Part shown: piece by piece, positions 1 to 64,000 of the stretch | Layout: each line of letters starts with the position of its first letter | How positions within the stretch are numbered: position 1 is the stretch's first letter | Assembly (NCBI GenBank): GCA_963808235.1 | Contig: CAWEEQ010000004.1 | Location: 781,084-845,083 of the forward strand | Source of the DNA: an uncultured delta proteobacterium | GTDB taxonomy: Bacteria; Desulfobacterota; Binatia; Binatales; Binataceae | Direction of reading: 5' to 3' | Length of the DNA: 64,000 nucleotides | Notes under the pieces: generated by a model | Told to the model about the DNA's origin: nothing | Database searches by the model: none | Seen by the model: only the letters and a program-made list of their open reading frames with translations | Position numbers and translations under genes: made by a program

Positions 1-1
1 C

Positions 2-325
2 AATGCGATCAAATACACTCCGCGCGAAGGACACGTCACCGTCGAGGCGCATGAAGCGATGAGCGCCAACGGTACTGCGCCGACGCCGGGCGTGGCGCTG
101 GTGGTCTCCGACACCGGAGAAGGAATTCCCGCGCCCGACATCCCGCGCCTGACGGAGCGATTCTATCGCGTCGATCGTGCGCGCTCGCGCGAACTCGGCG
201 GCACCGGCCTGGGCCTCGCGATCGTCAAACACATCGTGCAACTCCATCACGGAGCGCTTCGCATCGAGAGCAAAGTGCGCGAGGGCACAACAGTCACAGT
301 CTGGATCCCCGCCGCCCCGCAGTGA
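2..325 (+). CDS. Sensor histidine kinase, C-terminal HATPase_c fragment (gene continues past the left window edge)
   Basis: The reading frame is open from nt 2. It contains the N-box NAIKYTP, the G1 box DTGEGIP and the G2 box GGTGLGLAIVK, which are typical of HisKA/HATPase_c kinases. The ORF-track start at 59 is only an internal Met. Confidence 0.8.
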   Translation, partial: NAIKYTPREGHVTVEAHEAMSANGTAPTPGVALVVSDTGEGIPAPDIPRLTERFYRVDRARSRELGGTGLGLAIVKHIVQLHHGALRIESKVREGTTVTVWIPAAPQ

Positions 326-431
326 TTCCTTCTTATCCGCGCCACAAATTGCACGAATCGAGCACTTTCCGCCCTATTCGTCGCGCGGCTTGCTCGCGCG
401 CGCTCGATATGAAAATTTCTAGGGTTCCGGT

Positions 432-508
432 GCGCCCATAGCTCAGTGGATTAGAGCGGATGACTACGGATCATCAGGTCGGGGGTTCAAGTCCCTCTGG
501 GCGCACCA
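432..508 (+). tRNA. tRNA-Arg (anticodon ACG)
   Basis: A 77-nt cloverleaf was folded by hand. Acceptor GCGCCCA/TGGGCGC, D-stem GCTC/GAGC, anticodon stem GATGA/TCATC with loop CTACGGA (anticodon ACG, G37), T-arm GGGGG-TTCAAGT-CCCTC, discriminator A and encoded CCA. Confidence 0.85.
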
Positions 509-556
509 AATCTTTTTTTCAGATCGGCTAATTCCGAAAACGAGGAGCCAGCCGAG

Positions 557-1444
557 ATGAGAACGGCTCGCGACATCTCTATTCCCTATCGCATCGAGGA
601 TGGCGCCAAGTTCCGCCTGAAAGACTTCGATCCCGCCGACGCCGGTCGCATAAAATCGAAGAAGCACGCCGAAGAGGAGTTGCAGCACGGGGTTCAGCTA
701 CTGAGCGAATTGCAAGACAAACTCTACGCGCAGAACCGATGGGCCGTGCTGTTGATCTTTCAAGCGATGGACGCCGCCGGCAAGGACGGCGCTATCAAGC
801 ACGTGTTGTCGGGCGTCAATCCGCAAGGATGCGAGGTCTTCTCGTTCAAGCAACCATCGGTCGAAGAACTCAGTCACGACTTCATGTGGCGGACTTCGAA
901 GCGCGTCCCCGAGCGCGGGAAAATCGGAATCTTCAATCGCTCTTATTACGAGGAAGTTCTGGTGACGCGGGTCCACAAGGATTTGCTCGAGCGTGAGCGC
1001 ATCCCGCCGTCACTGATCAGCAAAGACCTCTGGAAAGAGCGCTTCGCGGATATCAATGCGCACGAACGCTACCTCGCGCACAACGGAATCGTGATTCTGA
1101 AGTTCTTTCTCAACCTGTCGAAAAAGGAACAACGCAAACGCTTTCTGAAAAGACTCGAAGAGCCCGCAAAGAACTGGAAATATTCGGCCGCCGACATCAG
1201 CGAGCGCGGTCTCTGGCGCGACTACATGTCGGCGTACGAACAAATGATCCAGAATACTGCGACCCCGCATGCGCCCTGGTTCGTCGTGCCTGCCGACAAC
1301 AAGTGGTACACGCGCCTTGTGGTCGCCGCGGCTATCGCGCATGCGCTCGAAGAATTGAAGCTCAGCTATCCTAAAGTCGACGCGGCAAAGCGCAAGGAAT
1401 TGAAAGCGGCGCAGATCGCGCTTCAAAATGAGCGCAGTGACTGA
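557..1444 (+). CDS. ppk2: Polyphosphate kinase 2 (PPK2) family, polyphosphate:nucleotide phosphotransferase
   Basis: 295 aa. Walker A LIFQAMDAAGKDG and the PPK2-typical lid region. The single-domain length fits a one-domain PPK2. Confidence 0.85.
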   Translation: MRTARDISIPYRIEDGAKFRLKDFDPADAGRIKSKKHAEEELQHGVQLLSELQDKLYAQNRWAVLLIFQAMDAAGKDGAIKHVLSGVNPQGCEVFSFKQPSVEELSHDFMWRTSKRVPERGKIGIFNRSYYEEVLVTRVHKDLLERERIPPSLISKDLWKERFADINAHERYLAHNGIVILKFFLNLSKKEQRKRFLKRLEEPAKNWKYSAADISERGLWRDYMSAYEQMIQNTATPHAPWFVVPADNKWYTRLVVAAAIAHALEELKLSYPKVDAAKRKELKAAQIALQNERSD

Positions 1445-2675
1445 GCCGCCCGCATTTGCGGCCGCCGCGCCCGCCGATTCTATTTCGCCGCTCGCCGAGT
1501 TCGACTCGCCACGTGCGTGGTGGATGGTTGCGGCCGCATTTGTCGCGATGTTCGCGACGTACAGCGTCGCCTACAGCTTCGGCGCGTTCTTCAAACCGAT
1601 GGCCGCGCAGTTCGGCGCGGATCGCAGCGCCACCTCCGCAATGTTTTCGTTGACCGTGCTGGTCTGGTGCGTGCTCGGCCCAGTCACCGGCCATCTCTCG
1701 GATCGATTCGGTCCACGAATCGTGCTCGCGTCCGGGGCGCTCGTCATGGGGCTGGGTCTCGCGCTTACATCAACGATCGATCGCCTGTGGATTGGCTACC
1801 TGACCTACGGAATCGGCGTCGGCGTCGGAGTCGCGTGCGCGTATGTTCCGATGGTCGCGGTGGTCGGAGGATGGTTTCTGCGCCGGCGCAACACCGCACT
1901 CGGGATCGCGGTGGCCGGAATCGGATTCGGCACGGTGTGCGGCGCGCCGATCGCCGCAGTGTTGATCGCGCCGCTCGGCTGGCGCGCGACCTACCTTGTT
2001 TTCGCGATCGCGACCACCGCGATTCTGCTCGGATGCGCTTTCGTAGCCGAGCGCCCTCCGGTCCACGTCACGCCCTCGCGCGTACGTCTTGGCGACGCGC
2101 TCCGCACTCCGGCCTTCGTACTTTTGTACGCATCGTCGGTTATGGTCTCAACGGCACTGTTCGTGCCGTTCGTCTATCTGCCGTCATTCGCGCACGATCA
2201 TGGCGTGTCCGAATTTTCAAGCGCCGCGCTGGTCGGCGTAATTGGCGGCGCGAGCGTAGCGGGGCGGATGGGACTCGGCGCGCTTGCCGATCGCGCCGGC
2301 GTCGTGCGCCTCTACCAGGCAAGCTTTCTGGTACTCGCGCTCAGCTATGGCATCTGGATGTTTGCGAGTTCGTACTCCGCAATGCTGCTCTTCGCAATCG
2401 TGATGGGCGCCGGCTACGGCGGATACGTCGCGCTATCTCCCGCGGTGATAGCTCACCTGTTCGGGACGCATCGGATGGGCACGATGCTCGGCGCTCTTTA
2501 TACCGCCGGTGGATTTGGCGCGATGGTCGGTCCGCCGATAGTTGGCTTGATCATTGACCGGACCGGCAGCTACCGCGTCGCGATCGCGGCCGCATTCGCA
2601 GTCGCGATGCTTTCCTTCGCGCTGCTGATCCCATTGCGCCGCTACGAACCGGCCAGCCAAACCCTCGTAGATTGA
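1428..2675 (+). CDS. MFS transporter
   Basis: 415 aa with about 12 predicted hydrophobic helices. MFS motif A-like GHLSDRFGPR between TM2 and TM3. Overlaps the PPK2 stop by 17 nt; a later start is possible. Confidence 0.75.
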   Translation: MSAVTEPPAFAAAAPADSISPLAEFDSPRAWWMVAAAFVAMFATYSVAYSFGAFFKPMAAQFGADRSATSAMFSLTVLVWCVLGPVTGHLSDRFGPRIVLASGALVMGLGLALTSTIDRLWIGYLTYGIGVGVGVACAYVPMVAVVGGWFLRRRNTALGIAVAGIGFGTVCGAPIAAVLIAPLGWRATYLVFAIATTAILLGCAFVAERPPVHVTPSRVRLGDALRTPAFVLLYASSVMVSTALFVPFVYLPSFAHDHGVSEFSSAALVGVIGGASVAGRMGLGALADRAGVVRLYQASFLVLALSYGIWMFASSYSAMLLFAIVMGAGYGGYVALSPAVIAHLFGTHRMGTMLGALYTAGGFGAMVGPPIVGLIIDRTGSYRVAIAAAFAVAMLSFALLIPLRRYEPASQTLVD

Positions 2676-2708
2676 AAGTAGTCACAATATGAACTACATT
2701 GAAGTTCG

Positions 2709-3008
2709 ATGCCGAAGCGTTCTGTTAAGCTCGGCCCCGATGCGATCCGTCACTTCAGGGCGCTCCGCGCGGCCGAACGCGCGCGGCTTGCGGCGGCGAT
2801 GCAGGCCGGGCTCGGTGAAGATGATGCAACCGTTGAGAACAAAAACCGCTTCCGTTTGCGACGTCCCTCCGGGCAGTCCGAGTTCGAGTTCCGGAAAGGA
2901 GATTTGCGCGTCTTCTATCGCGTTGCAGACGATGAAGTACTGGTCGATGCAATCGGACGCAAGCGCGGCAACCAACTTTTCATTGGCGGCAGTAAGGTGA
3001 CTCTATGA
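2709..3008 (+). CDS. RelE/ParE-like type II toxin (putative)
   Basis: 99 aa. C-terminal pattern GDLRVFYRV-DDEVLVDAIGRKRG resembles the RelE/ParE core. It overlaps the downstream Phd/YefM gene by 4 nt (ATGA). Confidence 0.5.
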   Translation: MPKRSVKLGPDAIRHFRALRAAERARLAAAMQAGLGEDDATVENKNRFRLRRPSGQSEFEFRKGDLRVFYRVADDEVLVDAIGRKRGNQLFIGGSKVTL

Positions 3009-3247
3009 AAATTGAAAACATTCGCGAGGTTAAGACGCGGTTCAGTCGCTATGTCAACGAGCTGCCCAAAAGTGGCTCGATACTGATCACCAAGAACGGC
3101 CGGCCGTGCGCGGCGTTGATGCCGGTGACAGAAGACACGGACCTTGAAGCCCTGGCGCTGTCCCAGAACAAGCGTTTCTGGAAAATAATCGATGATGCGA
3201 TTGCGCGCGGGAAAAAAGAGGGCTTCGTTGATTTGGCTGATCTCTAG
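3005..3247 (+). CDS. Phd/YefM family antitoxin
   Basis: 80 aa. The N-terminus IENIREVKTRFSRYVNELPKSGSILITKNGRPCAALMPV is the canonical Phd/YefM fold signature. Confidence 0.75.
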   Translation: MKIENIREVKTRFSRYVNELPKSGSILITKNGRPCAALMPVTEDTDLEALALSQNKRFWKIIDDAIARGKKEGFVDLADL

Positions 3248-3277
3248 AACACTAGCGGCGCACGCGCTACGAACCGG

Positions 3278-4348
3278 TTACCGAGTCGCCGATTGCGCCG
3301 GGCTGGCCGGCGCCGCGACCGTGAAACTCCACTCGTAGAGCTTGTCGGCTTCCTTCAACGCGACCTTGTAATGACCGGGCGCCAGCGGTTCGCGCGGAAT
3401 GATCACCGCCGCGCCGATCGCTTTGAGACCTTCCTTGCCAGTCGTGGTCTCTTGCGTATCGCGGCCATTATATGACGCCGCCGTGATGAGGCATGTTTCC
3501 AGCTCGACACCATCGCGCGAAACGAGATTCGACGAAACTTCAAGACTGCCATCGGCGCCATATCCTTCGCCAAGTTGAATCGAAATCGGCGCGCCAGTCG
3601 GCGCTTTGTATCCGGGGCACGCCGTCAATGGATCGGGATACTCGCCGCCCGGATACGATTGCCAATCTATAGTGGCGCCGTTGGGCGGAAATTCGACCGC
3701 CGCTTTCAATCGTCCGGTCTCTGCGGGGATTAGCCCAAGCCCCGGATTCCAAAGTCGATCGCTTGCAGGTCCGTCGTAGAGCTCCAGGCGCACCGACTTC
3801 TCCAACCCGTACCGGCCCGGAATCACGATTGCGCATTCTCCAGAATCGCAGTAAGCGCCAAGTCCAACCAGCGAGAACTGCGGGACCATCGCAGTCAGGC
3901 CGCTGAATGGCATCGCCAGCAGGCGATCGACAAATTCGGCCCCGCTCAGATCGATCTGGCGCGCATTCAGGATTACCGATCTCACGCCGGCTGACGCGCC
4001 CCTGTCGCTGTAGAACGGCTTTCCCTTGATCTCAAACTTTGCGGGTTCCTGCCGAACTTGAATCTGCAGCTTCTGTTTGTCGAGAACGATATCGCCGCCG
4101 CCAATCCCATTTTTGACCAGGTAGCGCGCGTGATCATACGCGCCCGCGCTCAGCGCGCTGTCATCGACGACCGGCGGCAGCTTCGCCATCGCGCGATAGT
4201 AGTTCAGCCGCGCGTTGGCACTCGAGGCGAAATCGGCCAGCGCGCCCGACGATGCCGGGTCCGTCTGCGCGACGGCAAGGCTCGTCGCGAAAATCATTGC
4301 GCCACCGGCCAAAACGGCAAACTTGAAGTATCGCATGAAGTATCGCAT
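3278..4348 (-). CDS. Secreted hypothetical protein (signal peptide)
   Basis: 356 aa. N-terminal signal KFAVLAGGAMIFATSLAVAQT. The start region lies inside a 12-nt tandem repeat (MRYFMRYF). No confident domain assignment. Confidence 0.6.
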   Translation of the reverse strand: MRYFMRYFKFAVLAGGAMIFATSLAVAQTDPASSGALADFASSANARLNYYRAMAKLPPVVDDSALSAGAYDHARYLVKNGIGGGDIVLDKQKLQIQVRQEPAKFEIKGKPFYSDRGASAGVRSVILNARQIDLSGAEFVDRLLAMPFSGLTAMVPQFSLVGLGAYCDSGECAIVIPGRYGLEKSVRLELYDGPASDRLWNPGLGLIPAETGRLKAAVEFPPNGATIDWQSYPGGEYPDPLTACPGYKAPTGAPISIQLGEGYGADGSLEVSSNLVSRDGVELETCLITAASYNGRDTQETTTGKEGLKAIGAAVIIPREPLAPGHYKVALKEADKLYEWSFTVAAPASPAQSATR

Positions 4349-4357
4349 GAAGTATCG
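4322..4357. repeat. Three tandem copies of a 12-nt unit (cttgaagtatcg / catgaagtatcg / catgaagtatcg) spanning the start codon of the 3278..4348 gene
   Basis: Direct reading of the sequence. The copies create two in-frame ATG codons 12 nt apart. Confidence 0.9.
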
Positions 4358-4358
4358 C

Positions 4359-4760
4359 TTACGACTCCGAACAAAGTCCGTGCGCGCGCAGATACTTCAC
4401 ATCGTCGTCAGTAATTTTCGGCCCACTTTTGATTTGTGCCCAGGTTACCGACTGGTTCAACGTGTTGATCCCGCATTCGACCTCGAACATCTCGGCGCCG
4501 TCAGTCCTTTTGATCGGCACGAAGATGTTCGCCGTGCGTACCGAATTCTGCTCGACCATCCGCGGATCGGCCGTCATCCCATTGCTCATCTCGACGCTTT
4601 GCCCGCGAACGCTGTTGCAGATTGGCGCCGGATCGACTTTGCATCCGTTCATGTCGACGACGTTCGTCGAACCCGTGCTGCCGCTCGGCGCAGGTTGTGA
4701 CGCGCATGCCGCGACCGCCATCGATACAAACAGAGCTGGAATCAGCAAACCTCGCCGCAT
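4359..4760 (-). CDS. Putative lipoprotein or secreted hypothetical protein
   Basis: 133 aa. Signal peptide MRRGLLIPALFVSMAVAACAS with a lipobox-like AVAAC. Confidence 0.55.
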   Translation of the reverse strand: MRRGLLIPALFVSMAVAACASQPAPSGSTGSTNVVDMNGCKVDPAPICNSVRGQSVEMSNGMTADPRMVEQNSVRTANIFVPIKRTDGAEMFEVECGINTLNQSVTWAQIKSGPKITDDDVKYLRAHGLCSES

Positions 4761-4982
4761 GTCGGAACCCCTTTATCGAGACGGATTAAAGATCTCACCG
4801 GAAAGTAACAGTGCGCCAACTCTTTGACAACAAAACCGGTTCCGCGGATTACCAAGTCGCGGGAATTCATGTGCGCACTTCCACGCCTTCACGAGTTGAG
4901 TTGTTAAATCGAGGATGGTGCTGCTAGTTTCGAAAAATGAATTGCCCGCGGCTTGGGGCTGCGCGCTTAGGGGATATTTTCG

Positions 4983-5231
4983 ATGCGTAAAATCATAATG
5001 TCCGGTCTCTTTGCGATTGCGGTAGTCGGGCTCGCGTTCGCGGCCGATAGGGATCGCCACGCGAGCTTCAACGATCCGAAGACGCCGGCCGCAGTCGCGC
5101 AGTGCAAGGGCTTCTACGGGACGGACGACAATCTGACGGCGTGCAACGATTTCTGCGGCCAGTGGCGGACTGCCAACGCGGGCGGCACCTGCGCCTGCGA
5201 CGACGGCAGGTGTCCCGCCGACGACCATTAG
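4983..5231 (+). CDS. Small secreted cysteine-rich protein (6 Cys), hypothetical
   Basis: 82 aa. Signal peptide MRKIIMSGLFAIAVVGLAFA followed by a 62-aa mature region with six Cys (CKGF...CNDFCGQW...CACDDGRC). Confidence 0.5.
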   Translation: MRKIIMSGLFAIAVVGLAFAADRDRHASFNDPKTPAAVAQCKGFYGTDDNLTACNDFCGQWRTANAGGTCACDDGRCPADDH

Positions 5232-5256
5232 GATTCAGTTCGCGCGCGCAGCGCCG

Positions 5257-5850
5257 CTAAGCTGCGTCGTGAAAGATCACGCCCATCGCATAGCGCACGC
5301 CGGATGTAACCGTGCTCACGCCGTGGCGCATGTTCACGCGATGAAATCCGCGCGCGCCCGCGACCGGGCGATAGCGGTTCGCGAAGATAATTCCTTCGCC
5401 TTCATTCAGCGCGATCGCTTCGCCGCGCGATTGCGCCCGCGGCCGCTGCTCGACCAGTAGCAATTCGCCGCCTTCGAAATCGCGCCCGCGCCGGTTGAGC
5501 GCGCACGTGAACTGAACCGGGAACGCAATCTCGCCGTACAAGTCCTGATGCAGGCAGTTGTATCCGCCGGTCTCGTAACGAAGGATTAGCGGGGTCGGCC
5601 TGGTCTGGCCACGCGCCGCGCACATCTTCAGAAAAGCCGAGAGCGTTTCGGGATACGAGTCGCGACTGCGCAATCGCGCGGCCCACCTGTCGGCGGTACC
5701 GACCAGCTTGCGATACAGCTCGGTTCGAAGCCGTTCGACGATCTCCGGCATCGGGCGCGCGAAGTACTTATACTCTCCGACGCCGTAACGGTGCCGCTCC
5801 ATCACGATGCGGCTTCGAAACCGCTCGCGATTCGGATAGAGCGCGATCAA
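5257..5850 (-). CDS. 2OG-Fe(II) oxygenase family protein
   Basis: 197 aa. An H-x-D motif (CLHQDLYG) with a distal His (FHRVNMRHG), and a jelly-roll region GGELLLVEQ typical of the 2OG-Fe dioxygenase (PF10014-like) family. Confidence 0.65.
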   Translation of the reverse strand: MIALYPNRERFRSRIVMERHRYGVGEYKYFARPMPEIVERLRTELYRKLVGTADRWAARLRSRDSYPETLSAFLKMCAARGQTRPTPLILRYETGGYNCLHQDLYGEIAFPVQFTCALNRRGRDFEGGELLLVEQRPRAQSRGEAIALNEGEGIIFANRYRPVAGARGFHRVNMRHGVSTVTSGVRYAMGVIFHDAA

Positions 5851-5971
5851 GTCGGCGCATTCGCTCGAGCGCAGGAACTTTCCGGTCGTCGCGTAACCGC
5901 GCGCGTCGAGATCGCGCTCGATTCGATCCCAGTCGAGCCGCGCAATACGATCGGCGATGCTCGCTCCAATC

Positions 5972-6862
5972 TTACTCGGCGTTGGCGCGGATGAACTCTC
6001 CTATCTTCTCGATCGCCTGCTGCCCCTCATCGAGCATCGGTGCGAAAATTTGCCATACGTGGATCATGTTCTCCCACGGCTCCAGCGTAACCTTCACTCC
6101 CGCTTTGCGCGCGCGCTCTGCGAGCCGGGTCGAGTCATCGAGCAAAGTTTCCGCAGTGCCGACCTGGATCAACAACGGCGGAAGTCCTGCGAGGTCTGCA
6201 TAGAGCGGCGCTGCGAGCGGCGTGCGCGGATCCTTGCCCGCAAGATAAGCCGCCGCCATTTCGATCAGGCCGTCCTTTTGGACCATCGGATCCGCAGCCG
6301 CCTTCGACTTCATCGAATCGCCGAGCCCTTCGAGATCGACCCACGGCGACATACACACGCCGGCGCCCGGAAGCGCGAGCTTCGCATCGCGAATCGCGAC
6401 CAGCGTCGCGACCGTCAGCCCGCCGCCTGCGGAGTCGCCGGCGACGGCGATGCGCGCAGGCTTCAGTCCCGTCGAGATCATCCAGCGATACGCGGCGACC
6501 GAATCGTCGACAGCCGCGGGAAATGGATGCTCCGGCGCGAGCCGGTACTCGATCACCAGCACTCGCGCTTTCGACGCGCGCGAAAGTCTCGCCGCGAGCG
6601 AGCGATGAGTATTGATCGAGCCGATAACGTACCCGCCACCGTGCAGGTAAAGGATCGCGCGCCCCGTGTCTGCCCCCGGCGCCGTCACCCACTCGGCCTT
6701 GATTCCGCCAGCATTCACCGGCTCGCACTTGACGTCCGCATCGACCGGAAAGAGTCCAGCCATCTGCTCAAATCCCGCGCGCGTCTCCTCGACTGACGGC
6801 TTGCCCGCGATCGGCTGCGCCTTGAGCATTTGGACGATTTGTTGAAGCTGTTGTTGTGACAT
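5972..6862 (-). CDS. Alpha/beta hydrolase, hormone-sensitive-lipase family esterase
   Basis: An HGGGY oxyanion motif (LYLHGGGYVIGS) and a GDSAGG nucleophile elbow. The ORF track extends to 6949, but the Met 29 codons downstream (MSQQQLQQ...) is preceded by GGAGG at good spacing, so 6862 is the likelier start. Confidence 0.8.
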   Translation of the reverse strand: MSQQQLQQIVQMLKAQPIAGKPSVEETRAGFEQMAGLFPVDADVKCEPVNAGGIKAEWVTAPGADTGRAILYLHGGGYVIGSINTHRSLAARLSRASKARVLVIEYRLAPEHPFPAAVDDSVAAYRWMISTGLKPARIAVAGDSAGGGLTVATLVAIRDAKLALPGAGVCMSPWVDLEGLGDSMKSKAAADPMVQKDGLIEMAAAYLAGKDPRTPLAAPLYADLAGLPPLLIQVGTAETLLDDSTRLAERARKAGVKVTLEPWENMIHVWQIFAPMLDEGQQAIEKIGEFIRANAE

Positions 6863-6963
6863 CGAATACCTCCGGTTTCCTGGTGCGGCGCCGAGTATAG
6901 CGCCGCTCGTTTGCACCCTGCAAAGACGCGTTCGGTTCGCGCCGCGCATGGCATAATCACCGC

Positions 6964-7392
6964 ATGGCGATCGAGTACACGATCCTCGCCGACGCGATCG
7001 TCATCGTCCACGCGGCATACGTAGCGTTCGTCGTGGGCGGACTCGTCGCGATTCTGATCGGCGGTGCGACGGGATGGCGATGGACCCGAAGCTTCGCGTT
7101 TCGAGTCGCGCACCTCGCCGCGATTACGCTCGTATGCATCGAGTCAGTCGTCGGCGTGATGTGTCCGCTGACTTCGCTCGAAGACTGGATGCGCGCGCGT
7201 GGCGGAGCCGCGCGGTATCGCGGTGACTTCGTCGGCTACTGGGCGCATCGCCTGATTTTCTACAACTTCCCGCCGTGGGCATTCGCGATCGTGTACTTCA
7301 CATTCGCGGCTCTGGTCGTCATCACATTCATTCTTCTACCGCCACGATGGCCCACCCGCACGCATCGTGCGCACACTAGCGATCCGCTCTGA
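6964..7392 (+). CDS. DUF2784 family membrane protein
   Basis: 142 aa. The pattern LADAIVIVHAAYVAFVVGG...CPLTSLEDWMR...YRGDF matches the DUF2784 family. Confidence 0.6.
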   Translation: MAIEYTILADAIVIVHAAYVAFVVGGLVAILIGGATGWRWTRSFAFRVAHLAAITLVCIESVVGVMCPLTSLEDWMRARGGAARYRGDFVGYWAHRLIFYNFPPWAFAIVYFTFAALVVITFILLPPRWPTRTHRAHTSDPL

Positions 7393-7405
7393 GAGGAAGA
7401 CGCGG

Positions 7406-10400
7406 CTATGCGTTGAGTTCGTCGAGGAGCGCCTTGGCGTCCATCAGGTCGGCAGTGTCGAAGCCCTCAGAGAACCAGTTGTAGATGTCGGCGAGCATCG
7501 CGCACGCCTCGTCGCGGCGGTCGGTACTCATCAGTATTCGCGCGAGCGAGGTCGTCGCGCGCAGTTCGAGCGATTTCGCCCCCTGCTGTCGGGCCTTCTT
7601 GATCGCGTGCTCGACCGACGCTCTCGCCAGAGCCGGATCGGAAGGACTCTGACCCAGGAGCAACTCGCCGCGAAGGCGATTAATTTCCGCTTCCCAGAAA
7701 CATTCGCCGCTGCGACGGACCAGGTCCAGGGCGTCGCCGATCGCCTTCAAACCATGCTCGATGCGTCCGGCTCTCAGGCACGAGTCGGCGAGAGTCGCGA
7801 GACTGAGCGTGAGCCACAACTCCTCTCGGTTGGCCGAAAGTGCATCGGTTTCTTCGCGTATCTGCCTTATTCCCTCCTCCGCTCTTCCAAGCTCGGTTAA
7901 GGCCCACCCTTTGACAACGCGCGCATGGCGCAGAACGTAGAGGAACCCCACGTCCTCCGCTGCGTTTATCGCGGCCCCGGCGATTTCCAGCGCAAGCTTC
8001 GGTTCCAGCATCATGCGATGAACCAGTGCCTTCTCGTACAAGGCGAAAGCTGCCGAGATGGCGTCTCCAAGTTCATTCGCAAGTGAAACGGCCCGTTCCG
8101 CGCATCGCCGCGCCGCATCGGGACGACCGCGCAGCCATGACAGCTGCGCGTCCCATGCATAGCCGCACACGGCCGGATGATGAGCGGTGTAGAGCGGGAC
8201 GGCAGCCGAACGAAGCTTCGACTCGAACAGCTTGAGCCCCCGCTCGACATGGCGTTGCGAGGCCTCCAGTTCACCTGCGGAAAGCGCCACCGACCAGTCA
8301 TGATGGATCGCCTCGAGAAGGAAAACCGGATCGGGGTGGCGATCGACGAAATCCCAGATCGGCTTCTGCCGTTCGCGGGCTCCCCTCAAGTTGCCGCCGA
8401 CGTAGAGCAGTCCAAACAATCCAACCAGTAGCGCGAACTGCTGCTCGGGTGTGGCTCCTGTCTCAGCAAGCCGCTCGGCGCGAAGATAGGCCCTCTCGGT
8501 TTCCGGCGCCGCCCACCCTTTGGTGGCCATCAGCGCGGGACCAAGGCTGGTTTGGAGCGCGAATTCGCGCCGGTCCCGCTCGGGGCTAGATGGCGTGCGT
8601 TCAAGTAATTCCAAAGCGGCGGTTAGGTTCCGCATCGCCTCGCCGTACGCCAGTCGCCGAACGGCTCGGAGACCTGCGCTTTCGAGATAGTCGAGTGCCT
8701 TCGCGGAATTTCCGCTGCGGCTGTAATGATGGGCCAGTTCGTCGAGGTAGTCGTCGATTGAATTTGCGTAGAGCCTCTCGAGAGCCGCACCGATTCGTCC
8801 ATGAAGTTGTCTGCGCCGTTCCATCAGTGCCGAGTTGTACGAGACCTCCAGTGTCAGCGCGTGCTTGAAGGTGTATTCAGAATCGCCGATGGCCGGCTGC
8901 TCGTAGATGAACTCGCCGAGCTGGAGGACATCGAGCAGCCGCCTGGTCTCGTCATCCGGGATCGAGACCACCGCGCGAATCAGCGACAGCGGAAATTCGC
9001 GGCCAATCACCGCCAGCGTCTGTAACAGGTCTTTGGCATCCTGCGGCAGGCGGTCGATGCGCGCGGCGAGAATCGCCTGAACTGTCGGCGGAATCTTCAA
9101 CGCCGCCAACGACCGCGTGAGCTTCACCGCCCCGCCGTCACGCACCAGCGCGTTCTCGTCGAACAGGACCTGCACCGTCTCTTCCATGAAGAACGGATTG
9201 CCCTCGGTCTTCTCGACAATCAGCCGCTTGAGCGGCGCGAGTTCGGTACCGTCGCCGAGCAGCGCGGACAACATCTCCTCGGCAGATTCTTTGCCCAGCG
9301 GGTCCAAGCGTAACTGAATGTAGTAGGTCTTGCTGTTCCACTGATGCGAGTACTCGGGGCGATAATTGACCAGCAGCAGGATCTTCGCCGTGCCGATGGA
9401 TTCTGCCAGCAGGTTCAAAAAGCCTTGCGTCTCCTCGTCGATCCAGTGCAGGTCCTCGAAAATCACCATCAGCGGCTGATTCATCGACTCTCGCAGCAGG
9501 ATGCGCTTGATCGCGTCGAGCGTGCGCCGCCTGCGCACCTCCCCGTCCATTTGCGCCAGCGGATCGTCGCCCTCGATAATGCCCAGCAATACGAAAAGGT
9601 ACGGCAACGTATCTTCAAGCGAACGATCGAGCGTCAAGACCTTGCCGTTGACTTTCTCGCGCCGCGTGCGCACGTCGTCATCCGAGGTGATGCGGAAGTA
9701 GCCGTGTAGCAACTCGATTGTGGGCAGATACGCAGACGCTTTCCCGTGAGAGACGGAAAAGGTCTCCAGCACCATCCAGCCCGACTGGTGCTTGGCCTTG
9801 AACTCAAAGAACAGGCGCGATTTGCCGGTGCCGGCCTCGGCCATCGCGGCGACAATCTGTCCGCGTCCAACGCGCGTGAGTTCCGACGCGTTGCGCATCG
9901 CCTCCATCTCGCGCTCGCGCCCGACGAACTTGGTAAGCCCCCGCCCCGCCGAGCGTTGCAGCCGTGTGCGCAACGGCCCGAGCCCGGTCACCTCGTAAAC
10001 ATTGACCGGCTCGGTGACTCCTTTTACTTTGGTCGGACCCAGCGGCTTGAGCTGGAAATATCCCTCGACCAGTTTGCTCGTCTGCTCACTGATCGCGATC
10101 GAGCCGGTTGGCGCGACGGCCTGCATCCGCGACGCCAGGTTGGTGGTGTGCCCAATCGGCGTGTATTCAACGTGGCCGCTGCCGGTTGAGATCGAGCGCA
10201 CGACGACTTCGCCGGTGTTCGCGCCGATGCGCGCCTCGATCGGCCTTCCACCCTCGGCCACCAGTTTGGCCGAGTAGCGTTTCAGCTCCTCCTGCATCCG
10301 CAGGCCAGCGTACAGAGCGCGCTGCGGATGGTCCTCGTGCGCAAGCGGTGCGCCGAACAGCGCGAAAATCCCGTCGCCGGTGGACTGCACGATGTATCCG

Positions 10401-10843
10401 TCGTAGCGGCGGACGGCGTCGATCATCAGCTTGAGTGCCGGATCGACGATCGCGCGAGCCTCTTCGGGATCCAAGTCCTGCTCCAACTCCGTCGATCCCT
10501 TGATGTCGGCGAACAGCGCCGTGATCGTCTTGCGCTCGCCCTCCAGATTTTCAGGGGCTGGTGTCTCAGCTACTAGAATCGGTGAGTCATTCGCTTTCTT
10601 TGCCGGGGCAGTGCCCGCGGGCGCTCCGAGCGCCGTGCCGCATTCGCCACAAAAGCGTTTGTCCGCTGGATTATCGGCGCCGCACTTCGGACAAAGATTC
10701 GCGAGCGCCGCGCCGCAATCACCGCAGAACTTCTTGCCGGCCGGATTTTCAGCTTTGCAATTCGAGCAGCGCATCGGCTTTGTCAGAAAAGATGAGCGAC
10801 TTGCCTCGTATATCACCGAGCGCGTTGAGGGACTAGCCGACAA
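7406..10843 (-). CDS. Multidomain signalling protein: 2x zinc ribbon, class III adenylate/guanylate cyclase domain, STAND-like P-loop NTPase (AAA_16-like), TPR repeats
   Basis: 1145 aa. The N-terminus has CSNCKAENPAGKKFCGDCGAAL and CPKCGADNPADKRFCGECGTAL. The cyclase core is ITALFADIKGSTEL...GDGIFALFGAP. Walker A is AGTGKSRL. A long C-terminal TPR-like helical repeat region follows. The ORF start is a TTG; an internal ATG at about 10774 is equally possible. Confidence 0.85.
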   Translation of the reverse strand: MSASPSTRSVIYEASRSSFLTKPMRCSNCKAENPAGKKFCGDCGAALANLCPKCGADNPADKRFCGECGTALGAPAGTAPAKKANDSPILVAETPAPENLEGERKTITALFADIKGSTELEQDLDPEEARAIVDPALKLMIDAVRRYDGYIVQSTGDGIFALFGAPLAHEDHPQRALYAGLRMQEELKRYSAKLVAEGGRPIEARIGANTGEVVVRSISTGSGHVEYTPIGHTTNLASRMQAVAPTGSIAISEQTSKLVEGYFQLKPLGPTKVKGVTEPVNVYEVTGLGPLRTRLQRSAGRGLTKFVGREREMEAMRNASELTRVGRGQIVAAMAEAGTGKSRLFFEFKAKHQSGWMVLETFSVSHGKASAYLPTIELLHGYFRITSDDDVRTRREKVNGKVLTLDRSLEDTLPYLFVLLGIIEGDDPLAQMDGEVRRRRTLDAIKRILLRESMNQPLMVIFEDLHWIDEETQGFLNLLAESIGTAKILLLVNYRPEYSHQWNSKTYYIQLRLDPLGKESAEEMLSALLGDGTELAPLKRLIVEKTEGNPFFMEETVQVLFDENALVRDGGAVKLTRSLAALKIPPTVQAILAARIDRLPQDAKDLLQTLAVIGREFPLSLIRAVVSIPDDETRRLLDVLQLGEFIYEQPAIGDSEYTFKHALTLEVSYNSALMERRRQLHGRIGAALERLYANSIDDYLDELAHHYSRSGNSAKALDYLESAGLRAVRRLAYGEAMRNLTAALELLERTPSSPERDRREFALQTSLGPALMATKGWAAPETERAYLRAERLAETGATPEQQFALLVGLFGLLYVGGNLRGARERQKPIWDFVDRHPDPVFLLEAIHHDWSVALSAGELEASQRHVERGLKLFESKLRSAAVPLYTAHHPAVCGYAWDAQLSWLRGRPDAARRCAERAVSLANELGDAISAAFALYEKALVHRMMLEPKLALEIAGAAINAAEDVGFLYVLRHARVVKGWALTELGRAEEGIRQIREETDALSANREELWLTLSLATLADSCLRAGRIEHGLKAIGDALDLVRRSGECFWEAEINRLRGELLLGQSPSDPALARASVEHAIKKARQQGAKSLELRATTSLARILMSTDRRDEACAMLADIYNWFSEGFDTADLMDAKALLDELNA

Positions 10844-11035
10844 CGCGAGAACGATCGCAATACGTCGCCTGCTATGTCCGGATCGAGCGCATGCTGATGG
10901 AACAGCTCAACTACAACTTCGTTTGCCGTCTTCGCGGGTGAGGGCGCTCACATCGAGCACAGCTACGCGCTCGTGCTGGAACTTTGCTAGCATCGCGAAC
11001 GCGACCCGGAGCGAAAGGGAAAGGAAAAGACAGCC

Positions 11036-11809
11036 ATGGTTAAGATCGTGTACGTACTGGCGCGGCGCGCCGATGTGCCTGCCGAAAAGTTTTACGACTA
11101 TTGGCTCAATTCGCACGGGCCGCGAGTGCGCGGTCATGCAAAAGCGATCCACGCGCGCAAGTACATCCAGAGCCACCTGATCGACACTCCTCTTAACCGC
11201 GAATTTCAGGAACCGCGCGGAATGCTGGACCCGATGGCTGGCATCACCGAAGTCTGGTGGGACTCTGTTGCCGACTTCGAGCGCCGTGACAATGATCCGA
11301 CGCGCGCCGCGGCAACCCGCGACCTGGCGGAAGACGAGGCCAAGTTCATCGACATCGCGCGCTCGCAAGTGTTTCTGACCGAGGAGCATACGATCTTTGA
11401 CTACACCGCCGGCGCCAAGCTCGGCCGCGATGCGATCAAAGTCACCTATCTGCTCAGCAAGCGCGATTCGTTGTCGGTCGCGGATTGCCACAAGACCTGG
11501 CTGAGGGATCATGGGCCGCTGGTAACCAGCTTCGCGAAAGATGTTCGCGCGGCGAAGTATATCCAGAGCCACACCATCGCACCGGAGTTCAACGCAGCGG
11601 TTGTGAAGAGCCGCGGCTTTGCCAAGCCGCTCGACGGAATCACCGAGGTATGGTGGAAATCGATCGATGACCTGACCGCTGGTTCCGCTACACCGGCAGC
11701 GGCGCAAGCGTATGCGAAGCTCATCGAGGACGAACGCCGCTTCGTCGAGATGTCGCGCTCGCGATGCTTCCTGACCAAAGAGCACGTCATCTTCGATTAC
11801 ACGAGTTAG
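11036..11809 (+). CDS. Tandem EthD-domain protein (two EthD/dimeric alpha-beta barrel repeats fused)
   Basis: 257 aa made of two homologous halves of about 125 aa (VYVLARRADVP...ITEVWWDSVADFE and TYLLSKRDSLS...ITEVWWKSIDDLT). Confidence 0.7.
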   Translation: MVKIVYVLARRADVPAEKFYDYWLNSHGPRVRGHAKAIHARKYIQSHLIDTPLNREFQEPRGMLDPMAGITEVWWDSVADFERRDNDPTRAAATRDLAEDEAKFIDIARSQVFLTEEHTIFDYTAGAKLGRDAIKVTYLLSKRDSLSVADCHKTWLRDHGPLVTSFAKDVRAAKYIQSHTIAPEFNAAVVKSRGFAKPLDGITEVWWKSIDDLTAGSATPAAAQAYAKLIEDERRFVEMSRSRCFLTKEHVIFDYTS

Positions 11810-11843
11810 GTCTCGAGCCGCACGCGCGCGCAGAGAGGTGAAT

Positions 11844-13007
11844 ATGAAAGTTTCGCTCTTCTACCTGCCTTCGGTCGGCAGCAAGGCCGACATCGAAAAA
11901 GGCCAAGCCGGATTGCGGGGTCATCTCTACGATCAAATGCTCCACGACATCACCGGCCAGGCCAAGCTCGCCGACGATCTCGGCTACGACTCGATCAGCT
12001 TCACCGAGCATCACTTTCACGTCGAGGGTTTCGAGCTGTCGAACAACCCCGTCCTGCTCGACTTGTACATCGCGATGCAAACCAAGCGGCTGCGCGTCGG
12101 CCAGCTCGGCATCGTGCTGCCGTCGCAGAATCCGCTACGCGTCGCCGAGGATATCGCGATGCTCGATCATATGTCCGGTGGTCGCGCCAACGCCGGCTTC
12201 GCGCGCGGCTATCAGCGCCGATGGGTCGACATCATGGCCCAGCAGACGCATGGGATTCACGGCGCGCTGCCGCATCAGCACGACGAGATCGACAACGCAA
12301 ATCGCGCCGCCTTCGAAGAAAACTTCCGCATCATCAAAAAGGCGTGGACCGAAGACTTCCTTTCATACGATGGCAAGTACTGGAGCGTACCGCCCGGCGA
12401 GACGCCGTGGACTCTCGACGCGACCGCGAAGTGGGGCGGCGGCATAGACAACGGCATCGTACGCATGGTCTCGGTGGTGCCGAAGCCGGTGCAGAAACCG
12501 CATCCGCCGATATTCCAGCCGTTCGCGTCGTCCGAGCGCAGCATCAGATGGTGCGCGCAGGAGGGCGTCACCGCGATCCTGCCGCCGCTCCATCCGTCGC
12601 TCGAGCATCAGCTCTGCGAGGTTTATGGCGAGGTCTCGCACAAGCCGCTCGGCGAAGGGATGGGCGTGTTGCGCGACATCGTGATCGCCGACAGCGACGA
12701 TGAAGCGCGCGCAATCTGGCGCGAGAGCGGCTACTTCTGCGGCCACGAATGGTTCGAGCCGTTCGGATTTTCCAAGGGCCTCGACGATCCAAAAACCGGC
12801 GAACCGGCCGACCTTTGGACCAACGGCCTCGCGTTCGTCGGAACCGTCGACACGGTGACGCGCCAGGTCGAGCATCTGCTCAAACGCCTGCCGATTAGAT
12901 GGATCTTCGCGTGGATGTACAATGGCCTGATGCCGCACGATCGCTTGATGAAAACGATCGAACTCTTCTGGACCAAAGTGCTGCCCCGCGTTTCGGATCT
13001 GCGCTAA
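11844..13007 (+). CDS. LLM-class flavin-dependent oxidoreductase (luciferase-like monooxygenase)
   Basis: An LLM TIM-barrel signature (ISFTEHHFHVEGFELSNNPV). GAGAGG lies 6 nt upstream of the ATG at 11844. The ORF-track start at 11838 is 2 codons upstream. Confidence 0.8.
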   Translation: MKVSLFYLPSVGSKADIEKGQAGLRGHLYDQMLHDITGQAKLADDLGYDSISFTEHHFHVEGFELSNNPVLLDLYIAMQTKRLRVGQLGIVLPSQNPLRVAEDIAMLDHMSGGRANAGFARGYQRRWVDIMAQQTHGIHGALPHQHDEIDNANRAAFEENFRIIKKAWTEDFLSYDGKYWSVPPGETPWTLDATAKWGGGIDNGIVRMVSVVPKPVQKPHPPIFQPFASSERSIRWCAQEGVTAILPPLHPSLEHQLCEVYGEVSHKPLGEGMGVLRDIVIADSDDEARAIWRESGYFCGHEWFEPFGFSKGLDDPKTGEPADLWTNGLAFVGTVDTVTRQVEHLLKRLPIRWIFAWMYNGLMPHDRLMKTIELFWTKVLPRVSDLR

Positions 13008-13031
13008 CTGCGCATCATCTCTGACTCCGAA

Positions 13032-15086
13032 GTGCCGATACTCGCCTCACACACGGTTCTCGAAGACCTCGCAATGGTGCTATGCGTCGCCGCAATCACC
13101 ACCGTTATCTTTCAGAAAATCCGCCAACCGGTCGTCGTCGGTTACTTGCTCGCGGGAGTAATCGTCGGTCCTTATGTCACGATTTTTCCGCTGCTCGCCG
13201 ATTCCGAGCGCATCCACACCCTCTCCGAACTCGGCGTGATCCTCTTGATGTTTGCGCTGGGGCTGGAGTTCCGGCTGAGCCGGCTGATCCGCCTAGGCCC
13301 GACCTCCGGCTTCATCACCGCGCTTCAAGTCGGCTTCATGATCTGGCTGGGCTACATATGCGGCCGCGCACTCGGATGGACTCCGCTCGAGTCCATTTTC
13401 ACCGGCGCGATACTTTCCATCTCGAGCACCACGATCGTTGCCAAGGCCTATGAGGAGACGCCGGTCGCCCCGACTTTGCGCGAACTCGCGTTTGGCATCC
13501 TGCTCGCTGAGGATCTGACCGCGGTCGTCGAACTCGCCGTGCTGACCACGCTCGCATCGGGCGCCGGCGTGTCGGCGCCGATGATGACTGTCACGATCGG
13601 CCGCCTCATCTTGTTTCTCGTCGCGTTCGTAGGAATCGGATTTATCGTCGTGCCGCCGCTCGTGAGGATAGTGGTGAGCCTCGACCGGCCCGAGACCACC
13701 CTGGTCGCGAGCGTCGGTATCTGTTTCGCGTTCGCGCTCATCGCGGAGCACTCAGGTTACTCGGTCGCACTCGGCGCGTTTCTGGCCGGCTCGCTGGTCG
13801 CGGAGTCGGGTAAGGCCGATCAGATCGAACGCCTTGTCGCGCCGGTCCGCGATATCTTCGGCGCGGTATTCTTCGTCTCGGTCGGCATGATGATCGATCC
13901 TCAGCTAATCGCGCAGCATTGGATCGCGCTGATCGTGCTGACCGTGGCTGTGATCGCCGGGAAATTCATCGGCGTCACCTTCGCGTCGATTTTGAGCGGC
14001 GTCGGCACCAGGACGTCGATCCAGGCGGGCATGAGTCTCGCGCAAATCGGCGAGTTCTCGTTCATCATAGCGGGCGCCGGAATGAAAACCGGCGCGACCC
14101 GCGATTTTCTTTATTCGATTGCCGTTGCCGTCTCTGTAATCACAACATTCCTGACTCCATATCTGATTCGATCGTCCGGGCCATGCGCTGACTTCGTATC
14201 CCGCCATCTGCCACGTCCGCTCAAGGTACTCGAATCGCTCTACGACTCGTGGTTCGAGCGAATTCGTCAAGCCGCGGCGCCAACTGAAGACAGCCGTTCG
14301 ATCGGATGGCCCATCGCGACCATCGTGTCCAGCGCGAGTCTAATCGGCGCGATTCTCATCATCAACGAACGCGACCCCTTCGACGTGACGACGATCGTCG
14401 CTAAGCTGGAGCGCCTACCGTATTTTTCCGCCGGCCTGTTCGTGGACGCATTCGCGTTGCTGCTGTGCGTGGGGCCTGCGGCCGGTCTTTATTTCGGCGC
14501 GCATCGTCTTGCGACCGCGCTTGCATCACGAGCGTTTCCGGATTTGACCACAGAAGAAATCAGCGCGGGAAAAGCGATGATCGAATTGCTGCACGTAACC
14601 ATCCTGCTGGTCGCCGCGGTGCCGCTCCTGGCGGTAGTTCAGCCCTTCATGGCGCCGGTGGAAGGAATCGCAGTTATGGTCATCTCGATCCTGCTGATGA
14701 TCATAGTAGTTGCTCGAAATGTTGGCCGGATACAAAACCAGATGCGCGACGCGGTGCATTTTATCGCCAATACGATGCGCGGCTCGCGTGCCGAAGGCCG
14801 CTCGTACGAAGTTCCCGGCATCGGGACGCTGACCCCGGTCAGCGTGCAGGCAGGCAGCAGCGGAATCGGAAAACGCCTCTCCGAAATCGATCTGCACACG
14901 CAGAGTGGCGCCGTGGTAGTAGCAATAGGACGCGGCGGCTCGGACGTGATAATTCCCACCGGCGACGAAGTCCTCCGCCCCGGCGACATCCTCGAACTAG
15001 CGGGCTCAACCGACGCAGTAGCAACCGCAATCCGCCTCCTGAACCTTCCGCGACCAACTTCGGCCACCGCCGAAGCCTCGCTCTAA
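13032..15086 (+). CDS. Cation:proton antiporter (CPA2/Kef-type) with C-terminal TrkA-C (RCK_C) domain
   Basis: 684 aa. About 12 TM helices of the Na_H_Exchanger type, and a C-terminal domain VPGIGTLTPVSVQAGSSGIGKRLSEIDL...GDEVLRPGDILELAG typical of TrkA-C. Confidence 0.8.
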   Translation: MPILASHTVLEDLAMVLCVAAITTVIFQKIRQPVVVGYLLAGVIVGPYVTIFPLLADSERIHTLSELGVILLMFALGLEFRLSRLIRLGPTSGFITALQVGFMIWLGYICGRALGWTPLESIFTGAILSISSTTIVAKAYEETPVAPTLRELAFGILLAEDLTAVVELAVLTTLASGAGVSAPMMTVTIGRLILFLVAFVGIGFIVVPPLVRIVVSLDRPETTLVASVGICFAFALIAEHSGYSVALGAFLAGSLVAESGKADQIERLVAPVRDIFGAVFFVSVGMMIDPQLIAQHWIALIVLTVAVIAGKFIGVTFASILSGVGTRTSIQAGMSLAQIGEFSFIIAGAGMKTGATRDFLYSIAVAVSVITTFLTPYLIRSSGPCADFVSRHLPRPLKVLESLYDSWFERIRQAAAPTEDSRSIGWPIATIVSSASLIGAILIINERDPFDVTTIVAKLERLPYFSAGLFVDAFALLLCVGPAAGLYFGAHRLATALASRAFPDLTTEEISAGKAMIELLHVTILLVAAVPLLAVVQPFMAPVEGIAVMVISILLMIIVVARNVGRIQNQMRDAVHFIANTMRGSRAEGRSYEVPGIGTLTPVSVQAGSSGIGKRLSEIDLHTQSGAVVVAIGRGGSDVIIPTGDEVLRPGDILELAGSTDAVATAIRLLNLPRPTSATAEASL

Positions 15087-15190
15087 TATTTGTTCCCCTT
15101 CCCAGATGGGAAGCGGCTATGGGGTTAGGTCGCTCGGTTGCATCATCGGATCTTCGGTCGTAACGTCTCGATAATTTCTGCGAGGTTGAT

Positions 15191-15958
15191 ATGAATCTGA
15201 AAAACGCAATTGCGATAGTCACCGGCGGAGGCTCAGGACTCGGCGAGGCCACAATCCGCGAGTTCGCTTCCGCCGGCGCGAAAGTCGCGATTCTCGATCT
15301 ACCGTCGTCACCCGGCGCCAAAGTCGCCGAATCGCTCGGTGACAACGCGCTATTCGTGGTCGCCGACGTCGCCTCCGCCGATCAGGCCGCCGACGCCGTT
15401 GCAAAGACAGTTGCGAAGTTCGGCGCGGTTCATATCGCCGTGAACTGCGCCGGCATCGGCCGCGCGATGCGCACGATTACCAAGGACGGTCCGCACTCGC
15501 TCGATTTGTTTAGCAAAGTGATCGCGGTGAATCTCATCGGCACGTTCAACGTCACGCGCCTGGCCGCGGCGGCGATGGCGAAGAATCAGCCGAGTGCCGA
15601 CGGCGAGCGCGGCGTGATCATCAATACCGCTTCGGTCGCGGCCTACGATGGACAGATCGGGCAGGCCGCATACTCCGCATCGAAGGGCGGCGTAGTCGCG
15701 ATGACGCTGCCGATCGCGCGCGACCTCGCATCACTGGGGATCCGCGTCTGCACGATCGCGCCGGGAACTTTCGAAACCCCGATGCTCGCGGGACTCCCCG
15801 ATCCAGCGCGCAAAGCCCTCGCTGCGCAAATCCCATTCCCGCAGCGCCTCGGCAAACCAACCGAGTACGCCGCCTTGGCGCGTCACATAGTAGAAAACGA
15901 AATGTTGAACGGTGAAACAATCCGCCTCGACGGCGCGCTGCGCATGCCTCCGCGCTGA
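15191..15958 (+). CDS. SDR family oxidoreductase (3-hydroxyacyl-CoA dehydrogenase type-2-like)
   Basis: TGGGSGLG cofactor motif, NCAG, and the YSASK catalytic motif. Confidence 0.85.
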
Positions 15959-15979
15959 ATCCTGAAGAGGTGATAGAAG

Positions 15980-16867
15980 ATGATCATCGCGCAAATCACG
16001 GACCTTCACGTGGTAGCGAAAGGTCGCCTGTGTTACCGCAGAGTGCCGACCAACACACAGCTCGCGCAGTCCGTCGCGCACATCAACGGTCTTGATCCCA
16101 AGCCGACCGCGGTCATCGCTTCGGGCGATCTGACCGATCACGGGCGCCCGGAAGAATACGATTTGCTGCGTGAGATCCTGTCAGAGTTGATTCCTCCCGT
16201 GTTCGTGATTCCGGGAAATCACGACCGGCGCGAGGTCCTCTTGAAGGCATTTGCCGCCGAGGAGTACATGCCGACGCCTGATTCGCCGTTCGTGAACTAT
16301 GCGATCGATAAGTATCCCGTCCGGCTGGTTGGACTCGATACCTCCGTGCCGGGACACCATCATGGGATGATGTGCGAAGAACGGCTGCGATGGCTCGACG
16401 CTACGCTTGGCGCGCGGCCCGATTCTCCGACGCTGATTTTCATGCATCACCCGCCGTTTCGCTCCGGGGTGCAATGGATGGATGCGTCGGGCCTGCATGG
16501 TGGCCGGATGATGGAGGACATTGTGCGGCGGCATCGACAGGTCGTGCGAGTCGCGTGCGGTCATATACATCGGCCAATCCACGTGGCGTGGGGTGGCACG
16601 ATTGCGTCCACGTCACCGAGCACTTGTCATCAGGTTTCGCTCGACTTGGCCGGGCGAGACGGATTCGAATTCACGATGGAGCCGCGAGCGGTGCAGCTTC
16701 ATGTATGGGACGAGAATTACGGATTGGTTTCGCATCTCAGCTACGTTCCTGCCGGCTACGAGGAAGTAGCGATGCTCAGTGGTCTGACCGATGAGGCCCG
16801 CGTGAAACTGCTCGCGCAGAACCGGCGAGACTATCAGGAGCTCTGCAAGAGCGAGTACGACAGATGA
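15980..16867 (+). CDS. Metallophosphoesterase, class III 3',5'-cyclic-nucleotide phosphodiesterase (CpdA-like)
   Basis: Motifs DLHV, GDLTDHG, GNHD and GHIH in canonical order. Confidence 0.75.
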   Translation: MIIAQITDLHVVAKGRLCYRRVPTNTQLAQSVAHINGLDPKPTAVIASGDLTDHGRPEEYDLLREILSELIPPVFVIPGNHDRREVLLKAFAAEEYMPTPDSPFVNYAIDKYPVRLVGLDTSVPGHHHGMMCEERLRWLDATLGARPDSPTLIFMHHPPFRSGVQWMDASGLHGGRMMEDIVRRHRQVVRVACGHIHRPIHVAWGGTIASTSPSTCHQVSLDLAGRDGFEFTMEPRAVQLHVWDENYGLVSHLSYVPAGYEEVAMLSGLTDEARVKLLAQNRRDYQELCKSEYDR

Positions 16868-17656
16868 TCAAATCGTCGAGGCGTTTCGCGCGACGCGCGT
16901 TGCCAGGATGAACGTGAACGCCGCGAAGGCGATCGCGATACACACTGACGACGCCATCGGCATCGTGGCGCCGCTGGCGGCGGGCTCGGCGAGGTAGAGT
17001 GCGTGGCGGAGCGCCTCGGTCCCATAGGTCACGGGATTCAGGCGCGTGGTCCATTGAAACCACATTGGCGCGCCGGCGACCGGGAAGACCGCCCCCGACA
17101 GCATCCAGATCGGAAGCAGCAGCATATTCATGAACCCATGGAAGCCCTGGGTAGTGTCGATTCGCCACGCCATCATCAGTCCGATGCTGGTCATCGCGAA
17201 CGCGACAATCGCCATCATCGCGATCGACACCACGAAAGCTTCGAGACTCAAGTGGATTCCCGCCAGCGGCGCCAGCGCGAGGAAGATAACTCCCTGCATC
17301 AGCGCCAGCGTGGTGCCGCCGAGCGCCTGTCCGAGCACGATTGTTGAGCGTGAGATCGGCGCGACCAGCACTCCTTGAAGGAAGCCTTCGCGGCGATCGT
17401 CGACGGTCGAGGCGGTCGCGAAGATCGCCGTGAAGAGGAGCATCAGCACGATCACGCCGGGGTAGAAGTATTGCACGTAGTTGCTGCCCGCCGGCATCCC
17501 GCTCGGCTTGAATGACGCTTGCAGGCCGGTGCCGAGCAGCAGCCAGAAAACCAGCGGAGTCAGGATCGCGCTCATCACGCGGATCGGCTGGCGGATGAAG
17601 CGCACGATCTCCCGCTCCCAGAGCGTCTCGGCCTGAAGAAAAATTTCGCGCATCAC
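16868..17656 (-). CDS. ABC-2 type transporter permease
   Basis: 262 aa with 6 predicted TM helices. Immediately downstream of the ABC ATPase with a 3-nt gap. Confidence 0.75.
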   Translation of the reverse strand: MMREIFLQAETLWEREIVRFIRQPIRVMSAILTPLVFWLLLGTGLQASFKPSGMPAGSNYVQYFYPGVIVLMLLFTAIFATASTVDDRREGFLQGVLVAPISRSTIVLGQALGGTTLALMQGVIFLALAPLAGIHLSLEAFVVSIAMMAIVAFAMTSIGLMMAWRIDTTQGFHGFMNMLLLPIWMLSGAVFPVAGAPMWFQWTTRLNPVTYGTEALRHALYLAEPAASGATMPMASSVCIAIAFAAFTFILATRVARNASTI

Positions 17657-17659
17657 TTT

Positions 17660-18655
17660 CTATTCTTCCGCCGGAGCATTTGCGAAGAACTGATGCCCGG
17701 TCAGATGCACGAACACGTCTTCGAGGGTGGGTTTGCCGAATGAGACTGATTCGACCTCATCGCCAAATGCGTCGACAAGATCGCGAACCAGTTCGTGCCC
17801 GCGAAGGCGTTCAATCCGAATCGTCCCATCGACCAATTGGCTCTTGAGCTTGAAGCGTTGGAGAATTTTTCGCTGCAGAACTTCAGACGCCTCGGTGCGG
17901 ATCACGATCACGTCGCCGCCGACTTCCGACTTGAGTTCCGCGGGCGGTGCGATTGCGACCAGCTTCCCCTGGTGGAGAATTCCGATTCGATCGCATCGCT
18001 CGGCCTCTTCCATAAAGTGTGTCGTCAGCACCACGGTCACGCCGTCATGCTCGCGCAGGTAGCCGAGGTAATTGAAAAACTCGCGGCGCGCCGCCGGATC
18101 GAGACCGGTGCTCGGCTCATCGAGCAGCAACAGTTCCGGCTCGTGCAGGAGCGCCTTGGCGAGCTCGACGCGCCGCTGAAGTCCGCCCGACAGCGTCTCG
18201 ACCAGGTCGCGTGCGCGTGGTGAGAGCCCGAGCCGCTCGAGCATCGCGGCAGTGCGCTCGCGCAGGCGCTTTCCGGTGATTCCATATAGATGTGCGTGAG
18301 CGGCAAGGTTCTCTGCCACGGTCAGCTTGCCGTCGAGACTCGGATGCTGAAACACGACTCCGAGCTGGCGCCGCACCGAACTCGTTTCACCAGCGAGATC
18401 ATGCCCGAGCATCCGCACGATCCCGGACTGAATCGGCACCAGCGTCGAGAGCAACTTGAAAAGCGTCGTCTTGCCGCCGCCATTCGGACCGAGAAAGCTG
18501 AAAATTTCGCCGCGCGCAACCGTGAAACTTACGTCTGAGAGCGCCGCCCGCTCGCCGTAGCGAAAACCAACCGCGCTCGCGTCGATCGCGGACGAACTGC
18601 CACCTGCGGCGTGTTCAGCAGGTTCTGATCGATTAGAAATTGTCGAGGCGCCCAT
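17660..18655 (-). CDS. ABC transporter ATP-binding protein
   Basis: Walker A GPNGGGKTT, the ABC signature LSGGLQRRV and Walker B LLLLDEPSTGLD. Confidence 0.9.
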   Translation of the reverse strand: MGASTISNRSEPAEHAAGGSSSAIDASAVGFRYGERAALSDVSFTVARGEIFSFLGPNGGGKTTLFKLLSTLVPIQSGIVRMLGHDLAGETSSVRRQLGVVFQHPSLDGKLTVAENLAAHAHLYGITGKRLRERTAAMLERLGLSPRARDLVETLSGGLQRRVELAKALLHEPELLLLDEPSTGLDPAARREFFNYLGYLREHDGVTVVLTTHFMEEAERCDRIGILHQGKLVAIAPPAELKSEVGGDVIVIRTEASEVLQRKILQRFKLKSQLVDGTIRIERLRGHELVRDLVDAFGDEVESVSFGKPTLEDVFVHLTGHQFFANAPAEE

Positions 18656-18751
18656 GGTCAGAGATTAGGATTGATTATCATCTGCCGGTGCTCCCGCCGC
18701 AAACGGCGAAGCAGTCACCAGCCGTGACAACCAGCCGCCGGAGATAAACCT

Positions 18752-19468
18752 TTACGGCTCGCCGAGTCCGCCCGCCGGCCGCGAGCCTTGCTCGGGCAGC
18801 CCGACTTCTGCGCGGTGCCATCCGTCCTGAAATGCGGTGGTGCGCTCCGCGCCGTTGCCGTGACCGGAGGCATGGCCGACGAAGTCGTCGCCGGTCATCA
18901 GGTAGTAGCGCGTAATTTCGTCCGGATCGAGCCGCCTGATCCCAAGCCGCGCGAGCGAGTAGCCGGAGAACTGATCGGCGGCAAGCTCCTTGTTTTTCAC
19001 CGGGACGTTGTCCTGGCTGGGAGCGAAGTCGTCGTGCGCGAGATGGCCGATTTCGTGCGCGAAGATCGCATACAGCATCGGACGAACCGCGTCCTGATCG
19101 TCGATCCGCATCCACTTTCCCATCAGGCTGTCGAGGAACTCGCGGTTGTAAAAAATGCATCCGCCAGCATGCGCATGAGGCGAGACCGCGCTCACCGATT
19201 CATACAGCGGAAAATTAGTTCCCCACATATCGTTGAGCTGCGCGACGATCGACTTGTAGGGTTCCTGCGCCGGGCGCGCGGGCTCGCCGCATGGCTCGAC
19301 GTTGTTGCCGGCTTTCGCCGCCGGGGCCTCCCTGGTTTCCGCCGGCGCGCTGGTGGTATGCCGCTCGATCACGTGCCAGTCGTCCTGAGCGCGGACCGAT
19401 TCGGGTAATGCGACACTCGCGACAAACGCAAGTGCAAGTAGCGCCGATATGATGTTCGATCTTCTCAA
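18752..19468 (-). CDS. Secreted putative zinc metallopeptidase (HExxH)
   Basis: Signal peptide [16 protein letters not shown]. An HEIGH zincin motif with a downstream ELAADQF glutamate. The start overlaps the ilvD stop by 4 nt. Confidence 0.55.
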
Positions 19469-21153
19469 TGCGTTACGGCGCCGCGTGAGGACGACGATAC
19501 CTGGTGCGCATACTTCGCCATCACGCCGCTCTTGTAGTGTGGCTCGGGTGACTTCCAGTCTTTGAGCCGCGCCTTGATCTCCGCATCGGTGAGTTCAACG
19601 TCGAGGCGGCGCTTCGCTACGTCGAACGTGATCGTGTCACCGTCGCGAAGCGCCGCGATCGGTCCGCCGACGAATGCCTCAGGCGCGATATGTCCCGCCA
19701 TCAGACCGTGCGTCGCGCCTGAAAAACGTCCGTCAGTCATCAGCGCCACCGAGTCGCCAAGTCCCTCTCCCACCAGTGCCGCCGTGACGCCGAGCATTTC
19801 CGGCATCCCGGGCGCGCCCTTGGGACCCTCGTAGCGAATCACCATCACGTCGCCGGCTTTGATCTGCCGCTTCGAGACCGCTCGGAACGCATCGTCTTCC
19901 GAGTTGAACACGCGTGCGGGCCCCCGGTGCTTCATCAGCTCGTGCCCGGCGACTTTGACCACGCATCCTTCCGGCGCAAGGTTGCCTTTCAGAATCACCA
20001 GCCCGCCGGTTTCTTTCAGGGGATTCTTGAGCGCGCGGACGACCTCTTGTCCCGCCGTTTCGCGCGCGGCGTCGGCCTCTACGCCGATCGTCTTGCCGGT
20101 GACTGTCATTTCGTTTTGATGCAGCAAACCGGCTTCCTTCAGCCGTTTCGCGACGAGCGGAATTCCACCCGCCTTGTACATGTCGGTGGCCATGAAGCGG
20201 CCGCCCGGCTTCAGGTCGGCGAGCAGCGGAGTGCGCGAGCTGATGCGATCGAAATCGTCGATATCCAGCGCGATTCCCGCTTCCGTCGCAATCGCGAGAA
20301 GGTGCAGCACCGCATTGGTCGAGCCGCCGGTCATCGCGACCGCCGCGATCGCATTCTCAATCGCCTTCTTGGTGATTATCTGGCTCGGCCGCAAGTTCCT
20401 CTTCAGCAAATCGACCGCGAGTCGCCCGGCATCGAACGCGCTCTCAGGCTTTTTCGGATCGGTCGCCGGGATACTGTTCGACCCCATCGGTGAGATGCCG
20501 AGAAGTTCAGTCGCAGTCGCCATCGTGTTGGCCGTGAACTGGCCGCCGCATGCGCCAACTCCCGGACACGCAACGTCTTCGAGGCGCTTCAGATCCTCGA
20601 GCTTCATCTTGCCGGCCGAATGCGCGCCGACCGCCTCGAACACATCCTGAATCGAAACGTCCTGATCGCCGAAGCGTCCCGGCTGAATCGATCCGCCGTA
20701 GATCATCAGCGAGGGCAGGTCGAGTCGGAGCAGTGCCATCACCGTCGCGGGGATTGTTTTGTCGCACCCCGACATCGCAACGACGCCGTCGAACAGATGC
20801 CCTCGCACAGTGAGTTCGATCGAGTCCGCGATTACCTCGCGGCTGATCAGCGACGCACGCATTCCATGGGTGCCCATCGAGATTCCGTCGCAAACCGCAA
20901 TCGTGTTGAACTCTATCGGCGTCGCGCCGGCGTCGCGAATTCCGCGTTTCACGTGCTCGGCCAAATCGCGCAGATGCGCGGTGCATGGCATGATCTCGAT
21001 CCACGTATGGGCGACGCCTATGAGCGGCTTGCTCAAGTCCTCGTCGGTGAAGCCGACCGCTTTGAACATCGCTCGCGCAGGCGCCCGCGAGGGTCCATCG
21101 ACCAGGATGCTGCTATTTGATCTCAGCGAATGGTTGTTGTCGTGGTCTGCCAT
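19465..21153 (-). CDS. ilvD: Dihydroxy-acid dehydratase
   Basis: An IlvD/EDD family signature (CDKTIPA, GSIQPG) at full length. The true start is probably the Met 42 codons inside the ORF-track start (MADHDNNHS), which is preceded by AAGGA. Confidence 0.9.
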
Positions 21154-21224
21154 CCTTGCATTTGTATAACAGCGCGCGCTTTCGCGAAATCCCGGCAGAG
21201 GCCAGCCCCTGTCGCGCTTGCCGA

Positions 21225-21698
21225 TCAGCCCTTTGCGGCGAGGTTGTTGCGCAGTCGCGCCTTGCTCTCCGGCGACCACACCTTATCGATGCTATAAGCG
21301 GTTTCGAACGCGCGCGCTCCCTCTGGGAGCCGCAGCCAGGGCACTTTGCTGCGGGTGAAGATGTGCACGTCGGGAGTGACGGCGTCGGGCGTGTCGAGTG
21401 TCCCAGCGCGAACGAAAAGCGCATCGCCGGGCGCGACGTGATAGCGGCTCCATACGTAGGTGCCGCAGTTGTCGCAGAAGAACACCTCGTGATCCTTTCC
21501 GGTGCCGCCCTTGAGCGTGAACGACTTCGGAGTCGCGCCCGTTCTTTCCACGAACTTGCTCTCGATCCATATGTTGATCACAAAGCCGCTGCCGGTAACA
21601 CGCTGACAATCACGGCAGTGACAGGCGTGCACAATCAGCGGGCTCGAGGTCAATTTGTATCGGATCGATCCGCAAGAACATCCACCTTCCAGATTCAT
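21225..21698 (-). CDS. GFA family protein (glutathione-dependent formaldehyde-activating / CENP-V-like)
   Basis: Cysteine pattern CSCGSIRY...CHCRDC...CDNCG. Confidence 0.8.
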
Positions 21699-21770
21699 AA
21701 GAAATCTCCGTATGAGGAAAAAGATTGCCCCGATCGGATGCGCACCGATCGGGGCAGCGCCGTGCGTTAG

Positions 21771-22133
21771 CTATTCTTCCTGATGGCAGACGGCCTCGAT
21801 GTTGTTGCCGTCGGGATCCTTCACGAAACCGCCGTAGTAGTTGGCGTGATACTGGGGCCTGAGGCCGGGCTCTCCATTGTCCTTGCCGCCGGCGGGCAGA
21901 GCCGCGCCATAGAATTTCCTGACACTGGCCCGGTCTTTCGCCGTGAATGCGACATGCACGGATCCCTTTGACTCACCCTTGCTCAGCCATAGGGCAGGTG
22001 CGTCTTTGGGTCCGAAGCCGACCACGCCGTCGTCCTCGTACTGGACGCTGAAGCCCAGGGGAGCCAAAGCGGCCGTGTAGAAACGCTTGCTCGCATTGAT
22101 GTCCTTCACCTTCAACATGATGTGATCAAACAT
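21771..22133 (-). CDS. VOC (glyoxalase/bleomycin-resistance) family protein
   Basis: 120 aa. N-terminus FDHIMLKVKDINASKRFY, with a beta-alpha-beta-beta-beta module. Confidence 0.8.
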   Translation of the reverse strand: MFDHIMLKVKDINASKRFYTAALAPLGFSVQYEDDGVVGFGPKDAPALWLSKGESKGSVHVAFTAKDRASVRKFYGAALPAGGKDNGEPGLRPQYHANYYGGFVKDPDGNNIEAVCHQEE

Positions 22134-22181
22134 AACTCTCTCCTTCTCCTTGAATTTTTCGTTCGCAGATCGTTTCTGGTT

Positions 22182-22436
22182 TCAGTGCTGTCCGCGCCAT
22201 GCAGGCATGTCAGCCAGCAGATCGCGCGCGAGACGCTTCGCCGCTTCCGGCGTCACTCCCTGGCTCTGCTCGTAGATGCGCGCGTTGCAGTCGAGCACCT
22301 GCTCGTATGGCAGCAGCTCGCCCCGCGCATCGGTGCAGTAGCTGCAGTAGGGACGGGTCACGTCACCGAGCGCGAAGTCCTCGGGCTTCTCCATAGGCAT
22401 TCCACATGAACCACACGAGATACATTTTTCGGCCAT
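22182..22436 (-). CDS. Small zinc-ribbon domain protein, hypothetical
   Basis: 84 aa with CxxC...CxxC (CISCGSC ... CSYC). Confidence 0.5.
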   Translation of the reverse strand: MAEKCISCGSCGMPMEKPEDFALGDVTRPYCSYCTDARGELLPYEQVLDCNARIYEQSQGVTPEAAKRLARDLLADMPAWRGQH

Positions 22437-22451
22437 ATCGTTGCCTCCTTT

Positions 22452-23039
22452 TCAGGGTTTCACCAGCGTCATAAAATGCTGCACCAGAGCCTCTCCATGT
22501 TCCGCGATCACCGAGCCTCCGTTCGCGAACATGTCTCGATTCACCAGGTAATGATGGACCAGGCCGATCCACGTGTTGAACAGCAGCGGCCGCTCAATCT
22601 TGCGCGCGCGGCCGAGTTTGCGTTCCCGCTCCAGCGCCATAAAGAGCCGTTGCGAAATGGCCGCATGAAGCATCAGCAAGGTGCTGCGCACCTTTGGCGG
22701 CAGCATCGGCGCTTCGATCACCAGGCGCGAGTAGAAGGGCTCGAACTCGGCGAGCACCTTAAGATGCGCTCGCAGCACCGCCCGCAGTCCAAGATCCTTT
22801 TCGAGGACCTGGCGAAACTCGACTTGCAGCCGGCGCCCGAACTCGTCGATCACGGCGATCACCAGGTCGTCGCGCTTGGGGAAATGAACGAACACGTTGC
22901 CGTGCGACATGCGGATCGACCTGGCGATGTCGGCGGTGGTGGTCTCGGCGATTCCGTTGCGCGCAAATAGCGCCATCGCCGCGTTGACCAGCCGTCCTCG
23001 GGTCGCAACCTTCTGTTCTTGCCGGGTCGCCGCCTGCAT
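22452..23039 (-). CDS. TetR/AcrR family transcriptional regulator
   Basis: N-terminal HTH TRGRLVNAAMALFARNGIAETTTADIARSIRMSHGNVFVHF. Confidence 0.85.
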   Translation of the reverse strand: MQAATRQEQKVATRGRLVNAAMALFARNGIAETTTADIARSIRMSHGNVFVHFPKRDDLVIAVIDEFGRRLQVEFRQVLEKDLGLRAVLRAHLKVLAEFEPFYSRLVIEAPMLPPKVRSTLLMLHAAISQRLFMALERERKLGRARKIERPLLFNTWIGLVHHYLVNRDMFANGGSVIAEHGEALVQHFMTLVKP

Positions 23040-23200
23040 CTTCCTTCCCCGGAATAACTGAGTGAAGACTCAGTGAGTCCATACTCACCATACGAGCCGG
23101 GCGCTTCTATGTCAAGGGGTCAAACGCCGCCATCCTTTGAGCATTCAGATGATGCTGTTAGAATCTGCCCGACTCGAATGATTTGCTGTCGCAGAACGGC

Positions 23201-23277
23201 GCCCCCTTAGCTCAGATGGATAGAGCACAGGATTCCTAATCCTGGGGCCGTGGGTTCGAATCCCGCAGGGGGCACCA
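23201..23277 (+). tRNA. tRNA-Arg (anticodon CCT)
   Basis: A 77-nt cloverleaf. Acceptor GCCCCCT/AGGGGGC, D-stem GCTC/GAGC, anticodon stem CAGGA/TCCTG with loop TTCCTAA (anticodon CCT, A37), T-arm GTGGG-TTCGAAT-CCCGC, discriminator A and encoded CCA. Confidence 0.85.
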
Positions 23278-23304
23278 GGTTTTTCGCGACAGCAGGCAGC
23301 GGCG

Positions 23305-23757
23305 TTAAACAGACCCCGCCGGCGCAACCGTTCCGCGTATTACCAGCACCGGGCAGGCAGCTTCCCGAATGACATGCTCAGTGACGCTTCCCAGAACGAA
23401 ATGTCCGAGGCCCTTGCGCCCATGCGTAGCCATCACGATCAAGTCCACGCCGAGCTCCTGAGCAGCCCGCACGATATCAGTATCAGGCACGCCCGTTCTG
23501 ACATCGATCACATATTTCACAGCGGCCTTCACGGTCTTTCGGACTATTCGCGCGAGCCTCGCTTTCGCTTCCTTCTCCCACCGTGGCTCGGCGTCAAATG
23601 GTAGTGGCACGTCCATATCCTGGGTAGGCACTCTGGCAATGTGCAGTATGTAGAGAGTGGCATTGCTTTCTTTTGCGAGCGAGGTCGCCAAAGACAACGC
23701 AACGGTCGTATTTTCATCGAATTCGAAGGCACATAATATCTTGCTGTAATTCAGCAT
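23305..23757 (-). CDS. Universal stress protein (UspA family)
   Basis: 150 aa. ILCAFEFDE...LYILHI...VMATHGRKGLGHFVLGSVTEHVIREAACPVLVIR. Confidence 0.85.
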   Translation of the reverse strand: MLNYSKILCAFEFDENTTVALSLATSLAKESNATLYILHIARVPTQDMDVPLPFDAEPRWEKEAKARLARIVRKTVKAAVKYVIDVRTGVPDTDIVRAAQELGVDLIVMATHGRKGLGHFVLGSVTEHVIREAACPVLVIRGTVAPAGSV

Positions 23758-23792
23758 AGGTTCGGATTCGCCATTCCGGGCGGAAGCCGCCG

Positions 23793-25325
23793 CTAGAATT
23801 CCGCGAGCGATCGACCGGCCGCTCTATCGACCGCTGCCTTGGTCATGGAAAATCCGTAGAGGGCATCGGCGTACGCAGCATCGTCAAAAGTGTAGCTGCG
23901 CTGCGCATCTTCCAGTTCGATAATGCTTGTCAGGCCTGCTTCATAGCGCTTCTCCGCGAGTTCCAGTTCCGCATGTGAAGCAGCAAGCGTCCTTTCCGCG
24001 CGGGAGATGCGCTGAAGAGAAGCCTGCCAATTGAGAAACGCAGTACGGACCTGCAAGTTTATTTCTTGCCGCAGATCTTCGATCGCGCGCAGGATCGCGT
24101 GTTGCCGAAACCTCGTCTCCGCAATCTGGTCGGTAGTTAGAAAGCTGTTGAAGATTGGCCATGTGATCACGATCCCGACATTGAAATTATTCGCGGCAGG
24201 AGTTCCGGTCCCGAGCGCTGAGTAACCGCCCACCGCACTGGCGGTGGGATAGTAGTCACTCTGATACTCGACGATTTTCGCACCCATGGCTTTCGCCTGA
24301 TCCTGCAGCGCCTTCAAATCCGGTCTGGTTCGAAAAGCCGCGTCAAGCAACCCATTTAATGAGTCGTTGATCGGATGGTAGGTCAGGATGTCTGCTGGTT
24401 CAAACGCGGGTGCCGAGTCACTGAGACCCAGAGCATTGTCCAGCGCAACCTTTGCGTCTTCGTCATCATTACGGGCGTCGACGAGATGCAATTGAGCTCG
24501 CTCAACTTCGGCTTGCGTAACATAAGTATCGAGCTGTGGGCGCAGACCGGCGTTAGCCTTAACCTGAGCCTCGTGCAGATGATATTGACGCTGCTCCAGT
24601 GCCTTCTCGTAAACCTCGATCAGTCGTTTCGCTTGCAGCAACGCGAAGTATCGTTGCGAGACCTCGAAGATCAAATCAAGCTCAGTGAGCTGCTGATCGG
24701 CAGCCACGGCAGCAGCTTCAAACTGTCGCTCCGAAACAAATCCATGTCGGCGGCCGAAATCGACAAGAAACTGGGAGAGGCTCACGCCTCCCATGTAGTT
24801 ATTGCTGGTGTCCCAACCTTGCGAAGTATCATTCGCCGGGAGGTTGTGATTGGTTCCACTTATTCGCGGAAACGCTCCGTCCGGATTGTAGTAGCTCGCA
24901 TTGCCGATGCCATTGTCGGTGCTGCGCAAATATTGCGCGGCACCAAATAGTTGCGGACCCAGGTACGATCGCGCCTGGCCGATTTGCTCCTGAGCGGCGC
25001 TGGTGTTGTCCGCCGCTTCCTGGAGTCTCGGGTGATATTTCAGAGCGATCGCGATTGCTTCCTTGAGTGTCAATTGCGAGCCCGGCAGAATTGGTCCGGC
25101 GCTTGAGCCGGTCGGCTCGGATCGGGCCGTTTGGCTGGAAGTTGACGAGTTGATAGTTGACGCCGTCCCTAGCGACCAGCTGGTTCCTGGCCCCGGCGTT
25201 CCCGTAGCCGACGCCGCAGTTTGCGTTTCACCGAGTAGTACCTCCGCGGGGCCCGCGGCGTTAGCGACGCCATGAGCTGAGAGAAGGAGGTATGCGACAA
25301 GAAGCAGGATTCGCGAAGATTCCAT
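23793..25325 (-). CDS. TolC-family outer membrane efflux protein (OMF)
   Basis: Signal peptide and an S/T-rich low-complexity N-region, then duplicated OEP helical repeats. It is the last structural gene of the RND operon. Confidence 0.8.
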   Translation of the reverse strand: MESSRILLLVAYLLLSAHGVANAAGPAEVLLGETQTAASATGTPGPGTSWSLGTASTINSSTSSQTARSEPTGSSAGPILPGSQLTLKEAIAIALKYHPRLQEAADNTSAAQEQIGQARSYLGPQLFGAAQYLRSTDNGIGNASYYNPDGAFPRISGTNHNLPANDTSQGWDTSNNYMGGVSLSQFLVDFGRRHGFVSERQFEAAAVAADQQLTELDLIFEVSQRYFALLQAKRLIEVYEKALEQRQYHLHEAQVKANAGLRPQLDTYVTQAEVERAQLHLVDARNDDEDAKVALDNALGLSDSAPAFEPADILTYHPINDSLNGLLDAAFRTRPDLKALQDQAKAMGAKIVEYQSDYYPTASAVGGYSALGTGTPAANNFNVGIVITWPIFNSFLTTDQIAETRFRQHAILRAIEDLRQEINLQVRTAFLNWQASLQRISRAERTLAASHAELELAEKRYEAGLTSIIELEDAQRSYTFDDAAYADALYGFSMTKAAVDRAAGRSLAEF

Positions 25326-25385
25326 TGTTAGCTCACCCGCCTGTTCGGCGATCTATTTCGTGTTGACCCCCTTGGCTAGTTCAGA

Positions 25386-26594
25386 TCAGTCGGAGCTTTG
25401 AACTGGCGCCGACTTAGTCTGCACATCCCGGTTCTCTATCCTACAATCAACTGGGACTCCCGGAGTGAGAGTGCTGCTATAGGTCGTCACTACCAGCGAC
25501 TTCGCCGACACCCCCGAGGTTACCTCTACATAAGCGCCGTTGTTGATCCCCGTTTTAGCCGGAACTTCGGCAAGACGGCCGTTGTCTACAATCAATAGGC
25601 GCGCTGAGCCTCCCGATCCCTGAATCGCTGAGGCCGGTACACTCAGAGCGTCAGGATGCCGGATCAGTTCGATGCTGACGTGCGCATAGCTTCTCGGATA
25701 GATCAGGCGGTTCGGATTATCTATGTCGACCTCAGTCAGCATTGTGCGAGTTGCGAGATCGAGCGACGACGCATACCTGGCGACGATGCCATTGAAGACT
25801 CGGCCAGGAAATTCGTCGAAGTGCAGCATCGCCGGGGTGCCACGATGGATGAACGGATATGAAGCCTCCGGAACGTAGATATAGACTCGTAATTTATCTA
25901 TGTCGGCGAGCGTCAGGATCGGGCCGCCACCCTCGCGATGCCCTCCGGCGCCCTCAGTAGCTCCTGGGGAAATCAACCCCGAGGTTTCGTCAACTCCAAG
26001 GTCACCGCCGCCGGCGCGGATCAGAGCCCCGGGATCGGCGAATCGCCCAGTGATTACTCCATCGAAGGGCGCGATGATTTTTGTATATGAGAACATAGTC
26101 TGCAGGGTTGCAACCGCGGCTTGAGCCTCACGATACTTGGCATAAGCCATGTCGACGTCTTGCTGCGATATCAGCCGTGAGTCACTCTGCTGGACCTTCT
26201 TCAAACGATCATAAGTTATGCGCTCGATTTCGAGGCTAGCCTGCGAGCGCGTTAGGTTCGATTGCAGTTCCGGTACTTCGATTTCGGCCAGCACCTGACC
26301 GGTCTTGACCGAGTCGCCCTTGTCCACGCTGATACTCTTCAAGTATCCGGTGACTTTCGAATGAAGAGCAGCCTCGTAGAAGCCCACAACGTCGCCTGGG
26401 AGTTCGATACTTTTGTCTATTTCTCCACGGCGTGGATATACAACGTTCACTATCGGTCGTTGAGTCGTAGTCATGGGCGTGACAGGCGTGTCGCAGCCGC
26501 TCGTGCATAAAACGACGATCGATAAGATAGTCGTTACTGCCCAGCCTAAACCCCTCACTGTCGTTTGCTCCCCGGGAACTAGTAGCATGGACAT
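25386..26594 (-). CDS. Efflux RND transporter periplasmic adaptor subunit (MFP)
   Basis: A biotin-lipoyl-like hairpin and beta-barrel regions (VTGYLKSISVDKGDSVKTGQVLAEIE). Its start overlaps the RND permease stop by 1 nt. Confidence 0.85.
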   Translation of the reverse strand: MSMLLVPGEQTTVRGLGWAVTTILSIVVLCTSGCDTPVTPMTTTQRPIVNVVYPRRGEIDKSIELPGDVVGFYEAALHSKVTGYLKSISVDKGDSVKTGQVLAEIEVPELQSNLTRSQASLEIERITYDRLKKVQQSDSRLISQQDVDMAYAKYREAQAAVATLQTMFSYTKIIAPFDGVITGRFADPGALIRAGGGDLGVDETSGLISPGATEGAGGHREGGGPILTLADIDKLRVYIYVPEASYPFIHRGTPAMLHFDEFPGRVFNGIVARYASSLDLATRTMLTEVDIDNPNRLIYPRSYAHVSIELIRHPDALSVPASAIQGSGGSARLLIVDNGRLAEVPAKTGINNGAYVEVTSGVSAKSLVVTTYSSTLTPGVPVDCRIENRDVQTKSAPVQSSD

Positions 26595-29500
26595 CAGCCT
26601 CGGTCCTCATTCGGCGTCTGCACGGCCGCTGCCCGTTCGATCCGCCGATAGAAGAACTCGTAAATGCAAGGGACGAGAAACAATGTAAGTACGGTGGACA
26701 CCGCAAGACCGCCCACCGCGGCCCTTGCCAGGGGAGCCGAAGCTTCTGATCCCTCGCCGAGCTTCAACGCGATCGGCATAAGACCAGCCACCGTGGCCAA
26801 GGCGGTCATCAGGATTGGCCGCATTCTTATGCGGGCGGAATCGATCGCCGCGCGTCTTAGCTCATGTCCCTGGCGGCGTCGTTCATTGGCGAAGTCGACG
26901 AGCAAAATCGAATTCGACACAACGATACCGACCATCACGATGATCCCCATGAACGATTCTATGTTGAGTGTGGTTCCTGTCGCCCACAACGTCCAGATGA
27001 CGCCTATCAATCCCATCGGGACCGCGAACATGATGATGAAGGGGTCCAGGAAAGACCGAAATTGAGCCACCATCACCAGGTAAAGTAGAACGACCGCCAG
27101 CGAGAGACCGAAGCCGAAGCTCGAGAAAGATTTCTGCATCGAGCTTACGGCGCCGCGGTACCTGACGGAGACGCCCGGAGGGAGAGTCATCTTGCTCACC
27201 TCGCGCTGGATTTTCTCCTGCGTGCCACCCAGATCCTGGGTGCTGGGTGCGACGAGCAGATCGACAATCCGCTGAATGCTGTAATGATCTGCTTCGGAAG
27301 GGTGGGATTCGGGAGCAATAGACGCCACATCACGCAGCAAAAGGCTCTGCGCGTGTCCCGTTTCCTTGTTCACAGTCTCGATAGGGATGTTTTGCAGCAC
27401 CTCCAGAGAATCAAAGCCATTCTGGGCGCCTAGGTACTGCACCGTCAGAAAGTAGTCGTCCTTGTTTGCGCGATCGATCCAGATCGATGGTTTAATGTAC
27501 AGGTTTGAATCGAGCGCGGTGATGACGTTCTGAATGACTTCCTGCTGCGCTACGCCCAAACGCGCCGCTCTCACGCGGTCGACCTTGATGTTTAGTGTCG
27601 GATAGTCCAATTCCTGGGCGATGAAGCTCTGCGAAACTTGAGAGAGGGCGTTGATTCTCGCTTGAAGTTCCTTCGCCGCATTATGCAACTCGGTAAAGCT
27701 ACTACCGGCAAATTCGACATCGATGGGAGCTATCTTCCCGAGATTGAGAACGGAGTCGATTATGCTGCCTGAGGAAAACAGGGTACGGGCGTTCGGCAGT
27801 TGTATAGGGAGCAGTTGCTTCAACCGGGCTACATAGTATTGGGTCGGATGTCGGTGACCGGACTTGAGCGCCACCTGCATGAAACCTGAATCCTGGGCCG
27901 AGTTAGGCGAGTAAATCGCCGATATGCTGGGGGCAATTCCGATATTCGAAACGACCATGTCGAGCTCGTCCGGCGGAATCACCTTTCTGACAAGGTCTTC
28001 GATTCGACGCGCCATATCGGTGGTCAGTTCAATACGAGTACCGGCTGGCGCGCGAAAATTGATCGTGAACATTCCCGCATCGGTCTCCGGAAACAACTCG
28101 GTACCGAGACGTGGATACATCGCGAGACTTACGACGAACAGAATCGTAACCCCCACGATGACCACAGACTTGTGGTCCAGCGCATTTTCAAGAAGACGCT
28201 CGTAAGCGGAGGCAAAGCGCTCATACGCGCGATTGAAGATCGCGAACACCCCGGAAGATTCGCCGTGCTCCGCCGCGAGCGCCTGTTCGCGGGTGAGAAA
28301 ACGAGCACAGTAGATCGGTATTACGCTCATCGCGACCAGATACGACGCGGCCATCGATAGCACCACCGCCAGCGCCAGCGCACTAAACAGGTACTTCGAG
28401 ACTCCAAACAGAAACATGACCGGGAAGAAGACGATGCAGGTGGTAACGGTCGACGCCAGAACCGGTAGCGCGACCTCCTCGGCCCCATCACGTGCTGCAG
28501 CGTGCGGTTCCTTGCCTTCGGCAAGATGACGGTTGATGTTCTCGAGGACAACCACCGAGTCATCGACTAGTCGGCCGATCGCAAGCGCGAAGCCTCCAAG
28601 GGTCATGATGTTCAGCGTCGAGCCATTGAAGTATAGACCGAATGCCCCTGCCAGAATGGAAAGTGGAATCGAAAGAAAAATCGCAAAGGTCGATCGGAAG
28701 CTGCCGAGAAATATAAGAATCATGAGCGAGGCCAGAACTGCACCGGATATGGCCTCATGTTCGAGACTATCTACCGCCTGTCTGACGTAGATGGACTGGT
28801 CTAGTATGGTCTTCAGTTTCATCCCGGCTGGCAGGCCGAAAACGTTTGGAATCAGTTGCTTGACGCCATCCACCACCGAAATGGTATTGGCGCCGGCTTG
28901 GCGAAGAACCGGGATGTATACCGACGGTTGCCCGTTAATCAGCACCGTATTGTATTGAATCTGAGCAGAGTCTGTGACCTTACCGACATCATCCATCAGC
29001 ACGGGGGCCTGACCACGTCCTATCTTCACTGGCACCTGGTTAATATCGGGCACCTTTTCGATCAAGCTGTTCGAATAGATGTAGTAATCCTTGGATCCGA
29101 TCTTGACGTCGCCTGCGGGCAAGATGACGTTGGACGTGTCGAGCGCACTGACAACGTCCATTAGCGACAGGCCACGCGCTTGCAGCGCTTGCGGATTTGC
29201 GTATGCCATCACCTGTCGAAACTTGCCGCCGAAGGGAATCGGTACCGACGCGCCCGGCACCGTCGCCAGCTGATTGCGAACGTTGTAGCGGGCTTGATCC
29301 TCGAGTTGCGTCTCGTTGTAACCTTTACCTCCGAGCGTGACCAACACCACCGGCAGAGATGATGCGTCGTACTGCAGCACCAGCGGCGGGAGCGTCCCCG
29401 GCGGCAGAACCCCGAGATCGGCCTCCGCCAAGGTTCCCATCTGCGCGGCGGCAGCCGCAACGTCGGTGCCCGGCTGAAAGAACACTTTGATGATGCTCAC

Positions 29501-29755
29501 ACCCGACAGCGAACGCGACTCGATATGCTCAATGTTGCTGCCCAACGTAAAGAATCGCTCGTAGCGAAAGGTGATGTTGTCTTCCATGTCGAGCGGCGGC
29601 ATGCCCTGGTAAAAGGTAGCCACCACAACCGCTGGGATTTTAATGTCCGGAAAGATGTCCACCGGCATCTGCGTAAACGCCGTTGCACCCAGAATCACGA
29701 TGATCAGCGCTCCGACAATGATTAGGTACGGATTGCGCAGCGAGAAACTTGGCAC
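26594..29755 (-). CDS. Efflux RND transporter permease subunit (AcrB/CzcA superfamily)
   Basis: 1053 aa with 12 TM helices and two large periplasmic loops, the typical RND topology. Confidence 0.9.
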   Translation of the reverse strand: MPSFSLRNPYLIIVGALIIVILGATAFTQMPVDIFPDIKIPAVVVATFYQGMPPLDMEDNITFRYERFFTLGSNIEHIESRSLSGVSIIKVFFQPGTDVAAAAAQMGTLAEADLGVLPPGTLPPLVLQYDASSLPVVLVTLGGKGYNETQLEDQARYNVRNQLATVPGASVPIPFGGKFRQVMAYANPQALQARGLSLMDVVSALDTSNVILPAGDVKIGSKDYYIYSNSLIEKVPDINQVPVKIGRGQAPVLMDDVGKVTDSAQIQYNTVLINGQPSVYIPVLRQAGANTISVVDGVKQLIPNVFGLPAGMKLKTILDQSIYVRQAVDSLEHEAISGAVLASLMILIFLGSFRSTFAIFLSIPLSILAGAFGLYFNGSTLNIMTLGGFALAIGRLVDDSVVVLENINRHLAEGKEPHAAARDGAEEVALPVLASTVTTCIVFFPVMFLFGVSKYLFSALALAVVLSMAASYLVAMSVIPIYCARFLTREQALAAEHGESSGVFAIFNRAYERFASAYERLLENALDHKSVVIVGVTILFVVSLAMYPRLGTELFPETDAGMFTINFRAPAGTRIELTTDMARRIEDLVRKVIPPDELDMVVSNIGIAPSISAIYSPNSAQDSGFMQVALKSGHRHPTQYYVARLKQLLPIQLPNARTLFSSGSIIDSVLNLGKIAPIDVEFAGSSFTELHNAAKELQARINALSQVSQSFIAQELDYPTLNIKVDRVRAARLGVAQQEVIQNVITALDSNLYIKPSIWIDRANKDDYFLTVQYLGAQNGFDSLEVLQNIPIETVNKETGHAQSLLLRDVASIAPESHPSEADHYSIQRIVDLLVAPSTQDLGGTQEKIQREVSKMTLPPGVSVRYRGAVSSMQKSFSSFGFGLSLAVVLLYLVMVAQFRSFLDPFIIMFAVPMGLIGVIWTLWATGTTLNIESFMGIIVMVGIVVSNSILLVDFANERRRQGHELRRAAIDSARIRMRPILMTALATVAGLMPIALKLGEGSEASAPLARAAVGGLAVSTVLTLFLVPCIYEFFYRRIERAAAVQTPNEDRG

Positions 29756-30419
29756 GATGCAAACTCCCTGTCACCGGCGAAGTGATTACGCCGGTGGACT
29801 TTGACTTGACTATAACCGCCCGCGAATATCGGGCGCGTGTTAGCGAATCTGAAGTTTGCTTACAGCGGGTCTTGGCTTTCCGCGCGCGAGGGGAGCAATT
29901 TGAATCGTCTTATGAATGGCTGTACGGAAGGAGTCGCGAATCTGAACCTCGGTAAGGGCCTCACGGCCAGGTTGTCCGATACCGACGTCAAGTACTTCGG
30001 GAATGAAACATCAAGCGCTTGAGAGCCGGAATCGAGGTCGGGCTGACTTGACGAGGCCTTGGTGAATCTCTGTGCACCGCTAAGCCTATTCTGCTCGCAC
30101 GATCCGCAAGACACGCGAAAGTGTGGAACCTGCAATCGAGGGGTGAAGGCCACGATGCTCGTCACGATGAGAACCGCGGCAACCAGTTGCAGATGTAGAC
30201 GAGAAAACATTACTCCGACGCTCATCTTATCGTTCCGCATTTTCGAATGCAAAGCGGAAGAATCTTTCCGCGTCTCGCGAAGATTTCCGCATTCGGCAGA
30301 CAACGTTTATTGCAGTCTGCCCTCTCGTTCAATCACGCCAGGAGCAGGTGCCAACTTTGCGGCGTATGATGTATACGTCGTGAAGCTTTTCAGAGACGCG
30401 AGTCCGAGCGCTGGGCCGG

Positions 30420-30875
30420 ATGCCCTTATTCAAGAAAATTCTTTGTCCTCTCGATTTCGATCAGAATTCGCTTCTGGCGCTCCAGGTTGCGACCGAACTG
30501 GCGCGGGAACGCAAAGCGACCCTCGATTTGCTGCACGTCGTCTCGATACCTTCCGGACCCGAGGTTGCGTTACCCTTCGCCAAAATGGAGAAGGCCGCAC
30601 GAACCAGGCTTGAGCGGCTGGCGGGCCAAAAAATAGGCAGCAAAGTCTCCCATCGCGTCGACGTATCGATGGGCGATCCGGCCGCCGAGATCATTCATAC
30701 CGCGAAAAAGTTGGATACCGATCTTATTGTGATGGCAACCCACGGACGGAAAGGACTCCGTCACCTTGTGCTGGGAAGCGTAGCCGAACGCGTGGTGCGG
30801 GAAGCCCCGTGCCCGGTGCTCGCGATCAAGTCGAAAGCTCCGGCCGCGAAGATCAAAAGACCTCGATCGAAATAA
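30420..30875 (+). CDS. Universal stress protein (UspA family)
   Basis: 151 aa. ILCPLDFD...LDLLHV...VMATHGRKGLRHLVLGSVAERVVREAPCPVLAIK. Confidence 0.85.
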   Translation: MPLFKKILCPLDFDQNSLLALQVATELARERKATLDLLHVVSIPSGPEVALPFAKMEKAARTRLERLAGQKIGSKVSHRVDVSMGDPAAEIIHTAKKLDTDLIVMATHGRKGLRHLVLGSVAERVVREAPCPVLAIKSKAPAAKIKRPRSK

Positions 30876-31153
30876 TTCGCTGTATGACGTCACAGCTCAA
30901 ACGGTCGAAATCCTCGCGGTCGTCGCGAAATCAGAACTGTCGCGCTTTCCGCGGTTGGCAGAGAGGGCCAGGGGATCGAAATCTGGTTAAATTCAAGCCA
31001 TGAGCGGTGATGAAGGGAATATGGGGATCCGCCAAAAGGGTTTCACTGATACAAGAGCAATAATGAGGCTGCTTAAGGCTTGACTAATTTCTTGTCTTGC
31101 TCCATAGTGATGCTGCCACCGAAAGGGCGGGCAAAAACGGGGAAGGTAGGATA

Positions 31154-31399
31154 ATGCAACGATCACGAGAAAATGATGAGACTCAGCCGGAATTCTATAC
31201 TGTCGGCCAGCTCGCGGACTTGCTCCAACTGACGCCGATGACGATATACCGGATGGTCAGACGCGGCGAGCTCGCCTGTCATGCGATCGGGCGAATCAAA
31301 CGCTTTCGCCGCGGCGACGTAGAGACGTTCCTCGAGAATTCCAGGCAGCCGGCCTCGGAAGCCACCGCGGCTCCGGCTCCTCGCCGTCTCGATGGCTGA
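31154..31399 (+). CDS. Excisionase-family (MerR-superfamily) HTH DNA-binding protein, paralog 1
   Basis: EFYTVGQLADLLQLTPMTIYRMVRRGELACHAIGRIKRFRRGDVETFLE. The start was chosen by homology with paralog 2 and because GGAAGG lies 8 nt upstream. The ORF track extends to 31097. Confidence 0.7.
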   Translation: MQRSRENDETQPEFYTVGQLADLLQLTPMTIYRMVRRGELACHAIGRIKRFRRGDVETFLENSRQPASEATAAPAPRRLDG

Positions 31400-31663
31400 A
31401 GACTCTCGGCGAATAAGTTCCAGCAGCCCCTGAGATTACCGCTACTTCCTGAGCGCTCGCGGGTCAGTACGCGTTCGTGCCCGGCGGTAATTTTTCCCCC
31501 AGCTCTTTCCTCAAAACAGATTCTGCGAACGAGTGTAACCACCAGTACAAACTGGTTGCAGGGAAGAGTCGCGTCTATAGAAGATGGAGGGCGAGCATTG
31601 TAGAAGCTTGACAGGAGCGTTGCATTCCCAAAGGATAGCGCAGCAGTCGATTACGGGGGAAAA

Positions 31664-31882
31664 ATGCAACGCTCACGTCCGAAAGAAGACGCCCAGCCCG
31701 AGTTCTACACCGTTGGACAACTTGCCGATTTGCTGCAACTCACACCCATGACCATTTACCGCATGGTCAGGCGCGGCGAGTTGGCTTGTCACGCGATCGG
31801 TCGCATCAAGCGTTTCAGACGCGGCGATGTCGAGGCTTTTTTACAAAGCTCGAGGAAACCAGCGGCAAGCGCACCAAGCTAA
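31664..31882 (+). CDS. Excisionase-family HTH DNA-binding protein, paralog 2
   Basis: 72 aa. The core is almost identical in protein sequence to paralog 1 but is encoded with many synonymous differences. Confidence 0.7.
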   Translation: MQRSRPKEDAQPEFYTVGQLADLLQLTPMTIYRMVRRGELACHAIGRIKRFRRGDVEAFLQSSRKPAASAPS

Positions 31883-32103
31883 GACTTGCTCGTCTTACGC
31901 TCGGCGCCTGAATCGCCGTTGGTTTGGTGTTCCGGTTCCCTGGCTACGCTCCCGCCCGCCGCGACCCATTGATCGACGACTGGCACTTCAAAGCGCAGAT
32001 CCCGTCCAACTCTAATAGCCCGCAACTGGCCTCTTCGCACCAGCCTGCGAACGGTAGCCGGATTGACATGCAGGTAGTCGGAAACCTCACGCAATGTGAG
32101 CAT
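31879..32103 (-). CDS. Excisionase-family HTH DNA-binding protein, paralog 3 (convergent)
   Basis: MLTLREVSDYLHVNPATVRRLVRRGQLRAIRVGRDLRFEVPVVDQWV. AAGGA precedes the internal ATG at 32103. The ORF track extends to 32160. Confidence 0.65.
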   Translation of the reverse strand: MLTLREVSDYLHVNPATVRRLVRRGQLRAIRVGRDLRFEVPVVDQWVAAGGSVAREPEHQTNGDSGAERKTSKS

Positions 32104-32160
32104 CCTTGCTGGCATATGCTCGCCCCTGGCTGACTCCATTCGACCCGGATTCATCCGCAA

Positions 32161-32511
32161 GCTCGCAAAAGTCTCATCAGGTTTGTCCTCGCCGTTTCGG
32201 TGACCGGAGGTGGCCGGAGGTCTCTAAATCTATTTGACTGTCTAATGCGCATTATCATTCAAATTACTTGACGACGACTCATCTATTGCTTGATGACCAT
32301 CATCTGCTTTCTCAAACGTAGCAAGATTTCAAAGACTAATCAAGCCATGAAAATATTGTCAAGTTAAGATAAAGCTGTTAGAATTCTAAAGCGTGGCATC
32401 TTTATTTACTTTATTTTATGTCTCATTGCTTTGTTTATTCTTTTATGGTACAGTCTTACATAGCGTGCATCCCTTACGATTCATGCGTCGAATCGCGTAC
32501 TGACCTGAGCA
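32161..32511. promoter_or_regulatory. About 350-bp AT-rich island (about 35% GC in a 62-65% GC background) immediately upstream of the exopolysaccharide operon
   Basis: Visible in the base composition. Contains A/T tracts and several TTGACn/TAnnnT-like hexamers. No ORF of 60 aa or more. Confidence 0.6.
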
Positions 32512-33252
32512 GTGAGAAAAAAAACCATGAAACGAAAACTATTGGTCATAGCTCTTCTGTGTTGTGCGCAGCTTCTGTTCGGATGCTCCGCGAAGGACCC
32601 GGAGGCTACCGATATCAAGGGTGTGTCGATGGCGCCGGTGTCGCCTGCCTGCCAATTCACTTCGGTCGACGACCAGTTTCGATCATACCGGATTCAGCCG
32701 GGCGACCAGCTCGACATCAGTTTTTATATGAGCCCCGAGTTTGACCAGGACCTGACCGTACGACCCGACGGCGACATCTCGATGCCGGTGGTCGGCAATA
32801 TTCACGTGCAGGGACTAACCCCGGTCGGGCTCGAGAAGAATCTCAATCAGCTCTATTCGCAGGAGTTGAAAGATCCGAAGACCACGGTCCGCATCGACAA
32901 GAGTCCAAGCCAGGTCGTGTACGTCGAGGGCCAGGTTGGCAAACCCGGCGCGGTGCCGCTGCAGCCCGGGATGACCGCGATCCAGGCGATCGCCGCGTCG
33001 GGCGGAATGAACGATAACGCCGGACCGAGCCGGGTGATTCTCATAAGACGCGACGCGTGCGGGAACGCGCACGGGCAGCCTCTCAAGCTCGACAAAGTGC
33101 TGAACCAGAAAAATAACGAAGAAGATGTGGCGCTGCTGCCTTCGGACATCGTGGTCGTACCGCGCAGCGGGATTGCCCAATTCGATCTCGACGTGAAGCA
33201 GTACGTGCGCGACGCGATGCCGGTCGAAGTCTACGCCGCGCCGCCATTTTGA
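32512..33252 (+). CDS. Polysaccharide export protein (Wza/EpsE-like, SLBB domains)
   Basis: Lipoprotein-type signal peptide LLVIALLCCAQLLFGCS. Poly_export and SLBB motifs IQPGDQLDISFY...GDISMPVVGNIHVQGLT. Confidence 0.85.
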   Translation: MRKKTMKRKLLVIALLCCAQLLFGCSAKDPEATDIKGVSMAPVSPACQFTSVDDQFRSYRIQPGDQLDISFYMSPEFDQDLTVRPDGDISMPVVGNIHVQGLTPVGLEKNLNQLYSQELKDPKTTVRIDKSPSQVVYVEGQVGKPGAVPLQPGMTAIQAIAASGGMNDNAGPSRVILIRRDACGNAHGQPLKLDKVLNQKNNEEDVALLPSDIVVVPRSGIAQFDLDVKQYVRDAMPVEVYAAPPF

Positions 33253-33262
33253 GCCGAGTGGG

Positions 33263-34786
33263 ATGAATCAGATGAACAACGAAGCTGTAATGCAGTGGAT
33301 AGAGAAGATATTCCGGCGCCGGGCGTTGGCGCTCCGGATAGGCCTGCTGGTCTTCGGCGTAATCGCGCTGGGCTCGATCATGTGGCCCCCGAGCTACGCG
33401 TCGTCGTCGAAAATCCTGGTTCAATCCAACCGCGCGCAACTGCTGGTCTCGCCCGGGCTGAAGGAAGACGCCGCCAATCAATCGACCCAAACGGTTCCGG
33501 TGGCGGAGCAGGACCTCAACTCGGAGGTCGAGCTGCTGACCAGTCCGTTCCTTATTAAGCAGGCGCTCGCGGGGATGAAGCTCAATCAACGCAAGGGCGG
33601 CGTGATCGCGGGAATGCGAAACATTGTCGACGCGGTCGTCAGCGTCCCGACAGACGTGTACACGGTGCTGCACGGAGGCCCCAGCGCGACTGCGAACCAG
33701 GACGAGATTCAGAAAATCGTGAATCATCTCAGCGCGGACGTGATCAAGCGCTCGAATGTTATCGAGGTTTCGATTGTCTCGCACGATCCCGCGTGGGCGA
33801 AAGCGTTTCTCTCGCAATTGATGACTTCATACCTGAACCTGCACGGGCAGTTGTCGCAGAATCCGCAGGCGCAGGCATTTTTCCAGCAGCAGCGCGCGCT
33901 GCTCGATCAGCGCCTCCAGGACTCAGAGAAGGAGTTGCGCGCGGCGCAACTGCAGACCGGAATCGCTCAATTCAGCGAGCAGCAGCAGGCGCTCATCAAC
34001 CAGGTGTCCGCCGCCGAGGCGAACTATCGCACCACCAGCGCCTCTCTGGATTCCAAGCTGCAGCAGATCAGGAGCCAGGAAGCCGAGTTGAAGCAGACTC
34101 CGCAGCGTCAGACCAAGGAATCGAAGTCGGTCCAGAACATGGCGCTCAGCCAGTTGAAGCCGCAGATGCTTCAACTCGAAACCGAGCGTGCCGAGTTGTT
34201 GAGCCGCTATCAGCCCACCAGCGAGAGAATCCGTGCGATCGACGCCAAGCTGAAAGCCGGCCAAATCATCCTGAGCCGCGAAGATAAGACCAACGTCCAG
34301 GAAACCACCACCGATGTGAATCCGACCTGGCAGGCGCTCGATGCCGATTTGGCCAAAGCGCGGGCCGAAGCCGCGTCGGATAAGGCGGCGCAGACCACTG
34401 AAGCGGCGCAAGTCGCAACGTTACAGAATCAGCTCAAACAGATGACCACGGATGGAGTCGAGATCGAACGCCTGCAGCGCAAAGTCGATAGCGACAAGGA
34501 AGCGTACATGTCGTACGTGCGCAAGGGCGAGGAGGCCCGCGCGGCCGAGGCTCTTAACCAAAGCCGGATCCTGAACGTGAGCGTGGTGCAGGATCCGACC
34601 ACTCCGATCGATCCGGTGTCGCCGCGAATCCGGTTGAATCTGATCGCCGGGCTCCTGTTTGCCCTGATGCTGGCGGTCGCCGCGGCGCACTGGACCGAGG
34701 AATACGATCCCAAGATTTGTTCGACCGCGTCGATATTCAAGGACACCGGGCTCAGCACGGTCGCGATCCTCGACGACAGGTTGTAG
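33263..34786 (+). CDS. Polysaccharide chain-length determinant protein (Wzz/GumC/EpsF-like, PEP-CTERM-locus type; no kinase domain)
   Basis: TM1 near the N-terminus, a long periplasmic coiled-coil and TM2 near the C-terminus (LIAGLLFALMLAVAAAHW). There is no Walker motif. Confidence 0.8.
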   Translation: MNQMNNEAVMQWIEKIFRRRALALRIGLLVFGVIALGSIMWPPSYASSSKILVQSNRAQLLVSPGLKEDAANQSTQTVPVAEQDLNSEVELLTSPFLIKQALAGMKLNQRKGGVIAGMRNIVDAVVSVPTDVYTVLHGGPSATANQDEIQKIVNHLSADVIKRSNVIEVSIVSHDPAWAKAFLSQLMTSYLNLHGQLSQNPQAQAFFQQQRALLDQRLQDSEKELRAAQLQTGIAQFSEQQQALINQVSAAEANYRTTSASLDSKLQQIRSQEAELKQTPQRQTKESKSVQNMALSQLKPQMLQLETERAELLSRYQPTSERIRAIDAKLKAGQIILSREDKTNVQETTTDVNPTWQALDADLAKARAEAASDKAAQTTEAAQVATLQNQLKQMTTDGVEIERLQRKVDSDKEAYMSYVRKGEEARAAEALNQSRILNVSVVQDPTTPIDPVSPRIRLNLIAGLLFALMLAVAAAHWTEEYDPKICSTASIFKDTGLSTVAILDDRL

Positions 34787-34791
34787 CCGAT

Positions 34792-36375
34792 ATGTATTAC
34801 GAACACTTCAGACTTAGCGGCGCTCCCTTCGAGTTCAATCCCTCGGCGTCGGTGCTCTTCATGAGCGCGGGGCATCGCGAAGGATTGGCGGCGCTCGAGT
34901 GGGGACTGTCCGAGCCGAGCGGATTCACGATGCTGGTCGGCGAGATCGGGACCGGCAAGACCACGCTCATCTACTCGCTGCTCGCGACGCGGCATCAGGG
35001 CGTCCGGACCGCGTGGGTGGCGAATCCGCGCTTAAGCTTCGAAGACATGATGCGCCAGATTTTGGGCCAGCTGGGCGCAGTTGCGCCGGAGACGTCGGGC
35101 AAGCTCGCGCTGCTGCAGGCGTTCGACGCGCAGCTCGCGAGCCATGGGCTCGAAGAGTGCGTGGCGGTGATTGTCGACGAGGCGCAGGACCTGAGCGACG
35201 ACGCGCTGGAAGATCTGCGCCTGTTGACCAACTTTCAATCGCTCGAGCGCAGACGCCTGCAAATAGTGCTGGTCGGTCAGCTCGATCTCGCCAGAAGGCT
35301 GGGGCGGCCGCAACTGCGCCAACTGAATCAGCGAATCGGTGCGCGCGCGCTGTTGCCGACTCTGCAGGACCGGGAGATTTACGACTACGTCGAATACCGG
35401 CTGCGCTCGCGCGGCGGAGATATCGAGAACCTGTTCACGCGGAGCGCGATGCGGGAGCTCGCGCGCGCGAGCGGCGGAATCCCGCGGCGGATCAACATGC
35501 TTTGCCACAACGCGATGCTGCAGGCATACGCGGACGGCGAGCAATTCGTCGCCGAAAAGCATGTGCGTGCCGCCGCCAGCGACTACGATAATTTGCTGGT
35601 CGGCAAAGATTCGGCGTCCGCGAAGATGGCCGCATCGGCGAGCGCGGCGATGCAATCCGCGAGCACAAAGATACGGTCGGCGAGCGCGTCGATGCATTCA
35701 TCGGCGGTCTCGATGGCGCCGGCGATGCGTTCGGGCGCGACCAAGGCGGTTCGCGCGTTGAGCGCGGCGGCAACATTCGGGGCGCTGAGCTTGCTCGGCG
35801 TAGCGGTAGTCGGATTTTGCGAGATGCAGCCGGTGCACAATGATCTTTCCGCGCTGGTCAGGAAATTCGAATCGAAAGCGGCGAGTTTCAGAAGGCCAAT
35901 CGTGGTGCAGCGGGCGCCGGCGCAGTTCGTGACCGGTTCGTCCCCGGCGACCGTTCCGGCGCCGAACACAATTGGTTCGGCTCCAGCGGCCGTTCATGAC
36001 AGCACCGCCCCGGGCGCCCACGAATTGAGTACGCGCGGACACCTCAGGGGTCTTTCGGCGACTGGCCGGCGGGTTCCAGTCAAGCCGCAACCTGAAGCGA
36101 GCGCCGTTCCCAATATTTTGCCGGTGACGTTGTCGCCGGTCGGAAATATTTCCGCATCTCCGGATTCTTCGACGAAACCAGATGACGGCGCCTTGCGCAC
36201 CGACTCGACCATTTTGGTCAGGGCGGGCGACTCGCTCAGCAAGATAGCGATGAGAATCTATGGTTCGTTCGGAGCCGATGAAGTTAAGCGATTGACCGCG
36301 GCGAATCCGCAAATCAAGGACGCGAACGTGATCTATCCCGGTCAGTCTATTCACGTGCAGCAAGCTACCAAATGA
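34792..36375 (+). CDS. AAA ATPase of the XrtA/PEP-CTERM-associated (ExeA-like) type with C-terminal LysM domain
   Basis: Walker A VGEIGTGKTT, Walker B AVIVDEAQ and a sensor region. The C-terminus ILVRAGDSLSKIAMRIYG...VIYPGQSIHV is a LysM motif. The real start is the ATG 6 nt after the upstream stop; the ORF-track start at 34717 lies inside the previous gene. Confidence 0.75.
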   Translation: MYYEHFRLSGAPFEFNPSASVLFMSAGHREGLAALEWGLSEPSGFTMLVGEIGTGKTTLIYSLLATRHQGVRTAWVANPRLSFEDMMRQILGQLGAVAPETSGKLALLQAFDAQLASHGLEECVAVIVDEAQDLSDDALEDLRLLTNFQSLERRRLQIVLVGQLDLARRLGRPQLRQLNQRIGARALLPTLQDREIYDYVEYRLRSRGGDIENLFTRSAMRELARASGGIPRRINMLCHNAMLQAYADGEQFVAEKHVRAAASDYDNLLVGKDSASAKMAASASAAMQSASTKIRSASASMHSSAVSMAPAMRSGATKAVRALSAAATFGALSLLGVAVVGFCEMQPVHNDLSALVRKFESKAASFRRPIVVQRAPAQFVTGSSPATVPAPNTIGSAPAAVHDSTAPGAHELSTRGHLRGLSATGRRVPVKPQPEASAVPNILPVTLSPVGNISASPDSSTKPDDGALRTDSTILVRAGDSLSKIAMRIYGSFGADEVKRLTAANPQIKDANVIYPGQSIHVQQATK

Positions 36376-36393
36376 CGAACTTAGGTGTGACCC

Positions 36394-37254
36394 ATGAGTA
36401 GATACTTTCAGGCAATGGAACGCCGCAAGAACGGAATGGTTCCGTTAACTGATTCCAGGATAGGTGATGCGAGAATCGCTGATTCCAACTTCGCTGATTC
36501 GAAGGTCGTTGAGTCGAAGATCATCGATTCCAAGATCATCGAGACCAAGACCAAGCCGTTCTCACACTCACAGGCTGTAGCGCGAACTCAGCCGATGGCG
36601 CTTCCGTCTGTTTCGGAGCCGCAAGGGTTGCTCGATACGCTCGCATGCTGCCATTCGATGCGCAGCTTGAGCGAGCAGCTGGCGGCGGCGAGCGCGCACA
36701 ATGGCCCTGCGCGAATACTCATGACCGGATGCCGGCCGGGCGACGGCGTATCCACCGTGGCTGCGGCGATGGCGCTCGACATAAGTCAGCGCCTGGCGGC
36801 GCGGACAGTGCTGGTAGAAGGACAGCCGCGAGTCACGATGATGCATCCGTTCTTCGCGCGCTCTTGCGCGCCAACTCCCGCGACGATCACGAGCGCGTCG
36901 ATCGCCGTGCAAGGAACCGGATATCCGCGGCTCGAGACGGCGCGGCCGGAGCAGTTGGCGCTAGCGGACCAACCGGCACGGCTGGTGGAAGATCTGGACG
37001 AATTACTTATGCGCTATCGCCTGGCGGTTATAGATCTCGGCGTAGTGCGTTTGGACCCACGAATGTTAGCGCTGGCGCGGCCCACCGATCCGATCCTGAT
37101 TGTGGCCCGACATCTGCATACAGATCGAGCGGAAATGATCGCGACGGCAAACATCCTGCGCTCTACCGGACATCCCGTAGCTGGGGTGATTCTGAATGGA
37201 TACAAGTCGCCGTTGCCATCGCTGGTTCGCCGCCTTGTTGGAATGGAGGAATAA
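36394..37254 (+). CDS. BY-kinase-like (CpsD/CapB/MinD-fold) protein with degenerate Walker A and N-terminal pentapeptide repeats
   Basis: The C-terminal half aligns to the BY-kinase catalytic domain (MTGCRPGDGVSTVAAAMAL...VLVEGQP...LAVIDLGVV...ILIVARH...VAGVILNGY). The Walker A Lys is replaced (GDGVST instead of GxGKST/T) and there is no C-terminal Tyr cluster. Confidence 0.6.
   Translation: MSRYFQAMERRKNGMVPLTDSRIGDARIADSNFADSKVVESKIIDSKIIETKTKPFSHSQAVARTQPMALPSVSEPQGLLDTLACCHSMRSLSEQLAAASAHNGPARILMTGCRPGDGVSTVAAAMALDISQRLAARTVLVEGQPRVTMMHPFFARSCAPTPATITSASIAVQGTGYPRLETARPEQLALADQPARLVEDLDELLMRYRLAVIDLGVVRLDPRMLALARPTDPILIVARHLHTDRAEMIATANILRSTGHPVAGVILNGYKSPLPSLVRRLVGMEE
36451..36555 (+). 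repeat. Seven tandem 15-nt (5-codon) repeats inside the 36394..37254 CDS
   Basis: The units gattccaggataggt / gatgcgagaatcgct / gattccaacttcgct / gattcgaaggtcgtt / gagtcgaagatcatc / gattccaagatcatc / gagaccaagaccaag encode DSRIG-DARIA-DSNFA-DSKVV-ESKII-DSKII-ETKTK. Confidence 0.85.
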
Positions 37255-37257
37255 GCA

Positions 37258-38379
37258 ATGGAAGATCTTATCTCGCACAATGGTACTCTAGCCGGTTCAC
37301 ACAACGGCATTCACGCGCCATCAAGTGTGCCTACCTACTCAACTCGGCGCCAAATGCGCGGGATTGCGATTGTTGGGCTCGGCTACTGGGGGCCCAACTG
37401 GGTGAGAAATTTTTCCCAGATACAGGGAATCGACCATGTCGTGTGCTGTGACTTCAGCCGCCCGCGGCTCGATCACATCAAGGGACGTTACCCATCGGTA
37501 GTCATTACCGACCAGCTAGACCGGGTGCTCACCGATCCCGCGATCGACGCGGTCGTAGTTGCTACGCCGGTTAACACTCACTTTGAGATAGCAAGTCGAT
37601 GCCTGAAGGCAGGTAAGTCGACGCTGGTCGAGAAGCCACTGGCTACCTCATGCGACCAGGCAGAGCTTCTAATAAAGATGGCGCGCGAGCGCGATCTGAC
37701 GCTTATGGCGGGCCACACCTTCGAGTACAGCGCGCCGGTGGTGAAGATTCGCGAGCTGATCGACAGCGGCGAGCTCGGCGATATTTTCTACATCAGCTCG
37801 GTGCGCGCGAATCTCGGGCTCTTTCGCCGCGACGTCAACGTGGCCTGGGATCTGGCTACGCACGACATCTCGATCATCCTGATGCTGCTGGGCGAGATGC
37901 CGCTTGAGGTGACTTGCCAGGGCGAGAGCCACTATCACGATCACGTCGAAGACGTTGCGCTGCTCACGCTTCGCTTTGCCAACAACGTGATCGCTTTCGT
38001 GCACGTTAGCTGGCTCGATCCGAACAAGATTCGGCGCACAACTATAGTAGGTTCGCGCAAGATGCTGGTGTACGACGACACGGCGTTGCAGGAAAAAGTC
38101 CGCGTCTACGATAAGGGCGTCACCAAGCATCCTTACTACGACACTTATGGAGACTTTCAGCTTTCATATCGTTACGGCGACGTGAATATCCCGCGGATCG
38201 ACGACCCGGAGCCGCTCAAGGTGGAATGCGATCACTTTATTGAATGCATCAAGAGCGGGATTGCACCGAACAGCGACGGACTGAGCGGACTTAGAGTAGT
38301 GAAGGTGCTGGAAGCAGCCGACCGTTCGCTCAAGAGTCACGGAAGGCCGATAGCGCTTACTCCAACCAGGGTGAACTAG
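37258..38379 (+). CDS. Gfo/Idh/MocA family oxidoreductase (WbpB-like UDP-sugar 3-dehydrogenase candidate)
   Basis: Rossmann motif IAIVGLGYWGPNWV, an EKP motif and the Gfo/Idh/MocA C-terminal domain. GGAGG lies 6 nt upstream of 37258. An internal Met at 37354 is an alternative start. Confidence 0.8.
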   Translation: MEDLISHNGTLAGSHNGIHAPSSVPTYSTRRQMRGIAIVGLGYWGPNWVRNFSQIQGIDHVVCCDFSRPRLDHIKGRYPSVVITDQLDRVLTDPAIDAVVVATPVNTHFEIASRCLKAGKSTLVEKPLATSCDQAELLIKMARERDLTLMAGHTFEYSAPVVKIRELIDSGELGDIFYISSVRANLGLFRRDVNVAWDLATHDISIILMLLGEMPLEVTCQGESHYHDHVEDVALLTLRFANNVIAFVHVSWLDPNKIRRTTIVGSRKMLVYDDTALQEKVRVYDKGVTKHPYYDTYGDFQLSYRYGDVNIPRIDDPEPLKVECDHFIECIKSGIAPNSDGLSGLRVVKVLEAADRSLKSHGRPIALTPTRVN

Positions 38380-38411
38380 CACACACCACTTAGATGTAGC
38401 ACTGAAAGAAT

Positions 38412-38924
38412 GTGAGAACTGAGATGTCACCGCACGAACTACCACCCAACGTATGCGCCTCGGCCGACGTGATCCTGGGCGAGGAGGTCCAATTAGCACC
38501 TTTCGTAAATCTATACGGATGCAGCGTCGGAGACGCGTCGCGAATCGGCGCCTTCGTGGAAGTTCAGCGCGACGCGCACATCGGCAAGCGCTGCAAGATA
38601 TCGAGTCACACTTTCATTTGTTCCGGCGTCACTATTGAAGATGAGGTTTTCATCGGTCACGGGGTGCTGTTCATCAACGATCGGCATCCACGCGCGACCA
38701 ACCCCGACGGCACCTCCAAGACCCCGGACGATTGGGTGATGGAGCGCACTTACGTGCGGCGCGGCGCCTCGATTGGGAGCGGTGCGATCATCATGTGCGG
38801 CGTCGAGATTGGCGCGAGATCGATGGTCGCAGCCGGTGCGCTAGTGACCAGTGACGTTCCCGCGCGAGCAACTGTCCTAGGTATACCGGCACGTCTATAT
38901 ACCGGCCAGCGCCGGTCCGCATAG
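38412..38924 (+). CDS. Hexapeptide-repeat (left-handed beta-helix) N-acetyltransferase, WbpD/WlbB-like
   Basis: 170 aa with repeated [LIV]G-x4 hexapeptides (IGAFVEV, IGKRCKI, IGHGVLF, IGSGAII, IGARSMV). Confidence 0.75.
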   Translation: MRTEMSPHELPPNVCASADVILGEEVQLAPFVNLYGCSVGDASRIGAFVEVQRDAHIGKRCKISSHTFICSGVTIEDEVFIGHGVLFINDRHPRATNPDGTSKTPDDWVMERTYVRRGASIGSGAIIMCGVEIGARSMVAAGALVTSDVPARATVLGIPARLYTGQRRSA

Positions 38925-38941
38925 ATCAGGAGTCGAACGAG

Positions 38942-40078
38942 ATGCCAATCAAATTTTTGGACCTCGCGGCACAGAACCGCGAAATCATGCCACAAGTCGA
39001 GCGCGGCTTCGCGGAAATCCACGAGAAGACTTCGTACGTTGGAGGCCCACAGGTGGCGGCGTTCGAAGAGGAATTTGCGAACTTCCTGGGCGCCCGCCAG
39101 GTGATCAGCGTGGCGAGCGGGACCGACGCGCTAAGACTCGCGCTGCTCGCGATCGGAATCGGGCCGGGCGACGAAGTGATCACGACTCCGATGACGTTCA
39201 TCGCGACTGCCGAAGCGATCGTGCAGACCGGCGCGCGGCCCTCGTTTGTGGATATCGATCCGAACACCGGAAATATGAGTGTTCCGGAAATCTCGCGCTA
39301 CCTCGAGCGGGGACGCTTCACAGCGCCCAACGGCCCGCGCGCGATCGTCCCGGTTCATCTCTACGGAATGCCGGCGCCGATGATCGAAATGCGCGATCTC
39401 GCGCAGGCGTGCAACCTTAAACTGATCGAGGACGCATGCCAGGCGCATGGCGCGCGCATCACTCACGACGGCCAATCGCAATATGCCGGCACGATCGGCG
39501 CGGCCGGTTGCTTCAGTTTTTATCCCGGTAAGAATCTGGGCGCGTGGGGCGAAGGCGGGGCCGTGGCGACCAATGACGAGGAGCTGGCGGCGCAGATCCG
39601 TACGTTACGCGACCACGGACGCCTTTCGCACTACGCGCACAGTGCATATGGATACAATGCGCGGCTCGACACGATGCAGGCGGCGGTACTCCGTCCGAAG
39701 CTCGAGCGCCTGGCGGAGTGGAATGCACGACGCCGGCACTTCGCGGCGCTTTATCGTGAAACTCTGCCTCACGAGGTGGAGCTGCTGTCCGAGCCCGAGG
39801 GTATCGAGTCGTGCTACCACCTGTTCGTCATCCGCAGCGAGCGGCGAGACGCGATCAGAACCGCGCTGCTGCAAAACCAGATCGAGTGCGGGATCCATTA
39901 CCCGGTTCCGCTTCATCTACAGCCGGCATGCCGCGACCTCGGATATGCGCAAGGAGATTTTCCGCACGCCGAGACGATGGCTGACACCGTGCTGTCATTG
40001 CCGATGCATCCCTTTCTGACCGAGCGCGAAGTTAAGACGGTCAGCCAGGCAGTCAAGCGCGCATTAACCACAGGTTGA
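38942..40078 (+). CDS. DegT/DnrJ/EryC1/StrS family aminotransferase (WbpE-like)
   Basis: A PLP-fold signature including FSFYPGKNLGAWGEGGA (the Lys-containing active-site region). 378 aa. Confidence 0.85.
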   Translation: MPIKFLDLAAQNREIMPQVERGFAEIHEKTSYVGGPQVAAFEEEFANFLGARQVISVASGTDALRLALLAIGIGPGDEVITTPMTFIATAEAIVQTGARPSFVDIDPNTGNMSVPEISRYLERGRFTAPNGPRAIVPVHLYGMPAPMIEMRDLAQACNLKLIEDACQAHGARITHDGQSQYAGTIGAAGCFSFYPGKNLGAWGEGGAVATNDEELAAQIRTLRDHGRLSHYAHSAYGYNARLDTMQAAVLRPKLERLAEWNARRRHFAALYRETLPHEVELLSEPEGIESCYHLFVIRSERRDAIRTALLQNQIECGIHYPVPLHLQPACRDLGYAQGDFPHAETMADTVLSLPMHPFLTEREVKTVSQAVKRALTTG

Positions 40079-40085
40079 TAATGTT

Positions 40086-41600
40086 GTGTTAGGCGGGGAA
40101 TTACAGCGTCAGAAGGCGCTACTTGCGGCCACCGACGCGCTAGCAGTCGTCGGCGCGTGTGCACTGTCGCAAGCCATCAGGAACCACGATTTATACCCCC
40201 TGGACCCAGGCAACTGGGGCGAGGCGCTGGCGGGCATGGCGATGCTGGGTGTGATCTGGATACTGGTCGCGCGCGCGGTCGGGCTGTATCGAAACGGGCG
40301 GCGGCACGAAGTCAAGTCGATCGTGAAGGCGAGTTGCGCGGCGTGGTTCACGATGGTGTCGATCAGCTTTTTCCTGCATCTGGCGCCATCGCGGCTGGTG
40401 GTAGGCATCGGACTGGCGCTGACGATTGGTTTTGTCGTAACGGCGCGGATGCTGGTCCGCCGCTGCATCAAGTTTTTTTATTCGCGCCCCGAGTTCGCGG
40501 TGCCGCTGGTCATCGTTGGGGTCAATTCGTTCGGTGTTTACCTGCGTGATCGAATCAAGGAAGAGCTCACGCAGTACGAATTCCTGGGCTTTGTAGATGA
40601 AAACCCGGTCCCGCTCGCATCCAACGGTGTGAACGGGCACAGCGGCACCAACGGACACGACGACGCGAATCGGCACAACGGGCATTCCAAAACGAACGGA
40701 CATTTTGGATCGACCGGGCTCGCCACTCCGGCGCCGGTAATCGGAAGCCTCGAACGCATCGCGAGTCTCGCAATCGTACATCCCAACCTTGAGGCGGTGA
40801 TAGTTCTTCCCGAGCGCGACCACAGCCAGGTCGAGCGTATCATTAAGCTTTGCGAGCGTTATCGAGTTCGCTGGCGGATGATGCCGCGAGTTGCGGAATC
40901 GATGGCTCTGACGGTGGAGATGGTCGGCGCGATTCCGCTGATTGGGCCTCCGGGATCGAACATCGAAGGGCTCAACTGCGTGGTAAAGCGCGGCTTCGAT
41001 GTCGTGGTGGCGAGCCTCCTGCTGCTGCTTGCGTCGCCGCTCTTGATGTTCGCGGCGATTGCGATCTGGCTCACCGACGGACATCCGTTGCTGTTTCGCC
41101 AGACCAGGGTCGGTATCCACGGCACGCCGTTCGAACTGCTGAAATTTCGCACGATGCGCACCGAGTGCTCCGACACGGTGCATCGCGAGTACGTCAAAGA
41201 ATGGATTCAGCGCAATGCGGCCGAGGGGTCGGAGCCCAACGGCGCCAAGGTTTATAAGATCGGCAGCGATCCGCGGATTACGCCGATCGGACGATGGCTG
41301 CGGCGCTTCAGCATCGACGAGCTGCCGCAACTGATCAACGTCCTTTACGGGAACATGAGTCTCATCGGACCGCGGCCCGCGATGCCGTACGAGCTCGAGC
41401 TGTACCAGGAATGGCATCGGCATCGGCTCGACGCGCCGCCGGGAATCACCGGGCTGTGGCAGGTCAGCGGACGCAATCGTCTGTCGTTCGACGAAATGGT
41501 GCAGCTCGACATCGAATATATCGAAGACTGGTCGCTCGCGGGCGACATGGGAATCCTGCTGCGGACGCTGCCCGCGATGCTGCAAGGGAATGGAATGTGA
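40086..41600 (+). CDS. Exopolysaccharide priming polyprenyl-phosphate glycosyl-1-phosphate transferase (WbaP/CpsE-like bacterial sugar transferase)
   Basis: GTG start. N-terminal TM helices and a C-terminal Bac_transf domain (LLFRQTRVGIHGTPFELLKFRTM...DELPQLINVLYGNMSLIGPRP). An NGH-rich low-complexity insert lies between them. Confidence 0.85.
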   Translation: MLGGELQRQKALLAATDALAVVGACALSQAIRNHDLYPLDPGNWGEALAGMAMLGVIWILVARAVGLYRNGRRHEVKSIVKASCAAWFTMVSISFFLHLAPSRLVVGIGLALTIGFVVTARMLVRRCIKFFYSRPEFAVPLVIVGVNSFGVYLRDRIKEELTQYEFLGFVDENPVPLASNGVNGHSGTNGHDDANRHNGHSKTNGHFGSTGLATPAPVIGSLERIASLAIVHPNLEAVIVLPERDHSQVERIIKLCERYRVRWRMMPRVAESMALTVEMVGAIPLIGPPGSNIEGLNCVVKRGFDVVVASLLLLLASPLLMFAAIAIWLTDGHPLLFRQTRVGIHGTPFELLKFRTMRTECSDTVHREYVKEWIQRNAAEGSEPNGAKVYKIGSDPRITPIGRWLRRFSIDELPQLINVLYGNMSLIGPRPAMPYELELYQEWHRHRLDAPPGITGLWQVSGRNRLSFDEMVQLDIEYIEDWSLAGDMGILLRTLPAMLQGNGM

Positions 41601-43114
41601 TGGCGGCGCCGGGTGACATCAGCTCCGTAGCGAACGTCGAGGGTTGGCATTCGCCGGCCTTCGCGCGGGGCGTGCGTGACAACGTTATTGGCGAGGTCGG
41701 TCTGCAGGCAGTGCGGATCGGCGGATTGGTGGTGCTCGCGCGCGCGCTGGCGCCTTCGGACTTCGGACTGTTCAGAGTCCTGATCACGATTAGCGCAATC
41801 ATAATGATGGTCAATGATTTGGCGATGCCCGACACGCTCGTGCAGCGCCAGGAGCTCAGCAGCGCGCACGAGAGCTCTGCGTGGTGGGCGACGATCGCGG
41901 TATCGGCGTTGAGCTGCGCGGTGATCTACCTGGTCGCACCGTTGATTGCGCAAGCGATGGCGATGCCGACGATTACGGGCGCGCTGCGCCTGCTATGCAT
42001 CCCGATTCTGCTCGAAGGCTCGGTGACCGTACCGATCGCGAGGCTCACGCGCAAATTGCAATTCCGCACCCTTGCGATCGCCGAGGTCGTTGGCGAGCTG
42101 GCGTTCCTGGGCGTTGCGATCGCGCTGCTCGTGATGGGTCATCCTAGACTGAGCCTGGTCGGTGGCCTGTGTGCGCGGATGGGCGCGCATGCACTGCTTC
42201 TCTGGTGCGCTGAGCCGTACATCCCGCGAGTAGGACCAAGCCGCAAGGCGCTGCTCGAGCTGCGAGGCTTCGCGAGTGGCGCGATGGGCGGCCAAATCTT
42301 TCACGCGATTTCCTGCAACATCGACTACCTGCTGGTGGGACGCACGCTCGGAAGTTCCGCGCTTGGGTTTTACGGGATGGCGTGGGACCTGCTTCGTTTC
42401 GTTCCCGACCGGCTCTACAAAATCGCTGGCCGCGTGACGGTTCCCGCGTTCGCCCGCATGCAACATCAGCCCGAGCAACTGCGGCGCGCCTACTTGAGCT
42501 TTCTCGATTACATGTGCCGGCTGATCGTGCCGCCGCTCGTATGTATTGCGATCGCGGCGCCCGAACTGTTGCGCCAGATTTACGGACCGCAGTGGATTGC
42601 GGCCGCGCTTCCGCTGCGCATCCTGAGCTTCGGAATAATTACTATCGGGCTACGTTCGGGAATGGGCGCGGTTTTCTATTCGCTGGGACGCCCGGTATTC
42701 GAAATGTATCTGTATGCTATCCGATTCGTGCTGATCGCAGTAGCGGTGTTGGTCTCGGCATCGAGTGGATTGCTGTGGGTCTGCGCCGCTGTCAGCGCGG
42801 TCGAGGGCGCGTGCACCGTTATCGGCCAGCTGGCCGCATGCCGCCTGCTGGACGTCGGCCTCGTAAAAGTATCGCGCGCGCTCATTTCCGGATTCACGAC
42901 TGCGGCAGGCTGCGCGGCTGCGACCGTAGGCGGCAGAATGCTGGCGAACAATCTCGGTATCGGCGGCCTGTTGGAACTGTCGATGATGGTTGCGCTTCCG
43001 GCGCTCGCGTTCCTTCTAATCGAAGCTCGCACCGTTCGCGAGATGCTCAGCAGCGCGCTCGGCTCCGTAAGCGTCGACAGTCCACTTCCCGAAACCGGCC
43101 AGGAGCGGGCCTAG
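41600..43114 (+). CDS. Polysaccharide flippase (Wzx, MOP superfamily)
   Basis: 504 aa with about 12-14 TM helices. The start ATG overlaps the upstream TGA (tgATGg). The ORF-track start at 41294 is an out-of-frame extension inside the previous gene. Confidence 0.75.
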   Translation: MAAPGDISSVANVEGWHSPAFARGVRDNVIGEVGLQAVRIGGLVVLARALAPSDFGLFRVLITISAIIMMVNDLAMPDTLVQRQELSSAHESSAWWATIAVSALSCAVIYLVAPLIAQAMAMPTITGALRLLCIPILLEGSVTVPIARLTRKLQFRTLAIAEVVGELAFLGVAIALLVMGHPRLSLVGGLCARMGAHALLLWCAEPYIPRVGPSRKALLELRGFASGAMGGQIFHAISCNIDYLLVGRTLGSSALGFYGMAWDLLRFVPDRLYKIAGRVTVPAFARMQHQPEQLRRAYLSFLDYMCRLIVPPLVCIAIAAPELLRQIYGPQWIAAALPLRILSFGIITIGLRSGMGAVFYSLGRPVFEMYLYAIRFVLIAVAVLVSASSGLLWVCAAVSAVEGACTVIGQLAACRLLDVGLVKVSRALISGFTTAAGCAAATVGGRMLANNLGIGGLLELSMMVALPALAFLLIEARTVREMLSSALGSVSVDSPLPETGQERA

Positions 43115-43115
43115 C

Positions 43116-44291
43116 ATGGCGCGAGTACTAATAATCGCGTACACGGCCTACGCGCGCGACGGACGCGTCAAGCGGCAGGCCGAAGCATTGACCAGCCGCG
43201 GCGATCGGGTTGACGCGATCTGCCTTGCCGACGGCAATGTCGCCGACACGCACGGAGTCAACGTCACCGGACTCAGGCTTCCGCGCTATCGTGGCGCAAG
43301 CAGAATTAACTACCTGCGAAGCTATATAAACTTCTTCGCCCGCGCGGCTGCGCTTGCGGTTCGACGCAGCATGAAGGAGCGCTACGATATAGTGATCGCC
43401 TGTACGATGCCCGATGCGGCAATACTAAGTGCATTACCATGTCGGTTGTTTGGATCGAAGTTAGTACTCGATGTCCACGATACCATGCCGGAGCTGTATC
43501 TCGACAAGTTTGGCGGCCGGCTGGGGCGAATCGGCGCGCGGATGCTGATGCTTCAGGAGCGCTTGAGCGCGCGACTCGCGGACCAGGTGCTGGCAGTGCA
43601 CGATTTGCACGCTGAACGCCTGCATCAATCCGGGATACCGGAACGCAAGCTGGTGGTGATTACCAACTCGCCCGATCCGCGAATTTTCCCGGTCGCGGAT
43701 TCGAATCAGCCGCGCCGAATCCGGCCGAACGATGAACCATTTTCGATCATCTGCCATGGAACAATTACCCGCAGGCTCGGGCTGGATACTGCTCTGGCGG
43801 CGTTAGCCCTGCTGCACGAGCGATTTCCTCTCATCCGGCTCAAGGTTATAGGCGCCGGCGATCATTTGAACGAGGTCAAGACTCTCAGCCGGCAACTCGG
43901 CGTCGAGTCCGCGGTCAGTTTCGAACCTCCAGTTCCGATTCAGGAACTGGCCTGCAAAATCGGCGAGGCTCACGTCGGACTGGTTCCCAACCATGCCTCG
44001 AGCGCGACGCATCTGATGCTGCCGGTCAAGCTGCTTGAATATGTGGCGGTCGGAATCCCGGTGATATGTGCTCGTTTACGAACCGTCGAGCATTACTTCG
44101 ACGAAAGATCGGTGCGTTATTTTTCTCCGAACAACGCATCGCAACTGGCGCACGCGATCGAGGATTTGTACCTCGATCCGGCGCTACGAGATAGCCTTTC
44201 GAATTCCGCGGCAAAAGTGGTTAAGAGCTTCAGCTGGCCCGTCCATAGCCAGCGCTTCTGCAATGCGGTCGATTCGCTACTCAACGTTTAG
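43116..44291 (+). CDS. Glycosyltransferase family 4 (GT-B fold)
   Basis: 391 aa. An N-terminal Glyco_trans_4-like region and a C-terminal Glycos_transf_1 core (E-x7-E region around LLEYVAVGIPVICA). Confidence 0.75.
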   Translation: MARVLIIAYTAYARDGRVKRQAEALTSRGDRVDAICLADGNVADTHGVNVTGLRLPRYRGASRINYLRSYINFFARAAALAVRRSMKERYDIVIACTMPDAAILSALPCRLFGSKLVLDVHDTMPELYLDKFGGRLGRIGARMLMLQERLSARLADQVLAVHDLHAERLHQSGIPERKLVVITNSPDPRIFPVADSNQPRRIRPNDEPFSIICHGTITRRLGLDTALAALALLHERFPLIRLKVIGAGDHLNEVKTLSRQLGVESAVSFEPPVPIQELACKIGEAHVGLVPNHASSATHLMLPVKLLEYVAVGIPVICARLRTVEHYFDERSVRYFSPNNASQLAHAIEDLYLDPALRDSLSNSAAKVVKSFSWPVHSQRFCNAVDSLLNV

Positions 44292-44304
44292 GAGGAGTTA
44301 TCAA

Positions 44305-45120
44305 GTGCGCAGCGCAATACCATTGGTAGTAGGCTTGGGCGAAGTCGGAAGCGCCTTGTCGCAAGTGCTGAAGGGCGACGGCCGGCGCATCCTCGAGCAC
44401 GACATCGAAAGACGCGAGTTCGACGAACCGATCAGCGTGATGCATCTGTGTTTTCCATTCACCCGGCAGGATGCTTTCGAAGCTATCGCGCTTTCCTATA
44501 TCAAGCGGTTCAAGCCGGAACTGACTATCATCAACAGCACTGTAGTTCCCGGAACCAGCCGGTCGATAGCTGAAAAAGCGTCGGCGCCGGTTGCCTATAG
44601 TCCGGTGCGCGGCAAACACATCCGAATGGCGCAGGACCTGCTGAAGTACCGCAAGTTCGTCGCTGGCACCGATGATGAGACCACGAATCGAGCTGTCGAG
44701 CATTTTCGCGAAGCCGGAATGACTACTCAGTGCATTAGCAAGTTGGAGACTCTCGAGCTTGCCAAGCTCGGTGAGACTACCTACTTCGGCGTGCTGATCG
44801 CCTTCGCACAGGAGCTCAACCGTTACGCTAATCGGGTCGATGCTGACTATGTGGAAGCGCTGGACCTGTTCGAGGAAGTCGATTTTCTGCCGCCCACGAA
44901 ATACTACCCGGGCTTCATCGGCGGTCACTGTGTGATTCCAAATATACAATTGCTGCGCACGATTGCGTCGTCGCCACTGCTCGAGGCGGTCCTCGAATCC
45001 AACCGGATGCGCGCGGGCGAGTTGGCCAACGAAGCCAAGATGGCCCTCACGCCCGAACTCAAGCCGGGCGCTGCCGCCAACGGACACAAAACGGAGTCGC
45101 AGGCTCAGCTGCGTCGCTGA
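44305..45120 (+). CDS. NAD(P)-binding protein resembling the N-terminal and central domains of UDP-glucose/GDP-mannose dehydrogenase (short form, no C-terminal UDP-binding domain)
   Basis: GTG start with AGGAGG 8 nt upstream. The Rossmann motif VVGLGEVGSAL, the central-domain pattern LELAKLGETTYFGVLIAFAQELNRYANRVDADYVEAL and GFIGGHCVIPN (a catalytic-Cys-like motif) are present. It has only 271 aa, against about 430 for the full-length family. Confidence 0.45.
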   Translation: MRSAIPLVVGLGEVGSALSQVLKGDGRRILEHDIERREFDEPISVMHLCFPFTRQDAFEAIALSYIKRFKPELTIINSTVVPGTSRSIAEKASAPVAYSPVRGKHIRMAQDLLKYRKFVAGTDDETTNRAVEHFREAGMTTQCISKLETLELAKLGETTYFGVLIAFAQELNRYANRVDADYVEALDLFEEVDFLPPTKYYPGFIGGHCVIPNIQLLRTIASSPLLEAVLESNRMRAGELANEAKMALTPELKPGAAANGHKTESQAQLRR

Positions 45121-45139
45121 CGGCAGCCAAGAAGTGAAA

Positions 45140-46570
45140 ATGGAACTCGTGCAGACAGCCAGAGTATCCAAACCGCCGGCCGCCGCGATGCTGGCCGGTG
45201 TGGCGGGGCTTGGCCTGCTCGGCTTGCTGATGCTCAACTATCCGAGCCTCGCGGCCGGCGCGGTGGTCCTTGCCGGCGGAGTCGCGGTCATTTGGGCGGC
45301 CCAGATGGTGCAGGGCAACACTGGCTACCTGCTTTGCTCGCTCCTGGTTATTGAAGAGCTGAGCGGGGCAAACTTTATCCCGCTCACACCCGATCAGCTC
45401 TACCTGGTCCGTTATCCATTGCTGGTTGCATTTTGCGGAGCCTCCGTGTGGAAGGCGCTCCATGACAAAGAGATATGGCGGGGCGGATTCCTTGATTACC
45501 TGATCTATCTTGGTTTTGGCGTTATAAGTATTTCCTATTCACTATTGCCTGGCTATTCGACCGCCAGGATTGCAGCTGCAATTCTGATGTTCATGACGAT
45601 AGTCAGAATTGCCCAAGCAGTAGCTAATCGCGAAGATATCGAGAAGCTACTCAATTGGTATCTGATCGGAACCGGAATCGTCTGGCTGGTGATACTGATC
45701 TGCTCGCTGACCATGTCTTACGATCTGATCTGGGACGTGGAAGACATGACCGGCATTGTTCGCCTGCGCGGCATCTACGGTTCTCCGAATCTGATTGGCG
45801 AAATCGCACTCCCCACCATGGGCGTGGCGGCGGTCATGTGGAACTCGGCCAGCGGATGGAAACGGGCGCTGCTCGCCGCGGAGATAATGCTGGCGGTCAC
45901 GCTCGCGATGCTGGCCGATTCGCGATCGCCATTCATCGGTTTCGGACTCGGCGGGCTCCTCTATTTGATTTGGAGATACCGGTTCCGCGCGGTGCCGATC
46001 ATTCTCGCGCTCGGAGTGGTGGGCTTCGGCCTAATTAGTCAGCTCAATCCCGAGTATCTCAGTCGTGGCGACGTTACCAGTCTCACCGGACGCACCGACA
46101 TCTGGAAGTTTGCGATCGAGAAAATCGAGCAACGTCCGCTGATCGGATATGGCTTCGAGGTCGAAGGCGAAATCATGAAGGCCCACGACTTTCCGATCTG
46201 GTGGGGACCGTGGGAGGAAGGCCCGCGCAGTTCCATCCACAGTGATTATCTGTCGAAGGCGGTCAGCCTCGGCGTCCCGGCGCTGATATTTTGGGTATTT
46301 TTCATCATCCGTCCGTGGCTCGCGCTGCTCCGGCGCAAGGACGATCCGTGGAATCTGAAACCGCTCTTGTTTCTCGTTGTCATTCCGATCCTGATTCTAG
46401 ATTTCACTGAGGCCACCGGCGACTGCCGTTATGCAGTAGGGACGATCGCGACGCTTGGTTGGGCGCTGGCGGAAAGGCAACGACTCGCGAACTTGCGCCG
46501 CCGTCCCGCGGCGCTCCAGCCGGCAGAGCCGATCAACCCGGCGACACCGCTGCTGCGGCGAGTAGGTTAA
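45140..46570 (+). CDS. O-antigen ligase/polymerase-like (Wzy_C domain) integral membrane protein
   Basis: 476 aa with about 10-12 TM helices and a large periplasmic loop (Wzy_C-like). The start is an internal ATG. The ORF-track start at 44963 lies inside the upstream gene. Confidence 0.65.
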   Translation: MELVQTARVSKPPAAAMLAGVAGLGLLGLLMLNYPSLAAGAVVLAGGVAVIWAAQMVQGNTGYLLCSLLVIEELSGANFIPLTPDQLYLVRYPLLVAFCGASVWKALHDKEIWRGGFLDYLIYLGFGVISISYSLLPGYSTARIAAAILMFMTIVRIAQAVANREDIEKLLNWYLIGTGIVWLVILICSLTMSYDLIWDVEDMTGIVRLRGIYGSPNLIGEIALPTMGVAAVMWNSASGWKRALLAAEIMLAVTLAMLADSRSPFIGFGLGGLLYLIWRYRFRAVPIILALGVVGFGLISQLNPEYLSRGDVTSLTGRTDIWKFAIEKIEQRPLIGYGFEVEGEIMKAHDFPIWWGPWEEGPRSSIHSDYLSKAVSLGVPALIFWVFFIIRPWLALLRRKDDPWNLKPLLFLVVIPILILDFTEATGDCRYAVGTIATLGWALAERQRLANLRRRPAALQPAEPINPATPLLRRVG

Positions 46571-46584
46571 CGGATGTGGGCGAC

Positions 46585-47385
46585 ATGAGGCAGAGGACTA
46601 ATAATCTTCCGATACTGATGTATCACGCGATCTGGTCGGGCGCGGACGGTGCGATCCCCAGGACGTCGAGCATCGAGCACGCTGTAAAGGATCGTGACTT
46701 CCGCGCGCAACTCGATGCGATCGTCAGTGGCGCGTTTCACACCATCAAGCTCGCCGACCTCGAGCATCCGGTTGATGCGCCGAAGCCGCTGTTGATCACC
46801 TTCGATGACGGCCATGAAAGCGACTTCACCATCGCCGCGCCCGAGCTCGCGCGGCGAAATCTGCACGCAATCTTTTTTGTCGTATGGTCCTACCTCGGAC
46901 AGCCCGGCTATCTGAGTCGAGAACAAGTGCTCGCGTTGCGTGAGCAAGGATTCGAAATCGGTTCGCATGGACTGACCCACGTCCCGCTCAGCAAGATAAG
47001 TCCGGCGCAAGCGTCGAACGAAATCCTCGAATCGAAGCACAGACTGGAAGACTTGCTCCAGCAGCCAATCGCAGGGCTTGCGCTTCCGTTCGGCCATTAC
47101 AACGATGCGGTGCTGAAAGCCGCGTGGGCCGCCGGCTATCGCCGGGTGATGACCTCGGACTTCAGGATTGCCAATCGGGAGCATCGGATCATGCCGCGGA
47201 TGGGACCGATGGCTGAGCATACGCTGGAGGATTTCAAGTGGATGCTCGAAGCGAGTCGTGCAGCCGCGATTCGTCATCGCACGATTGAGGCGATTGGTGA
47301 GCGGTTGAAACGCTTTATCAGCTATGGAGAGGCGCTGCTGATGCGCGCCCAGAATGGGGAGGTTCTAGCCAAGCCCGAGAAATAG
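46585..47385 (+). CDS. Polysaccharide deacetylase family protein (NodB homology, PEP-CTERM-locus type)
   Basis: NodB motifs LITFDDGHESDF and IGSHGLTHVPL. The start was chosen at the first ATG after the upstream stop. Confidence 0.75.
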   Translation: MRQRTNNLPILMYHAIWSGADGAIPRTSSIEHAVKDRDFRAQLDAIVSGAFHTIKLADLEHPVDAPKPLLITFDDGHESDFTIAAPELARRNLHAIFFVVWSYLGQPGYLSREQVLALREQGFEIGSHGLTHVPLSKISPAQASNEILESKHRLEDLLQQPIAGLALPFGHYNDAVLKAAWAAGYRRVMTSDFRIANREHRIMPRMGPMAEHTLEDFKWMLEASRAAAIRHRTIEAIGERLKRFISYGEALLMRAQNGEVLAKPEK

Positions 47386-47410
47386 TCGGCGCTGACTGAA
47401 AACAAATAAA

Positions 47411-48277
47411 ATGCGTGAACACGAAATGGCCGAATTCTTTCGAGCGCTGGGGCACAAGATCGTCCAGACCCGGAGCTGTTTCTGGTACAGCTCGCAGCGC
47501 TTCCTCTACAAGAACCTGCCGATTCATCGCAACGTCGACCCCTCGCAGTCCGAACTCGCCAAGGTGATGTTCCGCGGGACCGCATTGGCAATTCGTTATC
47601 CGGAAACCGCCGGCGAATCGACCCCGGACGGCGGGATTTACGTTTGCGCGGACCGGAATTACGACTTCGCGTCGCTTACCGCCAATGCTCGCAGCCATAC
47701 CCGGCGTGGACTTGCGCGCAACATCGTCGAACAGGTCGATTTCAATGATCTCGCGAACAAGGCTTACCCGCTAATCCAGGAAACCAACCTGCGCCAGACC
47801 GGAAAACAGCCGATGCGCAGCGAGTCGCATTGGAGATCGTTTTGCGAACTCTCACGCCGAACGCCCGGGCTGGAGGCTTGGGCCGCGTTCGTTGACGGTG
47901 AGCTGGCCGCGTTTATCGTCGCGATGATGGCCGAGGATTGTTACTACCTTCACCTGCAAAAGAGCGCGTCGGCCCTGCTCAAGCACTATTCCAACAACGC
48001 CTTGCTGTTCACCGTGATGAAAGCGGCGCTCGCACGTCCCGAAGTCGGCTGGGTTTCCAACGGACAGATCGCGCTGGCCGCGAAAGAGGGTCTTTACCAT
48101 TTCAAGACCAGCATGGGCTTCGACATCCATCCGTTTAAAGAGCGGCTGGTTTTCAATCCGCTGATCAAGCCTGGTCTGTGGGCGGGCAGGGCGCTGACCA
48201 GCCGGCTCACGAAGGTCAATCCGGAAAATCTTTTCTGGCGGAGAGCTTCACGGGCATTCGACCTGGCGGGGGATTGA
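47411..48277 (+). CDS. FemAB-like / GNAT-fold acyltransferase (PEP-CTERM-system-associated type)
   Basis: 288 aa. Its position and size match the FemAB-related proteins of exosortase loci. The assignment rests on length and context plus weak motif similarity. Confidence 0.5.
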   Translation: MREHEMAEFFRALGHKIVQTRSCFWYSSQRFLYKNLPIHRNVDPSQSELAKVMFRGTALAIRYPETAGESTPDGGIYVCADRNYDFASLTANARSHTRRGLARNIVEQVDFNDLANKAYPLIQETNLRQTGKQPMRSESHWRSFCELSRRTPGLEAWAAFVDGELAAFIVAMMAEDCYYLHLQKSASALLKHYSNNALLFTVMKAALARPEVGWVSNGQIALAAKEGLYHFKTSMGFDIHPFKERLVFNPLIKPGLWAGRALTSRLTKVNPENLFWRRASRAFDLAGD

Positions 48278-48439
48278 GGGCCAGTGAAGACGCATCAAAT
48301 GTCACTGGAAGGTTTGCTCGGAGTCGACGAGACGCAACACGGCCCCTGCAGGAATAGGGCGTTCGGATCAGGCACCGGTATCGTCGGTTGTGAAGGGCCC
48401 TGTATCGGAAATTATCTGAGTCCGGAGGGAACTGGCAGA

Positions 48440-48856
48440 TCAGGCTTCGACTTCCGCGGGCAGGTCTCGAAGGCATTTGCCGCAAAGCGCGTAGCACTCT
48501 TCCGGATCATCGCTCATGGCAAGAATTGCTACCACCCACGAATTGAGATCCGCGCACCGATGACAAACGAGCAAGCCACCTTCGGATCGAATCTTGAACC
48601 AGCACTCGGCGATTGTCACCGGATCTTCGATCAATTCGACGCGTACGCAACTGTCTTCAGGTTCCAAGGACGGTTCCATGACTTCTGGTGCTACGAATTT
48701 GGTGCGGCTGTTCATAGTTAAACCCCTCAGCAAGGTCGCATCGAGCCCTAATCGAGCAACCATCATGCCAGTCAACCGCTTCCTTTCGCCCCGATTAAGG
48801 ACGGCAATTTGATAAGGATTGTGGGCATTGGGAAGGAAATGCCCGGTCGGCGCCAA
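48440..48856 (-). CDS. Hypothetical CxxC...CxxC protein on the minus strand between two plus-strand operon genes (uncertain)
   Basis: A 138-aa ORF with CHRC...CGKC. It fits in the gap once the methyltransferase start is moved to 48873, but it has no recognisable RBS and no known domain. Confidence 0.3.
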   Translation of the reverse strand: MAPTGHFLPNAHNPYQIAVLNRGERKRLTGMMVARLGLDATLLRGLTMNSRTKFVAPEVMEPSLEPEDSCVRVELIEDPVTIAECWFKIRSEGGLLVCHRCADLNSWVVAILAMSDDPEECYALCGKCLRDLPAEVEA

Positions 48857-48872
48857 TTCGGGAGGTTTGTCG

Positions 48873-49745
48873 ATGCTGTTGGAGTCTAAAGAGGTGAAAA
48901 ATTTACGGGATTACCGGATTGAGCCTGATACGGCAATTCCGTTAAGGGTTGTTCGTCCAAGTAGAGTCAGGGAACTAACGATGTTCGAGGGAATATCGAG
49001 AGCGCCGTCTGATCATGGACCAGACGATGAACATGGGAATAGACTCCGCGGCCACCTGAAACGACGGGCCATCGATGAGATCGAACGGCTTTTCGGTTGG
49101 CTGAACAAACGCCAGCGAATCGAACCATCGGCACAACTGGTCAAGGTGAACCTGGGCAGCGGACTCTTCGTGGCTCCGGGATGGATCAACCTGGATGCCA
49201 GCGTAAAAACCGTGTTCGCGAGGCTCCCGCGTTTCGCGCTGCGCTGGACCTATCCGCTGGCGAACGTCCGGAACACGCACTCGCGCGATGAATTCGTCGC
49301 CTTGCTGCGGGATAATCGGTTTATTTTCCACAATTTGAAATATGGAATCCCGCTTCGAGATTCTTCGGTTGATTTCATTTATGCCTCCCACATGTTGCAT
49401 CACCTCTATCGTGACGACGCTTTGAAACTTCTTCGGGAGGCAATCCGGGTGCTCAAGCCAGGCGGCACCATGAGAATTGCGGTGCCAGATCTCGAACTTA
49501 TCGTCCGGCTATATCTGGAAGGGAGACGCGAGCAGGCACTGGGATATTTTTTCTATTTGCGGAGTCCAAGGAGCAACTTGAGCAGGCGCTACTATCAGTA
49601 CGATTTCACGCTCTTGAAGGTTCTTATGGAAGAAGCCGGAGCGCGGAACGTCCGACGTTGCAAGTTTCGGGAGGGCAGGGTCCCTGACCTCGAGCAGCTC
49701 GACCGGTTGTCCGAGGAGACCCTGTTCGTGGAAGGGGAACGTTAA
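48873..49745 (+). CDS. Class I SAM-dependent methyltransferase
   Basis: Motif I-like GSGLFVAPGWINLD and the Methyltransf_11-type region LREAIRVLKPGGTMRIAVPD. GGGAGG lies 7 nt upstream of 48873. Confidence 0.7.
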   Translation: MLLESKEVKNLRDYRIEPDTAIPLRVVRPSRVRELTMFEGISRAPSDHGPDDEHGNRLRGHLKRRAIDEIERLFGWLNKRQRIEPSAQLVKVNLGSGLFVAPGWINLDASVKTVFARLPRFALRWTYPLANVRNTHSRDEFVALLRDNRFIFHNLKYGIPLRDSSVDFIYASHMLHHLYRDDALKLLREAIRVLKPGGTMRIAVPDLELIVRLYLEGRREQALGYFFYLRSPRSNLSRRYYQYDFTLLKVLMEEAGARNVRRCKFREGRVPDLEQLDRLSEETLFVEGER

Positions 49746-49838
49746 TCTCCCGATCTAAAAAAACTATACATATAAGGATTATATGCTTCAAATATCATCA
49801 AATAGTACTAAGAATCATGGACAGTAATGAAGTCACCA

Positions 49839-49847
49839 TGGTATAAT
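49839..49847 (+). promoter_or_regulatory. Extended -10 promoter element TGgTATAAT upstream of the CRP/FNR gene
   Basis: Exact match to the TGnTATAAT consensus within a 140-bp AT-rich intergenic region. It is followed by an AGGGG-TTTTCGA-CCCCT stem-loop (49859..49875) and the ATG at 49885. Confidence 0.55.
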
Positions 49848-49884
49848 AAGGTACAGCAAGGGGTTTTCGACCCCTGAAGCTATC

Positions 49885-50718
49885 ATGAAGCGGCTCAGAC
49901 GCCCAAGAAAGCGAATTTTGGATGCTTCCGCCAGTCCGCCGGTGGAAAAGCCCTTGGAAATTCAGGCCCTTTTGAAGCTCTTTCCGACCCTCGAATCCGA
50001 AAAACTCAAACGGCTGGCCGGCGAGATGTCGTTGGTGCGATTCAAACGAGGCGATCGCATTCGCGTCGACACCCAGTCATCGACGGACGTACTGGTGGTT
50101 TTGAAGGGAGCGATCGCGATCACCTGGCAGCACGACAGCCGCCATCAGGTGCTGGTCACGATGCTCGCGCCGGGAGAAATGTACGCGGTTTCCACGCTGC
50201 TACCCGAGATGGCGCAAGGCCTGAAAGGCTGCGCATTCACCAGCAGCCTGGTAGCGACGATCGATTCGAAGAGGCTGGTGGAGATAGTTCTCGGCGTCGG
50301 GCTGGGAGCGTTCAAATCAGCGATGGAAATGACGGTTGGATGGTCGGCCGAAACGCTCATGCGATACATCAAGATGTTTCACATGGCGCCGCGCGATCGT
50401 CTAGTCATTGCGCTGATCGAGATGGGCGCAAAGTTCGGCGTGCGTGACTCGAGAGGCCTCATTCTGAATTTGCCGATGACTCAGAAGGACCTGGCCAACC
50501 TGCTGGGCGCATCGCGGCAAAAGGTCAACGCATACCTGGGCGAACTGGTGCGCATGGGAGCGGTGATCAATCTGAGCCGGCAGATCGTTCTGGTTCCGGA
50601 CAAGCTATTCGCGTTGGTCGGCGATCCCGATGTCCATTACTACAGCGCGCCGCACAAGCATTCGGTTGCCAAACCGCACGACCTCTCGTCGCATTCAAGA
50701 CGCGAGATGCATCTCTAA
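49885..50718 (+). CDS. Crp/Fnr family transcriptional regulator (cNMP-binding domain + C-terminal HTH, with about 40-aa C-terminal extension)
   Basis: An effector-binding beta-roll (FKRGDRIRVDTQSSTDVLVVLKGAIAI) and the HTH LPMTQKDLANLLGASRQKVNAYLGELVRMGAV. Confidence 0.8.
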   Translation: MKRLRRPRKRILDASASPPVEKPLEIQALLKLFPTLESEKLKRLAGEMSLVRFKRGDRIRVDTQSSTDVLVVLKGAIAITWQHDSRHQVLVTMLAPGEMYAVSTLLPEMAQGLKGCAFTSSLVATIDSKRLVEIVLGVGLGAFKSAMEMTVGWSAETLMRYIKMFHMAPRDRLVIALIEMGAKFGVRDSRGLILNLPMTQKDLANLLGASRQKVNAYLGELVRMGAVINLSRQIVLVPDKLFALVGDPDVHYYSAPHKHSVAKPHDLSSHSRREMHL

Positions 50719-50844
50719 AAAGTTTGTTGCCGCGATCCGCGTGGAAATACTGCAACCGCGGGATCGCTTGACAGAACCTTGGCGCGCAATGTACTTTGCA
50801 TTGCAAAGCTATTTGCCGAATGGGCTCCTGGAATCGCCGACTAT

Positions 50845-51465
50845 ATGAAAGACCTGAACGAAGCGCTCACCGAGATCTCGGCGATTCGCGCGCAGATCGT
50901 ACGTACCGCGGAGTTTCGCGGCTATGGACCCGTGACTGTCGCGATGACCAGTCTCGTCGCGATCGCGGCTGCCGTGGTCCAGGCCCGATTCTTCACCGTC
51001 GCGGCGCATGACGTACGGATCTACCTGGCCGTATGGATCTCGACCGCCGCGATCGCGACCGGCCTTATTGGGTTCGAAATGGTGACTCGGTCGCGAACGA
51101 TCCATTCGGGTCTCGCCCAGGAGATGATCTTTCACGCCGTTGAGCAGCTCGTTCCATCGCTAATGGCCGGGGTCCTGATAATGGCCGTGCTAATCAGGGT
51201 CGCTCCTGAAGCCGTCTGGATGCTTCCCGGCCTGTGGCAGATCATCTTCAGCCTTGGCGTATTCGCCTCAGCGCGATTTCTGCCGCGAGCGGTGTTCGCG
51301 GTCGCGGCCTGGTATCTTGTCGCCGGCCTTGTTTGCCTCTCATGGGCTGCGGCCGAGCGCACGCTGTCGCCGTGGATGATGGGAATTCCATTCGGCGTCG
51401 GCCAGTTGCTGGCCGCGTCGATTCTGCAATGGAGTGAAACAGGTATCGATGGCTCAACCGAGTAA
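50845..51465 (+). CDS. Hypothetical integral membrane protein
   Basis: About 4-5 hydrophobic helices. The ORF-track start at 50779 is a TTG; the ATG at 50845 (MKDLNEAL) is preferred. Confidence 0.5.
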   Translation: MKDLNEALTEISAIRAQIVRTAEFRGYGPVTVAMTSLVAIAAAVVQARFFTVAAHDVRIYLAVWISTAAIATGLIGFEMVTRSRTIHSGLAQEMIFHAVEQLVPSLMAGVLIMAVLIRVAPEAVWMLPGLWQIIFSLGVFASARFLPRAVFAVAAWYLVAGLVCLSWAAAERTLSPWMMGIPFGVGQLLAASILQWSETGIDGSTE

Positions 51466-51835
51466 AGACAAGCCGCGCGCGGGCCGCTTTTCATACGAAG
51501 GTCTCGACCGCGTGATCCACGAGCGGGCCCGGCTCAGCATTCTGACGTCTCTAATCGCCAACAAGCACGGTCTTTTGTTTGCCGATTTGAAGCGGCTCTG
51601 CGCGCTCAGCGACGGTAACCTGAGCCGCCATCTTCAGGTTCTTCAGGAGGCGAAATTGATCGCGGTATCCAAGGGCTTTGAAAAGAATCGGCCGCAGACG
51701 GCATGCCGGATCACCGCGCTGGGACGCGCACGCTACCTCGAATACCTCGAAGTTCTCGAGCAAGTGGTGCGCGATGCGGCGGCGGGGTTGAACGAACAGC
51801 CGCGTGGCGTAGCGGAGCGCCTAGCGCCGACCTGA
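51434..51835 (+). CDS. Winged-helix transcriptional regulator (ArsR/PadR-like fold)
   Basis: [47 protein letters not shown] is a wHTH recognition-helix pattern. It overlaps the upstream membrane-protein gene. Confidence 0.55.
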
Positions 51836-51860
51836 GATTTTTTTAATTGGTTACTCTACG

Positions 51861-52622
51861 ATGCCAAGTACTCTACAATGCAATGCTAACCTTCACGTCG
51901 CAATTATCATGGATGGCAACGGACGCTGGGCCACCAGCCGCCGTCTGCCGCGCTCCGCTGGCCATCGCGCAGGCATCCAGGCGGTGCGCGCAGCGGTCGA
52001 GGCGGCGTTCGACTTCGGTATCAAAACGCTCACCCTGTTCGCCTTTTCCTCCGACAACTGGCTGCGACCTCGGGACGAGGTCAAGTCGCTGATGTGGATG
52101 CTTCGCGGCTACCTCCGCAGCGACACGCGCCGCTTCATCGAGAGTGGCTCGCGCGTGGTCGTGATCGGCCGCCGCGACCGCTTGCCGGCGTCCATCCGCG
52201 CGGAGATCCGTCGAATCGAACGCGCGACTGCGCACGGCCGACGCCTTACGGTGCGAGTCGCAATCGACTACTCCTCGCGGGATTCCATACTGCGGGCCGC
52301 ATCGAGGCTGCCCGCGGGGCGACTCTGGTCGCGCGAGGATTTCGCGCGCTTCCTGGTCGAGCCGCCTGCAATCGCCGATACCCGTCCGCCGCTCGATAGC
52401 GAGGTTGACCTGCTTATCCGAACCGGTGGCGAGCAGCGGCTTTCCGATTTCATGCTGTGGGAATCGGCGTACGCGGAACTGCTTTTCAGCGATCTGATGT
52501 GGCCCGAGTTCGGAGCCAACGAGCTCAAGTCGGCGGTTGAAGAGTTTCATCGCCGCGAGCGGCGCTTCGGAACCCTCATAATTTCCAAACCCAACGCGGC
52601 CTTCGCGCCAGGAGAATCATGA
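51861..52622 (+). CDS. uppS: Undecaprenyl-diphosphate synthase (isoprenyl transferase)
   Basis: [13 protein letters not shown] and [25 protein letters not shown] are diagnostic UPPS motifs. Confidence 0.9.
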
Positions 52623-53434
52623 ATCGATCAACGCAGGATTGGGTGGATCACTTTCGCTGGAACGGTTCGGTTGCGATGCGCATCCCATGGCATATCGGTC
52701 CCGATTTGAGCGATGAGGAACGGGCTGCGATCTCTCATTCAATCCAGATGTTCCAGCTCGGAGAGAACTCGGAGGGTCGGCATCTGATGCGCTACGCGAA
52801 AGAGTGGGCCGCCCGCACCGGCGACATCGCCTACCCGGAGGCGATCAGGATGCTGATCGTCGAAGAACAGCGCCACGCCGGTGTGCTGGGCCGCTTCATG
52901 GAGGTCAATGGAATTGCGCGCGTCAAAGGCGGCTGCACCGACGGAGTTTTCCGACGGGTGCGAAATATGTTCGGCACGCTGGAGATCTCGATCAGTGTCC
53001 TGGTGACGGCCGAGATCATCGCGAAGATTTACTATCCGGCATTGAGCGAGGCGACCGCGTCGATCGTCCTGCGCGAAATTTGCAAGCAGATTTATCGTGA
53101 GGAAATTGCGCACGTGGAGTTCCAAACCGAGCAACTGGCGCGCATCCGGGCCGGGCGGAATGCGTCGGGCATGTGGGCGACCCGCTTTTTTCACCGCGCG
53201 CTCTTCTATCCGACCGTCATCGTAGTCGGCGCGTCTCATCAGATGACGTTGCGCCGCGGCGGTTTATCGCTGCGGCAGTTCTTCTCGCGATGCCACCGGC
53301 AATTCGTGCGCGACCTTGCCGCGATGGAACCGGACCGGAACTCGCGCCGGAGCGAAGGGCGCGCTATCGAGACCCGAGGAAAAGTGCCTATCGAGGATCT
53401 TCCGTCAACTGCGATTCACAACATTCAGTCATAA
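52619..53434 (+). CDS. Ferritin-like diiron-carboxylate domain protein, hypothetical
   Basis: Two E-x-x-H motifs ([19 protein letters not shown]) spaced as in ferritin-like four-helix bundles. It overlaps the uppS stop by 4 nt. Confidence 0.55.
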
Positions 53435-53810
53435 TTCTATGACATATAGTTAGCACCAATCCGCGCCACCGAGTCGTAAGGATCCTCGCGATCGATCACC
53501 CCAATAGCTGGATTCGCGAACATCAGCGCGTCCTCGCGGGTATCGCCGGCAGGGCGCTGAAGCCCTGAGCCATGGCGACGCGCTCCGTCGTACCATTAGC
53601 TACGCCGCGTTTCGATTGCTCGATAGAAAGCCCGATCGCCAATCCAGTCAATATCGTTGAGTGTCAACGCGGCGACACTTTCTAGCTTTTCTTAATTTTT
53701 AGGTACAGGATTAATTGAAATCCACCCTTCCCCTTGTGTACCTACTTCACCCAAGACATTTCGAGAATTCGACTGCGGATTGTGTCCTTAGCGCGTTGAC
53801 CTGTTGACCG

Positions 53811-55274
53811 GTGCCGGCGTGTGTAGGGCGAGAGCTGGGGAGTAGCTCTGGTATGGCAGATCGGTCGCGATGGCAGATTCCGGTTACAACGGTACCCGCA
53901 ATCGTACTTGTGTTGCTTGGTTACGATGGCTTGAACTCGCTCATTGGGGGAGCGCAGGCGATCGTTCCAACGCTGACTTACGTTTCAACATCGAATGGCG
54001 CGACCTTTTTCGTATCTCTTGATGGCAGAGATTCGGGGGCGGGTAGCTCGGGTTCTCCGTGGCGGACGATTCAAAAAGCGGCCGACACGTTGCAGCCCGG
54101 GCAGACCGCGATAGTAGCGGCCGGCAACTACGGCGAGCGGGTGGAGATTTCGCATTCGGGGACGCGGACGGCTCGGATCACATTACGAGCCGCGAGCGGT
54201 GCGGACGTTCAGCTCCTGGGCTTCGATCTTACCGGAAGCAACTGGGTGCTGAGCGGGTTTGATATCTCCACCCGCAGGAACGGGCGCCAGGGCTATGGGA
54301 TCCACGTGTCCGGTTCGGCCTCGCACGACATTATTCAGAACAACTACATCCATGAACTTTGCCGCGAGGGGATTTTCATGGAGTCGGGAGTCTCGTACAT
54401 TTCGGTTCTCAACAACCGCATCTGGCGGGCCGAGATGGCGGGTGCGCAGGTCGACGGCACCGACGACCTGATCGAAGGCAACGAAGTCTGGGGAACTCAG
54501 CAGGAGCCGGTCCGGGCCGGTGGAATCTATTCGGGATGCGTAACGCCCGACGGCGCCGACGCGGACGCGTTCCGCTTCTTCGGGCAGCATAACGTGTTCC
54601 GATCCAACTACGCGCACGACGTCTACACCGCGTTGCCGACCAACCCCGATCCGCATACCGACTGCTTTCAGACCTGGGGCAGCACCGCGATGAAGGTGGA
54701 CGACATCCTCATCGAGCGAAACGTCTGCCGCTGGCCGGTCGCGTCGACCAAGGTGGACGCGTCGACCGCGATGATCGAGGGAATCGACGGGCCGGTGGGA
54801 ACAGTGACCTTCCAGAACAACCAACTGTCGAATATGCGGCAGGGGATTGTCGTCGGGAATAAGGTCGAGGCGCTGAAGATCTACAACAACACCTGGGACC
54901 ACATCGTGGAAGAAGCGCTGATCTTCAACGACACGAGATCTCCTGCCGACGAGATCATCAACAATATTTTCTATGACGTCGGCGCTGGCGGCGATGCTTA
55001 CGCGTCGGTTCCGAGCGGCAGCCCGCTCTTCCGGAGCAACGTCTTCTACATGCCGGGCGGTGCCAGCGTTGGCACTTATCCGAGCGTGGAGCCCTATACA
55101 AGCGTCGATCCGAGGTTCGCCAACCCCGGCGACTCGACCGGTGCCGGCGCCGATCTGCATCTCCAGGAAAGCTCGCCGCTCAAGCGCTCCGGGGTAACGC
55201 TTCCCCAGGTTACCGATGACTACTACGGAACCAGCCGCGCCGGTGCGGCGTACTCAGTGGGTGCCGCGCGATGA
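53811..55274 (+). CDS. Secreted right-handed parallel beta-helix protein (pectate-lyase-fold; candidate polysaccharide lyase/hydrolase), paralog A
   Basis: A hydrophobic N-terminal segment, then PbH1-like repeats (GNYGERVEI, GFDLTGSNWVLSGFDIS, GIHVSGSASHDIIQNNYIH, NNRIW...). Alternative start at 53853 (MADRSRW). Confidence 0.65.
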   Translation: MPACVGRELGSSSGMADRSRWQIPVTTVPAIVLVLLGYDGLNSLIGGAQAIVPTLTYVSTSNGATFFVSLDGRDSGAGSSGSPWRTIQKAADTLQPGQTAIVAAGNYGERVEISHSGTRTARITLRAASGADVQLLGFDLTGSNWVLSGFDISTRRNGRQGYGIHVSGSASHDIIQNNYIHELCREGIFMESGVSYISVLNNRIWRAEMAGAQVDGTDDLIEGNEVWGTQQEPVRAGGIYSGCVTPDGADADAFRFFGQHNVFRSNYAHDVYTALPTNPDPHTDCFQTWGSTAMKVDDILIERNVCRWPVASTKVDASTAMIEGIDGPVGTVTFQNNQLSNMRQGIVVGNKVEALKIYNNTWDHIVEEALIFNDTRSPADEIINNIFYDVGAGGDAYASVPSGSPLFRSNVFYMPGGASVGTYPSVEPYTSVDPRFANPGDSTGAGADLHLQESSPLKRSGVTLPQVTDDYYGTSRAGAAYSVGAAR

Positions 55275-55507
55275 TTGTCACTATGGGGACACCGTCGCGC
55301 GCAGTCGGCCGTGGACGGGCAGACCGGTTGCGCGATCCCTCATGTGTCAGGGGCGTAGCCTCTCTGCGACAGTTTGTTGCACCTTCCGCAAACAAGGAAC
55401 CAGTTGTCTTAGTGAGTTGTAGCGAATCACTACAACGCGCAACGGCACATTTCGTGCTCCGCAGACTTGTTGGATTCTCGCGTCGCTTTAGGTTGATCGG
55501 GTTCGCA

Positions 55508-55583
55508 TCGGAGCGTTGCTGTCGCTCCGGTGCGGACCAATTCAAAGCTCCAGCCGGAGCGTTGCTGTCGTTCCGGCGCGGAC
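55508..55583. repeat. Two 30-nt direct repeats (tcggagcgttgctgtcgctccggtgcggac / ccggagcgttgctgtcgttccggcgcggac), each containing a 7-bp inverted repeat CGGAGCG-N7-CGCTCCG
   Basis: Direct reading of the sequence. 27/30 identity with 46 nt spacing, in the 500-bp intergenic region before paralog B. Confidence 0.8.
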
Positions 55584-55721
55584 GGAAACAAACGGAGCGC
55601 GCCGGCAAATGCCCCGCGCTCAGGGGAAAAGGAGTGCGACACTGATGTATCGGTAACTTGCGATGGAGTGCTGTCCATCGCAGGTACCGATCCCACATTG
55701 CACCAAAGCGTTTTTAAGTCA

Positions 55722-55755
55722 GGCGCCACGTGTTGCCTTTAGTGATCGTGGCGTC
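55722..55755 (+). promoter_or_regulatory. 5'-leader inverted repeat GGCGCCACG-N16-CGTGGCGTC, 17 nt upstream of the ATG of paralog B
   Basis: A 9-bp stem. The same element in a covarying form sits at 58031..58064 before paralog C. A GGGGGAG Shine-Dalgarno sequence follows. Confidence 0.6.
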
Positions 55756-55772
55756 GGGCTTGGGGGAGAAAA

Positions 55773-57860
55773 ATGGCAACAGAAAAGGCCTTGGGCCTGC
55801 GCAGGCTAATCCTTGTCGCGGCGATCGGATTTCTTCTGATCCTGCTCGGTCACAGCCGGGCATACGCTGCGAGTCCCATCCACATTAACAAACCGGCACC
55901 CGACTCGGTCGTCTCCGACTTGGTGACCACGCTGGTTCGGGTCAAGCCGAAGGTCGCCAAGATAGTTTTCATGCTCGATGGCAACCCGCTGTCGACCACT
56001 ACCTCAACCAGCTTCACCTGGAATTCGGCGACGGTTGCGAACGGGATGCATACCATCGCCGCCAGCGCCTACTCTTCATCCAACCAGTTGCTGAAGACGG
56101 TCACCGAGCAAATCAGAGTTGCGAACAAAAAACCTCCTCCGCCGACTCGTACTCCGACGCCAACCTCCACGCCGACGGCCACCCCGGTGCTTTCGTTCGT
56201 GTCTCCGACCAGCGGGCAGACGCTCAGCGGATCGATAAGCGTCGCGCTGTCATTCTCGAGCCCACCATCGCAAACCAACCCTGGCGCGGTTTGGTGGACC
56301 GAATTGTCCGTCGACGGTGCACCGGTGGTTTCCGGATACAACAATTTGCCCTGGGACACGACCACGGTCGGCAACGGATCGCATACCTTGCGCGTGGATG
56401 GTTACGCGTACAACGGGACAACTTCGATCGGCAATGCGACCATCAACGTGACGGTCAACAACTCGGGCGTAACCGCAACTCCGACGGCTTCATCGACGCC
56501 CACGATCGGCCCGACGCCGACCGTGACCGCTACACACACGGGCACCCCAACCACCGCTCCGACGCCGACTGCGACACGAACGGCGACTCCGACTCTCGGC
56601 GCGACACCGACTGCGACGTCCACCCTGCACGCGACCCCGACTGCGACGTCAACGCCGGGCGGATGCGTCAGCATCACGGCACCGGCTCCCAGCGCGACCG
56701 TCAATGGCATCGTGGCCATCAACACTAACGACACTTGCTCAGGCGCCTGGTTTGAATCGCTCTACGTCGACGGCGCGCATGTTTCCGACTTTCCGGTCGG
56801 ACAGATCATGTTCACGAGCACTAGCTACGCCAACGGGATGCACACCATCCAGGTGACCAGCCAGAGCACCAATCCGGGTTCGGTCCAGCTTGGCAGCGCG
56901 TCCGAAGCGTTGAACGTGCAGGCGGGTTCGGCGACCAAGACAGCCACCGCGACGCCTACCACGAAGCCGAGCGCGACGCCGACGCCGGGAGGGGGCCATT
57001 ACTCAATGATGGGACCCGGAGCGTCTCTGCCGAGCGAAGCGGCTTGCGTCAGCGCGGTGAACGCGTCGCCTATTCCGGAGAACGCGCCGTGGAACCAGGA
57101 CGACGGCACCGGCTTTAACTCGAATCTGCCTCCATCCGGCGGTGTGCCGGCGTACTTCTACGCCAACGCGCCGTGCTGCAACGAATTGCCGCATGCGGAT
57201 TTTGCCAACGTCGACGGAAACTATTCGGGCTCCACAGATGACCTCATCCGAATCACCGCCTGCAAGTGGGGTATCGACGAAGACTACGTGCGCTCGCAGG
57301 CGTGGATCGAATCCGATTGGCATCAGGACTGCTCCGCGGCGCATGGCGGCTCCGACTGTCAGGAAGGCGGCGATATGGACAGCCCGAGCGGCGATCCGTC
57401 AGGCCTGGCGGTCACTTCGATATCGCCGGGAGGCGTATTCAGCGCCTTCAACGGATTTGGAAATCCCGGCGGCCCAACCGATCACTGGGATTCGTGGAGC
57501 ATCGTTCAGACCAAGGTGTACTACGAGTGGATGACGTGGCCGATGATGGAGGAGTCCACGCCTTTCGGGCTCGATTTTCGCTACGCGGAGATGCGCGGTT
57601 GCGTCAACGGCGATCAATATAGCTACTACAATAGCCAGTCATCCGCGCAGGGCACTGACTATCAGAATGCCGTCAATGCCGCCCGCAACAATCCGAACGG
57701 AGCATCGGCAGTCACAGGCTGGACCAACCTTCAGTACCTTTCGTACGGATGCATCGACACCCACTTTTCCGGCGACTGGTTCAACGGCACAGCCGACAGC
57801 TATCTGAACGAGTTCCTGAACAGGTTGGCAACCGCACCGTGGCCGGGCGGTCTGCAGTAG
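55773..57860 (+). CDS. Secreted multi-Ig-like-domain protein with Pro/Thr linkers and a Cys-rich about 290-aa C-terminal domain of unknown function, paralog B
   Basis: Signal peptide LILVAAIGFLLILLGHSRAYAAS, three Ig-like modules of about 90 aa separated by (PT)n and TPTATxT linkers, and a C-terminal domain with 8 Cys including a CC pair (APCCNELPH) and CKWGIDEDYVRSQAWIESDW. Confidence 0.7.
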   Translation: MATEKALGLRRLILVAAIGFLLILLGHSRAYAASPIHINKPAPDSVVSDLVTTLVRVKPKVAKIVFMLDGNPLSTTTSTSFTWNSATVANGMHTIAASAYSSSNQLLKTVTEQIRVANKKPPPPTRTPTPTSTPTATPVLSFVSPTSGQTLSGSISVALSFSSPPSQTNPGAVWWTELSVDGAPVVSGYNNLPWDTTTVGNGSHTLRVDGYAYNGTTSIGNATINVTVNNSGVTATPTASSTPTIGPTPTVTATHTGTPTTAPTPTATRTATPTLGATPTATSTLHATPTATSTPGGCVSITAPAPSATVNGIVAINTNDTCSGAWFESLYVDGAHVSDFPVGQIMFTSTSYANGMHTIQVTSQSTNPGSVQLGSASEALNVQAGSATKTATATPTTKPSATPTPGGGHYSMMGPGASLPSEAACVSAVNASPIPENAPWNQDDGTGFNSNLPPSGGVPAYFYANAPCCNELPHADFANVDGNYSGSTDDLIRITACKWGIDEDYVRSQAWIESDWHQDCSAAHGGSDCQEGGDMDSPSGDPSGLAVTSISPGGVFSAFNGFGNPGGPTDHWDSWSIVQTKVYYEWMTWPMMEESTPFGLDFRYAEMRGCVNGDQYSYYNSQSSAQGTDYQNAVNAARNNPNGASAVTGWTNLQYLSYGCIDTHFSGDWFNGTADSYLNEFLNRLATAPWPGGLQ

Positions 57861-57877
57861 TCGGCGAAAACGAAACA

Positions 57878-57914
57878 GTTGGGGGCGACTGGATACTCAG
57901 TCAGCGCCCCCAAC
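57878..57914 (+). terminator. GC-rich stem-loop (GTTGGGGGCG-N17-CGCCCCCAAC) 18 nt after the stop of paralog B
   Basis: A perfect 10-bp stem. It lacks a downstream U-tract, so it is a candidate intrinsic terminator or RNA-stabilising hairpin. Confidence 0.5.
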
Positions 57915-58030
57915 AAATGTCACTGTGGAGACATTTAGATAGTCAATAACGATAGTCAGAACCAGGCTGGAACGAGGTCCGATAGTAGGCGCTGGCTGTA
58001 GATTGCCGGGGAATTGGGTTTTTTAAGCCA

Positions 58031-58064
58031 GGCACCGCGTGTTGCCTTTAGTGGTCGTGGTGCC
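58031..58064 (+). promoter_or_regulatory. 5'-leader inverted repeat GGCACCGCG-N16-CGTGGTGCC, 18 nt upstream of the ATG of paralog C
   Basis: Homologous to 55722..55755, with three substitutions that all preserve base pairing. Confidence 0.6.
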
Positions 58065-58082
58065 GGGCTTGGGGGAGAAAAA

Positions 58083-60323
58083 ATGGCAACGGAAAAGGCC
58101 TTGGGCCTGCGCGGGCTGCCGCTTGTCGCGACGGTCGGACTGTTTCTTATGCTGCTCGGTCACGGCCAGGCTTACGCGGCGGGTCCCATCCACATTAATG
58201 CGCCGGCCCCGGACGCGGTCGTCTCCGACATGGTGACGACATTGGTTCGGATCAAGCCGCAGGTCGCTCGGGTAGTTTTCCTGCTTGACGGCAACCTGTT
58301 GGCGTCGACTTCGTCCACCAGCTACACGTGGGATTCGGCGACGGTTGCGAACGGTATGCATACCATCGCGGCCAGCGCCTATACTTCATCCAATCAGTTG
58401 CTGCGCACTGTCTCCGAGCGAATCAGGATTGCGAACAAGCATAAACCGACTCCAACCCCCACTCCGACCACCACGCCGACTGTTACTGCCACTGCCACGA
58501 CCAACCCCACACCGACCGCGACTGCCACCTCGACACGGACGAGGACTCCAACTGTCACCGCGACGACGACCGCGAGTGCCACTGCGACACGAACGGCGAC
58601 TGCGACTGGGACACGAACGGCGAGCCCGACCCCGACTGCGACGTCAACGCCGGGCGGATGCGTCAGCATCACGGCACCGGCTCCCAGCGCGACCGTCAAT
58701 GGCATCGTGGCCATCAACACCAACGACACTTGCTCAAGCGCCTGGTTTGAATCGCTCTACGTCGACGGTGCGCATGTTGCCGATTTTCCGGTCGGACAGA
58801 TCATGTTCACGAGTACGAACTACGCCAATGGAATGCATACCATCCAAGTGACCAGCCAGAGCACCAATCCGGGTTCGGTCCAGCTTGGCAGCGCGTCCGA
58901 AGCGTTGAACGTGCAGCCGGGCGCCACGGCCACGCCGACATCAACCGCGACGCCAACGGCGACCTCCACATCGACTTCGTCGGTCCAGCCGACCCCGACG
59001 GCCACGTCGACGCCCAACGGCTCGACGTTCTACGTATCGCCAACCGGTAGCGACTCGGCGTCTGGCAGTTCGGGCTCACCATGGCGCACGATTCAGAAGG
59101 CAGCGGACACGCTGCTGGCGGGACAGACTGCGATCGTATCGGCAGGCAACTACGGCGAGCGCGTCTCGATCTCGCGCTCCGGCACGTCGTCCAGTCCGAT
59201 CACCTTGCAGGTCGCAAGCGGTGCGGATGCCCAACTCCTCGGCTTCGATCTCACAGGCAGCAACTGGGTTCTGGACGGCTTTGACATCTCGACCCAGACC
59301 AATGGCAGCGAAGGGTACGGGATCCACGTAGACGGTTCGGCCTCGTATGACACGATTCAGAACACCTATATCCATGAACTCTGCCACGAGGGCATTTTCA
59401 TGGAGTCAGGGGTCTCGCACATCTCGGTGCTGAACAACCGCATCTGGCGGGCCGAGATGGCAGGTGTGCAGGCCGATGGCGTGTACGATCTGATCGAGGG
59501 CAACGAAGTCTGGGACACTCAGCAGTATGCGATGAATGCGGGTGGAATTTACTCGGTGTGCACGATTGCCGGCGGCGCCGATGCGGACGCGTTCCGCTTC
59601 TTCGGCCAACATAATGAGTTCCGTTCTAACTACGCACACGACATTTACCACGATATGCCAGGCGATCCGCATCCTACCAATCCCAATCCTCACACCGATT
59701 GCTTCCAAACTTGGGGGAACTCTGCAATGACGGTGAGCGATATTCTATTTGATCGCAACCTTTGTCGCTGGCCAGGAACTAATCAATTTCAGCTTGCAAA
59801 TATAAATTCTACAACGCTTGCAAACATTGGGGTTAATGAAGGCGCAGTAACTAACTTAACCTTTCAAAACAACATACTCTCCAATTCAGGACAGGGAATA
59901 GATATTGAAGGTGGCGTTGGTCCAGTAAACGCTTATAACAATACTTTTGTTCATATAGCGCAGGAAGGATTAGTTTGTAATGGCGCTCGTACATCAGCGG
60001 ACCAGATCATGAACAACATTTTCTACGATGTTGGCGATGGTGGTGATTCGTACACTTCAGGCTGTCAGAATTCAACATTCAATAATAATGACTTCTACAT
60101 GCCGGGCGGCGTCAGCGTCGGCACCTATCCGAACGTCGAGCCGTACCTGAGCCTCGATCCGTTGTTCGTCAACTTCGGCGACGCGACCGGCGGCGGCGGG
60201 GATTTCCATCTGCAGTCCGGCTCGCCGCTAAAAGGCGCCGGGACCACGGTCTCGACCGTCACCAATGACTACTACGGCACCAGCCGGGTGGGGGCAGCAT
60301 ACTCAGTCGGCGCCGCTCAATGA
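58083..60323 (+). CDS. Secreted mosaic protein: Ig-like modules (as paralog B) fused to a right-handed beta-helix (as paralog A), paralog C
   Basis: The N-terminal 300 aa are about 85-97% identical to paralog B, including a near-identical segment of about 295 nt. The C-terminal 450 aa are about 75% identical to paralog A. The start was chosen at MATEKALG by homology; the ORF track extends to 58014. Confidence 0.7.
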   Translation: MATEKALGLRGLPLVATVGLFLMLLGHGQAYAAGPIHINAPAPDAVVSDMVTTLVRIKPQVARVVFLLDGNLLASTSSTSYTWDSATVANGMHTIAASAYTSSNQLLRTVSERIRIANKHKPTPTPTPTTTPTVTATATTNPTPTATATSTRTRTPTVTATTTASATATRTATATGTRTASPTPTATSTPGGCVSITAPAPSATVNGIVAINTNDTCSSAWFESLYVDGAHVADFPVGQIMFTSTNYANGMHTIQVTSQSTNPGSVQLGSASEALNVQPGATATPTSTATPTATSTSTSSVQPTPTATSTPNGSTFYVSPTGSDSASGSSGSPWRTIQKAADTLLAGQTAIVSAGNYGERVSISRSGTSSSPITLQVASGADAQLLGFDLTGSNWVLDGFDISTQTNGSEGYGIHVDGSASYDTIQNTYIHELCHEGIFMESGVSHISVLNNRIWRAEMAGVQADGVYDLIEGNEVWDTQQYAMNAGGIYSVCTIAGGADADAFRFFGQHNEFRSNYAHDIYHDMPGDPHPTNPNPHTDCFQTWGNSAMTVSDILFDRNLCRWPGTNQFQLANINSTTLANIGVNEGAVTNLTFQNNILSNSGQGIDIEGGVGPVNAYNNTFVHIAQEGLVCNGARTSADQIMNNIFYDVGDGGDSYTSGCQNSTFNNNDFYMPGGVSVGTYPNVEPYLSLDPLFVNFGDATGGGGDFHLQSGSPLKGAGTTVSTVTNDYYGTSRVGAAYSVGAAQ

Positions 60324-60372
60324 TGGGCGCGGAGGAGATCGAAGATAGTCAATAGCTATAGTCAGAATCAGT

Positions 60373-61695
60373 TCAGAGCGACGTCCGGTAATAGTGAATC
60401 GATTGCCGCAACCCGCCTCCGAGGCGGGTGCGGATGTACCCCAGCATCTCATTCGTCAGCAGGTACTTGGGGCGCAGATAAACGCCGCCATTGTTGAGCG
60501 AGAACAGGATGCGGTGGAATTTCCAGTTGTTGAAATTGCGCAGCAGCCGGAACCGCGCCGATACTCCCAGCGTCTGTATCCCGAAAGGGAACTTGAAGCC
60601 AAACCAAAGCGGCTGAGAATTGATCGCCAGGTCGGGCTCGGTCGAATTGTCTATTTCCTCGAGCGAACCCTCCGCCAACCTGAACCTGACCGTCTTGTCG
60701 AGGTCGGGTATCTGAATAGTCACTGGACGGAGCATCCGTAGCAGGAGCATCGAGTATTTGTCGCGCATCTGCGCGGCAAGACCGTCGTAAGCGGCAACAA
60801 TTTCAGGCATCGATTTGCTCTCGACCGGATCGTACGTGCGCTCATCGACGCTCGGCAGTTGATCGAATCGCGTCAGCGCATCCGACGAATCGTGTTCGGC
60901 GCCAACTTCGTAGATATCCCCCGGATACAGCACCACTGCGCGCTGACCTTGGCGGCTTAAATAATTGGCGGCGTCGCGCGCGGAATTCGCAAAATTATTG
61001 ACGTACTTGTTGTCGAGGCTCGAAAAGTAGATGAAGCTCGCAAACGGGATTGTCGCTTTCGCATCCAGGCCGCGATGCACTGAAGATACATTTTCGAGAA
61101 TCTGCGCAGCTCGCTGCGGCAGAAATTTCTCATGCGGCTCAAAGCCGGCGTAGGCGGCCAGCGAGAACTGATTAAGGAGAACATCGACGCGTCCGATGTC
61201 GTGCAGGATGCCCTTGCATTCGCCGGCGCTGATGCGTGCGTCGTTGGCGTTGAAGATGACTTGTCCTTTACTCAGTACCGCCAGCGCGGAGTCCATTATC
61301 CCGGCGTGATAGCAATATACTTTCGTCGCATCGGGCTTGCTGCTCAGCGATACGATCATCCGATGCGGCAGCCGCTGAAATCGCTCATAGCCAAGCTTGC
61401 GAAACGCCGCGAACATCTTTGTGTAATCGCGATCCTGAAAGAGGATCGTCACCCGCGCTTTGAAGTCAGCCGGAAATGATCCGAGGGTCGGGAAGTGACA
61501 ATGATCGGGATGCTCGTGCGAGATCCAGATGTACTCGACCTTGTCGAGCACCGCCTGGTCGAACTTTGGTTCCGGCAGCAGAGTCCATGAGTCGTTGAAA
61601 ATTTTTCCGAATAGCCAGGGATCCATCAGGATCGACGTGTCGGCGCATTCCGCGACGATGCATGCATGTCCGACAAAGTGAATTTTCATGAGCAC
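60373..61695 (-). CDS. MBL-fold metallo-hydrolase family protein, hypothetical
   Basis: HEHPDH (HxHxDH) motif near the N-terminus. 440 aa. Confidence 0.6.
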   Translation of the reverse strand: MLMKIHFVGHACIVAECADTSILMDPWLFGKIFNDSWTLLPEPKFDQAVLDKVEYIWISHEHPDHCHFPTLGSFPADFKARVTILFQDRDYTKMFAAFRKLGYERFQRLPHRMIVSLSSKPDATKVYCYHAGIMDSALAVLSKGQVIFNANDARISAGECKGILHDIGRVDVLLNQFSLAAYAGFEPHEKFLPQRAAQILENVSSVHRGLDAKATIPFASFIYFSSLDNKYVNNFANSARDAANYLSRQGQRAVVLYPGDIYEVGAEHDSSDALTRFDQLPSVDERTYDPVESKSMPEIVAAYDGLAAQMRDKYSMLLLRMLRPVTIQIPDLDKTVRFRLAEGSLEEIDNSTEPDLAINSQPLWFGFKFPFGIQTLGVSARFRLLRNFNNWKFHRILFSLNNGGVYLRPKYLLTNEMLGYIRTRLGGGLRQSIHYYRTSL

Positions 61696-62109
61696 TCTCC
61701 GGCAGATTCTGGAGGTCTCGCTTGGGCGTCTCTGAGTGTGGTTCCTAGAGCACGCCGCTTGCCCTAAAAGCGTAACATTAAAGTTTAGTCAAGGCAAATC
61801 AGTATAGGTCAATCTATTTAAAGTCACTCTCGATATTGACTAATTCTCAACTCACGTTAATTTAACTAGATTTTTGTTACTTGTGCTAGCTTCTAAAATC
61901 TGTTACTTTGGACCTAAGCCATTTGCAAGGGCCAGTGAGCGAGAAATGGTAAGAGAAACGGGATGTTTCAGGTCAATCTGGCCGTCAGTGTCGCAAACTT
62001 TGAACAAGGAACCGGGCTTGAGCGCTCGCAACATGCTTGAGCCGATAACATCTGTATCCAATGGGAAAGGGGGCGGCGTGGAGGAACACGGCCGCCGGGG
62101 GTTTAACCC

Positions 62110-63513
62110 GTGAAAGTGACCCTGGTTTCGCATGCTTCGGTGATAATTGAGTCACAAGGAGTCAGAATTTGGACTGACCCGTGGCTCACGGGCAAAGTCT
62201 TCAATGAATCGTGGTCGCTGTTTCCGCCGGCGGCATTTGATCCTGCGATGCTTGATTCGATCGACTACCTGTGGATTTCGCACATTCATCCGGATCACTT
62301 CCACATTCCAAGCCTGAATTCGCTTTCCCCGCAGTTCAAACGCCGGGTCAAGGTCCTGTTCCAGGACAATCACGCCGATCAACTTTTCGAAGTGATGAAA
62401 AAGTGCGGATACCAGAACTTCCAGGCGCTGCGGCATCGCCGGATGGAGTCTCTCAGCGAGCACACGTCAGTCTACTCCTACAGCGCCGGGACCCTGGATT
62501 CCTGCCTGGGCGTGATGGAGCCGGAAGGGGGCTTGTTCAACATCAACGACTCGCGGCTGAATGCGACCGATTGTCGTCGTGTGAAGTCGGACATGGGGCG
62601 GATAGACACGGTGCTGAGCCAGTTTTCGCTGGCGGTCTATAATGGTCTTCAACCGCGCGAATCTCATCTGCGCCGCGGCGCGGCGGCGATGTTGGAAAAG
62701 ATTTTCGATAATCACGCGAACCTGGGCGCCCGGATCACGATTCCGTTCGCGAGCATGATGCGTTTTTCGCTGGTCGACAATCGTTACATGAATGCATTTG
62801 CGAACCGTCCGCGCGACGTGTGGGAACATGCCGCCGTACGAGGTCTCGGGGTGGCGATCCTGTTCCCGGGCGACACTTACAATTCATCCACCAGCTACGA
62901 TTCGACCCAGGCGCTTGAAAAATACGACGCGGTCTACGAGACCATCGACCAGTTTCCCTACGACACGCCGGCGGCGGTCCCGCTGCAGCCGATCGAAGAA
63001 GCTTTCCACGAGATGGTACGCCATTTGCGTGAAAAGTATCCCGCGCCGATACTTCGGATGCTGCGCGGGGTGGTGGTGAAGTTGCCCGACCTCGACAAGA
63101 CCGTGGCGTTTTCGATTCCGGCCGACTCCTTCAGCGAAGTCGATTCGTCAGAGTCGCCCGACATCTTGATGTGTTCGCAGGCCCTGCATTTTTGTTTCTT
63201 CCGTCCGTACGGGCTGCAGACGCTCTCGAGCTCGGCGCAGCATACCGTGGTGCGCAACCTGGCGAATTGGCGGATCCATCGCGCGCTGTTCGCGCTGAAC
63301 AATGCGCAGGCATACGGCCGACTCCGCTATCTGCTTCGCCGCGACACCATAAGTTTTTTCGCGAAAAGAATTAGAGCCATGGTCCGTTACACCGACCTCA
63401 CCCACGCCCGGCTCAGATATCCGTACAGCTATAAGCCAAAGCATCACTCCAGCATCCCAACTGAGGCGGGGCAGGTAATGGGTCCGTTGGATCGATCCGG
63501 GCATTCGGAGTGA
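62110..63513 (+). CDS. MBL-fold metallo-hydrolase family protein, paralog of 60373..61695 (divergently transcribed)
   Basis: GTG start. HIHPDH motif. The N-terminal 70 aa are collinear with the minus-strand paralog (VxxHAxxxxExxxxxIxxDPWLxGKxFNxSWxLxP...WISHxHPDHxHxP). Confidence 0.6.
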   Translation: MKVTLVSHASVIIESQGVRIWTDPWLTGKVFNESWSLFPPAAFDPAMLDSIDYLWISHIHPDHFHIPSLNSLSPQFKRRVKVLFQDNHADQLFEVMKKCGYQNFQALRHRRMESLSEHTSVYSYSAGTLDSCLGVMEPEGGLFNINDSRLNATDCRRVKSDMGRIDTVLSQFSLAVYNGLQPRESHLRRGAAAMLEKIFDNHANLGARITIPFASMMRFSLVDNRYMNAFANRPRDVWEHAAVRGLGVAILFPGDTYNSSTSYDSTQALEKYDAVYETIDQFPYDTPAAVPLQPIEEAFHEMVRHLREKYPAPILRMLRGVVVKLPDLDKTVAFSIPADSFSEVDSSESPDILMCSQALHFCFFRPYGLQTLSSSAQHTVVRNLANWRIHRALFALNNAQAYGRLRYLLRRDTISFFAKRIRAMVRYTDLTHARLRYPYSYKPKHHSSIPTEAGQVMGPLDRSGHSE

Positions 63514-63540
63514 GAAGCCTGAGATGTGAGAGTGACTGAG

Positions 63541-64000
63541 ATGATTGAGAAGAATAGGTACATTGCGATTACCCCGGCCCGCGACGAAGAGCAATTCCTT
63601 CCCGGGCTGATCAGCAGCATGGCGGCGCAAACGCGCTTGCCGCAACGATGGATAGTCATTGACGACGGCTCGGTCGACAGGACCGCGCAAATCCTTGACG
63701 GGGCGGCGCGGCAGTACCACTGGATCGAGCCGGTGCATCTCGCGCGAAATCGTCCCCGGCAAGCCGGCGGCGAATCGGTGATCATGCAGTTCCTGCCGCG
63801 CGAAGCATGGCAGGACGTCGATTTTGTCTTCCGGCTCGACGCCGACTTGAGTTTCGAGCCGCAGTTCGTGGAGCTGATGCTCAGAGAATTCGCCGCGAAT
63901 CCGAAGCTCGGAATCGCCGGCGCTACGCTCTACGAGCCGGCCAACGACAGCTGGCGTGCGGTGCCGGAGTTTCATGCGTTCCACACTCGCGGCGCCACCA
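63541..64000 (+). CDS. Glycosyltransferase family 2 (partial, runs off the right window edge)
   Basis: IAITPARDEE...WIVIDDGSVDRT is the GT2 N-terminal DXD region. The frame is open to the window end. Confidence 0.65.
   Translation, partial: MIEKNRYIAITPARDEEQFLPGLISSMAAQTRLPQRWIVIDDGSVDRTAQILDGAARQYHWIEPVHLARNRPRQAGGESVIMQFLPREAWQDVDFVFRLDADLSFEPQFVELMLREFAANPKLGIAGATLYEPANDSWRAVPEFHAFHTRGAT

Follow-up and report, generated by a model that had tools for sequence, protein, structure and literature searches.

The three small winged-helix genes par1, par2 and g3, which adjoin an exopolysaccharide (EPS) operon in the window (the whole 64,000-nucleotide stretch of DNA that was analysed), are best explained as a chromosomal cassette that is passed on vertically within the Binatia, a lineage of uncultured soil bacteria. 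It is strongly supported that par1 and par2 are an ancient tandem duplicate pair under purifying selection. The reading that we prefer, with a probability of about 0.55, is that the proteins are BldC-like transcription regulators that would act on the divergent promoter island between g3 and the EPS operon, rather than excisionases. That they regulate transcription in one way or another is the most likely case, and is useful rather than surprising.

Table 1. Genes and putative control elements of the cassette and the start of the EPS operon (positions in the window).
Feature	Position	Strand	Description	Basis
par1 promoter candidate	31080-31108	+	-35 TTGACT 31080-31085, 17-nt spacer, -10 CATAGT 31103-31108	consensus scan
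par1 (type A)	31154-31399	+	81 aa, HTH_17 winged-helix protein, tail ETFLENSRQPAS...	ORF
possible par1 terminator	31432-31500	+	long hairpin AUUACCGC...GCGGUAAU, then UUUUU	RNA fold
par2 promoter candidate	31608-31636	+	-35 TTGACA 31608-31613, 17-nt spacer, weak -10 AAGGAT 31631-31636	locus alignment
par2 (type B)	31664-31882	+	72 aa, HTH_17 winged-helix protein, tail EAFLQSSRKPA...	ORF
g3	31879-32115	-	78 aa, HTH_17 protein, convergent with par2	ORF and homologue alignment
divergent control region, g3 to first EPS gene	32116-32526	.	AT-rich island, 38-39% GC	composition and alignment
EPS-facing promoter candidate 1	32356-32384	+	TTGTCA-N17-TAGAAT	consensus scan
EPS-facing promoter candidate 2	32426-32454	+	TTGCTT-N17-TACAGT	read from 12-locus alignment
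first EPS-operon gene, polysaccharide export (Poly_export/SLBB)	32527-33252	+	start MKRKLLV	start chosen from orthologues

A protein was counted as a family member if it exceeded the curated threshold (gathering or trusted), and all three proteins do so: par1, par2 and g3 score 50.2, 51.7 and 43.3 bits against Pfam HTH_17 (PF12728, cut-off 27), and 45.3, 45.0 and 42.0 bits against TIGR01764, "excisionase family DNA-binding" (cut-off 28.8). The original prediction of three small excisionase-family genes is thus borne out, and the reading frames of par1 and par2 were found where it had placed them. The third gene is convergent and ends at 31879 as proposed, but its start had been put at 32103, and the ATG at 32115 (MPARMLTLREV) is most likely the right one, since this Met is nearly invariant among homologues and is preceded by a Shine-Dalgarno-like AGGGG. 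For par1 the homologues start at the ATG (MQRSR...), and the TTG at 31097 of a longer reading frame is not conserved. The g3 protein is 39% identical to par2 over 38 aa. The stop codons of the two genes overlap by 4 nt, tail-to-tail, and in 12 other loci those of the par2-type gene and g3 range from a 4-nt overlap to about 6 nt apart. The exact par2 protein is also found on an independent metagenome contig, with neighbours identical in kind.

The proteins of par1 and par2 are identical at 57 of their first 66 residues, and at 47 of the 49 residues in the core from EFYTV to FL(E/Q); the almost identical core that had been described is there, but its length is about 48 aa and not 60. At the DNA level the identity is 73% over about 200 nt, and the differences within the 66 codons are found at 8 first, 2 second and 44 third positions, so the many third-position differences had been rightly noticed. 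The dN/dS check that had been suggested was run by the method of Nei and Gojobori (NG86) and gave pN = 0.085 and pS = 0.895, and because of this high pS, dS is not estimable. The two genes use the same codon at 19 of 54 identical degenerate residues, which is about what is expected for an independent choice (21.2 ± 3.5, from independent draws from the codon usage of this window), and their synonymous sites are therefore saturated. We also considered a synonymous divergence beyond saturation, i.e. selection against recombination, which was rejected (19/54 compared to 21.2 ± 3.5, P = 0.31). Gene conversion between the paralogs was rejected as well, since codon sharing between type A and type B is equal in the same genome (0.478) and in different genomes (0.490), and the trees are without within-genome clustering.

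The C-terminal tail is type-specific, ETFLENSRQPAS... in type A and EAFLQxxRxPA in type B, and the two types follow each other in the same order in 14 further distinct related loci, of which 13 adjoin the EPS operon. Among orthologues dN/dS is 0-0.18 for par1, par2 and g3, and the par1 orthologues in Binatia loci are 74-93% identical. The synonymous saturation, the type-specific tails and promoters, the low dN/dS and the lack of a within-genome codon excess all agree with what had been predicted, an ancient duplication kept by purifying selection and not a recent repeat. The pair is a clean natural case of protein-level stasis, with a 49-aa core that is about 96% identical and synonymous sites that are fully randomised.

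The gene order type A, type B, g3, PolyExp, GNVR and ATPase is shared by the window and 13 further distinct loci of Binatia (L002, L004, L006, L008-L012, L016-L018, L041 and L042), and 11 of these 14 loci are separate species representatives. The synteny check that had been called for hence shows the trio directly 5' of the same EPS operon in 13 other loci, while the opposite flank is variable, with acyl-CoA dehydrogenases, LPG synthase/DUF1329, CLC channels, TetR/glyoxalase or Usp/RND genes. More distant homologues in Binataceae (61-70% identical) are located at the edge of other polysaccharide clusters, beside GT2, Polysacc_deac_1 and Wzy_C genes. One lineage (L005 and L015) has the cassette beside a Usp-RND operon instead of the EPS operon and a truncated g3, and one locus (L019) is without par2. 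In most related loci there is also a conserved orphan gene of 110 aa, which we call g4, between the par1- and par2-type genes; it has no Pfam family and no PDB fold match, and it is absent from the window and its closest relatives. The first gene of the EPS operon is the presumed target of regulation. Pfam Poly_export and SLBB were found for it on an identical public contig, and its top NCBIfam match is TIGR03027, XrtA/PEP-CTERM export, at 121.6 bits, which is below the cut-off of 180.

Each paralog has its own TTGAC-containing upstream region, as had been pointed out, and each type keeps its own conserved promoter across the loci; a GCTTGAC box is found 5' of both genes, and outside of it the two upstream regions do not align to each other. 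The par1 candidate is a good -35/-10 pair, and 14 aligned loci share the conserved block GGCTTGACTAAT...N...(C/A)ATAGTG 5' of the par1-type gene. The par2 candidate has a good -35 and a poor -10 and was missed by the consensus scan; 5' of the par2-type gene the block AAGCTTGACA...CAAAGGAT is conserved in 11 loci. Judged from their sequences, both candidates may well be active promoters. The hairpin after par1 is called a terminator only tentatively, because its fold energy is not significant compared to shuffled sequences (z = -0.54). An inverted repeat between the par2 promoter spacer (31610-31626) and the par2 start region (31663-31679) was rejected, as its complementarity, judged by eye, is apparently not kept in the other aligned loci.

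The control region that separates g3 from the first EPS gene contains the conserved blocks TAGCAA...AAAGC..CAAGC and AAGTTAAAATAAAT in an alignment of 12 loci, and a conserved EPS leader at about 32455-32526 contains the block GATCGCGTAC. The conservation of the leader is at the sequence level; its consensus fold has only 8 pairs with one compensatory change, which does not support a structure, and Rfam gave no credible match across 29700-32700. A tandem duplication of 22 nt at 32263-32305 is found in the window only. In an effort to find a shared operator, we searched for 6-8-mers that recur in 70% or more of the sequences 5' of the par1-type, par2-type and g3/EPS genes, and none was common to all three; the sole shared word was the -35 box, GCTTGAC, and this in par1 and par2 only. 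The A/T tracts of the island showed no phasing peak at 10-11 bp across 11 loci. Within 30880-32560 the tandem and dispersed repeats were the paralog pair, the window-specific duplication and short matches at chance level, and there were no att-like direct repeats flanking the cassette.

The AlphaFold model of par2 (mean pLDDT 77.8, core 86-92) is a bare winged helix-turn-helix with the topology strand-helix-helix-strand-strand-helix (E14-16, H17-24, H28-37, E43-45, E48-52, H53-63), in which the final helix has 11 residues, the tails are disordered and there is no coiled coil. The top Foldseek matches are the BldC-DNA complexes 6AMA and 6AMK, the Xis of mycobacteriophage Pukovnik (4J2N) and RdfS 8DGL, with weak E-values (0.005 or worse) and with Xis proteins matching equally well as BldC; sequence matches to solved structures are marginal only. 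In BldC, Arg30 reads bases, Arg47/Arg48 are in the wing and Leu43/Gly44 make the head-to-tail contact (PMC5859096). A profile alignment to 6AMA/6AMK puts R33 at the position of Arg30, K49/R50 at Arg47/Arg48 and I45/G46 at Leu43/Gly44; in the family R33, R50 and G46 never vary and K49 and I45 hardly do, and par1 and par2 thus have the recognition Arg, the basic wing and a hydrophobic residue at the Leu43 position. The Arg30-equivalent is kept also in g3, in which the Leu43-equivalent is missing because of a one-residue deletion.

BldC is a monomer in solution that multimerises on DNA, cooperatively and head-to-tail, on direct repeats with an AT-rich element. As for the DNA targets, the multimerisation and the direction of regulation, we infer as the most likely mechanism that par1, par2 and g3 would, like BldC, bind DNA as monomers and multimerise on it, that the targets would be the AT-rich g3/EPS intergenic island and probably also their own promoters, and that the binding would switch EPS production on or off. 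The DNA-binding cores of par1 and par2 are nearly identical, and the two presumably therefore recognise the same DNA. What sets them apart is the N- and C-terminal tails and the promoters, and two paralogs under different control could bring two inputs to one set of sites. The recognition helix of g3 differs from that of par1/par2, and the gene is divergent from the EPS operon and convergent into par2, where the tail-to-tail overlap could make the expression of par2 and g3 antagonistic. A more elaborate version, which we regard as doubtful, is a lineage-specific EPS/biofilm switch in which par1 and par2 would assemble together on the AT-rich island into mixed head-to-tail filaments of the BldC kind, g3, whose expression would be antagonistic to that of par2 because of their conserved convergent overlap, would oppose the pair, and g4 would modulate the switch in most relatives.

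A possible although clearly less probable explanation than local regulation is that these are global or architectural DNA-binding proteins with a genome-wide regulon, like the pleiotropic BldC of Streptomyces (PMC5859096), and that the EPS adjacency is conserved history. Across lineages the core keeps an identity of about 96%, compared to 70-87% for the neighbouring proteins, which suggests many constrained surfaces or target sites, and the missing locus-specific operator in the 6-8-mer search and the lineage with the cassette beside RND genes point in the same direction. On the other hand, adjacency to polysaccharide clusters recurs at two evolutionary depths and takes two different forms, and the divergent promoter region common to g3 and the EPS operon is conserved. 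It is quite unlikely that the targets are instead the neighbouring Usp/RND efflux genes. In the window par1 is located 278 nt downstream of a Usp gene, and a Usp-OEP-MFP-RND operon adjoins the cassette in L005 and L015 and is about 4 kb off in L016, but in most cassette loci the genes on that side are unrelated and the 8-10 kb of flank that was covered contains no RND genes.

The excisionase TorI inhibits a response regulator, and the cassette proteins could likewise work mainly through protein-protein contacts, of this kind or in a pairing with g4, with DNA binding not as the main function. The position of g4 between the paralogs in most loci, and of its distant homologues near distant HTH_17 homologues, would fit with this; we nevertheless find it rather improbable, as the HTH genes are all intact and under selection in the window and its closest relatives, where g4 is absent, and the residues that correspond to the DNA contacts of BldC are conserved. 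Even less credible is that the proteins serve a defence or toxin-antitoxin system as its HTH components, in the manner of MADS MAD1 or an AbiEi antitoxin: their scores for MAD1 (33.7-35.9 bits in NCBIfam, 26-33 bits in PADLOC) and AbiEi_4 (about 17 bits) are weak and far below the curated cut-offs of 80 and 25, and although L006 and L042 have a PhdYeFM-like gene 5' of the par1-type gene, a methyltransferase, nuclease or toxin partner is neither present in the window, where no defence genes were seen, nor conserved across the loci. Finally, the results already contradict a reading of the genes as excisionases (recombination directionality factors) left behind by a prophage or integrative element that has decayed: the best named families are "excisionase" (TIGR01764, PHROG 66), the top fold matches include Xis structures and a tRNA-Arg gene is located 8 kb upstream, but no integrase, recombinase, transposase or phage family was matched among the scanned ORFs of the window (a few of which were judged by translation alone), in line with the original prediction, and no integrase or phage genes in the Pfam-annotated related loci; the genes have a GC content that is normal for the window and are under strong purifying selection, they keep the same order beside the EPS operon in 14 distinct loci including the window instead of having an accessory distribution with variable insertion sites, and phage, plasmid and viral-contig collections hold only few and distant relatives (at most 47% identical).

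Small "excisionase family" genes are often taken as marks of prophages or genomic islands, and the present one is an ancient, core-like set that goes with a surface-polysaccharide operon; its phylum has no cultured members. The cassette and the 411-bp control region provide a candidate regulator set and a candidate target region for exopolysaccharide production in Binatia.

In comparison with known systems, the proteins are "MerR-like" only in part. The winged helix-turn-helix DNA-binding module superimposes on classical MerR proteins (NmlR 5D8C, SoxR 2ZHH), so the description is right for the fold, but the cassette proteins are only 72-81 aa and have no long dimerisation helix and no sensor or effector domain, and their scores for Pfam MerR_1 (16.4 bits, cut-off 21.6) and MerR (16.8 bits, cut-off 28.2) are too low. 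MerR target promoters typically have spacers of 19-20 nt, whereas the candidate promoters of the cassette have 17-nt spacers. With the phage and ICE excisionases (Pukovnik Xis 4J2N, RdfS 8DGL) they share the HTH_17/TIGR01764 domain above cut-off and a common fold (TM-score 0.62-0.64 normalised to the query), and Pukovnik Xis is the best PDB sequence match of g3 (E = 0.0017). They differ from these in being encoded without an integrase partner or mobile-element context, with a core-genome-like synteny and strong purifying selection across species. From BldC the cassette differs in its marginal sequence similarity (E ~0.5), in falling short of NCBIfam NF033787 (cut-off 77 bits; g3 26.2 bits, par1 and par2 no match at E <= 0.01), in that the repeat search of 30880-32560 found no direct-repeat array or operator of the BldC type at the cassette, and in being a fixed set of three genes that accompanies a polysaccharide operon and includes an ancient paralog pair. 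It is alike in that BldC (68 aa; 6AMA, 6AMK) is also a tiny chromosomal protein made up of a winged HTH only, with no coiled coil or effector domain, and in the very strong conservation within the lineage, and it adds a non-actinobacterial lineage in whose chromosome bare BldC/Xis-type winged-helix proteins apparently have a regulatory role.

The three small open reading frames of the original prediction are all present, and par1 and par2 (tandem HTH_17 paralogs, of type A and type B) as well as the third, convergent gene g3 score above the curated Pfam HTH_17 and TIGR01764 cut-offs. The predicted g3 start at 32103 is probably not the true one, since homologue alignment favours an ATG slightly upstream, which is preceded by a Shine-Dalgarno-like AGGGG. 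A longer par1 frame from TTG 31097 was rejected, as homologues give it no support. GC content is ordinary in all three genes, and the only AT-rich part is the promoter island, at 38-39%.

Genes, orphan-gene examples and promoter candidates of the cassette region
Feature	Position	Strand	Remarks
par1	31154-31399	+	81 aa from conserved ATG
par2	31664-31882	+	72 aa
g3	start ATG 32115	convergent with par2	78 aa, MPARMLTLREV; start by homologue alignment
g4 examples	L004:7356-7688; L006:8473-8811	-	
EPS-facing promoter candidate	32356-32384		TTGTCA-N17-TAGAAT
EPS-facing promoter candidate	32426-32454		TTGCTT-N17-TACAGT; taken from multi-locus alignment

The proteins of par1 and par2 share 57 of 66 residues at the N-terminus and 47 of 49 in the EFYTV...FL stretch, with a DNA identity of 73% and with differences at 8, 2 and 44 of 66 first, second and third codon positions. 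The Nei-Gojobori values are pN = 0.085 and pS = 0.895, the latter so high that dS is not estimable. The same codon is used at 19 of 54 identical, degenerate residues, against 21.2 ± 3.5 expected for independent draws from the window's own codon usage (P = 0.31), and the synonymous sites are thus fully randomised, but no further. The tails differ between type A (ETFLENSRQPAS...) and type B (EAFLQxxRxPA), and the only element common to the two upstream regions is a GCTTGAC box. At identical residues codon identity is 0.53 among A orthologues and 0.58 among B orthologues, while between A and B it is 0.478 within a genome and 0.490 between genomes, a comparison that gives no sign of gene conversion. 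The two groups are largely separate in the protein tree, and in the noisy nucleotide tree two copies from one genome never pair. For the less diverged orthologue pairs of A, B and g3, dN/dS is 0-0.18, and on average about 47 of the 49 core residues are identical, compared with 70-87% identity for neighbouring proteins. The duplication is therefore older than the divergence of at least 15 separate lineages, with both copies kept under strong constraint, and the pair is ancient and selected, as had been proposed.

The exact par2 protein is found in a single record, a 4.5-kb metagenome contig with identical neighbours, and par2 and g3 have about 130 homologues apiece in soil metagenomes. When a single genome of each prokaryotic species was scanned, the close family was confined to those that bear the label Binataceae, Candidatus Binatus or "uncultured delta proteobacterium", apart from an Acidiferrales-labelled bin and a few bins with no label beyond Proteobacteria. 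When the window proteins were mapped onto all fetched related loci, the order A, B, g3 (opposite strand), polysaccharide export, chain-length determinant and ATPase was found in the window and 13 loci (L002, L004, L006, L008-L012, L016-L018, L041 and L042), and the suggested synteny of this cassette with the exopolysaccharide (EPS) operon is thus real. The upstream flank varies (acyl-CoA dehydrogenases, LPG synthase/DUF1329, CLC channels, TetR/glyoxalase, Usp/RND), and L019 has A and g3 without B. In L005 and L015 (about 10001-11386 in the latter) the cassette has a truncated g3 and adjoins a Usp-OEP-MFP-RND operon in place of the EPS one; the orthologous RND operon of the window (23305-29755, -) lies on the opposite side of the cassette, which suggests a rearrangement between the two neighbourhoods. 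Further homologues in Binataceae, less closely related (61-70% identical) and present as single genes or in tandem, border other polysaccharide clusters, with GT2, Polysacc_deac_1 and Wzy_C genes as neighbours, so the polysaccharide link holds at two evolutionary depths.

Smaller variations were seen around the cassette. In L002 (9573-10896; = L014) the par2-type gene and g3 are separated by an inserted gene for a Crp-like regulator, and a truncated third par2-like fragment persists there, overlapping the g3 3' end. Just upstream of the par1-type gene a PhdYeFM-type antitoxin-like gene is found in L006 (7388-7720), L042 (11393-11638) and L043 (3697-3942), a position taken in the window by a Usp gene (30420-30875). 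Most related loci have an orphan gene, g4, between their A and B genes; it encodes about 110 aa with a Cys-rich N-terminus, and the A-B spacers are 660-855 nt, compared with about 260-290 nt in the window and its closest relatives L041-L043, from which g4 is absent. Distant g4 homologues (29-41% identical) occur within about 6 kb of distant HTH_17 homologues. The AlphaFold model of g4 is confident (pLDDT 80) and helical, with no PDB fold match and no Pfam family for the protein.

Downstream of the cassette the window carries an EPS cluster of the Wzx/Wzy type. For its first three genes the best matches are XrtA/PEP-CTERM families (export, chain-length and ATPase), with every score below cut-off. 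The genes after them encode sugar-modifying enzymes, a priming transferase (TIGR03025, above cut-off), a flippase and glycosyltransferases. Further on, one gene resembles an exosortase-associated O-ligase-like family below the curated cut-off, and none of the scanned EPS ORFs (32527-47385) matched an exosortase family. That par1, par2 and g3 regulate this adjoining operon is the best-supported reading, with a probability of roughly 0.55. Its main rival, a broader BldC-like regulon, we consider rather unlikely.

The two types also differ in their predicted promoters, GGCTTGACTAAT-N-(C/A)ATAGTG for type A and AAGCTTGACA-N-CAAAGGAT for type B, each conserved across the aligned loci. Several blocks of the 411-bp g3/EPS intergenic region are conserved. 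The EPS leader (about 70-100 nt, ~32455-32526) shows strong sequence conservation in 10-12 loci, and its GATCG.G.AC block is invariant; it matches no Rfam family, has next to no structural covariation, and may serve the operon as a site of protein binding or antitermination. No motif common to the upstream regions of par1, par2 and g3 was found, nor any repeat array or helical phasing in the control regions. The intergenic region also holds a tandem duplication of the 22-nt unit ATTACTTGACGACCATCATCT (32263-32305), which the 11 other aligned loci lack. A 17-nt inverted repeat (88% complementary) joins the par2 promoter spacer (31610-31626) to the par2 start-codon region (31663-31679), a sequence also matching the par1 start (31153-31164); by eye other loci appear to lack it, and it is probably due to chance. 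The stop codons of par2 and g3 overlap by 4 nt, and across the window and 12 other loci the spacing runs from this overlap to about 6 nt apart, so that the transcripts must overlap at their 3' ends, which may have a regulatory consequence.

The family scans took in almost every large ORF of the 64-kb window, the few remaining ones being judged by translation alone, and gave metabolic, transport, regulatory and polysaccharide genes. As originally noted for the trio's surroundings, no integrase, transposase or phage family was found in the scanned ORFs or in the annotated related loci. Mobile-element relatives are few and distant: 2 matches among 50,697 phage records (at most 40% identical), 15 among 72,556 plasmid records (at most 44%) and 3 among 2.9 million viral contigs (42-47%). 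Neither of the two tRNA-Arg genes in the window adjoins a recombinase; that of tRNA-Arg(CCT) (23201-23277), with none nearby, abuts one of the two Usp genes (23305-23757; 30420-30875) that bracket the RND efflux operon. By sequence g3 matches Pukovnik Xis with E = 0.0017. The three are read as ancient, selected and chromosomal winged-helix genes and not as excisionase remnants, and the main interpretation made from the first observation is upheld.

The AlphaFold model of par2 (mean pLDDT 77.8, core 86-92) has a strand, two helices, a two-strand wing and an 11-residue helix between disordered tails. Its best Foldseek matches are BldC-DNA complexes (6AMA, 6AMK), Pukovnik Xis (4J2N) and RdfS (8DGL), then NmlR, RacA and SoxR, a weak ranking since no E-value is better than 0.005; in sequence comparison the profile of the family finds BldC only at E about 0.5. 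BldC is a monomer that assembles head-to-tail on direct repeats bearing an AT-rich element, where Arg30 reads a pyrimidine-guanine step, the basic wing (His46, Arg47, Arg48) enters the minor groove and subunit contacts require the hydrophobic Leu43 (PMC5859096). The profile alignment places R33, K49/R50 and I45/G46 of par2 at these positions; throughout the family R33, R50 and G46 do not vary, and K49 and I45 hardly do. All three proteins fall outside the curated BldC model, and are thus BldC-like in architecture but not members of the BldC family in the curated sense. They also differ from classical MerR proteins, whose long dimerisation helix, effector domain and above-cut-off Pfam MerR match are all absent here. 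The cassette makes a tidy case that lends itself to testing.

Follow-up and report, generated by a model that had tools for sequence, protein, structure and literature searches.

BY pseudokinases have been recognised as a functional class only recently, and two examples have been studied, EcpK and, less so, HfsB. EcpK of Myxococcus xanthus is a BY pseudokinase that has been tested experimentally together with EpsV, a kinase-less polysaccharide co-polymerase of the PCP-2 type, and HfsB and HfsA of the Caulobacter crescentus holdfast fit the same model (Blocher et al., J Bacteriol 2025; PMC12004946). In that account, the tails of CapA and EpsV bind CapB and EcpK, respectively, while the last ~27 residues of HfsA are predicted to bind HfsB, and the C-terminal helix of HfsB is predicted to contact TM1 of HfsA. 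The concept of a scaffold that acts independently of phosphorylation has already been published there for EcpK and HfsB, and the Binatia protein described below is probably a further example. GumC has also been termed a 'pseudo-BY-kinase' (PMC9800525).

We analysed a BY-kinase-like gene at 36394..37254 (+ strand, like all features below; stop codon included) of a 64-kb stretch of DNA, here called the window. The open reading frame lies exactly where the original prediction had placed it and encodes 286 aa; its start codon is fixed by the N-terminus, MSRYFQAMERRK, which is conserved among homologues. The protein has 184 homologues; its family forms ~50 clusters at 50% identity, and in the single genome scan that names organisms, every locus came from Binatia MAGs. 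The host organism is likewise known from MAGs alone.

The fold of the protein is clear, although its sequence has moved far from curated models. A BY-kinase-fold (MinD/SIMIBI P-loop) domain spans aa 79-286 (36628..37251), as judged from AF2 secondary structure, pLDDT, Foldseek and phmmer. AF2 models aa 79-282 with high confidence, pLDDT being >90 across most of the domain, and the best 50 Foldseek matches in the PDB were all BY-kinase domains (Wzc, CapB, BceF, VpsO and Etk; best E 1.8e-9, probability 1.00, ~200 aligned columns), which bears out the earlier claim of a BY-kinase/MinD fold. At the sequence level, profile searches found that residues ~86-272 resemble BY-kinase models weakly: TIGR01005 matched with E 4e-6 (25.3 bits versus a cut-off of 412), TIGR01007 with E 2e-5 (24.1 bits versus 108), the EpsG model with E 7e-5 (22.2 bits versus 314), and TIGR03018, the XrtA-associated tyrosine autokinase, scored 16.8 bits, below its cut-off of 230.65. 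The sole Pfam match, AAA_26, was sub-threshold, and phmmer against the PDB detected CapB (4jlv, 5e-5), VpsO (1e-3) and Wzc (6e-3). By curated cut-offs, the protein falls outside the BY-kinases; by its MinD-like fold, it belongs with them.

We aligned the protein to CapB residue by residue and took a census of the family at each catalytic motif. The Walker A segment reads GCRPGDGVST (36727..36756) where CapB has SEKPGAGKST, such that Val119 (36748..36750) stands at the position of the catalytic Lys. Among 173 family members, this position holds Ala (80), Val (77), Thr (9), Ser (4), Cys (2) or Leu (1), and never Lys. The Walker A' segment TVLVEGQPR (36805..36831), aligned to LVIDGDMRK of CapB, has changed from DxD to ExQ with the Arg kept: the first Asp is replaced by Glu and the second by Gln, and throughout the family Q, H or N occupies the second position, with D in only two members. 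The EX2RX2R oligomerisation motif of helix alpha2 is lost as well, the aligned segment being HSMRSLS with Ser in place of the last Arg; the central Arg is retained here and in 113 of 165 members. Finally, the domain ends in a GVILN strand (Asn268) and a short basic helix, LVRRLVG (37183..37239; family census and AF2 model). This helix, residues 276-282 in the model (pLDDT ~70, moderate), replaces the Tyr cluster, and the last 25 residues contain one Tyr (Y270), compared to 0-1 in the family. The replaced Walker A Lys, the replaced Walker A' aspartates and the missing Tyr cluster had all been foreseen in the original prediction, and each was confirmed. Moreover, the P-loop is not misaligned: no alternative GK[ST] exists in six frames of the open reading frame (search pattern G-x(0,1)-K-[ST]), and the nearest candidate, GYKS at 268-271, sits in the last beta-strand region and is no P-loop. 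Judging from these motif losses, the protein is probably catalytically dead.

The losses do not amount to decay. Comparison of the gene with six orthologues gave dN/dS values of 0.13-0.21, and the gene is under purifying selection; these values, together with motifs that are invariant throughout the family, rule out a decaying pseudogene. The earlier suggestion that the usual kinase function had been 'split off and degenerated' therefore stands only in part. The PCP is indeed separate and kinase-less, but this calls for no special event, and the protein has not decayed, because the Lys-less state is fixed (0/173 with Lys) and the gene is under purifying selection. Separate genes for a PCP and its kinase are the usual layout of XrtA/PEP-CTERM-type and Gram-positive loci. 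The Lys-less state in the Binatia family is ancient and selected, with no local decay.

The genes around the pseudokinase point to the pathway in which it would take part. The cluster begins with a Wza-like outer-membrane polysaccharide export (OPX) protein (32512..33252; Poly_export 1.7e-21, SLBB, TIGR03027 2.5e-35), followed by a PCP-2-type co-polymerase of 507 aa, the presumed partner (33263..34786; Pfam GNVR and Wzz, TIGR03007 6e-29). Pfam and TIGR profile searches found no kinase domain in this PCP, as had been claimed; it is not, however, the immediate neighbour that it was taken for, since the gene for an ExeA-like AAA+/LysM ATPase of ~528 aa (~34792..36375; AAA_22 4e-22, LysM 2e-6) intervenes. 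The start of the ATPase is predicted at the Met where its match to TIGR03015, the XrtA-associated ATPase, begins, and one TM segment is predicted from its sequence. The OPX, PCP and ATPase resemble TIGR03027, TIGR03007 and TIGR03015, respectively, all below the cut-offs. The window cluster also encodes a PGT, a MOP flippase, an O-antigen-ligase/polymerase-like protein and a GT4, and all 79 Binatia loci share one order of genes, namely Wza, PCP, (ATPase), pseudokinase, sugar-modifying genes, PGT, flippase. Thus, the cluster is of the Wzx/Wzy-dependent exopolysaccharide (EPS) type. Several MAGs carry two paralogous clusters, and we found no relevant literature on Binatia EPS systems.

Neither an exosortase nor a Pfam-detectable phosphotyrosine phosphatase was found among the scanned ORFs of the window, and no second BY-kinase-like gene was found in the 64-kb window or within ~10 kb at the other loci (79 loci); an active BY-kinase or phosphatase could lie elsewhere in the genome. 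The PCP is syntenic in all complete loci, and the OPX is syntenic as well. By analogy with CapA and EpsV, the segment predicted to dock the pseudokinase is the strongly conserved cytoplasmic tail at the C-terminus of the PCP (aa 478-507, TEEYDPKICSTASIFKDTGLSTVAILDDRL; 34694..34783). Behind TM2, this tail carries the motif DPxI[YC]SxxxIxxxxGLxTVAVL; among 75 related loci, most keep the motif, and a few have a frameshifted or cut PCP ORF. One sequence, P0174, joins PCP residues 12-387 to part of a pseudokinase and lacks both TM2 and the ATPase; we rejected it as a 'Rosetta-stone' fusion, and it is most likely a deletion or mis-assembly.

The locus resembles the EcpK system closely in its overall plan. 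Like EcpK, the Binatia protein stands alone in the cytoplasm, has a BY-kinase fold, lacks the Walker A Lys and a Tyr tail, and ends in a short basic C-terminal helix; it is encoded in a Wzx/Wzy-dependent EPS cluster with a kinase-less PCP-2; the same phosphorylation-independent scaffold role is proposed for both. Even the co-polymerases match in length, EpsV having 507 aa with a ~25-aa cytoplasmic tail and the Binatia PCP 507 aa with a ~30-aa tail. In contrast, EcpK is described as lacking all three Walker motifs as well as alpha1, alpha2, beta1, beta4, beta5, alpha6 and alpha7 (PMC12004946), while the Binatia protein keeps a full domain in which the P-loop scaffold, Walker B Asp and base-binding Asn are all present, and it has a conserved N-terminal helix and a repeat spacer in addition. 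Furthermore, ecpK lies away from epsV, whereas only the ATPase gene separates the Binatia pair. HfsB is similar in that it stands alone and lacks catalytic residues and a Tyr tail, but it belongs to another lineage and another polysaccharide, and neither a repeat spacer nor an N-terminal helix is described for it in the available account.

In sum, the protein carries the marks of a BY pseudokinase, namely the fold without catalytic residues (the loss is partial here) or Tyr tail, a stand-alone gene in a kinase-less PCP-2 cluster and a basic C-terminal helix. The state that it shares with EcpK and HfsB probably reflects independent loss within the BY-kinase superfamily.

The Binatia family shares the fold, the bipartite layout with a PCP tail and the type of locus with CapB/CapA of S. 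aureus, with EpsG/EpsF and with the pair TIGR03018 and TIGR03007, and its P-loop, PG[DE]G-x-[ST]T, departs from the canonical BY-kinase pattern only at the Lys. Compared to canonical split BY-kinases, it has Val or Ala for Lys, has lost the second Walker A' Asp, EX2RX2R and the Tyr cluster, and scores far below the family cut-offs, and no exosortase was seen in the window. Several metagenomic relatives are also Lys-less (P0186, P0211, P0241 and P0249, and the fused P0231 and P0247), with Val, Ala or Thr at the Lys position; 29 of 30 such relatives have no Tyr cluster, and they share with the Binatia family a C-terminal helix with the pattern LNxxxx[IL]PxW[LI]RRxL. These relatives keep Walker A' as VDAN or VDAD and, being outside the Binatia family, score ~70-90 bits against the family profile, compared to >120 bits for members. 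The outgroup P0186 has a similar N-terminus, MSKLYRALERAE. All of these relatives are much nearer to canonical kinases than the Binatia family is, and three of them (P0186, P0211 and P0249) score above the 108-bit cut-off of TIGR01007.

We consider it probable that this stand-alone BY pseudokinase is a cytoplasmic scaffold partner of the kinase-less PCP-2 in the Binatia Wzx/Wzy-dependent EPS cluster, and that it acts without phosphorylation. Specifically, the kinase-like domain would dock on the PCP through the conserved cytoplasmic tail of ~30 residues, in the way that CapB docks on CapA and EcpK on EpsV, and its binding and unbinding would aid the entry of the PCP into, and its exit from, an oligomeric state. 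Polymerisation would depend on this oligomer, as would the transfer to the Wza-like exporter, and a tyrosine phosphorylation cycle would play no part. The two flanking helices, the conserved N-terminal one and the basic C-terminal one, probably provide additional contacts or lie near the membrane, and the pentapeptide array that links the N-terminal helix to the domain would serve as a disordered, slippage-prone spacer.

A helix at aa 3-12 (RYFQAMERRK; 36400..36429), seen in the AF2 model and by conservation, has Y4, A7 and R10 near-invariant across the family. It is followed at aa 20-54 (36451..36555) by seven tandem 15-nt units that encode [DE][STA][RKN]xx pentapeptides (DSRIG, DARIA, DSNFA, DSKVV, ESKII, DSKII and ETKTK). 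The coordinates, the seven units and the 5-residue phase were as claimed, and only 1 of 100,000 shuffles produced seven acidic residues in a row spaced five positions apart. At the DNA level the units are degenerate (9-13 of 15 nt match the consensus), and TRF resolves no more than two sub-arrays, with 2.9 and 2.3 copies. AF2 gives aa 14-64 a pLDDT <50, with no secondary structure over the repeat, which is accordingly predicted to be disordered.

Expansion and contraction of the array had been anticipated, and orthologue arrays indeed range from 1 to 9 units. In-frame arrays of other lengths in orthologues, together with an independent Logan contig (run ERR10755935) that is identical across 1861 nt, array included, exclude the assembly error or frameshift in the repeat that had been raised as a concern. 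The units are not those of the Pfam Pentapeptide family. PF00805 units follow A(D/N)LXX with a central Leu or Phe and build a quadrilateral beta-helix; the present array has the wrong consensus, without the central Leu/Phe, a disordered model, a single unit in most orthologues and no match to PF00805 at E <= 0.1. We read the array as a disordered, slippage-prone spacer that differs in length from lineage to lineage; its length is non-essential, given that one unit suffices in most orthologues. We regard it as a minor curiosity, if a clean case of copy-number drift (1-9) in a disordered linker.

Scaffolding as proposed does not by itself account for how much of the nucleotide site is left. In the P-loop, G112, P115, G116, Asp117, G118, Ser120 and Thr121 are near-invariant in the family; 161 of 171 members have D or E as the first acidic residue of Walker A'; the Walker B strand LAVIDLG (37021..37041), in which AVIDLG aligns to IIVDTPP of CapB, retains Asp214, present in 161 of 162 members; and the base-binding Asn, N268, is found in 151 of 156. 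With this remainder conserved, binding of ATP and Mg may still be possible, and such strict retention suggests that the site still does something. We therefore considered a nucleotide-gated switch, in which the Lys-less site would bind ATP-Mg or ADP-Mg with absent or very slow hydrolysis and this binding would drive an open-to-closed transition that permits PCP oligomerisation, much as in a 'locked' BY-kinase like Wzc K540M. Lys-to-Met mutants of Wzc have been solved with MgADP (PDB 9exo, 9exq and 9i2q), and Wzc K540M closes and oligomerises with ATP-Mg (reviewed in PMC9800525); moreover, EcpK, a characterised scaffold, has lost all of these motifs, so that their retention here needs explaining. 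However, the conserved residues may merely maintain the fold or an interface, substitutions of the Walker A Lys commonly weaken nucleotide affinity, and Walker A' is further eroded in the clade of the window (VEGQPR, compared to VDAHLR in deeper branches). On balance, we view the switch as possible but doubtful.

A more elaborate version of this idea would make the family an intermediate class between active BY-kinases and EcpK-like pseudokinases. The protein would then be a switch that binds nucleotide and Mg without hydrolysis, its ATP-bound closed state would license the PCP ring, the adjacent ATPase would power turnover, and the spacer would set the reach of the N-terminal anchoring helix, by which assembly or chain length might be adjusted from strain to strain. 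We hold this combination to be rather unlikely.

The ATPase might also have a more direct role. Because its gene separates the pseudokinase from the PCP in most loci, the ATPase, rather than the PCP, could be the real partner; the pseudokinase would then mainly be an adaptor that couples this membrane-spanning, peptidoglycan-binding AAA+/LysM protein to the PCP and Wza, with ATP turnover outsourced to the ATPase. In most of the 79 loci the ATPase gene immediately precedes that of the pseudokinase. The ATPase has an intact Walker A (GTGKT, within GEIGTGKTT), a C-terminal LysM and a match to TIGR03015 (1.4e-61, yet below cut-off), and the pseudokinase, with its conserved N-terminal helix and flexible spacer, would be well suited to tethering. 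Nevertheless, ~5 loci (L016, L024, L039, L057 and L060) keep both the PCP and the pseudokinase with no intervening ATPase, and in canonical XrtA loci such an ATPase occurs together with an active kinase, so neighbouring genes do not have to encode partners. An adaptor role of this kind thus strikes us as quite improbable.

WNK kinases carry their catalytic Lys at a different position, an analogy for a still-active kinase or ATPase that would use a relocated basic residue (e.g. Arg114, near-invariant and inside the P-loop), or one supplied in trans from the PCP tail, to act from the otherwise conserved nucleotide site on a target other than a C-terminal Tyr cluster. This is barely credible, since Arg114 is P-loop position 2 in the CapB alignment, where P-loop geometry implies a side chain that normally faces away from the phosphates, the second Walker A' Asp, said to initiate phosphorylation in PMC12004946, is lost family-wide, neither a Tyr cluster nor an EX2RX2R ring motif exists for substrate presentation in trans, and the Pfam scan of window ORFs found no phosphatase gene in the cluster.

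The scaffold partner of the PCP that we favour would extend a class that has so far consisted of EcpK and HfsB, and the Binatia family adds to it a third, independent and well-populated pseudokinase lineage. What is distinctive of the Binatia member is that it has kept the nucleotide-site scaffold and carries a slippage-prone spacer. Since Lys-less relatives can pass a curated 'tyrosine autokinase' cut-off, kinase activity is probably over-predicted in EPS loci. Furthermore, because only the Lys and the second Walker A' Asp are missing from its nucleotide site, the family offers a natural test of an inert scaffold versus a nucleotide-gated switch.

The gene at 36394..37254 (plus strand) encodes a 286-aa protein, whose start is fixed because its homologues have the same N-terminus, MSRYFQAMERRK. 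With sequence models, the BY-kinase signal across residues ~86-272 was weak (TIGR01005, 4e-6; TIGR01007, 2e-5; EpsG, 7e-5; all far below cut-offs), and the sole Pfam match was a sub-threshold AAA_26. A phmmer search against solved structures matched CapB (5e-5), as well as VpsO and Wzc. In the AlphaFold2 model, which took 69 homologues as input, a short helix at the N-terminus (aa 3-12) precedes a disordered segment (aa 14-64, pLDDT <50), and aa 79-282 form an alpha/beta domain modelled with confidence. The best 50 Foldseek matches of this model in the PDB were BY-kinase catalytic domains only (Wzc, CapB, BceF, VpsO and Etk; best E 1.8e-9, 17-22% identity over ~200 aligned columns). Thus, the original prediction had described the kinase-like domain correctly.

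Residue-level alignment to CapB revealed how far the catalytic motifs have changed. Walker A (GCRPGDGVST on SEKPGAGKST) has Val119 in place of the Lys, and no other GK[ST] occurs in any frame of the ORF, which bears out the predicted loss of this residue. In Walker A' (VLVEGQPR on LVIDGDMRK), DxD has become ExQ, such that the aspartates are indeed replaced, as predicted, although the first position stays acidic. Walker B (AVIDLG on IIVDTPP) retains its Asp, the EX2RX2R ring motif reads HSMRSLS, and only one Tyr lies in the final 25 residues, consistent with the proposed absence of a Tyr cluster. The protein therefore lacks the Lys, second Walker A' Asp, O-motif, Tyr cluster and above-cut-off scores of active BY-kinases, and displays the testable features of the BY-pseudokinase class; catalysis has presumably been lost.

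A database search returned 184 relatives, and profile searching across 1.84 billion representatives yielded 51 clusters at E < 1e-30, then extended into the BY-kinase superfamily at large (12,795 matches at E < 1e-3). In the only genome scan that named organisms, every one of the 79 related loci belonged to Binatia (Candidatus Binataceae or Binatus), among them MAGs that bear the label "uncultured delta proteobacterium"; two paralogous loci were present in several Binatia MAGs. Across the family, the Walker A Lys position is occupied by A (80), V (77), T (9), S (4), C (2) or L (1), with Lys in 0/173. Asp117 and Ser120/Thr121 are nearly invariant, the first acidic residue of Walker A' is D or E in 161/171, the second Asp position is Q, H or N, and Asp214 of Walker B (161/162) and Asn268 (151/156) are kept. 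Comparison of the window gene with six orthologues indicated purifying selection (dN/dS 0.13-0.21). A broken gene is ruled out by family conservation together with these values and the uniform absence of Lys; because of the latter two, the Lys-less state is both ancient and selected.

Lys is also absent in 30 of the 79 nearest matches outside the family, a sample biased by a query profile that is itself Lys-less, and 29 of these 30 have no Tyr cluster. Some Lys-less outgroup proteins of 742-755 aa (P0231, P0247) carry a fused polysaccharide co-polymerase (PCP). Three others (P0186, P0211 and P0249) score above the curated TIGR01007 cut-off, and automatic annotation would therefore call them "tyrosine autokinase". 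EPS loci are probably credited with kinase activity too often.

The predicted array of seven pentapeptides (DSRIG DARIA DSNFA DSKVV ESKII DSKII ETKTK) is present exactly in the coding sequence at 36451..36555 (plus strand). Its phase is perfect, since seven acidic residues at 5-residue spacing arose in 1/100,000 protein shuffles; the DNA units match their own consensus at only 9-13 of 15 nt, and TRF reported two short sub-arrays. An assembly artefact, raised beforehand as a possible flaw, is ruled out by a Logan contig (run ERR10755935) that shares an identical 1861-nt stretch with the window, as is a Pfam pentapeptide-repeat beta-helix by the missing Pfam match, wrong consensus and disordered model. 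Most orthologues (254-aa proteins) have a single unit, DSRTK, at this position, while the nearest relatives have 2, 3, 4, 5, 7 or 9, such that the anticipated expansion and contraction is seen as a range of 1 to 9 units. Unrelated short tandem duplications occur in the same linker of the homologues P0161 and P0124 (VPAEPRIG twice, in P0161; EQEPD twice; FPQQA/FPQA). Since unit number varies and the linker holds these other duplications, the array behaves as a slippage-prone, dispensable spacer between helix and domain, and the linker is a general hotspot for repeat expansion.

The pseudokinase gene belongs to a Wzx/Wzy-type exopolysaccharide cluster: a Wza-like exporter (32512..33252); a PCP (33263..34786) with GNVR and Wzz domains that, as predicted, lacks a kinase domain; a GFO-type dehydrogenase, hexapeptide acetyltransferase and DegT aminotransferase (37258..40078); a polyprenyl glycosylphosphotransferase (40086..41600); and a MOP flippase, GT4, O-antigen-ligase/polymerase-like protein and deacetylase (41294..47385). 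The PCP had been placed directly beside the pseudokinase, but an ExeA-like AAA+ ATPase gene (~34792..36375, plus strand) lies between them. Walker A (GEIGTGKTT) is intact in this ATPase, which also contains a low-complexity stretch rich in Ser/Ala, a single predicted TM segment and, at its C-terminus, a LysM domain, and may link the export machinery with peptidoglycan; it matches the XrtA/PEP-CTERM-associated model TIGR03015 at 1.4e-61, yet below cut-off. Cluster neighbours likewise resemble TIGR03027 and TIGR03007 of that system with scores under cut-offs, and the window ORFs scanned included no exosortase. Gene order is kept in 79/79 loci, with the ATPase absent in ~5. A second BY-kinase-like gene was found neither in the window nor in the regions flanking the 79 loci, and no phosphotyrosine phosphatase was detected among the window ORFs scanned.

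In Binatia MAGs, the whole cluster, from Wza-like gene to flippase, occurs in at least two complete paralogous copies (loci L001 and L067, L004 and L072, L008 and L073; L004 and L072 share contig CAVOUW010000003.1), each with its own Lys-less pseudokinase (~40% identical within a pair); thus, the module was duplicated and kept whole. The metagenomic P0174 (500 aa) joins PCP residues ~12-387 directly to a pseudokinase fragment (aa 83-228), without TM2, tail or ATPase, and probably reflects a deletion or an assembly error, not a true fusion. The longest flippase ORF (41294..43114, plus strand) overlaps the end of the glycosylphosphotransferase gene by ~300 nt; translation probably starts at an internal codon, because the MOP-flippase match begins only at ORF residue ~139. 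Just upstream of the cluster lie three small HTH_17 (excisionase/MerR-like) genes (31097..31399 and 31664..31882, plus; 31879..32160, minus), the plus-strand copies near-identical over ~50 residues (EFYTVGQLADLLQLTPMTIYRMVRRGELACHAIGRIKRFRRGDVE), possibly duplicated genes that regulate the cluster. Three large proteins encoded downstream on the plus strand (53811..55274, 55773..57860, 58014..60323) contain right-handed beta-helix and Big_7 domains; they are possibly secreted enzymes active on polysaccharide, or adhesins, linked to the same polymer.

The PCP ends in a ~30-residue cytoplasmic tail, EEYDPKICSTASIFKDTGLSTVAILDDRL, whose pattern is conserved in most of 75 loci examined. The corresponding segment is described as binding the kinase in CapA/CapB; for EpsV/EcpK and HfsA/HfsB, it is described as the predicted binding site of the pseudokinase (PMC12004946). 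The best-supported reading is that the BY pseudokinase would dock on this tail and, as a scaffold, assist the PCP assembly/disassembly cycle through protein-protein contacts rather than a tyrosine phosphorylation cycle, as has been proposed for EcpK and HfsB (PMC12004946). We considered that it might instead be a non-hydrolysing, nucleotide-gated switch. Although improbable, this is a serious variant, because Wzc with its Lys changed to Met retains MgADP binding (PDB entries among the Foldseek matches) and closes and oligomerises with ATP-Mg (PMC9800525); moreover, the remaining nucleotide site is strictly conserved in the family, whereas EcpK is described as having lost all Walker motifs (PMC12004946). 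A pairing of the pseudokinase with the adjacent ExeA-like ATPase is a good deal less likely than such a switch, and residual catalysis via a relocated basic residue is very unlikely indeed.

A kinase-less PCP-2 with a stand-alone pseudo-BY-kinase is a kind of system already described: EcpK/EpsV is backed by experiment, HfsB/HfsA is established, and further pairs are listed in the analysis of Cuthbertson et al. (cited in PMC12004946). The novelty lies in the lineage, an unannotated but well-populated family in Binatia, and in some of its details: less degeneration than in EcpK, with the nucleotide site largely kept, a conserved N-terminal helix, a pentapeptide spacer that expands in one sub-clade, and an ExeA-like ATPase that usually accompanies the pseudokinase.

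Follow-up and report, generated by a model that had tools for sequence, protein, structure and literature searches.

We conclude that the neighbouring genes B and C of an uncultured Candidatus Binataceae genome have probably undergone concerted evolution by gene conversion of their Ig-like modules, with catalytic domains that follow histories of their own. C is thus best explained as something other than a hybrid of genes A and B. A, B and C are taken to be exported proteins with two unrelated catalytic-type domains among them, only B and C being Ig-swapping genes, and the beta-helices of A and C to be old paralogues with a pectate-lyase fold. To this reading as a whole we assign a probability of roughly 0.7.

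Architecture and setting of the three genes

The analysed window comprises 64,000 nt, in which A, B and C are neighbours within a Wzx/Wzy-type exopolysaccharide (EPS) gene cluster. An ORF listing returned the three ORFs where the first-pass annotation had placed them. The upstream EPS operon (positions 32512-49745) encodes Wza, GNVR, DegT, Bac_transf, a flippase, GT4, Wzy, a deacetylase and an acetyltransferase; its AAA_22 protein has a LysM domain. The three genes had been described as lying directly downstream of this operon. The operon is real, but about 4 kb with genes for a Crp-type regulator, a membrane protein, an HTH_34 regulator and UppS, and an unassigned ORF, separates it from A. 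In all relatives examined, A-, B- or C-type genes likewise formed part of the EPS cluster and were followed downstream by a GT2 gene.

Gene A (53853..55274, plus strand; 473 aa) belongs to an ORF that opens with GTG at 53811; its likely start is the ATG at 53853, and the protein starting there equals database protein P0143. An N-terminal hydrophobic signal or anchor is followed by a right-handed parallel beta-helix (53997-55271), with Pfam matches to Beta_helix, the DUF1565 N-cap and NosD. Inspection of the sequence across the gene revealed no Pro/Thr (PT) linker, repeat DNA or Ig module.

Gene B (55773..57860, plus strand; 695 aa; identical to P0166) is preceded by an untranslated leader (55711..55772) homologous to that of C. 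It encodes, with approximate boundaries, a Sec signal peptide (55773-55871), Ig1 (55872-56126), a PT linker, Ig2 (~56187-56462), a PT linker (56463-56660), Ig3 (56661-56924), a further PT linker (56925-56990) and a catalytic-type domain (56991-57857). Pfam Big_7 matched B in two stretches (33 bits), and the same architecture was found independently in P0170 (L008).

Gene C (58083..60323, plus strand; 746 aa; leader 58020..58082) is represented in a public collection by an exact protein from the same 3.85-Mb contig. The gene consists of a signal peptide (58083-58181), Ig1 (58182-58436), a PT linker (58437-58652), an Ig3-type module (58653-58916), a PT linker (58917-59018) and a beta-helix (59019-60320), with Pfam matches to Big_7 and Beta_helix. 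P0091, P0092 and P0093 share its architecture and position. The linkers of B and C consist of short tandem repeat DNA, a feature previously ascribed to all three genes.

The domain layout of the first-pass annotation, with a hydrophobic N terminus and beta-helix in A, a signal peptide and three Ig modules in B, and a signal peptide and two Ig modules ahead of a beta-helix in C, thus held, except that the C-terminal domain of B, then unassigned, has a lysozyme-like fold. The term "three-gene family" did not hold. A and B share no sequence, so we are dealing with two catalytic families joined via C.

Could the arrangement be an assembly artefact, caused by repeat-induced chimerism or collapse? 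Short-read metagenome contigs frequently end within B or C: both L001 and a 96,994-bp JGI contig begin in a B-like gene, and there are four 104-aa C-terminal fragments. However, a single public contig of 3,849,788 bp carries all three genes, the repeat is only 295 nt long with 13 differences between its two copies, and data from independent samples and assemblers again show the B-type and C-type architectures as well as the B-C-MBL order. An artefact is therefore extremely unlikely.

Sequence exchange between the Ig modules of B and C

Pairwise nucleotide alignment revealed unequal divergence along the genes, as anticipated. The Ig3 tract, which includes the end of the preceding PT linker, extends from 56632 to 56926 in B and from 58627 to 58921 in C (both plus strand). 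Its 295 nt differ at 13 sites (95.6% identity; 10 of the 13 are transitions), confirming the near-identity of about 96% noted before. A 295-nt window with at most 13 mismatches did not occur in any of 200,000 permutations, and the longest identical run was 94 nt (p = 0.0003). The edges of the tract are sharp, with only about 50% identity just outside on both sides.

B and C are also related over the signal peptide and Ig1 (75% aa, 82-83% nt identity) and over 62 nt of 5' untranslated sequence. The corresponding blastn match (55711-56176 versus 58020-58480; 81.4%) begins 62 nt upstream of both start codons, and a leader like that of B also precedes the C-type genes of L001 and L009. Leader, signal peptide and Ig1 together are about 82-84% identical (83.7%). 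The earlier statement that the other shared parts reach only 80-85% therefore applies to this segment, but not to the A and C beta-helices (70-75%).

Synonymous divergence between B and C was 0.166 in Ig3 (dN, 0.015) and 0.39 in the signal peptide and Ig1. The corresponding dN/dS ratios of 0.09 and ~0.36 indicate purifying to relaxed constraint and lend no support to the diversifying selection suggested before. In comparison, dS between C and its orthologue P0092 was 0.63 for Ig3 and 0.80 for the signal peptide and Ig1; Ig3 orthologues overall ranged from 0.63 to 0.70, and the baseline from neighbouring genes was 0.73-0.83. The B-C tandem is common to three lineages. Since the Ig modules of the paralogues (dS 0.17 and 0.39) are nevertheless less diverged than those of orthologues (0.6-0.8), they point to repeated, module-sized and linker-bounded gene conversion.

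In line with this, neighbour-joining trees, built from short modules of about 90-120 aa, paired B with C for both Ig3 (100% bootstrap) and Ig1 (98%). A second lineage gave the same picture: the lysozyme-linked P0168 and the beta-helix-linked P0092 have mutually nearest Ig3 modules (89% aa identity; bootstrap 95%). In L001, the P0092 gene is preceded by a partial ORF that is 100% identical over 90 aa to the C terminus of P0168, and on this identity the two proteins, which no joined contig links, probably come from one genome.

A single duplication without conversion, after which stronger purifying selection simply made Ig3 evolve more slowly than Ig1, would also predict unequal divergence. Indeed, Ig3 is the more constrained module among orthologues (dN 0.11 versus 0.29 for Ig1, C versus P0092), and the within-genome synonymous contrast between Ig3 and the signal peptide plus Ig1 is modest by itself (Fisher p = 0.034), so that the case for conversion combines this contrast with orthologue dS and the trees. 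Slower evolution of Ig3 does not account for its low dS between paralogues whose tandem arrangement predates the lineage split, for the sharp tract edges and the 94-nt identical run, or for the in-genome pairing in the second lineage, and we regard a history without conversion as quite improbable. Recent gene conversion between B and C, as proposed in the first-pass annotation, best explains the near-identical Ig3 tract.

According to the model that we favor, the Ig modules common to B and C are not independent in their evolution: module-sized stretches bounded by repetitive linker DNA have been copied repeatedly between the tandem genes, resulting in their concerted evolution. The linker repeats would provide the homology that sets the tract ends. 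Ig3 was homogenized recently and the leader, signal peptide and Ig1 earlier, in both cases after this lineage had diverged from relatives in which the B-C tandem was already present. C has the old architecture of the locus, while its N-terminal modules are kept similar to the ones in B.

Concerted evolution of shared modules by gene conversion is a known phenomenon, and the modular glycanases of Cellulomonas and Cellvibrio carry PT-linked homologous accessory modules on differing catalytic domains, shuffled between genes. In contrast to these examples, the swap seen here involves a pair of adjacent genes, its tract ends fall in linker DNA, and it has occurred in two lineages or more. The organisms are members of an uncultured phylum, and their modules are of the Big_7 Ig-like type instead of recognized CBMs.

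Separate histories of the A and C beta-helices

The first-pass annotation regarded C as a chimera of A and B that ends in the beta-helix of A. Such a recent in-genome assembly, in which the signal peptide, Ig1 and Ig3 of B were joined to a copy of the A beta-helix, would fit the homology of C to B over the leader and these modules and to A over the beta-helix, as well as the finding that B and C are mutually nearest for Ig1 and Ig3. However, the A and C beta-helices are only 66% identical at the aa level and 70% at the nt level overall (72-75% in BLAST segments), with a saturated dS of 1.49. The C beta-helix has orthologues with 92-94% aa identity (P0091, P0092 and P0094) and clusters with P0091, P0092, P0094 and P0095 (100% bootstrap), whereas that of A groups with 11 short orthologues (78%).

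Furthermore, the slot that C occupies, directly before the MBL-fold gene MBL(-), holds an Ig-beta-helix gene in L001 and L009 (both Ig1-Ig3-beta-helix) and in L005 (Ig1-Ig2-beta-helix), and junction relics remain in genomes that lack such a gene. The architecture is therefore old at this locus and was not built here from A and B. With its old architecture and a catalytic domain of separate history, C is not an A+B hybrid, and its recent assembly in this genome is highly unlikely.

Lysozyme-like domain of B and proposed function

The C-terminal domain of B (56991..57857, plus strand) has a lysozyme/lytic-transglycosylase-like fold with eight Cys residues. It contains an invariant Glu513-Ser514 within AWIESDW, and its family comprises about 1,400 clusters and is without a Pfam model. 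A further motif, S-x-G/S-I-x-Q-x-K, was also seen. B itself gave no significant match to Pfam SLT; 2 of 40 homologues matched it at E = 0.12, and 17 of the 40 had faint GH73 matches. The fold resembles that of family 1 lytic transglycosylases/GH23 (Slt70, MltC, MltE, MltF) and g-type lysozyme. Unlike these, the B domain is twice the GH23-type length (about 290 aa), has Cys-rich insertions, and occurs fused to Ig modules in this gene and to Wzy_C or GH5 in other proteins.

A polysaccharide-cleaving role, already put forward in the first-pass annotation, is plausible from folds and gene context. We infer that A, B and C act on a glycan by cleaving or trimming it, the most likely substrate being the amino-sugar-containing EPS of this very cluster, and that the Ig modules could serve B and C as shared targeting or anchoring modules. 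An outer-membrane export route for the proteins was not identified.

Alternatively, the beta-helices could be adhesins or surface-layer proteins, and B could act on peptidoglycan as a lytic transglycosylase, opening the sacculus to make room for export machinery, for instance. The folds nearest to the B domain are peptidoglycan enzymes, the operon's AAA_22 protein has its LysM domain, and a stand-alone homologue of the B domain lies in a housekeeping neighbourhood (L010), which makes peptidoglycan a possible substrate. On the other hand, every relative examined has these genes in an EPS cluster with the GT2 gene downstream, distant members of the B domain family are fused to a Wzy_C polymerase and a GH5 glycanase, and invariant Asp/His clusters on the beta-helix (D236, D238, H255, D256, H268 and D270) suggest an active or metal site. 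We thus consider a function outside EPS processing rather unlikely.

Matches to NCBIfam PelN and PelX were confined to the N-cap and stayed far below their cut-offs (31-36 bits versus 740). The beta-helix can be likened to the PL9 family enzyme Pel9A (PDB 1ru4; PF22842 Pel9A-like_beta_helix, PF13229 Beta_helix), but its context here is an EPS cluster and not pectin use. Another known system close to this one is RbmB of Vibrio cholerae, a polysaccharide lyase that acts on VPS and whose gene lies between the vps clusters (PMC11637428, PMC12993940; PDB 9ozd). Its sequence identity to the beta-helix proteins described here is only 15%, and it lacks Big_7 modules and PT linkers.

Gain, loss and exchange at the locus in related genomes

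Related genomes differ in the modules that they have at the locus, a comparison proposed in the first-pass annotation. There is one Ig1-Ig2-beta-helix gene in L005, A together with Ig1-Ig3-Lys in L006 and L007, Ig1-Ig2-Ig3-Lys without C in L008, and a Lys gene with Ig1-Ig3-beta-helix after it in L001 and L009. Both entire genes and individual Ig modules are gained and lost between genomes. The order of events could involve tandem duplication, replacement of a catalytic domain, or loss and regain of C.

The spacer between B and C contains a degenerate relic (57879..57988, plus strand) that combines the final ~30 nt of a beta-helix ORF, the intergenic DNA after it and the final ~25 nt of MBL(-). 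Its Smith-Waterman score against 60288-60394 was 60, compared to 16 ± 2.1 for shuffled sequences; blastn aligned 57893-57988 with 60299-60394 at 72% identity, and the relic also appeared in multiple alignments A4 and A5.

This pattern would be expected if the Ig-beta-helix gene upstream of MBL(-) had been duplicated in tandem together with its 3' junction, and the beta-helix of the upstream copy, except for the last ~30 nt, had been swapped for a lysozyme-like cassette to give B; genomes without C would later have lost it by junction recombination. The leader, signal peptide and Ig1 that B shares with Ig-beta-helix genes agree with such an origin. Donors exist, since in many Binataceae genes the lysozyme-like domain stands by itself or is joined to just one Ig3-type module. 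In L006, a relic of a beta-helix 3' end directly follows the stop codon of the B-like gene (score of 100 against the end of C in L009), but it could equally well stem from a simple deletion in which only the final 30 nt of a C gene stayed behind. Moreover, the B-C spacer of L001 and L009 contains a hairpin and no relic, and the window relic has an 11-nt insertion in common with the C-MBL junctions of the window and L001, which suggests later duplication or conversion of the junction. Six loci are too few to fix the order of events, and we offer this origin of B only tentatively.

The catalytic domains, in turn, follow their own histories, the C beta-helix being orthologous to those of the same-slot Ig-beta-helix genes. 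Part of it was swapped recently with another lineage: a recombination tract of ~600 bp (59524..60123, plus strand) is 98-99% identical to the C-type gene of L001. Sliding-window identity between the two sequences peaked here above a baseline of 77-87%, with shoulders of 91-93% at 59224-60573, and dS was 0.048 for aa 481-680 of C versus 0.73-0.75 in the adjacent MBL genes.

Modular organization of the three genes

ORF calling placed the three genes on the plus strand, as the first-pass annotation had positioned them, and a cluster look-up found A, B and C on a single 3.85-Mb contig. The ORF of gene A opens with GTG at 53811, but its likely start is the ATG at 53853, which gives a product of 473 aa (database protein P0143), whose hydrophobic N-terminus leads into a beta-helix (Pfam Beta_helix, 41.8 bits; DUF1565 N-cap; NosD). 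Gene B (55773-57860, plus strand) encodes 695 aa, identical to database protein P0166. It has a Sec-type signal peptide with cleavage between AYA and A, three Ig-like modules separated by Pro/Thr (PT) linkers, and a C-terminal domain of 289 aa without a Pfam match. Big_7 was matched in two stretches of B (33.0 bits; cut-off, 24.1), and the middle Ig-like module gave a weak match to BiPBP_C. Gene C (58083-60323, plus strand; 746 aa) combines a signal peptide like that of B with two Ig modules and a beta-helix, and both of its Pfam matches exceed the curated cut-offs (Big_7 [PF17957], 28.2 versus 24.1 bits; PF13229, 29.2 versus 25.9 bits). In line with the beta-helix assignments, which are to the right-handed parallel, pectate-lyase-like type, an AlphaFold model of A (51 sequences) is a right-handed beta-helix with a pLDDT of 83, and PF22842 is annotated on homologues.

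A and B have no sequence in common. PT linkers encoded by repetitive DNA, formerly ascribed to all three genes, are present in B and C, where Tandem Repeats Finder detected short-period repeats in the linker DNA; A has no such linker. The spacer between A and B (55275-55772; approximately 500 nt) resembles the 355-nt A-B spacer of the related loci L006 and L007 at the nucleotide level only in its last approximately 40 nt, which correspond to the leader shared by B and C, and it matched no Rfam family. Likewise, no RNA element was detected by Rfam at the locus or in its surroundings, and the scan for promoters and terminators at the locus remained at chance level.

Concerted evolution of the Ig modules of B and C

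According to blastn and MAFFT, B and C are homologous in two parts. The first comprises a 62-nt 5' leader, the signal peptide and Ig1 (55711-56176 versus 58020-58480; 81% identity), and the second comprises linker and Ig3. The second part contains a block of high identity (B, 56632-56926; C, 58627-58921), in which only 13 of 295 nt differ (95.6% identity); the initial 94 nt are without mismatch, and 10 of the 13 mismatches are transitions. Outside the block, in the adjoining linker DNA, identity drops at once to approximately 50%, and it is 83.7% in the other shared part. When mismatch positions were reshuffled across all alignable B-C sites, none of 200,000 permutations produced as few as 13 mismatches in any window of 295 nt, and the identical run of 94 nt had a P value of 0.0003. 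Thus, the near-identity of Ig3 in B and C, which had been noticed in the first-pass annotation, was confirmed, and its edges are sharp. A diversity-generating retroelement was rejected as the source of this tract, because the mismatch spectrum is ordinary, with transitions of all kinds, and no RT-like gene was present among the neighboring genes scanned.

The divergence of the coding sequences, estimated by the Nei-Gojobori method, differed between the two parts. For B versus C, dS was 0.39 and dN was 0.14 in the signal peptide and Ig1, while dS was 0.166 and dN was 0.015 in Ig3. This synonymous contrast within the genome is modest when taken alone (Fisher P = 0.034), and the decisive evidence is the comparison with orthologues. 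Between C and its orthologue P0092 at the related locus L001, dS was 0.80 for the signal peptide and Ig1 and 0.63 for Ig3, with 0.73 to 0.83 for the flanking genes. Furthermore, the flanking metallo-beta-lactamase (MBL)-fold genes, A, and the C-terminal domain of B showed dS values of 0.59 to 0.83 in comparisons with five related loci. The dS between the paralogues lies well under that between orthologues, and hence the modules within this genome are much closer to each other than orthologous modules are across genomes.

At L001, the end of a partial B-type gene is followed by the C-type gene for P0092 and by the same two MBL-fold genes, and locus L009 (P0093) is arranged likewise. The B-C tandem is therefore older than the split of these lineages, and the low divergence between B and C must stem from subsequent homogenization. 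Indeed, in neighbor-joining trees, B and C paired with 100% (Ig3) and 98% (Ig1) bootstrap support, leaving out the orthologues of both. A second lineage behaves alike: the C-terminus of P0168, an Ig1-Ig3 protein ending in the same type of C-terminal domain as B, is 100% identical over 90 aa to the partial ORF that precedes the P0092 gene at L001, suggesting that P0168 and P0092 come from one genome, and their Ig3 modules are mutually closest (89% aa identity; bootstrap, 95%).

We conclude that a sharp-edged tract, a paralogue dS below the orthologue dS, and the repeated grouping of modules by genome together bear the hallmark of recurrent gene conversion, with concerted evolution confined to the shared modules and tract ends in repetitive linker DNA. 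The homogenization affects Ig3 as well as the leader, signal peptide and Ig1, and the unequal divergence, the dS strata and the trees uphold the earlier proposal of a mosaic structure shaped by gene conversion. The linker repeats would supply the homology at which the conversion tracts end. This is a clean and quantifiable case of concerted evolution at the level of modules, in two adjacent genes with unrelated catalytic domains and with tracts ending in PT-linker DNA; separate lineages of the uncultured phylum Binatota show the same pattern. The modular exchange had also been taken as a sign of diversifying selection; positive or diversifying selection was not supported, since dN/dS was below 1 wherever it was measured.

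Origin of C

The first-pass annotation had regarded C as a chimera of A and B and had put all shared parts other than Ig3 at approximately 80 to 85% identity. The beta-helices of A and C are far more distant than that, with 72 to 75% nt identity in BLAST segments, 70% nt identity overall and 66% aa identity (dS, 1.49; dN, 0.22). In a tree of 73 beta-helix sequences, A fell among 11 short orthologues without Ig modules (clade bootstrap, 78%), while C belonged to a separate, long-branched clade together with P0091, P0092, P0094 and P0095 (100% bootstrap; 82 to 94% aa identity among them). Moreover, the slot directly upstream of the minus-strand MBL-fold gene that follows C is occupied by an Ig-beta-helix gene at L001, L009 and the more distant locus L005, which argues that this architecture is old at the locus. 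At L005, the same exopolysaccharide (EPS) operon and a Crp-type regulator precede a single Ig1-Ig2-beta-helix gene. These results show that the beta-helices of A and C are old paralogues, and the descent of C from A and B was not borne out. The earlier reading was largely right in what it observed, and right on mosaicism and gene conversion, but wrong on the origin of C.

Variation of the locus and exchange between lineages

Gene content varies between genomes. Besides the single Ig1-Ig2-beta-helix gene of L005, we found an A-type gene with an Ig1-Ig3 gene carrying the C-terminal domain of B (here called the Lys domain; 56991-57857 in B) at L006 and L007, and an Ig1-Ig2-Ig3-Lys gene at L008, all three loci without C. 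The window has A, Ig1-Ig2-Ig3-Lys and Ig1-Ig3-beta-helix, and L001 and L009 have a Lys-type gene and Ig1-Ig3-beta-helix. Among approximately 200 homologues, the beta-helix was preceded by Ig1 and Ig2, by Ig1 and Ig3, or by Ig3 alone, and the Lys domain was preceded by Ig1 and Ig3, by all three modules, or by Ig3 alone; either domain also occurred on its own. These combinations establish genuine shuffling of modules across the wider family; it is only the particular descent of C from A and B that fails. The homologues with names belong to Candidatus Binataceae. With C as a single-protein query, the scan of genome contigs returned only three Big_7 matches, all distant (L002 to L004).

The C-terminal half of the C beta-helix has a different recent history. 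Identity to L001, followed along the window in a sliding comparison, reached 98 to 99% at 59524-60123, against a baseline of 77 to 87%, and the shoulders of the tract (59224-60573) were 91 to 93% identical. In line with this, dS relative to L001 was 0.048 for aa 481 to 680 of C and 0.73 to 0.75 for the adjacent genes, and flanking genes had a nucleotide identity of approximately 80 to 85%. P0092 is encoded identically on contigs of two samples, so the tract is not the product of a chimeric contig. We conclude that the stretch at 59524-60123 was recently exchanged between lineages by homologous recombination. Together with the conversion of the Ig modules, this illustrates how secreted carbohydrate-active enzymes can retain matching accessory modules even as their catalytic domains diverge, are replaced by others or pass from strain to strain.

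Contigs from short-read metagenomes repeatedly begin within a B- or C-type gene, as at L001 and on a JGI contig of 96,994 bp; further examples are P0355 to P0358, four independent C-terminal pieces of C-type genes, each of 104 aa. Such contig starts suggest strain-level heterogeneity or assembly-breaking repeats at the locus.

Junction relics

The spacer between B and C contains a degenerate copy (57879-57988) of the sequence at 60288-60394, made up of the last approximately 30 nt of the beta-helix ORF, its intergenic DNA and the last approximately 25 nt of the minus-strand MBL-fold gene (Smith-Waterman score of 60; shuffled sequences, 16 ± 2.1). At L006, which is without C, a relic of a beta-helix 3' end (about 11677-11775) directly follows the stop codon of the B-type gene and scores 100 against the end of C at L009. 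L005, which lacks the minus-strand MBL-fold gene, retains a relic of the 3' end of that gene after its long gene (about 12040-12119). The relics indicate that the slot upstream of the MBL-fold gene was long occupied by an Ig-beta-helix gene and that genes were duplicated and deleted here. They are compatible with two histories: B may derive from a tandem duplicate in which the Lys domain took the place of the beta-helix, or C may simply have been lost in some lineages, with a junction duplication in the lineage of the window.

The C-terminal domain of B

The C-terminal domain of B has a lysozyme-like fold, an assignment made by fold comparison alone. Pfam searches of B yielded no match to SLT (PF01464; lytic transglycosylases, GH23), with no family at an E value of ≤0.01 or ≤1; among homologues of the domain, SLT appeared in 2 of 40, at an E value of 0.12. 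The threshold of the GH73 N-acetylglucosaminidase profile (PF01832) was not reached, and searches of the PDB with the single sequence or a profile gave no sequence match. At the sequence level, the domain has a putative catalytic Glu in a Glu-Ser motif (E513-S514 of B, in AWIESDW), which is invariant in alignments of 40 homologues and of 7 distant ones, and a second motif of the GLMQ type (SWSIVQTK in B; SYGIMQIK, SYGILQVK or SFGLLQIK in distant members). The two are similar to motifs I and II that characterize family 1 lytic transglycosylases.

The family, whose homologues include P0211 to P0352, comprised 1,438 clusters (50% identity) in a full profile search (E ≤ 1e-3). Ten distant members were scanned with Pfam, and no model covered the Lys domain itself in any of them; of the ten, P0233 and P0250 carry Wzy_C as a fusion partner, P0314 a GH5 cellulase and P0286 a dockerin. 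The fusions to Wzy-type polymerases and to the GH5 glycanase could point to surface polysaccharides or exopolysaccharides as substrates, rather than peptidoglycan; peptidoglycan as the substrate of B is a live alternative. The idea that stand-alone Lys genes always lie in polysaccharide loci was refuted by a homologue at L010, which sits among housekeeping genes.

We tentatively propose, as a reading that is more doubtful than probable, that the domain of B represents an undescribed lysozyme-fold family of glycoside hydrolase or lyase type (approximately 1,400 clusters, no Pfam model) whose native substrates are surface polysaccharides or exopolysaccharides rather than peptidoglycan. In this proposal, the linker-bounded Ig modules would be exchangeable targeting cassettes, matched by conversion so that two glycanases address the same strain-specific polymer. 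A lysozyme-fold family without a Pfam model, linked to polysaccharide synthesis by context and fusions, is a target for enzyme discovery.

Relation to the exopolysaccharide cluster

Upstream of A lies a Wzx/Wzy-type EPS operon (32512-49745) with genes for Wza, a GNVR protein, an AAA_22-LysM protein, an oxidoreductase, a DegT aminotransferase, an initiating sugar transferase, a flippase, GT4, Wzy, a polysaccharide deacetylase, an acetyltransferase and a methyltransferase. Between the operon and A are genes for a Crp-type regulator, an HTH_34 regulator and UppS. In relatives, the glycanase genes directly follow the crp gene and precede the MBL-fold genes and a GT2 gene, an order showing that the glycanase genes are embedded in the EPS cluster.

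RbmB is a Vibrio polysaccharide lyase from the vps/rbm region (PMC11637428, PMC12993940). By analogy with RbmB acting on VPS, A, B and C may trim or break down the polysaccharide that their cluster makes, which probably contains amino sugars. The Ig modules would serve as shared targeting or anchoring modules, whose match is preserved by conversion. The beta-helix alignment was inspected with the calcium-binding Asp cluster and the catalytic base of polysaccharide lyase family 9 (Pel9A) in view: D236, D238, H255, D256, H268 and D270 are invariant, R241 and R293 are nearly so, and no lysine is invariant. By sequence, A matched a single PDB entry, the GH120 xylosidase 3vst in its N-cap, and this match is uninformative on function.

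A literature search on Binatota EPS biology and on gene conversion of modules in carbohydrate-active enzymes (CAZymes) found nothing directly relevant. The phenomenon is of known kinds, comprising CAZymes of modular build, concerted evolution and depolymerases encoded in EPS clusters. Such depolymerases are established, as are domain shuffling and gene conversion, and current understanding is not overturned; what is worth recording is module-bounded conversion between genes with differing catalytic domains, and an uncurated, polysaccharide-linked lysozyme-fold family.

Three further features of the cluster were observed. Two divergent, paralogous MBL-fold (Lactamase_B_3) genes of approximately 440 to 467 aa, at 60373-61695 (minus strand) and 62110-63513 (plus strand), flank the locus in all relatives examined, where a GT2 gene comes after them. 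The AAA_22-LysM protein of the EPS operon (34717-36375) joins an AAA_22 ATPase to a C-terminal LysM (peptidoglycan-binding) domain, which bears on whether the machinery of the cluster touches the cell wall. Finally, a short ORF at 44068-45120, overlapping the GT4 and Wzy ORFs, has only the central UDP-glucose/GDP-mannose dehydrogenase domain (PF00984); it is positionally conserved in the EPS operon of relatives (L005, 4099-4509; L006, 1239-2054) and may encode a truncated or unusual dehydrogenase.
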